From an uncultured virus (IMG/VR IMGVR_UViG_3300035422_000155) (taxonomy: Duplodnaviria > Heunggongvirae > Uroviricota > Caudoviricetes), in IMG/VR virus record IMGVR_UViG_3300035422_000155: a stretch of 34,007 nt of DNA; one strand, written 5' to 3'. Shown here piece by piece: positions 1-34,007 of the stretch. Both the position numbers and the translations under genes were made by a program. Each line of letters opens with the position of its first letter. Positions within the stretch are counted from its first letter, which is position 1. The notes under the pieces are model-generated. The model made no database searches. It worked only from the letters and a program-made list of their open reading frames with translations, and was not told the origin of the DNA.

Positions 1-2177
1 TGATAACTAAAATCATTAAACGAGACGGCACCGAGGTAGACTTCAATGCAGAGAAGATCTGGAACGCTATCAGCAAGGCAAATGCGGAAGTTGAAACGAA
101 AAACAAAATCAACGATCTTGGTATTGACATTGCCACCAAGATGGTTGTGGAGCAGCTTAACAAACTCAGTCGTGCAATCGAAGTTGAGGAAATTCAGGAG
201 ATTGTGGAAACCGAGCTGATGAAGATGAAGGCTTATGAGGTAGCCAAATGTTATATTCGGTATCGCTACGACCATAAGCTGAAGAGGGAATCCGACACCG
301 ACAAGAAGATTCTCAGTCTGGTTGAGTACAACAACGAAGCTGTCAAGCAGGAGAACAGCAACAAAGATCCGGAAATCATTCCCACTCAGAGGGATTATAT
401 TGCGGGGGAAATCTCCAAAGACATTACCATGCGGAAACTTCTGCCGGAAGCAGTTGTGAAGGCGCATAATGACGGTTTGATCCACTTCCACGATTCGGAC
501 TATTTCATCCAGCACTCCCACAACTGTTGTCTCGTGAATCTTGAGGACATGCTTCAGAACGGCACTGTGATATCCGGTACGTTGATCGAAAAGCCTCATA
601 CCTTCAGCACCGCCTGCAACATTGCGACACAGATTATCGCACAGGTAGCAAGTTCCCAGTACGGCGGACAGTCTATCAGTCTGGCACATCTGGCTCCGTT
701 TGTGGATGATACCCGGCAGCGTTTCCGTAAGAAGTATGAGGATTTGCGAGATTTCATGGATAAGACGGACTATGATATTTTCATTGAGCGGCTAGTGTCT
801 GAGGACATTACCAAGGGTGTACAGACGATTCAGTACCAGGTGGTGACTCTGATGACTACCAATGGTCAGGCGCCGTTTATCACGGTCTACATGGATATCA
901 ACGAGGCTAAGAACGACAGGGAACGGAAAGACCTTGCCGCAATCATTGAGGAAACTCTGAAGCAGCGTATTCAGGGTGTAAAGAATGAAGTGGGTGTTTG
1001 GATCACTCCGGCGTTTCCGAAACTCATCTATGCTCTGGACGAGGACAACGTCTATCCGGATTCGGAATATTTCTATCTCACGAAGATTGCTGCATTCTGT
1101 ACCGCCAAACGGATGGTGCCGGATTATATTTCCAATAAGATTGAGCGGGAGCTGAAGAATGGAGACACTTACACTTGTATGGGCTGTCGTTCTTTCCTGA
1201 CACCGGATCGGACGACTAAGAACTACTCGAAATGCAGGAACTGGACAGCCGGTCACAAATACTACGGACGGTTCAATCAGGGTGTGGTTACAATCAATCT
1301 CCCTGATGTGGCGCTGAGTTCCGGCGGTGACTTCGATAAGTTCGATGATATTCTCAAAGACCGTCTGGAAAATATCTGCTATCCGGCTTTAATGGCTCGG
1401 CATAACCGATTAAAAGGAACCAGCTCGAATGTTGCTCCGATTCTTTGGCAGTATGGCGCATTGGCACGGTTGGATAAGGACGAGCCGATTGATCAGCTTC
1501 TCTATCATGGATATTCTACGATCAGCCTTGGCTATGCGGGTTTGTATGAGTGCGTAAGATACATGACCGGCGAATCTCATACGGCAGGTGGTAAAGACTT
1601 TGCGCTGCATGTGATGCGGACGCTGAACGAGTTTACCGCTAAGTGGAAAGCAGAAACGGATATTGACTTCTCCCTGTATGGAACTCCACTGGAATCCACA
1701 ACGTACAAGTTTGCTAAGAGCTTGCAGAAGCGGTTTGATATTGTTCCTGGCGTGACAGACAAGAATTATATTACCAACAGCTATCACGTCCATGTGACGG
1801 AGCCGATAGACGCCTTCACAAAACTGGCTTTTGAATCTGAATTCCAGGAGCTTAGCCCTGGTGGAGCAATCAGCTATGTCGAGGTCCCGAACATGGATAA
1901 TAACATTCCGGCTGTTATCTCTGTCATTCGTTATATTTATGACAACATTATGTATGCAGAGTTGAATACTCGGAGTGATTACTGCCAGGTTTGTGGTTTT
2001 GATGGAGAAATCAAGACTGTCGAAGATAACGGTAAGCTGTTTTGGAAGTGTCCGAACTGCGGCAACCGTAATGAAAATAAAATGAACGTAGCTCGGCGAA
2101 CCTGCGGCTACATTGGCACAAATTTCTGGAATCAGGGACGGACACAGGAAATCTCTGAAAGGGTGTTGCATTTATAA
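1..2177 (+). CDS. nrdD: Anaerobic (class III) ribonucleoside-triphosphate reductase with N-terminal ATP cone; start codon probably clipped by the window edge
   Basis: The frame of the 141..2177 ORF is open back to nt 3 (ITKIIKRDGTEVDFNAEKIWNAISKA, ATP-cone-like), with 'tg' at 1-2 the likely rest of the start codon. Contains IHFHD, NCC, MGCRS, the C-terminal Zn site CQVC...CPNC and the glycyl-radical loop RRTCGYIG. Confidence 0.95.
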   Translation, partial: ITKIIKRDGTEVDFNAEKIWNAISKANAEVETKNKINDLGIDIATKMVVEQLNKLSRAIEVEEIQEIVETELMKMKAYEVAKCYIRYRYDHKLKRESDTDKKILSLVEYNNEAVKQENSNKDPEIIPTQRDYIAGEISKDITMRKLLPEAVVKAHNDGLIHFHDSDYFIQHSHNCCLVNLEDMLQNGTVISGTLIEKPHTFSTACNIATQIIAQVASSQYGGQSISLAHLAPFVDDTRQRFRKKYEDLRDFMDKTDYDIFIERLVSEDITKGVQTIQYQVVTLMTTNGQAPFITVYMDINEAKNDRERKDLAAIIEETLKQRIQGVKNEVGVWITPAFPKLIYALDEDNVYPDSEYFYLTKIAAFCTAKRMVPDYISNKIERELKNGDTYTCMGCRSFLTPDRTTKNYSKCRNWTAGHKYYGRFNQGVVTINLPDVALSSGGDFDKFDDILKDRLENICYPALMARHNRLKGTSSNVAPILWQYGALARLDKDEPIDQLLYHGYSTISLGYAGLYECVRYMTGESHTAGGKDFALHVMRTLNEFTAKWKAETDIDFSLYGTPLESTTYKFAKSLQKRFDIVPGVTDKNYITNSYHVHVTEPIDAFTKLAFESEFQELSPGGAISYVEVPNMDNNIPAVISVIRYIYDNIMYAELNTRSDYCQVCGFDGEIKTVEDNGKLFWKCPNCGNRNENKMNVARRTCGYIGTNFWNQGRTQEISERVLHL

Positions 2178-2197
2178 GGGAGGGAGACGTGATGTGA

Positions 2198-2368
2198 GTG
2201 AAAATATTGATATTTATTGTAGCCGTAGCACTTGCGACTTTGATTCTTGTTGTTAAGCTATACATACAGCGGCTATGTTTATGGATGATTCTTTTAGATG
2301 GGGAACAGGAAAAAGTAAGGAGGAATGATATTTATGGAAGTGAAATGTGGCGTTTATCGCCATTTTAA
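2198..2368 (+). CDS. Possible small membrane protein (56 aa)
   Basis: GTG at 2198 after GGGAGG; reads [29 protein letters not shown]..., one hydrophobic helix; overlaps the next gene by 35 nt. Confidence 0.3.
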
Positions 2369-2567
2369 GGGAAAAACATGTCGGGTAATTGGCACAGCAA
2401 AACATTCCGAAACGGGAGAAGAGCTTGTTATATACTCTTGTGAAAACGGTAAACTTTATGCACGACCTGTAGAAATGTTTCTTTCGGAAGTAGACCATGA
2501 TAAATATCCTGATGTAAAGCAAAAAATGCGTTTTGAATTTGTAAAGTAAGGAGGAATGATATTTATG
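2312..2567 (+). repeat. Exact 25-bp direct repeat AAAGTAAGGAGGAATGATATTTATG (2312-2336 and 2543-2567) flanking the DUF1653-like gene
   Basis: Read directly. Each copy contains the RBS and ATG of the following gene. Confidence 0.9.
2334..2549 (+). CDS. DUF1653-like small protein
   Basis: Motifs [34 protein letters not shown]...QK.RFE. ATG 2334 is well spaced from GGAGG; 2325 is an alternative start. Confidence 0.8.
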
Positions 2568-2906
2568 ACAATCAACGAGTATCAAAAGGAAGCTATGAGA
2601 AGTACCAACCCGGAATCACTGAATGATCAGGCGAAAGGGTTGAGCAATACTGCCCTTGGATTATGCGGAGAATCCGGCGAAGTGGCAGACATGATTAAAA
2701 AGCATCTGCATCAGGGTCATGACCTGGATAAAGAGCATATGGCGAAAGAGTTGGGTGATGTCGCCTGGTATCTGGCTCTCGGTGCTACCGTCATCGGATA
2801 TGACCTGGAGAATATTTTACAGATGAATATTGATAAGCTGCGTGCAAGGTATCCTGAAGGTTTTGACGCTCAGCGGAGTCAGCACCGGGAAAATAATGAT
2901 ATTTAG
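2565..2906 (+). CDS. MazG-like nucleotide pyrophosphohydrolase
   Basis: LGLCGESGEVADMIKK...KELGDVAWY (ExxE...ExxD metal site) and NIDKLRARYP. Confidence 0.88.
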   Translation: MTINEYQKEAMRSTNPESLNDQAKGLSNTALGLCGESGEVADMIKKHLHQGHDLDKEHMAKELGDVAWYLALGATVIGYDLENILQMNIDKLRARYPEGFDAQRSQHRENNDI

Positions 2907-2917
2907 GGAGGATAAGA

Positions 2918-3118
2918 ATGGCGAACGGAAATCCAAGAACAAATCACGAGGGTTATTCAGATCCGACAGCTTATGAAGCGATTAAGAACACAGAAGCAGA
3001 TGACGAACGATTCCACAAATTGCTGAACACCATCTTTACCATCTGTGAACTTTCCGGGTTTCATCTGGAGGAACGAATCATTCTCAAGGATACACAGACA
3101 GGGAAAGTTTGGAGGTGA
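2918..3118 (+). CDS. Hypothetical phage protein (66 aa)
   Basis: GGAGG RBS and tight operon packing; N.EGY.DPTAYEA motif; function unknown. Confidence 0.7.
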   Translation: MANGNPRTNHEGYSDPTAYEAIKNTEADDERFHKLLNTIFTICELSGFHLEERIILKDTQTGKVWR

Positions 3119-3123
3119 AATAA

Positions 3124-3405
3124 ATGTTCAAAAAGGTTTGTATATTGGCTTCGTTATCACAGCAGTCTGCTATTGAAGAAGCCGTAAAACACTACAAATC
3201 GGAAGGGTGTATTGTTGATTATCCAATAGAGCAGCATGATAAAACTCTGTTTGAGATAGATTACGATTATATTTGTCGAATTGCTTCGGCGGATATGGTT
3301 GTGGCTATTCCAAAATGTGATGGGACTTTTGGTGAGTCAGTTACTTATGAACTGGCTGTTGCAAAATATTTGGGTAAGCCCAGAGGAGTTTATCATCCGA
3401 CATAA
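3124..3405 (+). CDS. Nucleoside 2-deoxyribosyltransferase-like / DUF4406-like small Rossmannoid protein
   Basis: I..ADMVVAI....G..GESVTYELAVAKYLGKP resembles the NDT-superfamily 'D.v.......S.G...E...A...gKp' pattern. Confidence 0.55.
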   Translation: MFKKVCILASLSQQSAIEEAVKHYKSEGCIVDYPIEQHDKTLFEIDYDYICRIASADMVVAIPKCDGTFGESVTYELAVAKYLGKPRGVYHPT

Positions 3406-3416
3406 AGGAGGTAATT

Positions 3417-3647
3417 ATGGCAAAGTGCAAAAATTTGGAGGTGAGATTTGTGGACGGAGGAGTAAGAGAAACAATTTGCGCCAGTTGCATACATAGAGAT
3501 GTGTGTTTATACAAGCAGACATACCTTGAGTATCTAAGAGCGTGTGAAAAAATGCGTGCCGAGTACCCGGAAGATATTTCTTTTATCGAGAAGACTGATC
3601 CGAACTGTATTCACTATAAGAAGAAATCCGACGTAAATTTGCGGTGA
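3417..3647 (+). CDS. Hypothetical Cys-rich protein (possible Zn binder)
   Basis: AAGGAGG RBS; CASCIHRDVC...CIHY. Confidence 0.7.
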   Translation: MAKCKNLEVRFVDGGVRETICASCIHRDVCLYKQTYLEYLRACEKMRAEYPEDISFIEKTDPNCIHYKKKSDVNLR

Positions 3648-3714
3648 TGGGATGTCCGTAGCAGGCTGTAGCAGGTCTTTTCAGCCGGACAAACTCTAAT
3701 CTAGGTTAAAAAAT

Positions 3715-4020
3715 TCTGGTCAAATCCTGTTTTGAAAAGTGGGCTTTTGGCCAGAAAAAGTGGGCAGACGAGAAAATTCGGGAGATTTTGAAGATTTTTG
3801 GAGAACTTTTACGGACGATTTTCACAAATTTTGGCCATTTTTTGCCCACTTTGCCCACTTTTTTTGAAAAGTGACCAGGCACTTTGGTCAGCAAAAACCC
3901 AGTATTTATGCGGGTTTGAGGGCCGTTTGCCCATTTTCCCACTTTTTTCTTTAAACTATTATGATAAAAATTTTTAATAATATTATAAATAGGGCAGGAA
4001 AAAGTGGGCATTTGACCAAA
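3715..4020. repeat. Iteron-like repeat cluster with AT-rich tract; putative phage replication origin
   Basis: AAAAGTGGGC at 3735, 3756 and 4000. Inverted copies (T)GCCCACTTT at 3843 and 3852, with variants at 3928 and 3936. TGG(T/C)CA motifs; palindrome AAACCC-N11-GGGTTT at 3895-3917; AT-rich 3950-3990. Non-coding. Confidence 0.65.
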
Positions 4021-4040
4021 GAGCAGAAAAGGAGGTTCTT

Positions 4041-4241
4041 ATGAGAGAAAAAATCACGTGGCAGGATGTCTATAAGGATTTTAAAATTCGACTGCCAAAT
4101 TTGTCCAAAAGAGCAACGTACTGGAAGCCGAGAGGATATCTCTCCATTACTGTATACCTCGAAGATGGTTCACAGATGGCTTATGATTATCTATACAAGA
4201 AAGCGTCTTTCATTGTAATGCCACAGACTGCCTTAGCATAA
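4041..4241 (+). CDS. Hypothetical protein (66 aa)
   Basis: AAGGAGG RBS 5 nt upstream of ATG. Confidence 0.7.
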   Translation: MREKITWQDVYKDFKIRLPNLSKRATYWKPRGYLSITVYLEDGSQMAYDYLYKKASFIVMPQTALA

Positions 4242-4277
4242 AATTGATGGTTTGTCAATAGGATATTTAAAAAACTG

Positions 4278-4306
4278 TTTATTTTTTGTTTGGGCTGTGG
4301 TATACT
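4278..4306 (+). promoter_or_regulatory. Host sigma-A-type promoter with extended -10
   Basis: TG-G-TATACT at 4298-4306 and a weak -35 TTTATT 17 bp upstream; the structured element starts 5 nt downstream. Confidence 0.55.
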
Positions 4307-4311
4307 GTAAC

Positions 4312-4411
4312 TGCGACACAATTTCACATATCTCGTTTAAGGGAAATCACTTTTGGCAAAGAGTGTTTTCTCTCTTTACTTATGCCTTAGACGGGATGAG
4401 ATTGTGTCGCA
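4312..4411 (+). ncRNA. Candidate structured RNA (leader or small RNA), ~100 nt
   Basis: Outer stem TGCGACACAAT/ATTGTGTCGCA (11 bp) continues to ~27 bp with G-U pairs and a 4-nt bulge. Inner hairpin at 4343-4370. Lies between a promoter and a terminator. Confidence 0.55.
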
Positions 4412-4433
4412 ACAATGAGGGATTCACTTTTGC

Positions 4434-4468
4434 AGGTGCGTCTCTACGTTGGGGCGCACTTTTTATTT
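4434..4468 (+). terminator. Intrinsic terminator upstream of the 348-aa ORF
   Basis: Stem AGGTGCGTCTC / GGGGCGCACTT followed by a T-rich tail. Confidence 0.65.
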
Positions 4469-4499
4469 GCGCAGAAAATCGTATGGAGGTATTAGAAGG

Positions 4500-5546
4500 A
4501 TGGACAATGCTGAAATAATTCCGTTTGGCGGTTTTGATATCAAAATATCCGATGAAGAGATTGATTTTTCAAAAAGAACTGATTTGATAAAATTGGAATT
4601 GAGTTCCGGGCAGAAGATGCATACCAGTGCTTTATGGAATGCTGTTCCTTCTCTGGCTGTAGTCGGAACAAAAAATGCCTGTGTATTACATCTGCCGGAC
4701 GGTGTCACTACTTCTGACCTTATAAAATACGGAAATGGTGGTTTGGGAAATACATATTACGGAGCAGACGGAAAATTTGCCGGTCAGGCACCGTTAGAGT
4801 TTTTGGGGAAACAGCAGGTTATAATGGGAGCGTTTACAGCAATGTCAATAGCGTCCGGGCAATACTTCCTCTCCGAGATAAACAGTAATTTGACAGCTAT
4901 CAATCAAAAGATCGATAAGATTCTTGAATTTTTATACGGGGACAAGAAAGCAGAACTGATATCCGAAGTAAGCTTTGTAAATTTCGCATATCAAAATTAT
5001 GGTTCAATTATGGAGTGTGACCACCAAAGAATCGCAACAATAATCAGTCTTCAAGGAGCAAGAAAAGTAGCGATGAAAGACATTGAATTTTATATGTCTG
5101 ATTTGGATTCGCTTGTTAAAGCAAAAAACACACCAGATTTGGATTCAATTATTAGCAAAGCATTCCAGATTAGAGACTGTCTTCAACTGGCGATACAGCT
5201 CTACTGTATGAGCAACATCCTTGAGGTTTCCTATTCGCAAAATGGGAATACGGCGTACCATGAGTATGTGGAAAAAGATATTTTGTCATACATTGATAAA
5301 TATGAGAAACGTATGCTGTCGAACTTTTCTGCGATTCAGATGTACATTAAGACATATAAAGGAAACATTTTAAAAAAGATTGATAAGACTGTTTATGAAA
5401 AACAGGTGGAAGAATTTGTTGATTCATTAGGAAACGGAGAAGAATTTATCCAACGTAAACCGTTGCAGTTGTTTATGCAGTCCTTCCAAAAAGAATCGGA
5501 ATTTGTTTTGGACATGAACGGAAATGTCTATTTAAAAACTGCATAA
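4500..5546 (+). CDS. Accessory (moron-like) protein of unknown function, 348 aa
   Basis: GGAGG at 4485-4489 supports ATG 4500 rather than 4449. Visibly AT-rich. Hydrophobic segment followed by coiled coil (AFTAMSIASGQYFLSEINSNLTAINQKIDKILEFL). Confidence 0.8.
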   Translation: MDNAEIIPFGGFDIKISDEEIDFSKRTDLIKLELSSGQKMHTSALWNAVPSLAVVGTKNACVLHLPDGVTTSDLIKYGNGGLGNTYYGADGKFAGQAPLEFLGKQQVIMGAFTAMSIASGQYFLSEINSNLTAINQKIDKILEFLYGDKKAELISEVSFVNFAYQNYGSIMECDHQRIATIISLQGARKVAMKDIEFYMSDLDSLVKAKNTPDLDSIISKAFQIRDCLQLAIQLYCMSNILEVSYSQNGNTAYHEYVEKDILSYIDKYEKRMLSNFSAIQMYIKTYKGNILKKIDKTVYEKQVEEFVDSLGNGEEFIQRKPLQLFMQSFQKESEFVLDMNGNVYLKTA

Positions 5547-5574
5547 ATGTTTTTGTCGAAAGGAGATAAACAAC

Positions 5575-5706
5575 GTGAGTAGAAAAAATCGTAGTGGAAA
5601 GAAAAGAAGTACCGCAGGGCTAATCCTGGATGTGATATTGGTTTTTGCAACCGGCGGACTTTGGCTCATATGGATACTGGTAAGGTATCTTAGGAACAAC
5701 AGCTAA
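5575..5706 (+). CDS. Small membrane protein (43 aa), not in the ORF track
   Basis: AAGGAG RBS and GTG start: MSRKNRSGKKRSTAGLILDVILVFATGGLWLIWILVRYLRNNS (basic N-terminus, hydrophobic segment with TGGLW). Confidence 0.7.
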   Translation: MSRKNRSGKKRSTAGLILDVILVFATGGLWLIWILVRYLRNNS

Positions 5707-5733
5707 GCAGAAAAATTGAATAATGATATTTTT

Positions 5734-5764
5734 AAGAGTCGTGTAAAAGCGGCTCTTTTCTTTT
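5734..5764 (+). terminator. Intrinsic terminator closing the accessory cassette
   Basis: AAGAGTCGT-GTAAAA-GCGGCTCTT followed by TTCTTTT. Confidence 0.7.
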
Positions 5765-5881
5765 GCTATTTTTTAGTTCGCAAAAAAAACATGCCCTTTT
5801 ATGAGGAGAGAGGTTAAAATAGGCATTTTTAATGCTTGTTCTTTCTCTTTTGCATTTATCAAAATGAAAGGAGGTCCTGTT

Positions 5882-6172
5882 ATGTTGGAGAGCAAATTTC
5901 AAGCACAACTGATTCAGGAACTTAAAAAAATGTTTCCTGGGTGTATTGTGACTAAACTTGACCCGGACCATATTCAGGGCATACCAGATTTGCTCATCCT
6001 TTATAAAGACAAATGGGCTTCTTTGGAATGTAAGAAAAGTGCGAACTCTAAGAAACAGGCAAATCAACCATATTACGTTGAGAAGATGAACGAGATGTCT
6101 TTCTCAAGATTCATCTATCCTGAGAATAAGGAGGAAGTGCTACATGAACTTCAACAATCATTCAATGCTTGA
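5882..6172 (+). CDS. VRR-NUC-type PD-(D/E)XK nuclease (Holliday-junction resolvase-like)
   Basis: MLESKFQ...GIPDLLIL....WASLECK..Q; AAGGAGG RBS before ATG 5882. Confidence 0.8.
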   Translation: MLESKFQAQLIQELKKMFPGCIVTKLDPDHIQGIPDLLILYKDKWASLECKKSANSKKQANQPYYVEKMNEMSFSRFIYPENKEEVLHELQQSFNA

Positions 6173-6701
6173 AGGGCAACACGCTTTTCTTGGAGCAAGC
6201 AAATATCATTGGATTAACTACGATGAAAACAAAGTAGCCGAGTCGTATGTAAAATTCTTGGCAACTCAAAAAGGAACCGTACTTCATGAGTTTGCGGCCC
6301 AGTGTATCAGGCTCGGACAAAAACTTCCGAAGTCGCAGAAAACTTTGAATATGTATGTGAATGATGCTATCGGCTATAAGATGACGCCTGAGCAGATTTT
6401 GTATTATTCGGAGAACTGCTTTGGAACAGCAGACAGCATCGCATTCCGAAACGGATTGCTGAGAATCCATGATTTGAAAACCGGGACTATCAAAGCCCAC
6501 ATTGAGCAGCTTATGATCTACGCTGCTCTTTTTTGTTTGGAATATAAAATAAAGCCAGCTGACATTGACATTGAGTTGCGTCTGTATCAGAACAATGAAA
6601 TTGAAATCCACGAGCCGGGCACTGATGAGATTGTTCCTATTATGGACAAGATTGTCACATTTGACAAAGTTATCAAAAAAGTAAAAGAACAGGAGGGGTA
6701 A
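6144..6701 (+). CDS. PD-(D/E)XK Cas4/RecB-like nuclease (DUF2800-like)
   Basis: GT.LH, FGTAD, IHDLKTG and QLMIYA motifs. Confidence 0.75.
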   Translation: MNFNNHSMLEGQHAFLGASKYHWINYDENKVAESYVKFLATQKGTVLHEFAAQCIRLGQKLPKSQKTLNMYVNDAIGYKMTPEQILYYSENCFGTADSIAFRNGLLRIHDLKTGTIKAHIEQLMIYAALFCLEYKIKPADIDIELRLYQNNEIEIHEPGTDEIVPIMDKIVTFDKVIKKVKEQEG

Positions 6702-6704
6702 GCC

Positions 6705-9584
6705 ATGAACCAGGTTGCGGAAGAAATGAAAGATATTCTCATGCACTATGGAACGCCACGGCATTCTGGACGTTACCCCTGGGGGAGTGGGGAAAATCCG
6801 TATCAGAGAAATGGCGATTTTTTAAGTCGTGTGGATGAGCTGAAAGGGCAGGGACTCAGCGATACAGAAATTGCCAAAGCTATGGGTTTAACCACAACCC
6901 AATTCCGGACACAGCGGTCTTTAGCTAAAGATGAAAGAAGGGCGTTGGAAGTTGAGAGAGCCAAGGCTCTTCAATCAGACGGCTACAATCCGAGTGAGAT
7001 TGCAAGAATGATGGGGTACAACAGTGAATCGTCCATTCGTTCTCTTTTGAACTCAGATTCTGAAGCTCGTATGAACCAGGCCAGAGTAACTGCTGAAAAT
7101 CTGAAACGGCAGGTTGACGAACATGGCATGATCGCAATAAGTGCCGGAACAGAACGATACTTAGGAGTCTCGCGAGAAAAACTCGAAGAGGCTCTTTATA
7201 TTTTGGAGCTTGAAGGATACAACCATTTCGGTGGCGGTGTCCCTCAGGTAACAAATAAAGGACAGCAGACAAACATCAGAGTTCTATGTCCTCCGGACAC
7301 CCCTTATAAGGAAATCACCAGAACATATACCGACAAGAACGGCGAAGTTCATGAGAAAGTCACAAAAGTATCCAGTGCAATCTACGATTTTGACAAGGTT
7401 CATCCGTTGGAAGAAGTTTGTGACAGTATTTCTTATGATAACGGTGATAGTTTCCAAAAAGGTTTTCATTATCCGACGAGTATGAATTCTGATAGAATCC
7501 AGGTTGTCTATGCTGAACAGGGCGGAACAAAGAAAGATGGAGTTATCGAGCTTCGCAGAGGCGTAGATGATTTATCGCTCGGAGATGCTCATTATGCACA
7601 GGTAAGAATTCTTGTTGACGGAACACATTATCTGAAAGGTATGGCAATGTATGCTGACGATCTTCCAGATGGTGTTGACGTTCGTTTTAATACAAACAAG
7701 AAAGAAGGAACTCCGGTTTGTGGTCCGAAGGATAACACCGTTTTGAAAACAATTAAGAAAGACCCTAATAATCCGTTTGGTTCTTTGATTAAGGAACATG
7801 GTGGGCAGAGTTTTTATGATGACCCGAATGGTGAGTTTACAGATCCAAAGACTGGAAAGAAACAGTCGTTATCTCTGATAAACAAACGTGCGGAAGAAGG
7901 GGATTGGAGTGATTGGGACGATAAGCTGCCGTCACAGTTTCTTTCTAAGCAGAGTCTAAAACTCATAAAGAACCAGTTGAGTTTGACAATGGCTGATGCT
8001 CAGGCAGAGTATGATGAGATTTGTTCACTGACCAATCCAACTGTAAAGAAAGTTTTATTGCAGTCCTTTGCCGATGACTGTGATGCAGCAGCAGTACACC
8101 TTAAAGCGGCGTCTCTTCCGAGACAGAAATACAAGGTCATCCTGCCGATTACTTCGATGAAAGATGACGAGGTATATGCACCTGGCTATGAGAACGGAGA
8201 AAAGGTAGCTCTTATAAGGTTCCCGCATGGTGGGACTTTTGAAATTCCTGTACTTACTGTAAATAACAAACAGGCAGAGGCAAAGAGTAAACTCGGTCTT
8301 GCTAAAGATGCCGTTGGTATCAATAGTAAGGTTGCTGAGAGACTTTCCGGAGCAGACTTCGACGGCGACACAGTAATGATTGTTCCAACTGGCAAGGGTG
8401 TAAAGATTACTTCCACTCCGCCATTAAAGGGATTAGAGGGATTCGATGGTAAGCTTGAGTATGGACATGATTCTACGAAGACTGACCCCGATGGAACGGT
8501 TCATTATTATCGTAACGGCAGAGAGTTCAAACCTATGAAGAATACTCAGACTGAAATGGGTATCATTTCTAATTTGATTACAGACATGACACTGAGGGGT
8601 GCTAAAGAAGAGGAGCTTGCAAAAGCTGTCCGTCACAGCATGGTTGTAATTGATGCAGAGAAACATGGTTTGGATTACAAACAGAGCGAAAAGGACAATG
8701 ACATCGCCTATCTGAAGAAGACATATCAGGGAACAACTGATGCTAATGGCCGTTATCATGAGGGCGCTGCGACTCTGATTTCAAGATCAAAGTCCCAACA
8801 GGAGGTACTGAAGCGTAAAGGAAGTCCTAAGGTAAATCAGAAAGGTAAGGACTGGTATGACCCAAGCAAACCGGAGGGGTCTCTCATATGGAATTCTGTA
8901 ACTGAAGAATACACCGACAAGAATGGCAAGGTTAAAGTAAGGACACAGAAGAGTACAAAGATGGCGGAGACTGATGATGCCCGTCTCATTATCTCTGATG
9001 CGGATACCCCCCAGGAAAGGGCGTATGCAGAGTATGCTAACCAGAGAAAGGACCTGGCCAACAAAGCCCGTCTTGAGATCATCAATACTGGGAAGATAGC
9101 CTACTCCGCTTCGGCTAAGGCTACCTATAAGGAAGAAGTGGACGGTATGCTTGCTGATTTAAACATAGCCCTGCGTAATGCACCTAAGGAGACTCAGGCA
9201 CAGATTATTGCGAACTCTAAGGTAGCTGCTATGAAGAAAGCAAATCCTGACATGACTTCTAAAGAGATAAAGAAGGCCAGCCAGCAGGCGCTTACTGAAG
9301 CCCGTATCCAGATGGGTGCAGAAAGAATTAAGGTACCCCTTGATGAAAAGAGATGGGAGGCTATACAGGCTGGAGCAATCAGTGAGAGCCAGCTTATTAA
9401 GATTCTTAATAATAGCGACATCGATGAGGTTCGGCAATATGCAACACCCCGCACCACATCAACGCTTAGCCCAGCCAAGGTCAATAAGATCGAAGCAATG
9501 CAGGCATCTGGTAATTATAGTATTGCGGAGATAGCCCAGGCTGTCGGCGTATCATCCTCTACAGTATCCAAATACTTGAAATGA
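6705..9584 (+). CDS. Single-chain two-barrel (YonO/cellular RdRP-like) RNA polymerase, probably DNA-dependent, with N- and C-terminal HTH-like motifs
   Basis: R505-F-P followed by LSGAD551FDGD (nt 8349-8369). Upstream D278-G and Q299VR...LK311G resemble first-barrel motifs of the RdRP/YonO family. HTH-like segments: LSDTEIAKAMGLTTTQFR, YNPSEIARMMG and YSIAEIAQAVGVSSSTVSKYL. Confidence 0.8.
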   Translation: MNQVAEEMKDILMHYGTPRHSGRYPWGSGENPYQRNGDFLSRVDELKGQGLSDTEIAKAMGLTTTQFRTQRSLAKDERRALEVERAKALQSDGYNPSEIARMMGYNSESSIRSLLNSDSEARMNQARVTAENLKRQVDEHGMIAISAGTERYLGVSREKLEEALYILELEGYNHFGGGVPQVTNKGQQTNIRVLCPPDTPYKEITRTYTDKNGEVHEKVTKVSSAIYDFDKVHPLEEVCDSISYDNGDSFQKGFHYPTSMNSDRIQVVYAEQGGTKKDGVIELRRGVDDLSLGDAHYAQVRILVDGTHYLKGMAMYADDLPDGVDVRFNTNKKEGTPVCGPKDNTVLKTIKKDPNNPFGSLIKEHGGQSFYDDPNGEFTDPKTGKKQSLSLINKRAEEGDWSDWDDKLPSQFLSKQSLKLIKNQLSLTMADAQAEYDEICSLTNPTVKKVLLQSFADDCDAAAVHLKAASLPRQKYKVILPITSMKDDEVYAPGYENGEKVALIRFPHGGTFEIPVLTVNNKQAEAKSKLGLAKDAVGINSKVAERLSGADFDGDTVMIVPTGKGVKITSTPPLKGLEGFDGKLEYGHDSTKTDPDGTVHYYRNGREFKPMKNTQTEMGIISNLITDMTLRGAKEEELAKAVRHSMVVIDAEKHGLDYKQSEKDNDIAYLKKTYQGTTDANGRYHEGAATLISRSKSQQEVLKRKGSPKVNQKGKDWYDPSKPEGSLIWNSVTEEYTDKNGKVKVRTQKSTKMAETDDARLIISDADTPQERAYAEYANQRKDLANKARLEIINTGKIAYSASAKATYKEEVDGMLADLNIALRNAPKETQAQIIANSKVAAMKKANPDMTSKEIKKASQQALTEARIQMGAERIKVPLDEKRWEAIQAGAISESQLIKILNNSDIDEVRQYATPRTTSTLSPAKVNKIEAMQASGNYSIAEIAQAVGVSSSTVSKYLK

Positions 9585-9603
9585 AAGGAGTGAATAAGGA
9601 TTC

Positions 9604-9852
9604 ATGGGTAGAGTTAGATTAACGACAGTTGATAATCCTTATGATCCATTTGAACAGTTCACTTCTTGGTTTCTGTTCGATGAGGAAAAAGGATACCATT
9701 CAGTGTCGTATCTTGGAAGAATTGCTAGGACTTCTGATGAACTCTCTGATGAAGAGAATAATCGTGAAGAAGAAAGAGCAATCGACGAGATAATAAAGTA
9801 CGATTTCAGGAACATTTACCGAAAGGTGAGAGAAAAAGCTGCAACTGTTTAA
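9604..9852 (+). CDS. Hypothetical acidic phage protein (82 aa)
   Basis: RBS 3' of the polymerase stop; LTTVDNPYDPF...W...DEEKGY. Confidence 0.75.
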   Translation: MGRVRLTTVDNPYDPFEQFTSWFLFDEEKGYHSVSYLGRIARTSDELSDEENNREEERAIDEIIKYDFRNIYRKVREKAATV

Positions 9853-10049
9853 CATTAACGGTTTCATTGACTGTAGCATCTTGTACAATCTTTCGGTTAG
9901 TGACAAACGATTCATGTCGAAACTTTCCTTTTGTTCGGTTCATTTGCTTTGCTGAGAAAAAGAATGTTCAATTTGTTTCATTTACTTTTCCAGTTGTTGA
10001 CAAAGAATGAGTTTGACAGTCTGATTTCATGGCTTTCCAAGTTTGAATC

Positions 10050-10260
10050 GATGTTAAAAGCATAAAAAGAAGGTTTCTGTTGCTTGAAAAAAGTTTTTTC
10101 TTACAAAAATCAACAAAAATAACATTTATCACAAATTTTTTTTGAGACTGCCACGCTGCCTTACCAGATTTTAAAGGCATAGGGGGAGGGTCGCCAAAAT
10201 GACACCCCCTCCCTCATCGCGGCGGTCTTTGTTTTTTCTCCGGGGGAGTTTTTTGGATTT
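10050..10260. other. Candidate DNA packaging/genome-end (cos-like) region
   Basis: Non-coding. A/T tracts, then G/C-run imperfect dyad GGGGGAGGGTC...GACACCCCCTCCC and CGCGGCGG...CCGGGGG, upstream of the putative terS, HNH and terL genes. Position-based inference. Confidence 0.35.
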
Positions 10261-10264
10261 GGGC

Positions 10265-10414
10265 TTTGATTTTTTGTGTGGCTCTTGAAGGAGCTTCCAG
10301 GGCTAGGCTTCCTCCTGCGGCTGTGGATATTCTTTCCTTTCGGTTTTCTCCTTTCGGATTGAATAAGAACTGGTCTTGGGAGTTCCTTCAAAAGTCACAC
10401 GATACATTATCAAA
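10265..10414 (+). ncRNA. Candidate structured RNA upstream of the packaging genes
   Basis: 10276-10306 pairs with 10370-10400: 24 Watson-Crick pairs, 6 G-U pairs and 1 mismatch. The loop carries CCTCCT, TTCCTTT and CTCCTTT. Confidence 0.55.
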
Positions 10415-10481
10415 ACTATAGCAAAACCTTCGGAGAGTAAAAAGAAACTACATAACTTCTAAACGAGAGGAGGCGGCAAGG

Positions 10482-10823
10482 ATGGGTAAAGCCAAGGCTG
10501 TAAGCTCTTCTGATTCTTCGAGAAGAATGCGACCGGCTTTATCACCGGAAGCCAGAGAGAATCAAATGATATCTTTGGCCATTGATCTTGCTGAGAAACA
10601 GTTAATGGAAGGTACTGCTTCTTCTCAGGTCATAACGCATTATTTGAAATTGGGGTCAACAAAAGAACGGATCGAAAAAGAAATTCTCGAAAGGCAGAAG
10701 GACTTGATAGAAGCAAAAACACAATCGCTGCAATCTGCGAAGAGGATTGAAGAAATGTATGGCGAAGCGATGAAAGCATTTCGGAGCTATAGCGGTCAGG
10801 GAGACTACGAGCCTGATGATTAA
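10482..10823 (+). CDS. Probable terminase small subunit
   Basis: First gene of the packaging module; helical/coiled-coil 113 aa; GGAGG RBS. Assignment mainly positional. Confidence 0.5.
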   Translation: MGKAKAVSSSDSSRRMRPALSPEARENQMISLAIDLAEKQLMEGTASSQVITHYLKLGSTKERIEKEILERQKDLIEAKTQSLQSAKRIEEMYGEAMKAFRSYSGQGDYEPDD

Positions 10824-11229
10824 AACATATTCAGAGCTTATCCGGATACCGACTTTTGAAGAGCGTTATCAGTATCTCCGTCTTTTGGGAACAGTGGGAG
10901 AAGAAACGTTCGGCTTCAAGAGATGGCTCAATCAGGAATTCTACCATTCAAACGAGTGGCAGAAATTTCGCAATGAGATTATTGTTCGTGACAACGGATG
11001 TGACTTAGGTGTTGAAGGATTTCAAATCTTCGGTTCTATTATCATTCATCACATCAATCCAATAACCTATGAGGATATTGTCAACAACAATCCATGTGTA
11101 TTTGATCCGAATAATGTTGTCTGCACAAAGCACACCACACATAACGCCATTCACTATGGCGATGAGAAACTTCTAAGTAGACCCCTGATTGAAAGAACAA
11201 AAAATGATACATGCCCTTGGAGGCATTAG
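10816..11229 (+). CDS. HNH endonuclease (terminase-associated type)
   Basis: W...R..II.RDNGC...IHHINP...NVVC....THNAIH. Confidence 0.85.
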   Translation: MIKTYSELIRIPTFEERYQYLRLLGTVGEETFGFKRWLNQEFYHSNEWQKFRNEIIVRDNGCDLGVEGFQIFGSIIIHHINPITYEDIVNNNPCVFDPNNVVCTKHTTHNAIHYGDEKLLSRPLIERTKNDTCPWRH

Positions 11230-11245
11230 GAAAAGGAGAAGAATT

Positions 11246-11488
11246 ATGGATAACAAAAAAATTGCTGGTATGAGAATTGGCGAGCCTATTATCGGACATG
11301 TGGTTGATTGTACAAAGCTCAATGTCCGTAAAGATCCGGATGCGGATGCGGAGATTCTTGGCACGATTCCTGCCGGAGCAGAGGTAATGATTGATGAAAG
11401 CGAATCCACAGATGATTTCTACAATGTCTGTGCGGCTTCCGGATTTGAAGGATTCTGTGTGAAACGGTTTATCGCAGTCGAGGAGTAA
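11246..11488 (+). CDS. Stand-alone SH3b-like protein (80 aa)
   Basis: LNVRKDP...AEILGTI..G.EV.I......FY.V....G.EGF; AAGGAG RBS before ATG 11246. Confidence 0.7.
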   Translation: MDNKKIAGMRIGEPIIGHVVDCTKLNVRKDPDADAEILGTIPAGAEVMIDESESTDDFYNVCAASGFEGFCVKRFIAVEE

Positions 11489-11500
11489 AGGAGAGAAATT

Positions 11501-11845
11501 ATGGAGGAGAGCATACTGACATCAATTAAGAAACTTCTCGGAATCGCGGAAGAGTATAAGCAGTTCGATGCTGACATTATTATGCACATCAATTCTGTGT
11601 TTTCAATTTTAACTCAGCTTGGTGTTGGCCCCTCCAATGGCTTTTCGATTCAGGACGAAGATAGAGGATGGCATGATTTTATCGGCGAAGACAATAAGAT
11701 CGAGATGGTAAAGAGCTATATACATTTAAAGGTTAAACTCCTTTTCGATCCGCCGCTCAGTTCCGCGGTTATTGAAGCAATTAACCAAATGATTAAAGAA
11801 TTAGAATGGCGGCTAAACGTTGCGGTCGATCCATCGGAGCAGTAA
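11501..11845 (+). CDS. Probable head-tail adaptor/connector
   Basis: SILTSIKKLLGI....FD.DII.HIN helical pattern, like gp6/gp15-type connectors; no other adaptor candidate follows the capsid gene. Confidence 0.55.
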   Translation: MEESILTSIKKLLGIAEEYKQFDADIIMHINSVFSILTQLGVGPSNGFSIQDEDRGWHDFIGEDNKIEMVKSYIHLKVKLLFDPPLSSAVIEAINQMIKELEWRLNVAVDPSEQ

Positions 11846-11860
11846 AGGAGGTAATTCAAA

Positions 11861-12397
11861 ATGATAAATAAAGAACTTTATCATCATGGGGTATTAGGCC
11901 AGAAATGGGGTGTTCGCCGCTATCAGAATAAAGACGGCACTTTGACGGCGGCTGGAAGAAACCGTAAAACAAATACTGAACCGGAACAACGGGAAAGAAA
12001 TACCAAACTTGTGAAAAGGGTTGCAGCGGCTACAATTATGACAGCTACTGTTGCGGCGGGAACCGTATATGCGGCAAAGCATCCTGAAAAAATAGCAAGT
12101 GTGGTAAACAAAGTAAAAAACATCAAGATGAAAGATCTTTCTCAGCAGGCTGTTGAAAAAGGTAAAAACTATGTCAAGACAGCTATTAAGGAAGCGTCTA
12201 CCGGTGTCAAGGAAGGAGTAAAAGAAAGTATCAAAGAAGCTCCGAAGAAAGCGACGAAGGCGATCATAACCGGTGCCGTTTTAAATCAGGCGAAACGTGC
12301 GCTGGATAAGGCTGTCGGGGAAGATGAATCAACCAGAATTTTCCAGGCAAACGACAATAAGAAAATAGGAAAGTTTTGGAAAACAAATAGCGATTAA
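11861..12397 (+). CDS. Basic protein with N-terminal 'LxHHGxxGxKWGVRR' motif; putative virion-associated protein
   Basis: ELYHHGVLGQKWGVRRYQNKDGTLT; Lys-rich, with a hydrophobic Ala/Thr-rich stretch. Confidence 0.75.
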   Translation: MINKELYHHGVLGQKWGVRRYQNKDGTLTAAGRNRKTNTEPEQRERNTKLVKRVAAATIMTATVAAGTVYAAKHPEKIASVVNKVKNIKMKDLSQQAVEKGKNYVKTAIKEASTGVKEGVKESIKEAPKKATKAIITGAVLNQAKRALDKAVGEDESTRIFQANDNKKIGKFWKTNSD

Positions 12398-12411
12398 AGG
12401 AGAATAAGTTT

Positions 12412-14157
12412 ATGGCGTTATCGAATACTGCCGTTCCGAAATACTACGGCATGTTTCGCGATGCCGTACTTAGAGGTCGGATTCCAATCTGTCATGAGAT
12501 AGAAATGGAGATGCAACGAATCGATGAACTGATTGCTGATCGCGGAATCTATTACGATGACGAGGCTGTTGAGGGGTGGATTCGTTATTGCGAGGGAGAA
12601 CTTACACTCACTGATGGTTCTGACCTCGTCCTGCTTGATTCATTTAAGCTATGGGCAGAACAGATTTTCGGATGGTATTACTACGAAGAAAGAAGCATCT
12701 ATGAACCGAATTCTGATGGGCATGGTGGACACTATGTCAATAAGTGGATAAAGAAACGGCTTATCAACAAGCAATATCTTATCGTTGGTAGAGGAGCTTC
12801 CAAATCATTGTACGAGTCATGTATTCAGAGTTACTTTCTCAACATAGATACTTCGACAACGTATCAGATGACTACGGCTCCGACGATGAAACAGGCGGAG
12901 GAAGTAATGTCTCCAATAAGAACAGCAATCACCCGTTCAAGGGGTCCGCTGTTTGCATTTCTGACCGAGGGTTCGTTGCAGAATACCACAGGTTCAAAAG
13001 CCAATCGAATGAAACTTGCATCCACCAAAAAGGGAATTGAAAATTTTCTTACCGGCTCGCTGTTGGAGATACGTCCCATGTCCATTGACAAGCTTCAGGG
13101 GATGAGACCTAAATCATCAACGATTGATGAGTGGCTTTCCGGTGATGTACGGGAAGATGTTGTCGGCGCTATTGAGCAGGGCGCATCTAAAGTTGATGAT
13201 TGGTTGATTGTTGCTGTGAGTTCCGAAGGCACAGTTCGTAACGGAAGCGGTGATACAATCAAAATGGAATTGATGAAAATTCTGAAAGGTGAGTATCGCG
13301 ACATTCATACTTCCATATGGTGGTATAAGTTGGATTCTGTCGATGAAGTTGGCAATCCTGATATGTGGCTGAAAGCAAATCCTAATCTCGGTATCACCGT
13401 CACATATGATACATACCAGAGAGATGTGGAAAGAGCTGAAAATGCTCCTGCGGCAAGGAATGATATTCTTGCAAAACGTTTCGGTCTTCCGATGGAGGGT
13501 TATACCTATTATTTCACATATGAAGAAACCCTTCCACATCGCAAAAGAGAATACTGGCAAATGCCATGTTCTATGGGTGGGGATTTATCGAGAGGTGATG
13601 ACTTCTGCGATTTTACATTTCTTTTTCCACTTTCTGGTGGGGCATTTGGTGTCAAAACAAGAGCTTACATTTCTGAATTAACTCTTATGAAACTCCCGGC
13701 AGCATTAAGAATCAAATATGATCAATTCATAAAAGAAGGCAGTCTTATCGTTATGGAAGGTACTGTTCTGGATATGATGCTTGTATATGAAGACCTTGAC
13801 GAGTACATTATCAAGAGCGGGTATGATATTCGTTGTTTCGGATACGATCCTTATAATGCGAAAGAGTTCGTTGAGAGATGGGCTTCTGAGAATGGACCGT
13901 TTGGAATCGAAAAAGTAATTCAAGGAGCAAAAACAGAATCAGTTCCTTTGGGCGAGTTGAAAAAATTATCTGAGGAACGGATGCTGGTGTTCGATGAAGA
14001 GCTTATGACTTTCTGCATGGGAAACTGTATTACATTGGAAGATACCAACGGAAACAGAAAACTGTATAAGAAACGCGGTGATCAGAAGATTGACGCTGTT
14101 GCTGCTATGATGGACGCATACATAGCGTATAAACTTAACAGAGATGCTTTTGAGTAA
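12412..14157 (+). CDS. terL: Terminase large subunit
   Basis: Walker A VGRGASKS, Walker B STIDE, W.KANPNLG, nuclease GGDLS...D, YDPYNA and KIDAVAA. Confidence 0.95.
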   Translation: MALSNTAVPKYYGMFRDAVLRGRIPICHEIEMEMQRIDELIADRGIYYDDEAVEGWIRYCEGELTLTDGSDLVLLDSFKLWAEQIFGWYYYEERSIYEPNSDGHGGHYVNKWIKKRLINKQYLIVGRGASKSLYESCIQSYFLNIDTSTTYQMTTAPTMKQAEEVMSPIRTAITRSRGPLFAFLTEGSLQNTTGSKANRMKLASTKKGIENFLTGSLLEIRPMSIDKLQGMRPKSSTIDEWLSGDVREDVVGAIEQGASKVDDWLIVAVSSEGTVRNGSGDTIKMELMKILKGEYRDIHTSIWWYKLDSVDEVGNPDMWLKANPNLGITVTYDTYQRDVERAENAPAARNDILAKRFGLPMEGYTYYFTYEETLPHRKREYWQMPCSMGGDLSRGDDFCDFTFLFPLSGGAFGVKTRAYISELTLMKLPAALRIKYDQFIKEGSLIVMEGTVLDMMLVYEDLDEYIIKSGYDIRCFGYDPYNAKEFVERWASENGPFGIEKVIQGAKTESVPLGELKKLSEERMLVFDEELMTFCMGNCITLEDTNGNRKLYKKRGDQKIDAVAAMMDAYIAYKLNRDAFE

Positions 14158-14174
14158 TCTTTGACAAAATTACG

Positions 14175-14202
14175 GAACCAATATCGGTTCTTTTTTATGC
14201 CT
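14175..14202 (+). terminator. Terminator-like hairpin, copy 1
   Basis: GAACC-AATATC-GGTTC-TTTTTT-ATGCCT. Confidence 0.55.
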
Positions 14203-14227
14203 AAAAATTGATAAGGAGGTGAGTGCG

Positions 14228-14677
14228 TTGTCTGAGCTTCAACATCATGGAATTCTTGGAATGAAGTGGGGAATTCGGCGAACCTCAGCACAGCTTGGAA
14301 ATCTTAGCAAAAAAGATTCAAACTGGATTGCCAAAAAGAGCGACAAGATTACAGCGCAGGCTGAGAAGAAAACTTCCAGGGAACTTAACAAGTATGCTAA
14401 TGAGCTGTTGAAGAACCCTGACGCAGTTACAAAGTCAGGTAAGCTGAGTTCTGCGACAATAACCGCATATAACCGGAAGAAAGCCGAACTTATGAGTCAG
14501 TCGGTATCAAGTCTACGTTCTCCGTCCGGAAAAGTTGTCCAGTTTGTAGCGAAGCGTGGAGAGGTGGGGGTTATGATGGCGCTCGCCGACGAAGGTTATA
14601 ACATATCGCAGTTGAAAAACGGAGTATGGTCATCCGGAAGAGTGGCTTATAAGAAAACCGTTTTGGATAAAGCATAG
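14228..14677 (+). CDS. Second basic 'LxHHGxxGxKWGxRR' protein; putative virion-associated protein
   Basis: TTG start 8 nt after AAGGAGG (GTG 14219 is the alternative): MSELQHHGILGMKWGIRR. Confidence 0.75.
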   Translation: MSELQHHGILGMKWGIRRTSAQLGNLSKKDSNWIAKKSDKITAQAEKKTSRELNKYANELLKNPDAVTKSGKLSSATITAYNRKKAELMSQSVSSLRSPSGKVVQFVAKRGEVGVMMALADEGYNISQLKNGVWSSGRVAYKKTVLDKA

Positions 14678-14690
14678 GGGGTGATCATAA

Positions 14691-16058
14691 ATGGACTTTG
14701 CATTTGGTTCCAGGCTGAAACATGCTTGGAATGCTTTTACAAGCAATAAAGATCCAACGAGGGCTTATATGGACATAGGCAGCGGTTATGGGTACAGACC
14801 GGACCGTCCAAGATTCTCCATGGGAAATGAACGGTCAATCGTTACATCTGTTTTTAACCGTATTGCGCTGGACGTAGCGGCGATTGATATAAAACACGTC
14901 CGTTTGGATAAGAATGGGCGGTTTCTTGAAACCATTGATTCCGCGTTTAATAACTGTCTGTCATTAGAGGCAAATCTGGATCAGACAGGTCGTGCATTTA
15001 TACAGGATGCAGTTATGTCATTATTGGATGAAGGATGTGTGGCCCTTGTTCCGGTGGACACCGATGATGACCCGGAATGGGGACAGCCTGGTTCTTTTGA
15101 CATTGATTCTCTTAGGGTTGCCAAGATACTGGAATGGTATCCCGCCCATGTTCGGCTTCGTATTTACAATGAGCAGACAGGGGAAAAGGAGGATATCGTT
15201 CTTCCGAAAAGGGTTGTCTGCATAATTGAGAATCCGCTTTATGCCGTAATCAACGAGCCGAACTCGACTATGAAACGCTTGGTAAGAAAATTAAGTTTGC
15301 TGGATGTGACAGATGAACAAACGGCTTCCGGTAAGCTCGATTTGATTATTCAGCTTCCATATGTAATTAAGACAGAAGCCCGGAGAAAGCAGGCAGAAAG
15401 CAGGAGAAGGGATATCGAGCAGCAGTTAGCCGGTTCCAAGTATGGAATTGCATATACGGATGGCACGGAACACATTACTCAGTTGAACCGTTCTCTTGAG
15501 AACAATCTTATGAAGCAGATTGAGTATTTGACATCGTTGCTGTTCAGCCAGCTTGGTATTACCCAGAGTATTCTCGATGGTACTGCTGACGAGAAGACGA
15601 TGCTCAATTATTACAGCAGGACGATAGAGCCCATCGTATCTGCGATCGTGGATGAGATGAAGCGGAAATTCCTTACCAAAACCGCCAGATCCCAGAAGCA
15701 GGACATTATGTATTTCAGAGATCCATTTAAGCTTGTTCCGGTAGACAGCATTGCTGAAATCGCTGACAAGTTTACAAGAAATGAAATCATGACATCCAAC
15801 GAAATCAGGCAGGTTATCGGTATGCGTCCATCCTCTGATCCGAAAGCGGATGAGTTGGTGAACAGTAATATCAGCCAGCCGAATGGGAGCAGTCCGACTG
15901 AGCAGGATTCCCAGGTTGATGAATCTGGCGGTGGAGAAGAAAGCGAAGTGGACTCCATTGTGAATGATTTGTTCAATAGTCTGGAAGAACAGATAAACTC
16001 CATAATCGACGGATATATGTCTGGAGACGAAGAGGAGGTGGAAGACGATGACGGATAA
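14691..16058 (+). CDS. Portal protein (HK97-type)
   Basis: Lies between terL and the protease-capsid gene; NRIALDVA and IMTSNEIRQVIG..P motifs; acidic C-terminal tail. Confidence 0.9.
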   Translation: MDFAFGSRLKHAWNAFTSNKDPTRAYMDIGSGYGYRPDRPRFSMGNERSIVTSVFNRIALDVAAIDIKHVRLDKNGRFLETIDSAFNNCLSLEANLDQTGRAFIQDAVMSLLDEGCVALVPVDTDDDPEWGQPGSFDIDSLRVAKILEWYPAHVRLRIYNEQTGEKEDIVLPKRVVCIIENPLYAVINEPNSTMKRLVRKLSLLDVTDEQTASGKLDLIIQLPYVIKTEARRKQAESRRRDIEQQLAGSKYGIAYTDGTEHITQLNRSLENNLMKQIEYLTSLLFSQLGITQSILDGTADEKTMLNYYSRTIEPIVSAIVDEMKRKFLTKTARSQKQDIMYFRDPFKLVPVDSIAEIADKFTRNEIMTSNEIRQVIGMRPSSDPKADELVNSNISQPNGSSPTEQDSQVDESGGGEESEVDSIVNDLFNSLEEQINSIIDGYMSGDEEEVEDDDG

Positions 16059-16902
16059 TACCAATCATCTTCAACATTATGCCTCTCCGTACTACGATCC
16101 GGTCAAAGCTCATGAGTATTATATGAAGAACCGGGAACTAAAGGAACGCCGTTCTGTCAGGAAATTATCCGATGAGGGCAAGAAAGTCTGGTCCTATACG
16201 AAAAACGAGATTAAGGCTGAGAAAAAGACCAAAGTAGAAGCTGAACAGGAAAAGAAAAAGCAGAAAACTGAGGAAGTCAGAAACAACGCAAAGGCAATGC
16301 GCGAAAGAATCTCGTCTCGTTTGAAGGAGCTGAATGAGGCTTTGTCACAAAGGGCTTCATCGAAGAAAAAGACCATTGATGAAAGGAAGAAATCCGATTT
16401 GGACGAGATTACGGCTGAAACCGAGAAAAAGAAACAGCGGGTGGAAGCGAAAAAAGAATCGGAAATCGAAAAACTCAAAAGTATTCCCATTCCAGACGGT
16501 CTTTCCAAAGAAGAAAAATCCAAACGGGTTGCGGAAAGGAATGAAAAAATTGCGAAGCTCCGTTCGGATGCCAAATCGGAAAAAGAGAAGTTGAGCAATC
16601 GATCTAATTCTGATAAGGAGAGTGTCAGAACTACGGCAACGAACAGGAAGCAGCGTGTTACGGAGGATACCAAGGCGGAAAGGGCGGATAATTCTTCAAA
16701 CGCTTCGGCAGAAAGGCAGCAGGTCAGCAATGACCTTAAAACTGCTGTCGCGGCAGCCAGGGAAGCTTATAAAGCGGCAAAAGAATCTATCGACTCGACG
16801 TATGAAGAAATCTATCAGCGGGAGTTTGACAGGATTGCTGCCGAAATGCCGAAGGTGTCTAAACGTAAGAAAAGCAGCAAAAAGTTTACCAAAAAGAAAT
16901 GA
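16048..16902 (+). CDS. Lys/Glu-rich coiled-coil protein with N-terminal 'LQHY...YDPVKAHEYY'; putative internal head protein
   Basis: Overlaps the portal stop; GGAGG RBS; highly charged helical composition. Confidence 0.7.
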   Translation: MTDNTNHLQHYASPYYDPVKAHEYYMKNRELKERRSVRKLSDEGKKVWSYTKNEIKAEKKTKVEAEQEKKKQKTEEVRNNAKAMRERISSRLKELNEALSQRASSKKKTIDERKKSDLDEITAETEKKKQRVEAKKESEIEKLKSIPIPDGLSKEEKSKRVAERNEKIAKLRSDAKSEKEKLSNRSNSDKESVRTTATNRKQRVTEDTKAERADNSSNASAERQQVSNDLKTAVAAAREAYKAAKESIDSTYEEIYQREFDRIAAEMPKVSKRKKSSKKFTKKK

Positions 16903-16917
16903 AGGAGGTAATTCAAA

Positions 16918-18804
16918 ATGGTAAAGTGCGATTTTAGTGGATGGGCCACTAGAAACGATCTGCGCTGTGCCGATGGACGGGTTATCCGAAAAGATGCTTT
17001 CAAAGGGCAGAACGGACAGACTGTCAGCCTTGTCTGGAACCATCAGCATAATTCGCAGGATAATGTGCTCGGCCACGCATTGCTCGAAAACAGGGACGAG
17101 GGTGTATATGCCTACTGTACTTTCAACGAAACAGAATCTGGCAAGACTGCCAGGGAGCTGGTGCAGCATGGTGACGTTGTTTCTCTGTCTATCTGGGCAA
17201 ATCAGTTGAAACAGACAGGACATGATGTTGTTCATGGCGTTATCCGTGAGCTTAGTCTTGTTCTTGCCGGCGCAAATCCCGGAGCATTCATCGATACAGT
17301 GATGAGCCACGGAATGGAAGCGGACGATGAGCTGATCATCAATTACGATGAGAACATCATGCTTCATCATTCTGCCGATGATCCGGAGAAAGAGGAGAAG
17401 GGAGACCCTAAGAAAGCTAAAAAGGAAGAGGAAAAGAAAGAAGAGAAGAAAGATCCTGATCCTAAAGCTGATGAGGACGAAACAGTTGCTGATGTATGGG
17501 ATACCATGACAGAAAAACAGCAGAATGCCGCATATGCAATGATCGCCGCGGCTTTAGAGGATAAAGAAAATCCGGACAATGATGATGACGAAAACAATAA
17601 AGGAGGTAACAAAGCTATGAAACATAACGTATTTGACAAGGGGGCTGTTCAGGAGAACACCTTCCTCAGCCATGCTGACCAGGTAGATATCATCAACCTT
17701 GCCAAGAGCAACAGCGTTGGTTCTCTGCGTACAGCACTCAACATTTATCTGGAACAGAACAGGGAGACTTTGGAGCACAGCGGTATGGACGTCGATGATG
17801 CCCTGGCTCATGGGATCGATGATATCGAGAAGCTGTTCCCTGAATTCAGGGATGTCCGTCCCGGCGCTCCCGAGAGGATTACCCGTGATCAGGGCTGGGT
17901 AACTTCGGTAATGAGCAAGGCTTACAAGACTCCGTTCAGCCGTATCCGTACCCGCCAGATGGACGCACGTTCCGATCAGCTTCGTGCAAGAGGCTATAAG
18001 AAAGGAACCAAGAAAGAGGAGCGCGGCAACATGACCCTGTACAACAGGACGACAGACCCGCAGACCGTTTTCGTTAAGGATAAGCTGAACCGCGATGATA
18101 TCATTGACATCACAGATTTCGATGTTGCTGCGTATATCTACCAGGATATGCGTGAGAAGCTGAATGAGGAGATTGCCATTGCGATCATGGTCGGTGACGG
18201 AAGAGTCCCCGGTGCTGAAGGCAAGATTGACGAAAGCCATATCCGTCCGATCTGGGGCGATGATGAGTTCTTCACGATGCATGTTGACGTTGACCTCAAG
18301 GGTGCTAAGACCGAGCTTCAGGGCACCAATACCGGCGCGAATTTCAGTGAGAACTACATCTATGCGGAAGCAATCATCCGTGCGGCTCTCTATTCCAGAG
18401 AGAAGTATAAGGGAACCGGTCAGCCCGATTTCTACTGCACGCCTCATCTGGTGAATATCATGCTGCTTGCCAGGGATATGAACGGTCGTCGTATTTATGA
18501 TACGGTTGCGGATCTGGCAAAGGCTTTGAATGTCGGCGAGATTCATACGGCTGAGCAGTTCGATGGTTTGACCAGGGAGACTTCCAATAATAAGACCAAG
18601 GAGCTTCTCGGAATGTTTGTCAACATGGCTGACTATACCATCGGCTCCACCAAGGGCGGCGAGATCACGAAGTTCAATCAGTTCGATATCGACTTCAACC
18701 AGGAGAAGTATCTGCTTGAGACAAGGCTGTCCGGCGCTTTGACGAGATACCGCTGTGCGATCGCTTTGGAGATGGATGTGACTGAGGCGGAAGTTGCCGG
18801 TTAA
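16918..18804 (+). CDS. Prohead protease - scaffold - major capsid protein fusion
   Basis: N-terminal HK97-type protease (FSGWA, LVWNH, LSI, ELSLV..GANPGA), acidic linker, C-terminal capsid domain (GDG...FDIDFNQEKYLLETRLSG). Confidence 0.9.
   Translation: MVKCDFSGWATRNDLRCADGRVIRKDAFKGQNGQTVSLVWNHQHNSQDNVLGHALLENRDEGVYAYCTFNETESGKTARELVQHGDVVSLSIWANQLKQTGHDVVHGVIRELSLVLAGANPGAFIDTVMSHGMEADDELIINYDENIMLHHSADDPEKEEKGDPKKAKKEEEKKEEKKDPDPKADEDETVADVWDTMTEKQQNAAYAMIAAALEDKENPDNDDDENNKGGNKAMKHNVFDKGAVQENTFLSHADQVDIINLAKSNSVGSLRTALNIYLEQNRETLEHSGMDVDDALAHGIDDIEKLFPEFRDVRPGAPERITRDQGWVTSVMSKAYKTPFSRIRTRQMDARSDQLRARGYKKGTKKEERGNMTLYNRTTDPQTVFVKDKLNRDDIIDITDFDVAAYIYQDMREKLNEEIAIAIMVGDGRVPGAEGKIDESHIRPIWGDDEFFTMHVDVDLKGAKTELQGTNTGANFSENYIYAEAIIRAALYSREKYKGTGQPDFYCTPHLVNIMLLARDMNGRRIYDTVADLAKALNVGEIHTAEQFDGLTRETSNNKTKELLGMFVNMADYTIGSTKGGEITKFNQFDIDFNQEKYLLETRLSGALTRYRCAIALEMDVTEAEVAG
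17617..18804 (+). CDS. In-frame internal start giving a 395-aa major capsid precursor
   Basis: AAAGGAGGT (17599-17607), then ATG 17617 (MKHNVFD) in the same frame as 16918. Confidence 0.65.
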   Translation: MKHNVFDKGAVQENTFLSHADQVDIINLAKSNSVGSLRTALNIYLEQNRETLEHSGMDVDDALAHGIDDIEKLFPEFRDVRPGAPERITRDQGWVTSVMSKAYKTPFSRIRTRQMDARSDQLRARGYKKGTKKEERGNMTLYNRTTDPQTVFVKDKLNRDDIIDITDFDVAAYIYQDMREKLNEEIAIAIMVGDGRVPGAEGKIDESHIRPIWGDDEFFTMHVDVDLKGAKTELQGTNTGANFSENYIYAEAIIRAALYSREKYKGTGQPDFYCTPHLVNIMLLARDMNGRRIYDTVADLAKALNVGEIHTAEQFDGLTRETSNNKTKELLGMFVNMADYTIGSTKGGEITKFNQFDIDFNQEKYLLETRLSGALTRYRCAIALEMDVTEAEVAG

Positions 18805-18835
18805 TCCACAGGCATTCAAAATGGTGTAAATTGAC

Positions 18836-18865
18836 GAACCTATTAGGTTCTTTTTTTTATGCCTG
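18836..18865 (+). terminator. Terminator-like hairpin, copy 2, after the capsid gene
   Basis: GAACCT-ATT-AGGTTC-T8-ATGCCTG. Confidence 0.65.
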
Positions 18866-18885
18866 AAAATCGGAGGAGATGAGAA

Positions 18886-19230
18886 ATGAAGTTTTACGGA
18901 CCGATTGGCTATGCTGAGACAGTTGAAACGAAGCCCGGCGTGTGGGAGGAACAGATTACGGAGCGTATGTATTACGGTGATCTTACTCGCAATACACGCC
19001 GGCTTCAAAGTTCCGAAACACTCAACGACGACATTAACGTTGCAAACGAAATCAGCATAGTCGCCGATCCGTTTGCTAATGAACATTTCTATTCGATGCG
19101 GTACGTTGGGTTTATGGGTGCTAAATGGAAGATTTCAAATGTCGAGGTGCAGTACCCAAGACTGATTTTAACCATAGGGGGTGTTTACAATGATGGACAG
19201 ACGGCTTCTGTTTCACGAGGTACTGTGTGA
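18886..19230 (+). CDS. Head-tail joining (head closure-like) protein
   Basis: Directly after the capsid gene; beta-rich 114 aa ending in YV...G.KWKI..VEV..PRLIL; GGAGG RBS. Confidence 0.65.
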   Translation: MKFYGPIGYAETVETKPGVWEEQITERMYYGDLTRNTRRLQSSETLNDDINVANEISIVADPFANEHFYSMRYVGFMGAKWKISNVEVQYPRLILTIGGVYNDGQTASVSRGTV

Positions 19231-19498
19231 AGTTCTTGGAAGCAGAAATGTTTACTTTCAGCCCCCGGAATCCGTTAAGATGTGTTACCCCGCTATTGTG
19301 TATGCCCGGAATGGAATCAAATCTACATATGCGAATAACGGGGTTTACTTATCTCAAATGGAATATTCAGTAACAGTAATAGACAAAGATCCGGATAGTC
19401 CTATCGTCGGCAAGGTAGCTTCGTTGCCTACCAGTAAATTTAACCGGCATTACGAAAAGGATAACCTGAATCACGATGTCTACACAATATTATTTTAG
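19190..19498 (+). CDS. Tail terminator-like protein
   Basis: VYFQPP.....YPAIVY motif; immediately precedes the major tail gene. Confidence 0.65.
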   Translation: MMDRRLLFHEVLCEVLGSRNVYFQPPESVKMCYPAIVYARNGIKSTYANNGVYLSQMEYSVTVIDKDPDSPIVGKVASLPTSKFNRHYEKDNLNHDVYTILF

Positions 19499-19511
19499 GA
19501 GGACAAAATCT

Positions 19512-20222
19512 ATGAAACTTGAATGGGATAAAACTGGCGAGCGCTTGTATGAAACAGGCGTGGATCATGGCGTTCTTTATCCGGTCCAGACCGGCGGAGT
19601 TTACACGAAGGGTGTTCCGTGGAATGGTCTGAGCGCAGTAACTGAGAGTCCGTCCGGTGCGGAGGCTTCCCCTGTTTATGCGGACAACATCAAGTACCTG
19701 AACCTCATGTCTGTTGAGGAGTTCGGCGCTACTGTTGAAGCATATACATACCCGCCTGAGTTTGCGGAATGTGACGGTTCTGTCGAGATTGTTCCTGGTA
19801 TGTTTGCCGGACAGCAGAGCAGAAAGATGTTCGGTATGGCATACAGAACCATTCTCGGCAACGATGTTGACAACAATGATTACGGCTATAAGCTGCATCT
19901 GATCTACGGTGCGCTGGCGGCTCCTTCCGAGAAAGGTTATTCCACTATCAATGATAGTCCGGAACCGATTTCCTTGTCCTGGGAGCTGACTACTACTCCG
20001 GTAGCGATCAATACCGTGATTGACGGCAAGAAGCTGAAACCTACGGCCTGCCTGACCTTTGATTCCACAAAGTTCGACAAGGCTTTCATGGAGAAGCTGG
20101 AGGATATTCTGTATGGAACGAATCCCACTACGGAAGATGCTGCCGATGGCACCGAAGCAAGACTTCCTCTTCCGGATGAAATCCTCAAGCTTTATCAGGA
20201 GTCTACCGCAGCAGCGGGCTAA
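19512..20222 (+). CDS. Major tail tube protein
   Basis: AGGAGG RBS then MKLEWD; YETGVDHGVLY, WNGL and YADNIKY motifs. Confidence 0.88.
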   Translation: MKLEWDKTGERLYETGVDHGVLYPVQTGGVYTKGVPWNGLSAVTESPSGAEASPVYADNIKYLNLMSVEEFGATVEAYTYPPEFAECDGSVEIVPGMFAGQQSRKMFGMAYRTILGNDVDNNDYGYKLHLIYGALAAPSEKGYSTINDSPEPISLSWELTTTPVAINTVIDGKKLKPTACLTFDSTKFDKAFMEKLEDILYGTNPTTEDAADGTEARLPLPDEILKLYQESTAAAG

Positions 20223-20247
20223 GTTTACAACTGCATAACGTGACCAG

Positions 20248-20295
20248 TAGGGAGTCGTACTCAGGGTGATGGGCTGGCGGCTCCCTATTTCATTT
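20248..20295 (+). terminator. Stem-loop after the major tail gene (terminator, attenuator or stabiliser)
   Basis: TAGGGAGTCGT...GCGGCTCCCTA followed by TTTCATTT. Confidence 0.55.
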
Positions 20296-20312
20296 GAAAG
20301 GAGAAAAAGAAC

Positions 20313-20729
20313 ATGTTAAAGAAAACAATACCCTATACAGATTACAATGGCGTGGAAAGAGTTGAGGATTTCTATTTCAATCTTTCCAAGGCAGAATCGA
20401 TGGAAATGGAGCTGAGTATTCCCGGCGGTCTTACCGGAATGATCCGGCAGATTGTGGCGGCACAGGATGTACCGACCATCATTGCGACTTTCAAACAGAT
20501 CATCCTCAAAGCTTATGGCGAGAAGAGTCCGGACGGCAGGCGGTTTATCAAGTCCGAGGAGCTTTCCAAGGCGTTTTCAGAGACCGAGGCATACTCCATT
20601 CTGTACATGGAGCTGGCTACGGATGCCAATGCGGCGGCTGAATTTGTGAACGGCATCGTACCGAAGGACACTGACGCTCCTGTGGCACAGCAGCCGGCAA
20701 AGCCGGTTCTTGCTCCGGTTACGAATTAG
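20313..20729 (+). CDS. Tail assembly chaperone
   Basis: Directly downstream of the major tail gene; 138 aa. Confidence 0.7.
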   Translation: MLKKTIPYTDYNGVERVEDFYFNLSKAESMEMELSIPGGLTGMIRQIVAAQDVPTIIATFKQIILKAYGEKSPDGRRFIKSEELSKAFSETEAYSILYMELATDANAAAEFVNGIVPKDTDAPVAQQPAKPVLAPVTN

Positions 20730-20750
20730 AAAACAACGGAGGGCTGAGGA

Positions 20751-21296
20751 ATGCTTCGTATTAACATACCGGCTGGCGAGGAGCAATGGGATGAGGTAAA
20801 TGAAATCTTCATCTATCCAAAAGGACAAACGTTACAGTTGGAGCATTCCCTCGTCTCTCTTTCAAAATGGGAATCCAAGTGGTGTAAACCGTTTCTATCA
20901 AAGAAAGAAAAAACCTTTGAGGAAAATCTGGACTACGTTAGGTGCATGACACTTACGCAAAACGTAGATCCAGAGGTTTACAGCTACTTGACGAGTTCTA
21001 ATATCGACGTGATCAATCAGTATATAGATGCTCCGATGACAGCCACTACTTTTAGAGAAGAAAAAACTGGCAAACCAAACAGGGAGCAGGTTACTGCTGA
21101 GATTATTTATTACTGGATGATTGCCTTGAATATACCATTTGAGTGCCAGAAGTGGCATCTCAACCGTTTATTGACTCTTATCAGGGTCTGCGACATTAAG
21201 AATTCGCCGCCTAAAAAGATGAGCAAGCGTGAAATCTTCAAACGTAATTCCGCTCTGAATGCGGCGAGGAAAAAACAATTAAACACCAGGGGGTGA
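20751..21296 (+). CDS. Second tail assembly chaperone-like protein
   Basis: Position; own GGAGG RBS; IYYWM...IPFEC..WHLNRL..LI resembles T-type chaperone C-termini. Confidence 0.55.
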   Translation: MLRINIPAGEEQWDEVNEIFIYPKGQTLQLEHSLVSLSKWESKWCKPFLSKKEKTFEENLDYVRCMTLTQNVDPEVYSYLTSSNIDVINQYIDAPMTATTFREEKTGKPNREQVTAEIIYYWMIALNIPFECQKWHLNRLLTLIRVCDIKNSPPKKMSKREIFKRNSALNAARKKQLNTRG

Positions 21297-21301
21297 CTGA
21301 A

Positions 21302-22741
21302 ATGCCTGAAAAGAAGAAAGGTATAGATATATCCGTCTGGCAGGGAAATATTGATGCCAGGCAGATCAAGAACAGTGGAATCGATTTTGCGATTATCCGT
21401 GAAGGTTATCGGCAGGCGGTTGATTCCAGGTTTTTCGACAACGTAAAGAAATGTAAAGAAGTGGGGCTTGCCGTCATGGGAGTTTACCACTTTTCTTATG
21501 CTCTGAATACCGAGCAGGCAAAGCAGGAGGCGCAGCAGACAGTTGCAAATCTTGAGAAAGCAGGTCTTAGCAAAGAGACCATTGTATTTTTTGATTTCGA
21601 GTATGACACGGTTACGAAAGCTGCGGCTGCCGGTGTGACACTCGGAAAAGCGGAATGCAATGCGCACACAAAGGCGTTCTGTGAAACGGTGGAGTCTCTT
21701 GGATATCGTGCAGGTGTCTATTTCAATATTGACTATTACCGTAACTGGTACGATCACGCACTTTTGGATCAGTATGTCAAATGGCTGGCTGACTGGACTG
21801 GTGAGGCTGATTATCCTTGTGATTTCCACCAGTATACAAGCAAGGGAAGTGTTCCCGGAATCAGCGGCAATGTTGATATGAACTACTATTTTGTTTCTGA
21901 AAGTAATGAGAATGTGGTGGAAGACGGAAATGCAAAACCAGAAGTTGCTGCTGGGGTGACGGCAGAACAGGTTCTGGACGTGGCACGCGGGTGGCTTGGA
22001 TTTTCAGAAGCAAACGGCAAATTCAAAGAGATTTTGGATCTTTACAATTCCCACAAGCCGCTTGCACGAGGATACGCTATCAAATACACGGATTCGTGGT
22101 GTGATGCATTTGTCTCTGCCTGTGCAATTAAGGCAGGAGCCGTTGACCTGATCGGAACAGAAGTCGGATGCGAGAAGCATGTTGAGATTTTCAAGGCAAT
22201 GGGCATTTGGAATGAAGACGGTTCCGTGAAACCGGAAGTTGGCGACGTTATTGTATTTAACTGGGACGATTCTACACAGCCCAATGACGGATATTCAGAT
22301 CACATCGGTTATGTGGAGCAGGTTTACGGTGATACTATCGTCTGCATCGAAGGTAACATGAACGACCAGGTTGGCCGGAGAACGATCAATGTTGGATGGG
22401 GTTATATTCGTGGATTTGCCCACCCGAGGTATGCGAAGGATAATTCCTCACAGATTGTTGGTACCGCAAAGAGTATTGACGAGCTTGCCAATGAAGTGCT
22501 TCAGGGAGCATGGGGCAATGGCGATGCAAGAAAAGCTGCTCTTGAGCAGGCCGGATACAACTACGGCGAAATTCAGAAACGGGTAAATGTCCTTGTTAAG
22601 ACAACTAAAGGCTCCATCGATGCGATTGCCAGGGAAGTGATCGCTGGTAAATGGGGAAATGGTCAGGACAGAAAGAACCGTCTGATTCAGGCAGGTTATG
22701 ATTATGCGGCTGTTCAGAAGCGGGTAAACGAGCTCGCATAA
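21302..22741 (+). CDS. Modular peptidoglycan hydrolase: GH25 muramidase + CHAP-like domain + 2 CW_7 repeats
   Basis: GIDISVWQG...GVYHF...DFE...QYTS.G.VPGISGNVDMN; WCDAFVS...DHIGYVE...IEGN; two A.EV..G.WGNG..RK..L..AGY.Y...QKRVN repeats. GTG 21293 is an alternative start. Confidence 0.9.
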   Translation: MPEKKKGIDISVWQGNIDARQIKNSGIDFAIIREGYRQAVDSRFFDNVKKCKEVGLAVMGVYHFSYALNTEQAKQEAQQTVANLEKAGLSKETIVFFDFEYDTVTKAAAAGVTLGKAECNAHTKAFCETVESLGYRAGVYFNIDYYRNWYDHALLDQYVKWLADWTGEADYPCDFHQYTSKGSVPGISGNVDMNYYFVSESNENVVEDGNAKPEVAAGVTAEQVLDVARGWLGFSEANGKFKEILDLYNSHKPLARGYAIKYTDSWCDAFVSACAIKAGAVDLIGTEVGCEKHVEIFKAMGIWNEDGSVKPEVGDVIVFNWDDSTQPNDGYSDHIGYVEQVYGDTIVCIEGNMNDQVGRRTINVGWGYIRGFAHPRYAKDNSSQIVGTAKSIDELANEVLQGAWGNGDARKAALEQAGYNYGEIQKRVNVLVKTTKGSIDAIAREVIAGKWGNGQDRKNRLIQAGYDYAAVQKRVNELA

Positions 22742-22753
22742 GGAGAGATTCAT

Positions 22754-23131
22754 ATGATAACGTTCAGACAAAAGGGCGACTTCTCCAAACTGACACGTTA
22801 TCTGGAGAAAGTCAAATCGGTCGTTAAGTTGAGCGACCTTGATAAGTATGGCAAAGAAGGAGTAGCTGCCCTTGCGTCTGCAACTCCGGTTGACACTGGT
22901 TTGACAGCCAGTTCATGGTCATATGAAATCAAACACAAAAACGGAACGGTGTCGATTTCGTTTAAAAATTCAAATATTCAAAATGGAGTTCCGATTGCGA
23001 TTATTTTGCAGTATGGACACGGAACCAGAAACGGCGGCTGGGTACAGGGGCGAGACTACATCAATCCTGCTATCCAGCCTATTTTTGACAAAATCGCAAA
23101 TGACGCATGGAGGGAGGTTACTAAGCTATGA
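22754..23131 (+). CDS. HK97 gp10-like tail completion protein
   Basis: TPVDTG.TA.SW...LQYGHGT......GRDYINPA. Confidence 0.75.
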   Translation: MITFRQKGDFSKLTRYLEKVKSVVKLSDLDKYGKEGVAALASATPVDTGLTASSWSYEIKHKNGTVSISFKNSNIQNGVPIAIILQYGHGTRNGGWVQGRDYINPAIQPIFDKIANDAWREVTKL

Positions 23132-26100
23132 GTTCAACGATTGATGAAAGAGTTGTCGAGATGCGGTTTGACAACAGGCAATTTGAGAGTAATGTTCAGA
23201 CCAGTTTGTCAACTCTCGACAAGCTCAAGCGTAGTCTGAATCTTGACGGCGCAACAAAAGGTCTGGAAGGTATTAGCGCAGCATCGAAAAACTGCGATAT
23301 GTCTGGACTTTCCAGCGCGGTCCAAACGGTTCAGGCTAGGTTCTCAGCGTTGGAAGTCATGGCTGTAACTGCCCTTGCGAACATAACAAACTCAGTGATC
23401 AATACCGGAAAACAGATGCTGAGTTCTTTAACCATCGAACCGATTAAAGATGGTTTTGCTGAGTACGAGTTGAAAATGGGCTCGATTCAGACAATCATGA
23501 TGAGTACCGGCGCCTCGTTGCAGGATGTAAACAAATACCTGAATGAGTTAAATACATATGCCGACAGAACTATTTACTCATTTGCAGATATGACATCCAA
23601 CATTGGTAAATTTACAAATGCCGGAGTCAAGCTCGAAGATGCTGTAATGGCTATTCAGGGTATTTCAAATGAGGCGGCCGTGTCAGGAGCAAACGCAAAT
23701 GAGGCTTCCAGGGCTATGTACAACTTTGCTCAGGCATTGTCGGCAGGATATGTAAAGCTGATTGACTGGAAGTCGATTGAGAACGCCAATATGGCGACTG
23801 TAGAGTTTAAAACTCAGCTTCTTGAAGCGGCTGTGGCGGCTGGGACAGTTGAGAAGACCACTGACGGTATGTACCGCGTTCTTACTGAAAACAATCAGGG
23901 TTCTACAATGGACGAAGCGATTGACGCTACCAAGAACTTTAACGACAGTTTGCAGTATCAGTGGATGACAACGGATGTTCTCGTCAATACCCTGAGGGAT
24001 TATGCTGACGAGACAACAGACATTGGTAAAAAGGCTTTTGCGGCAGCCCAAGAGGTCAAAACGTTTACTCAGTTGATGGACACACTTAAAGAAGCAGTTG
24101 GTTCTGGCTGGGCTATGACATGGGAAATTTTATTCGGCGATTTCAATGAAGCAAAAGCCATGTGGACGGATGCCAGCAACTATTTCGGCGGTATGATTGA
24201 TGCTATGTCGGATGCCCGAAACTCCATGTTACAGGGGTGGAAAGATCTTGGCGGCAGGACTGCGGTGATTGATGCGATCAAAAATGCATTCGGGGCTTTG
24301 GTCAGTGTTGTAAAACCTGTGAAAGATGCGTTTCGGGAGATATTCCCGCCTATGACATCACAGCAGCTTTACAATATGACGGTTGCTTTGAAAGAGTTTA
24401 CTTCTCATTTAAAGCTTAGCGATACCGCATCGGCAAACCTGAAGAAAACATTCAAGGGTATATTTGCCGTATTGGATATTGGTAAGCAGGCGTTTTCTGC
24501 CCTGTTCAAAGCGATTGTTCCGTTATTTGGCGGTTTCAAAACTCTTGGCGGAGGCGTTTTGGGCGTAACCGGGAGTATTGGTGATTTTCTTGTAAGTATT
24601 GATGAATTCATTAAGAAGAATGATATTTTCGGAAAATCTGTCCAGGGAGTTATCGACTTCGTTGGAAAAGCTGCAAATGCTTTCAAGGATTTCGCAAAAG
24701 AAGTAAAGGACAAATTCGATCTTCCGGATTTGGATACGATTAAGAAATCCGTCACCGATTTCCTGAACACTCTTAAAGAGAAAGTGAAAATTCCTGGTCT
24801 GGAATTGCTGCACTCCATGCTTGAAAGGGTTCATGTCAGGATGTCGCAGGTTGGCGATGCTGCTGGGGATATGAAAGGCGGAGTTATTATTGCAATCGGT
24901 GCGATGGGCGAAGCTCTTTCAAAGTGTAAATTCCTACAGTTGCTTCAGGCTTTATGGAATGGCGTAAAAACCATCGTCGGTGGAATTGCACAGGTTATCG
25001 GCGGTTTGGCGGATACGATTATTGAAAAACTGGGAAATGCCGATTTTAGCGGAATCATTGATTTGCTGAATGGTTTATCCCTTGGCGGTATTGCGGTTGG
25101 CCTTACAAAGTTCATAAACAGTCTTTCCAATCCATTGGATAGCCTTGGCGATATCATGGAAAACGTAACAGGTATTCTTGATGGAGTAAGGGGATGTTTT
25201 GAAGAGTATCAAAATCAGTTAAAAGCTGGAACATTGATAAAGATCGCTACGGCTATCGGTATTTTGGCGGCGTCAATCGTGGCTATTTCTCTTGTTGACA
25301 GTGATAAGCTTGCTGGTTCTCTTGGAGCAATCACGGTTATGATGACGGAACTGATAGTTGCTATGGCGGCGTTTAATAAGCTTGGCGGCGTGTCCGGTAA
25401 AGGAGCCACAAAACTTGTTGTATTTGCCGGCGCGGTTCTTGTTCTATCGAGCGCGGTGAAAAAGATGGCAAGTCTTAGCTGGGGTGAACTGGCAAGAGGA
25501 TTGGTTGGCGTTGGCGTATTGCTGGCCGAACTCGACGTTTTTATGGCTACCTCGAAGTTCAACAAGAAAGCTATGTCGAATGCAACTGCTATGGTTATAT
25601 TTGCGGCAGCAATCAAAGTTATGGCGTCCGCCGTTAAGGATCTTAGCAGTTTAGGCTGGGAGGAAATGGCAAAGGGGCTGCTCGGAGTGGGCGTTCTTCT
25701 TGCCGAAGTGGATATTTTCCTGAACACTGCGAAATTCAGTGGGAAGGCGATGTCTACGGCGACGGGAATGCTTGTCATGGCGGCTGCTTTGAAAGTGCTG
25801 GCTTCCGTATGCGGCGATTTTGCCAAGATGCAATGGGGCGAAATAGGAAAAGGGCTTACTGCGGTTGGGGCGTTGCTTTTGGAGGTTGCGGCATTCACAA
25901 AACTCACCGGAAATACAAAGCATGTTATATCTTCGGGGCTTGCCCTGGTTGAGATAGCGGCGGCAATGAAAATATTTGCATCAGCGATGGGCGACTTTGC
26001 GAGATTTTCGTGGCAGGAAATCGCAAAAGGGCTTGTTGCAATGGGCGGCGCTTTGGCTGAAGTAGCTATAGCTGCAAATCTGATGCCTAAGAACATGGTC

Positions 26101-29100
26101 GGCATCGGAGCTGGTCTTGTCGTTGTGGGTGCGGCTCTTGAAATTGTTGCAGATGCTTTGGGCAAGATGGGTAAGTTGTCATGGGAAGAGGTCGCGAAAG
26201 GGCTTGTAGCAATGGGAGGCGCCTTAGCCGAACTTGCGATAGGTCTCAACCTGATGAACGGTACACTGGCAGGTTCAGCGGCATTNNNNNNNNNNCGGCG
26301 GCTGCATTAGCGGTTCTGGCTCCGGTTCTCAGCGTTTTAGGCGCAATGAGTTGGGGCGGGATTGCGAAAGGCTTGATTACGATTGCCGGGGCATTCACAG
26401 TTATCGGAGTTGCCGGGGGAGTTCTCACACCGCTTGTCGGAACAATTCTTGCGTTGAGCGGGGCGTTTGCTCTTATCGGCGTAGGTGTTGTGGCTATCGG
26501 TGCAGGGCTTCTGGCAGCAGGATTGGGGCTGTCTGCGTTGGCGGTTGGGTTTACGGCTTTTGCGGCTTNNNNNNNNNNNNNNNNNNNNNNNNNTACGGCT
26601 GTTGTTGCCGGATTAACCGTTATCATTACCGGTGTAGCGGGTCTTATACCGGCGATTGTTGCCAAAATCGGTGAGGCAATCGTTGAATTTTGTAAAGTAA
26701 TTACCGCCAGCGCGCCTGTTATCGGCGAAACAATCAAGGCGGTTGTGTTGACTCTTGTTGATGTGCTTGTTGAATGCGTGCCTGCTATCGCAGACGGCGC
26801 TCTGGCATTGATTGCAGGAGTTTTGGAGGCATTAGTTACATATACGCCTTCAATCGTGGATTCTATTTTCCAATTCCTGATCGCTGTTCTTGACGGAATT
26901 GAGAAAAATTTGCCGGCGCTCATTCAGTCGGCGATAAATGTTCTTATGGCCTTCTTTTCCGGGGTCGTGGACGCTCTGAGTGGAATAGACGTCGATGTAC
27001 TCGTGAAAGGTATTGCCGGTATCGGTTTACTTTCCGCTATTATGGTGGCGTTAAGTGCCGTTGCAGGGCTTATTCCGGGGGCTATGGCGGGTGTGCTTGG
27101 CATGGGCGTTGTCATTGCCGAATTGGCTTTGGTGTTAGCGGCAGTAGGTGCATTGGCTCAGATTCCCGGATTATCATGGCTTATCGGGGAAGGCGGAAAA
27201 CTGTTACAGGGAATAGGCACGGCTATCGGTCAGTTTGTCGGTGGTATTGTCGGCGGATTTATGAGCGGTGTGTCGAGCCAGTTCCCTCAGATCGGTTCAG
27301 ATTTGTCGGCATTTATGATGAATATTCAGCCGTTCATAGAGGGTGCTAAGTCAATAGACGCTTCCATGATGGAAGGCGTAAAGGCGCTTGGCGAAACTAT
27401 TCTTATTCTTACTGCTGCTGATATTTTGCAGGGGTTGACTTCCTGGTTTACGGGTGGTTCTTCACTTTCGGATTTTGCCGAGGAACTGGTACCTTTCGGT
27501 ACGGCGATGAAGGCATACTCAAATGCGATTTCCGGGATAAATCCGGAAACTGTAACCGCATCGGCAACAGCGGCAAAAGCACTAGCTGAAATGGCATCCA
27601 ATCTTCCGAACAGCGGCGGAGTAGTCGGATGGTTTACCGGCGAAAATGATATGGACGAATTTGCTGCACAGTTGGTTCCTTTTGGGGAAGCTATGAAAGC
27701 GTATGGCGAAGCCGTATCGGGTATTGACGGCGCATCCATTGAAAGTTCGGCGATTGCCGGGCAGGCATTAACAGAATTGGCCCATACTGTTCCCAATACG
27801 GGAGGCGTAGTGAGCTGGTTTGCAGGAAACAACGATTTAGGGGACTTTGCGGAACAGCTTGTGCCGTTTGGCGAAGCTATGAAATTGTATGGTGATTCTG
27901 TAGCAGGAATCAATTCCGAATCGATACAGGCTTCTACGATAGCAGGTCAAGCATTGACGGAGCTTGCTAATACAGTCCCTAATACTGGCGGAGTTGTAAG
28001 CTGGTTCACCGGTAATAATGACCTTGATACCTTCGGGGAGCAGATTGTTCCGTTTGGCGAAGCTATGAAAGCGTATGGTGATGCCGTTGTGGGTATTGAT
28101 GGGGAAGCGGTAACAGCGTCTGCTACGGCAGGTCTGGCATTAACAGAATTAGCCAATACAGTACCGAATACCGGCGGGGTTGTGAGCTGGTTTACCGGTA
28201 ATAACGATCTCGATACATTCGGAGAACAAATCGTTGTGTTTGGCGAAGCTATGAAAAAGTACGGCGACGTAGTTGCGGGTATTGACGCAGCGGCGGTAAC
28301 AGCATCGACGACAGCGGGATTAGCGCTGGTAGAGTTGTCGAATGGTTTGGATAACAGCGGCGGGGNNNNNNNNNNNNNNNNNGATAACGATTTAGCGGAT
28401 TTTGCGAAGGGCATTGTGCCTTTCGGCGAGGCAATGAAATCGTATTCAGATGCGGTAAGCGGAATCAATCCGGCAGCGGTAACAGCGTCCGCAGTTGCGG
28501 CACAAAGTCTGGCAACTTTAGAAGGAAATCTTCCTGCTATCGGCGGACTTTCCGAAATCATGAATGGCGGAAACAGTCTTGCAAGCTTTGCAAGAGAGTT
28601 GATTCCATTCGGAGAAGCAATGAAACTATATTCGGATGCTGTAAGCGGGGTGAACCCTGTTGCAGTAACAGCATCGGCACTGGCGGCGCAGTCCCTGGCA
28701 AGGCTTGAGGAGAATCTTCCTGATATTGGAGGTTTTTCTGAAATTTTCACGGGTGGAAACAGTCTTGCAAGTTTCGCAAGAGAACTGATACCTTTTGGCG
28801 AGGCGATGAAGTCATATTCTGACGCTGTAAGTGGTATCAATCCGGGAGCGGTAACAGCTTCGGCTACGGCCGCACAGTCTTTATCAGAACTGGAAGCGAA
28901 TCTTCCGGATGTTGGCGGCATATCGGGCTGGATTACCGGGGATACCGACTTGGGTGAGTTCGCAGAGCGGCTTATTCCATTCGGAGAAGCAATGTTGTCT
29001 TACAGCAATGCTATTAACGGAATCGATCCGGAAGCTGTGACGGCGTCGGCTACAGCAGCACAAGCTTTAGCTGCTCTGGAAGCAAATCTTCCGAAAACCG

Positions 29101-31364
29101 GGGGTGTTGTAAGCTGGTTTGCCGGGGATAACGATTTGGAATCGTTCGCTAAAGGTATCACGCCGTTTGGCGAAGCAATGAAATCATATTCTCTGGCAGT
29201 AACGGGTATCAATGCGGACGCCGTTGTTAATTCAACTACGGCCGGTTTGGCGTTAATCGAATTGGCGAAAACACTTCCGACTACGGGCGGAATCGTTGGC
29301 TGGTTCACTGGAGAAAACGATCTGGCGGCTTTTGCCGATGGCATTACGCCTTTCGGCGAGGCGATGAAGGAGTATTCTCTGGCAGTAACGGGTATCAATG
29401 CCGACGCAGTTGTGAACTCTACGACAGCGGGCAAGGCGCTGATTGAACTGGCAAAAACTGTTCCCAATACGGGAGGAGTAGTAAGCTGGTTTACCGGCGG
29501 TAATGATATGGGACAGTTCGGCGAACAGCTTATACCTTTTGGTGAAGCAATGAAATCGTATTCGGATGCTATATCTGGAATAGATGTAGAAGCTATCACG
29601 AATTCGGCGACAGCAGGCAAAGCATTGGTGGAATTGGCAAATACGCTTCCGAATACTGGCGGGGTAGTAAGCTGGTTCACTGGCAGTAATGATATTGGCG
29701 CATTTGGAGAGAGTCTGATATTGTTTGGTAAAAACTTTGCACAGTATTCGGATTATATGAAGAATGTGGATGCCGGTATCGTCACCGCTACTACGAATGC
29801 TGCCAGTTCAATCGTTGAATTACAGAAGAGTCTGCCGGAAGAAGGAGGGTGGTTCTCTAAAGATGTAAGCCTTGCTGATTTCGGTAAGGACATGAGTTCG
29901 TTTGGTTCCTATTTCAGTTCCTATTATGCCTATATAAGCGGCGTTGATACTGGAATACTTTCCAGCGTTATTACGCAGACAAACAGACTGGTGGAGATGG
30001 CGAAAGGTATGGTGGGGCTGGATGTCAGCGGAATGACATCGTTTAGTTCTGCACTGGCAAAACTCGGCGAAACGGGTGTTACAGGTTTCATCAATGCGTT
30101 CAATAATGCAGAATCAAAGGTTAAGGCCGCGGCTTCTAATATGCTGACGGCTTTTATCAATGGCGCAAATGCCAAGAAGGCTGACGCAACAACTACTTTC
30201 ACAAATATTGTGCAGGCGGTATTAACAGCGATAAAGGCCAAGCAGTCAGAGTTTCAAACGGTTGGTTCTACATTGATGGTTAAGTTTATCGCAGGGGTGA
30301 AGTCTCAGGATAACAATGCTCGCACTACATTTACAACGATTATCAGTGGGTGTCTGACAGCAATCAAGAATAAATACACCGAATTCCAAACGGTAGGAAC
30401 GCAAACAATGATCAAGTTCATTGCGGGCGTAAAATCCCAGGACAATAATGCGAGGACAACGTATACGAACATCATGAACGGATGTCTGACAGCTATTAAG
30501 AATAAGTATACGGAGTTCCAGACAGTGGGTACTCAGACGATGGTTAAGTTTATCGCAGGGGTGAAGTCAAAAGATAACGAGGCTCGAAACACATTTACAA
30601 CGATTATCAGTGGATGCTTGACAGCTATCAAGAATAAGTACAGCGAGTTTGAGACGGTCGGCAAGGGGTGTATGGAAAAACTCATTTCGGGCGTGAAAAG
30701 TAAAGATGCGGACGTGAAGAGTTCATTTACATCAAGCCTCGGCAATGCGGTCAGCGCTGTCAAAGATTACCGAGATCAGTTTTATAGCGCGGGTTCGTAT
30801 CTGGTTGACGGATTCGCCGCTGGTATCAGTGAAAATGCGTACAAAGCATCAGCCAAAGCAAAGGCTATGGCAGCCGCAGAAGCAGCTAAGAAGGAACTGG
30901 ATGAGCATTCACCGTCTAAAGTTGGTTATCAGATTGGTGACTACTTTGGCGTGGCATTTGTCAATGCTATTGGTGATTATGAAGATAAGGCTTACAAGAC
31001 CAGCTCTGACATGGCGAATGCGGCCAAATCCGGTTTAAGCAATGCAATTTCCAAGGTAAAAGATTTCATTACTAATGGAATTGATGCTGAGCCTACGATC
31101 CGACCTGTTCTTGATCTGTCGAATGTAGAGTCAAGGATCAGTAAACTGAACACCATGCTGAGCAGAACGCAGGCATTATCCATCAGTGCAAGCATGAATA
31201 GAGACTATGCTCCGGAAATTCAAAATGGAGGTGGAAAACCTAACACAAGCAGTACGTTTACTTTTACACAGAATAACTACTCGCCTAAATCATTGTCGAG
31301 GGTTGAACTTTATCGTCAGACGAACAATCAGTTCTCGGCATTTGAAAGGATGGTGAAAGCATGA
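23128..31364 (+). CDS. Tape measure protein, ~2,740 aa; split in the ORF track only by an N-gap
   Basis: N-terminal tape-measure domain (LNTYAD.TIYSF.DMT..IGKF), Ala/Gly-rich hydrophobic and periodic repeats, C-terminal HSPS motif. The frame changes at the N-run 26286-26295; further gaps at 26569-26593 and 28366-28382. Confidence 0.9.
27300..29900 (+). repeat. About 13 tandem 186-bp (62-aa) coding repeats in the tape measure gene
   Basis: PFGEAMK recurs at 27678, 27864, 28050 and onward to 29535; unit approximately LPNTGGVVSWFTG.NDL..F...I.PFGEAMK.Y..AV.GI...AV..S..A...L.EL. Confidence 0.9.
30150..30750 (+). repeat. 4-5 tandem 132-bp (44-aa) coding repeats in the tape measure gene
   Basis: KFIAGVKS at 30282, 30414 and 30546; KLISGVKS at 30678. 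Confidence 0.9.
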
Positions 31365-32275
31365 TTAAATCAATCACTGTTACGAACTATCTTGGCGATA
31401 GTATCAAACTTGATTTGGCGCGGCCGGAGGAATCCGGCTTTGTCGTCACTTCGGTTACGGGCCTGGGATCTGGAAAAGCGAATATCAACATGACTGAAAT
31501 AGCGACAAATGATGGAAGTCTGTATAATTCGTCCAGGCTCCCAAGCCGTAACATTGTAATTTCTTTGAAATACCTATGGCAGAGTACGATTGAGGATGTG
31601 CGGCAGCTCTCATATAAATATTTTCCAATTAAGAAAAAACTCACCCTGCTTATCGAAACGGATAACAGGCAGGCAGAGATTGAGGGCTATACGGAGGCAA
31701 ACGATCCAAACATATTCAGCAAGGATGAGGGTTCAGACATTTCAATCGTGTGTCCGAATCCTTTTTTCTATTCTGCTGGAAAAGACGGAGTCAATACCAC
31801 TATCTTTTACGGTGTTGAACCGTTATTTGAGTTCCCGTTCAGCAATGAATCTCTCTATGAGTGCCTGATTGAAATGGGCTGGATTCAGAACCAGATGGAA
31901 AAAGTAGTTGTTTATAATGGCGACGCTGAAATCGGTGTGACAATCACGATCCATGCAATCGGAGAAGCGCGTAACATTACTATCTACAATACCGGTACAA
32001 GGGAAGTCATGAGGATTGACACAAACAAACTTGCATCCTTTACCGGCTCCGGGATTATAGCAGGTGATGAAATTACCATCTGCACCGTGAAAGGGCAGAA
32101 ATCAATTACGCTTCTCAGAAACGGCAAAACCACGAACATACTCAACTGTCTTGATAAGAATGCCGACTGGTTCCAGCTTGCGAAGGGTGATAATGTATTT
32201 GCGTATACGGCAGAAGAGGGAAGCACGAATCTACAGTTCAAGATAGAAAATCGAGTCATTTACGAGGGGGTATAG
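31361..32275 (+). CDS. Distal tail protein (Dit-like)
   Basis: Overlaps the tape measure stop; DG.......L..RNIV, CPNPFFY, YNGD...G and LAKGDN motifs. Confidence 0.8.
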   Translation: MIKSITVTNYLGDSIKLDLARPEESGFVVTSVTGLGSGKANINMTEIATNDGSLYNSSRLPSRNIVISLKYLWQSTIEDVRQLSYKYFPIKKKLTLLIETDNRQAEIEGYTEANDPNIFSKDEGSDISIVCPNPFFYSAGKDGVNTTIFYGVEPLFEFPFSNESLYECLIEMGWIQNQMEKVVVYNGDAEIGVTITIHAIGEARNITIYNTGTREVMRIDTNKLASFTGSGIIAGDEITICTVKGQKSITLLRNGKTTNILNCLDKNADWFQLAKGDNVFAYTAEEGSTNLQFKIENRVIYEGV

Positions 32276-32277
32276 GT

Positions 32278-33351
32278 ATGGATGTAACAGTTCTTAACAC
32301 GAATCTTGATGCCATATCCATCGTTGATGTCTACGAATCGTTCATCTGGACTGACCGGTATTATGAGTATGGGGACTTCGAGCTTTTTACCTCGATGACG
32401 GACACTATTCTCAGCTATATCAGGCAGGATTACTATTTGCAGAGCCGTGAGTCGGAACATGTCATGATTATCGAAAAGATACGGATCAATTCCGATTCTG
32501 AGAACGGAAACCACATCACGGTTACTGGCAGGTCGCTGGAATCTATTCTTGACCGCCGGATTGTCTGGGGGCAAAAGACCATAACCGGGAATCTTCAAAA
32601 TGGAATCCGTACCTTGCTGAATGAGAATGTAATATCCCCGGCGGACAACAAGAGGAGAATCAGTAATTTTATCTTTGAGGCATCAACTGACCCTGCTATC
32701 ACTTCGTTAAAGATTGATGCGCAGTATACCGGTGATAACCTGTATGACGTAATCAACAAAATCTGTAGCGAAAGAAGCATAGGCTTCAAGGTGACTCTTA
32801 ACAACAATAAGCAGTTCGTATTTAAGCTATATGCCGGGGCGGATCGTTCCTATGACCAGTCGGTAAATCCTTACGTCATATTTTCCCCAAAATTTGAAAA
32901 CATCATCAACAGCAATTATGTGGAATCTAAATCGGCGCTGAAAACCGTTACCCTGGTTGGAGGCGAAGGCGAGGGTTCTGCGCGAAAGTATACCACTGTT
33001 GGCGGGGGAAGCGGATTAAACAGGAGAGAACTTTTTACGGACGCACGGGACATTTCTTCTGATGTTGGAGACGGAGTCGTATTGTCGGATGCGGCGTACA
33101 CGGCTCAGTTACAGCAGCGAGGGAAAGAAAAGTTGGCAGAGAATACGGATGTGACCTCGTTCGAGGGGCAGGTGGAAACAACCGTTATGTTCAGGTATGG
33201 AGAGGACTTCTTCAACGGAGATGTCGTTCAGATCGCCAACGAATACGGGCATGAAACGAAGGCAAGAATCGTTGAAATCGTTATGTCCGAAGATGAAGAC
33301 GGTAACTCTGTATACCCTACATTTAAAACGATAGAACAGGAGGCGGTGTGA
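32278..33351 (+). CDS. Tail tip/baseplate hub protein (Gp37-like siphovirus family)
   Basis: Follows Dit; SFIWTDRYYEYGDFEL, VTGRSLESIL.RR, GEGEG..R, RRELFTDARD and GDVV motifs. Confidence 0.75.
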   Translation: MDVTVLNTNLDAISIVDVYESFIWTDRYYEYGDFELFTSMTDTILSYIRQDYYLQSRESEHVMIIEKIRINSDSENGNHITVTGRSLESILDRRIVWGQKTITGNLQNGIRTLLNENVISPADNKRRISNFIFEASTDPAITSLKIDAQYTGDNLYDVINKICSERSIGFKVTLNNNKQFVFKLYAGADRSYDQSVNPYVIFSPKFENIINSNYVESKSALKTVTLVGGEGEGSARKYTTVGGGSGLNRRELFTDARDISSDVGDGVVLSDAAYTAQLQQRGKEKLAENTDVTSFEGQVETTVMFRYGEDFFNGDVVQIANEYGHETKARIVEIVMSEDEDGNSVYPTFKTIEQEAV

Positions 33352-33352
33352 T

Positions 33353-34007
33353 ATGGTAACATACGGGTTTTATAACTCAAAAAATGGCGATCGAAAATAT
33401 GATGCGATTCAGATGTCAAGCATTTTTGACGGCATAATCCGGGACGGCGTTTTACAGCATTACGGAACGGCGATGGTCGTGAAAGAGTCCGAAGGGATGA
33501 TGGTGAACGTCGGCATCGGACGGGCCTGGTTTAACCATACATGGACGCTGAACGATGCTTTGCTCCCTCTGACAGTTCCTATATCAGAAGTTCTTCTCAA
33601 CAGAATTGATGCGGTTGTTCTGGAAGTTGATGCCCGTGAATCAGTCAGGGCAAACTCCATTAAAGTTATCAAAGGTACTCCGGCATCCAGTCCGAAGAAC
33701 CCAACACTGGTCAAGACAAACGACAGGTGGCAGTATCCGCTTGCCTACATCCGTGTCAACGCCGGCGTGACGTCGATTCGGCAGGCAAACATCACGAACT
33801 GTGTGGGAACGTCTGCATGTCCGTTTGTTACGGCTCCGCTGGAAAAGATGTCTATTGATGCGCTTATAGCACAGTGGGGAGATCAGTGGAAAGCCTTTTA
33901 TGGCGCTCAGACGGCGGATATGGAGGCTACAAATACTTTCTGGAAAAACCAGTGGAGGACGTGGTTCCAGGCACAGACAACAGAGATTCAGGAAGCATAT
34001 CTGAACT
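33353..34007 (+). CDS. Minor tail/baseplate protein, 3'-truncated by the window end
   Basis: AGGAGG RBS; open frame MVTYGFYNSKNGDRKYDA...RIDAVVLEVD...IKGTP...YPLAYI to the end of the window. Confidence 0.75.
   Translation, partial: MVTYGFYNSKNGDRKYDAIQMSSIFDGIIRDGVLQHYGTAMVVKESEGMMVNVGIGRAWFNHTWTLNDALLPLTVPISEVLLNRIDAVVLEVDARESVRANSIKVIKGTPASSPKNPTLVKTNDRWQYPLAYIRVNAGVTSIRQANITNCVGTSACPFVTAPLEKMSIDALIAQWGDQWKAFYGAQTADMEATNTFWKNQWRTWFQAQTTEIQEAYLN

Follow-up and report, generated by a model that had tools for sequence, protein, structure and literature searches.

An L-x-His motif shared by an RNA polymerase, head-module proteins and the capsid precursor of a siphophage lineage: a probable head-cargo tag and likely prohead cleavage sites

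Otherwise unrelated proteins of one siphophage lineage, among them a phage-encoded RNA polymerase, carry near their N-termini a peptide built around L-x-H. The peptide is probably a head-cargo signal, and the polymerase is probably carried in the virion. The window, which is the whole 34,007-nt stretch of DNA analysed here (uncultured virus, IMG/VR IMGVR_UViG_3300035422_000155), covers the replication end and the head-tail genes of a siphophage that belongs to the 1706/ReqiPepy6/actinophage supercluster. Judged by sequence comparison, the L-x-H motif is a real signal kept throughout this supercluster. The genes and tags upstream of the capsid precursor gene are the following.

6705..9584, + strand: single-chain RNA polymerase of the YonO/QDE-1-like kind, flanked by HTH domains (phrog_4291, E=0)
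6738..6791, + strand: polymerase tag variant L12-M-H14-Y-G-TPRHS-G-RYP-W-G-S-G29, conserved in homologues, no PF23847 match
11861..12397, + strand: ORF 11861, DUF7211-tagged basic protein, 178 aa, pI 10.1 (PF23847 27.2 bits, residues 3-22)
11876..11920, + strand: ORF 11861 tag L6-Y-H-H-G-V-L-G-Q-K-W-G-V-R-R20, its His being H8 (51.6 bits against a profile of the tag made for this analysis)
12412..14157, + strand: large terminase, with tagged genes on either side (PF20441, PF03354, phrog_9)
14228..14677, + strand: ORF 14228, DUF7211-tagged basic protein, 149 aa, pI 10.1 (PF23847 30.9 bits)
14237..14281, + strand: ORF 14228 tag L-Q-H-H-G-I-L-G-M-K-W-G-I-R-R (48.2 bits against that profile)
14691..16058, + strand: portal, with a spacer-type site at its N-terminus, L9-K-H11-A, nt 14715-14723 (PF04860)
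16048..16902, + strand: post-portal Lys/Glu-rich protein, 284 aa, pI 9.8 (phrog_11413)

An L-x-H-[HY] motif lies within the first 15 residues of four of the 34 window ORFs, against 0.02 expected from composition. The whole window proteome of 10,683 residues has only five matches, the fifth being at residue 34 of tail ORF 33353. An earlier note had located the motif in the polymerase, ORF 11861, ORF 14228 and ORF 16048, and all four have it at the residues given there. The looser [LIMV]-x-H occurs near the N-terminus of seven of the 34 ORFs (1.39 expected), the gain being the portal and two ORFs with doubtful starts. The three carriers that the note had grouped as head-module proteins all contain the motif but are of mixed kind. 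Specifically, ORF 11861 and ORF 14219/14228 both score above the curated cut-off of PF23847 (DUF7211), 27 bits, whereas ORF 16048, like the RNA polymerase, has no PF23847 match at E<=0.01. The latter two have in common with DUF7211 only L-x-H-Y(-G), plus G...WG in the polymerase. ORF 11861 occupies the slot directly ahead of terL, and ORF 14228 that between terL and the portal gene. As GTG 14219 falls within the Shine-Dalgarno sequence AAGGAGGTGA, TTG 14228 is the likelier start of the latter, and counting from it the tag His is residue 6. A tagged protein is not needed to fill the place of the missing small terminase, for which ORF 10482 (phrog_4259), a conserved small protein ahead of the HNH gene in every relative, is the better candidate.

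The tag is a peptide of 15-20 residues that reads L-x-H-[HY]-G-[VI]-x-G-[MQ]-[KR]-W-G-x-[RK]-[RK]. When G..G.[KR]W[GH] was taken as the sole anchor, 92 distinct tag contexts were gathered. A His stands two residues ahead of the first Gly in 92/92 contexts, and a Leu four residues ahead of it in 87/92. The tag His is mostly 5-16 residues from the closest plausible start, and the sequence ahead of L-x-H varies in length (about 2-30) and composition. When the tag is masked, the proteins that bear it fall into at least 27 families, which include a GNAT acetyltransferase and the PF15644 glutamine-deamidase toxin domain. Tags are also found internally, preceded by a 2H/RNA-ligase-like domain or DUF5662, and twice within one protein. 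In a close relative, the pre-terL slot is taken by a tagged protein of 292 aa with a glutamine-deamidase domain (L009:1-876); in a relative, the gene immediately upstream of the portal gene encodes a GNAT acetyltransferase with the tag (L048:1788-2747). DUF7211 (PF23847) is a family without assigned function, and no paper naming it was found in the literature searched. A set of 400 scored genomes of the class gave matches to PF23847 in G001 and G304 only, and matches to the capsid precursor in these two only, both kinds lying on shared contigs; in G001, three of three related phages have tag, polymerase and precursor. A short-tag tblastn search against phages returned 22 records, all within supercluster genera, and its sensitivity is low because only these 22 were returned. 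A type VII secretion WxG/LXG signal and an L27/Prp-type host-protease leader were both rejected on account of motif mismatch and of the confinement of the tag to this phage lineage.

The other two carriers have motifs of their own. The polymerase is 959 residues long and has the catalytic DxDGD loop (DFDGD, residues 551-555). It scores 18.2 bits to PF05183 (RdRP), under the cut-off of 23.8, and a PDB sequence search for a solved relative gave no match. Koert et al. (bioRxiv 10.1101/842583) report 95.7% by HHpred to PF05183 for the HTH-flanked RdRP-like protein. The variant tag, [LI]-x-H-Y-G..R[RKH]SGRYP[WY]GSG after 8-24 variable residues, is present in five of the six polymerases from named phages and the window, the diverging one being that of BitterVaud1 (M-A-H-T-G ... 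SGRYKWGTG). It is likewise conserved in nine distinct IMG/VR polymerases. No repeated promoter-like DNA motif was found within the window among families of >=16 nt. The post-portal protein ORF 16048 begins with H-L8-Q-H10-Y-ASPYYDPVKAHEYY, where LQH is nt 16069-16077, and in its family [LIMVF]-x-H precedes YDPxK..EYY in 19/19 distinct contexts, actinophages included.

Database records of cultured relatives link the tag with the particle. In the record of Lactococcus phage 1706 (EU081845), the depositors label orf7 and orf75 'structural protein'. The former matches PF23847 twice (E=6.9e-11) and the latter is the polymerase homologue with the variant tag. Both are direct homologues of window proteins in an identical gene order. 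The polymerase in the ReqiPepy6 record is likewise labelled 'structural protein'. Since the untagged 1706 proteins orf62 and orf71 also have the label, the tag is not required for every virion protein. The 1706 label may derive from virion mass spectrometry, as its presence on genes outside the structural module suggests. For this lineage, the literature searched contained neither a virion proteome nor an N-terminal sequence; the Giantsbane preprint is without proteomics, and ArV2 (PMC4205034) was set aside as a source of virion data, being an unrelated phage in which the protease is separate. The earlier claim that the polymerase and the basic proteins are packaged has outside backing, for the polymerase and one tagged protein, from the depositors' annotation of phage 1706. 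As unrelated proteins bear one tag and their 1706 homologues are recorded as particle parts, the tag is probably a mark for loading into the head and for delivery together with the DNA. It is very unlikely that the tagged proteins instead act unpackaged inside the infected cell, the tag binding, for example, nucleic acid or a host protein, and the 1706 labels reflecting contaminants or loosely bound proteins. The 1706 support is a database label, and a polymerase with two HTH domains, whose gene sits among replication genes, could be a purely non-virion enzyme. However, the tagged genes of all relatives examined lie wedged among those for the connector, TerL, portal and capsid, two of two tag-bearing 1706 proteins are labelled structural, and the protein atlas, which returned DUF7211 clusters only, records them as viral only, without added function.

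The capsid precursor (16918-18804) is one chain composed of a protease, a spacer and an HK97-fold capsid domain.

16918..17301, + strand: protease domain, residues 1-128 (phrog_3270 'head maturation protease', E=1e-216)
17302..17811, + strand: spacer, residues 129-298, with six [LM]-x-H sites, mostly disordered in the AF2 model
17812..18804, + strand: HK97-fold major capsid domain, starting at G299-IDDIEKLFPE (Foldseek; PF05065 weak)

PF04586 (S78) scores 19.4 bits on the window precursor, under its cut-off of 21, and is precomputed on many homologues. Residues 1-128 have a beta-rich fold in the AF2 model, and H42, H53, S91 and S113 are invariant across 69 precursor sequences. By Foldseek, the capsid domain resembles the GTA capsid (6tb9, E=1e-10) and HK97 (1ohg, E=1.6e-9) over about 300 aligned columns. 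The precursor model has a mean pLDDT of 67, higher within the capsid domain, and a sequence search gave no solved structure for the precursor. The family comprises 1941 clusters at 50% identity.

The spacer sites are V-M-S-H131|G, M-L-H-H151|S, A-M-K-H236|N, F-L-S-H252|A, T-L-E-H287|S and A-L-A-H298|G. Five of them (His 131, 150/151, 252, 287 and 298) had been listed correctly before, and the sixth, A-M-K-H236-N, had been overlooked. All seven spacer His of the window have L or M at -2, against 1.36 expected from shuffling. The family survey covered 150 representatives with pairwise identities below 50%, of which 108 were usable. The number of [LIMV]-x-H per spacer has a median of 6 (1.27 expected), with p<=0.01 in 101/108. 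One of L, I, M or V precedes the His at -2 in 637 of 756 spacer His, compared with 402 of 1027 non-spacer His. In 566/637 the site His is followed by S, A, G, N or D, and in 506/637 by S, A, G or N. The first site lies 7-8 residues past GANxGA in 85/108 precursors, and the last one 8-25 residues ahead of LFP in 99/108. Hence, homologues conserve these sites in position, enriched and placed at both domain borders, in agreement with what the earlier note had expected of cleavage sites. A site of the same type, [LI]-x-H-[AGS], is present at 24 of 28 distinct portal N-termini.

In this comparison the spacer [LIMV]-x-H sites look like those of a protease, and prohead cleavage after His in the spacer is likely. 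An unlikely alternative is that these His are metal- or pH-sensing residues or make scaffold-like contacts, with the protease cutting elsewhere. We know of no S78-type prohead protease that cuts after His, which favours this alternative. So does the AF2 model, in which the spacer has helices at 190-214 and 252-298 and sites 252, 287 and 298 are at helix ends, not in disorder. Moreover, the residue directly before G-I..I[DE].LFP is Tyr in 43 and His in 19 of 64 anchored sequences; because of this Tyr, His at that position is not itself conserved. A-L-A-H298 does stand ahead of the apparent mature capsid as had been claimed, but it is a lineage-specific duplicate, and the last site of the family, 0-17 residues before the conserved [YH]-G-I..I[DE].LFP, does not always adjoin the capsid domain. 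On the other hand, a hydrophobic -2, a free -1 and a small +1 residue make a protease-site pattern rather than a metal site, the sites stand exactly at both domain borders, and they persist while the intervening sequence is low-complexity and unalignable. Cleavage after the spacer His remains the reading that we prefer.

The tags and the spacer sites had been taken for one L-x-H signal. The tripeptide is indeed common to both, but the residue after it differs. In the 92 tags this residue is Y49/H34/F4/W2/K1/R1, i.e. Tyr or His in 83/92 and aromatic or His in 89/92, whereas Tyr, His or Phe follows the spacer-site His in only 10/637 (Y8/H1/F1). Therefore, tags and spacer sites are two classes, and the tags, as a sequence class apart, may not be cut. 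The proposal that the tag is a removable leader is also contradicted. With its conserved portion, [HY]G.xG.[KR]WG.[RK][RK], downstream of the putative cut and a variable part upstream, the tag does not qualify as a removable leader of the T4 kind. The internal and duplicated tags count against the leader proposal as well.

These differences bear on whether the tag has anything to do with the protease. It is rather doubtful that the tag is a virion-incorporation or function module unrelated to the protease, one that might bind the portal, packaged DNA or scaffold helices. Its L-x-H would then be a structural part of a small fold or beta-hairpin with a coincidental likeness to the spacer sites. 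This reading gains from the sharply unlike +1 residue and from the Leu, which is far stricter in tags (87/92) than at spacer sites (-2 residue L 322, I 155, M 92, V 68; n=637). It also gains from a conserved part that would remain on the protein, from the internal tags, and from the basic nature of the tagged proteins (pI about 10), which DNA-associated internal proteins often share. Yet the tag and the L-x-H-rich precursor co-occur strictly within the genomes searched, L-x-H is the most invariant part of the DUF7211, polymerase and post-portal motifs, and a common fold poorly accounts for only a tripeptide in common. Complex prediction for the protease (1-135) with residues 186-628 and tag residues 1-50 scored 0.00 in both runs, which, being without controls, speaks neither for nor against an interaction.

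The whole proposal, to which we give even weight for and against, is that the built-in protease cuts the spacer at [LIMV]-x-His and that the tag loads the polymerase and other cargo, which are ejected with the DNA. The protease would cut where the His is followed by a small residue. By these cuts the protease would be released and the spacer, which resembles a scaffold, broken into pieces, and the mature capsid would start at G299 or immediately ahead of it. The DUF7211 tag stands at the front of a varying complement of small proteins, basic or enzymatic, whose genes lie around terL and the portal gene; its longer variant heads the RNA polymerase and its shorter L-x-H-Y variant the post-portal protein. 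The tag would recruit its proteins into the procapsid, the likeliest route being that its L-x-H uses spacer-site recognition while the conserved part remains on the protein. From the head, polymerase and cargo would pass into the cell with the DNA, and the injected polymerase would start phage transcription, by analogy with the N4, crAss-like and P23-45 virion polymerases. Observed directly are the motifs, the way they are conserved and co-occur, and the phage 1706 labels; His cleavage, loading by way of the tag and ejection are inferred. More tentatively, the whole supercluster, whose siphophages have Firmicutes and Actinobacteria hosts, might use a two-part code. In such a code, [LIMV]-x-His plus a small residue would specify His-specific cuts in the precursor and perhaps the portal, and L-x-His-Tyr/His-Gly plus GxKWG would specify head loading and injection of the polymerase and swappable effectors.

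A close likeness to this arrangement is found in T4, where a capsid-targeting sequence on IPI-III and Alt is removed by the prohead protease gp21. In both systems, a short N-terminal peptide is common to unrelated proteins, some of them enzymes, and goes with a protease motif of three residues whose -2 position is hydrophobic; the T4 proteins are inside the head and are injected. Cleavage takes away the T4 targeting part, which is upstream of the cut, whereas the conserved part here follows the putative cut. To our knowledge, no capsid-targeting leader has its conserved part after the cut. Other differences are that the proposed P1 is His instead of Glu, that tags here are also internal or tandem, and that protease and capsid protein form a single fused chain. 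Similarly, in the MuF polymorphic toxins that temperate phages encode beside portal and terminase genes (Jamet et al. 2017, PMC5576092), a conserved head-associated N-terminal module is joined to swappable C-terminal enzyme or toxin domains, and a glutamine-deamidase toxin domain is among the tagged cargo here. Unlike that module, the present one is a peptide of about 20 residues that is also on an RNA polymerase. The MuF/SPP1 gp7 domain had no Pfam match on the window's tagged proteins or on 28 others with the tag, which are encoded in related loci and phages.

Virion RNA polymerases include N4 vRNAP and gp66 of crAss-like phi14:2. In Thermus phage P23-45, the RNAP is fused to the tape measure (PMC10770324). 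The enzyme described here is likewise a phage-encoded single-chain polymerase, particle-borne in N4, crAss-like phages and P23-45 and proposed to be so here, and it shares with that of crAss the two-barrel YonO/QDE-1-like class. It differs in being a 959-aa enzyme with HTH domains at both ends, from a siphovirus and without tape-measure fusion, its virion location being drawn from the 1706 record alone. The 'HTH-flanked RdRP-like protein' of the supercluster and its polymerase motifs have already been described (Koert et al., bioRxiv 10.1101/842583); the excerpted text of that preprint does not mention the common tag, the orf75 virion label or the spacer His sites.

If the proposal is true, a large and widespread phage lineage carries its own transcription enzyme in the particle. 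So far as we know, virion polymerases have been shown in N4-like, crAss-like and P23-45-like phages, and not in ordinary siphophages of lactic, gut or soil bacteria. Furthermore, a portable peptide only about 20 residues long would suffice to load chosen proteins into the capsid, which would be useful in phage engineering and would explain effector enzymes travelling with phage DNA. His at the cutting position would represent a new prohead protease specificity. Should the two-part code also be true, this lineage would have a natural and modular means of delivering proteins, its tag being about 20 residues long.

Four of the 34 window ORFs have L-x-H-[HY] in residues 1–15, against an expectation of 0.02, which confirms the four N-termini for which, together with the capsid precursor, the earlier note had proposed a common cleavage and packaging code. 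They belong to the polymerase, two tagged proteins, and the post-portal protein. For the second tagged gene, the TTG at 14228 assumed in that note is the likelier of two starts, because the GTG at 14219 falls within the Shine-Dalgarno sequence. The whole window proteome has only one further L-x-H-[HY], at residue 34 of tail ORF 33353–34006 (V-L-Q-H-Y-G). The remaining tag is absent there, and this fifth match is probably due to chance. The plus strand carries every gene of interest.

Gene map of the window
141–2177, NrdD
6144–6701, +, exonuclease
6705–9584, +, single-chain RNA polymerase, 959 aa, HTH domains at both ends (phrog_4291, E=0)
10816–11229, +, HNH endonuclease
11501–11845, +, connector
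11861–12397, +, ORF 11861, tagged (PF23847)
12412–14157, +, TerL
14219/14228–14677, +, ORF 14219/14228, tagged (PF23847)
14691–16058, +, portal
16048–16902, +, ORF 16048, post-portal protein
16918–18804, +, protease-spacer-capsid fusion, 628 aa
after 18804, tail genes

The polymerase scores weakly against PF05183 and has DFDGD at residues 551–555. In tblastn searches, the fusion and the polymerase matched 244 and 250 phage records, respectively, and the two sets are nearly identical. They cover Arthrobacter, Gordonia, Streptomyces, Lactococcus (1706, P092, and kin), Rhodococcus (ReqiPepy6), Curtobacterium, Microbacterium, Faecalibacterium, Bifidobacterium, and human-gut contigs. These sequences place the lineage in the supercluster described by Koert et al. 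(bioRxiv 10.1101/842583); the available part of that preprint describes the conserved blocks and a polymerase-like protein, and in that part no shared tag appears. A small protein (10482–10823, phrog_4259, N-terminus ...ATTPE(A/S)RENQ...) is kept before the HNH gene in the window, 1706, ReqiPepy6, Bing, Mudcat, Gravy, and BitterVaud1, and is a candidate small terminase because no other is annotated. The endolysin (21293–22741; GH25, CHAP, and two CW_7 repeats) is located within the tail-gene block and not in a terminal lysis cassette, with tail-chaperone-like genes on one side and tail-completion and tape-measure genes on the other. The 1727-aa tail ORF (26181–31364) contains 11 tandem 186-nt (62-aa) units, 61–74% alike, in two blocks at 27492–29645. 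The window has three N runs (26286–26295, 26569–26593, and 28366–28382). A 31-nt translation-start region, AAGGAGGTAATTCAAAATG, is nearly duplicated (87% over 31 nt) at 11838–11868 and 16895–16925, preceding ORF 11861 and the capsid precursor gene, and has a weaker copy at 4022–4052.

The tag corresponds to PF23847 (DUF7211), a Pfam family of unknown function with 25 positions and a cut-off of 27 bits. ORFs 11861 and 14219 score 27.2 and 30.9 bits, respectively. In the literature library searched, neither DUF7211 nor the tag is mentioned, and no virion polymerase is described for the supercluster lineage. We counted tags in the window, 80 IMG/VR loci, and eight named phages, anchoring solely on the C-terminal half G..G.[KR]W[GH], and obtained 92 distinct contexts. 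All 92 have His two residues upstream of the first Gly, and 87 have Leu four residues upstream. The residue separating His from Gly is Y (49), H (34), F (4), W (2), K (1), or R (1). The His is mostly 5–16 residues from the nearest plausible start, and the segment upstream of L-x-H varies in both length and sequence. Tagged genes are invariably near terL and the portal gene, seven of them in succession in ReqiPepy6 (gp015–gp021). The 1706 orf7 and Mudcat gp7 proteins each have two tags. The internal and tandem tags show a module marking the start of every cargo unit; polyprotein cutting and a position-independent tag fit them equally. The annotated start of Bing gene 11 (5847–6389), M-K-W-G-V-R-R, falls within the tag. 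Upstream, the frame stays open (…AELIHYGVKG…) but offers no ATG, GTG, or TTG ahead of the tag, and it overlaps the last part of gene 10. The start could be mis-set, the start codon unusual, or the gene fused to gene 10 by a frameshift.

Variants of L-x-H occur in three other proteins. The polymerase has a longer form, [LI]-x-H-Y-G..R[RKH]SGRYP[WY]GSG, in the window, 1706, Mudcat, Bing, ReqiPepy6, and nine distinct IMG/VR polymerases, and a divergent one in BitterVaud1 (M-A-H-T-G, then SGRYKWGTG). The post-portal family has [LIMVF]-x-H, mostly L-Q-H-Y, ahead of YDPxK..EYY in 19/19 distinct contexts. The portal N-termini of relatives have [LI]-x-H-[AGS] in 24 of 28 distinct contexts, a site absent from the earlier list, and the window portal has the spacer-type L-K-H-A, with L-K-H at residues 9–11 (14715–14723). 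Asn replaces the His in three actinophage or Bifidobacterium portals. The portal motif may be a processing site, or merely a conserved helix.

The spacer of the capsid precursor has His at 131, 150/151, 236, 252, 287, and 298, all of them preceded by Leu or Met at −2. The linker sites proposed earlier are therefore present, together with the overlooked H236. The spacer has seven overlapping [LM]-x-H matches, whereas shuffling gives 1.36. An alignment of 123 precursors shows at least 98% conservation of His 131, 151, 236, 252, and 287, each with L/M/I/V at −2; the sequence separating them is low-complexity and scarcely alignable. As the 120 database sequences of this alignment are close to the window, we recounted on representatives sharing less than 50% identity, taking the best 150 of 1941 clusters (E<=0.001); the 42 without both anchors were dropped, which left 108. 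The median is six [LIMV]-x-H per spacer versus 1.27 expected (p<=0.01 for 101/108). LIMV precedes 637 of 756 spacer His at −2, compared with 402 of 1027 His outside the spacer, and the residue following the site His is S, A, G, N, or D in 566/637. The first site is 7–8 residues past GANxGA, the end of the protease domain, in 85/108, and the last is 8–25 residues ahead of LFP, the start of the capsid domain, in 99/108. The AF2 model (mean pLDDT 67) has a beta-rich protease domain (1–128), disorder at 118–188 and 214–248, helices at 190–214 and 252–298, and then an HK97 fold (Foldseek). We read the spacer [LIMV]-x-H as putative maturation sites. That these recurrent His motifs, some of them at helix ends, are not cutting sites is quite unlikely. 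L-x-H stands immediately ahead of G-[IL]..[IL][DE].LFP in 8/10 diverse sequences, and four residues earlier in BitterVaud1 and Mudcat ([LI]-x-H-A-Q-[DE]-Y-G-I). The A-L-A-H298 G site, proposed to border the mature capsid, does occur in the window, but is a duplicate particular to close kin (35/123); in the wider family, 64 of the 108 representatives have the G-I anchor, with Tyr immediately ahead of it in 43 and His in 19.

The residue after His separates the tags from the spacer. It is Tyr or His in the tags, polymerase, and post-portal protein, and Ser, Ala, Gly, or Asn at the spacer and portal sites. An aromatic residue or His follows directly in 89/92 tags versus 10/637 spacer sites, hence there are two classes of L-x-H. 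The tag is not a removable leader of the T4 kind, since its conserved part is C-terminal of the putative cut and would stay on the protein. The cargo-class L-x-H may be bound without cutting, cut slowly, or recognised by something else. A virion module independent of the protease would suit the split, less so the shared L-x-H, and we consider it somewhat unlikely.

Evidence for packaging comes from Lactococcus phage 1706, whose depositors' record (EU081845) labels both orf7 and orf75 'structural protein'. The former, between connector and terL, matches PF23847 twice (E=6.9e-11); the latter, the polymerase homologue, carries the variant tag. RefSeq later named orf75 'RNA-dependent RNA polymerase', hiding the structural label, and the ReqiPepy6 record reads 'similar to 1706_gp75, structural protein'. 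For a gene that lies outside the structural module, such a label implies that its product was detected in particles. The 1706 work reportedly used mass spectrometry. A cytoplasmic function of the tagged proteins without packaging is very improbable. Untagged orf62 and orf71 are likewise labelled structural, thus the tag is not the sole route into the particle.

When the tag is masked, permissive single linkage groups 126 distinct tagged proteins into 27 families. A Pfam search covered 28 tagged proteins of related loci and phages (family representatives, 1706 orf7, and Mudcat gp7).

Pfam domains in tagged proteins of relatives
L048 (related locus), 1788–2747, GNAT acetyltransferase, tagged, immediately before the portal gene
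L009 (related locus), 1–876, PF15644 'papain fold toxin 1, glutamine deamidase' domain, tagged, in the slot of ORF 11861
Gravy gp12, 2H/2'-5' RNA-ligase-like domain, preceding an internal tag
G001 (sampled genome) contig 20, DUF5662, preceding an internal tag

The window's two tagged proteins are basic (pI 10.1) and matched no further family. The L009 and L048 phages, with portals 94% and 76% identical to the window's, have larger, different tagged genes in the slots of 11861–12397 and 14228–14677, and the cargo slots turn over quickly. Among 400 scored genomes of the class (401 drawn), PF23847 and the precursor profile each match only G001 and G304, on the same contigs. Each of the three related phages in G001 has the tag, the polymerase, and the precursor. 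As the events are few and the genomes kin, this co-occurrence is a consistency, not a statistic.

A mechanism combining protease cutting at the spacer sites, tag-led cargo loading, and entry with the DNA has, in our judgment, about an even chance of being right. The precursor would be cut by its built-in protease at [LIMV]-x-His sites whose next residue is small. Cargo, including the polymerase, would be brought into the procapsid by the DUF7211 tag or one of its variants, most likely by way of the same L-x-His recognition, the GxKWG part providing a second contact, and would enter the cell together with the DNA. The tag system would work similarly to T4 capsid targeting and, as far as the available part of PMC5576092 describes them, MuF polymorphic toxins, but belongs to neither. 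It would also yield a virion polymerase, as in N4 and crAss-like phages and, from the accessible part of PMC10770324, P23-45 phages, without being a member of those systems.
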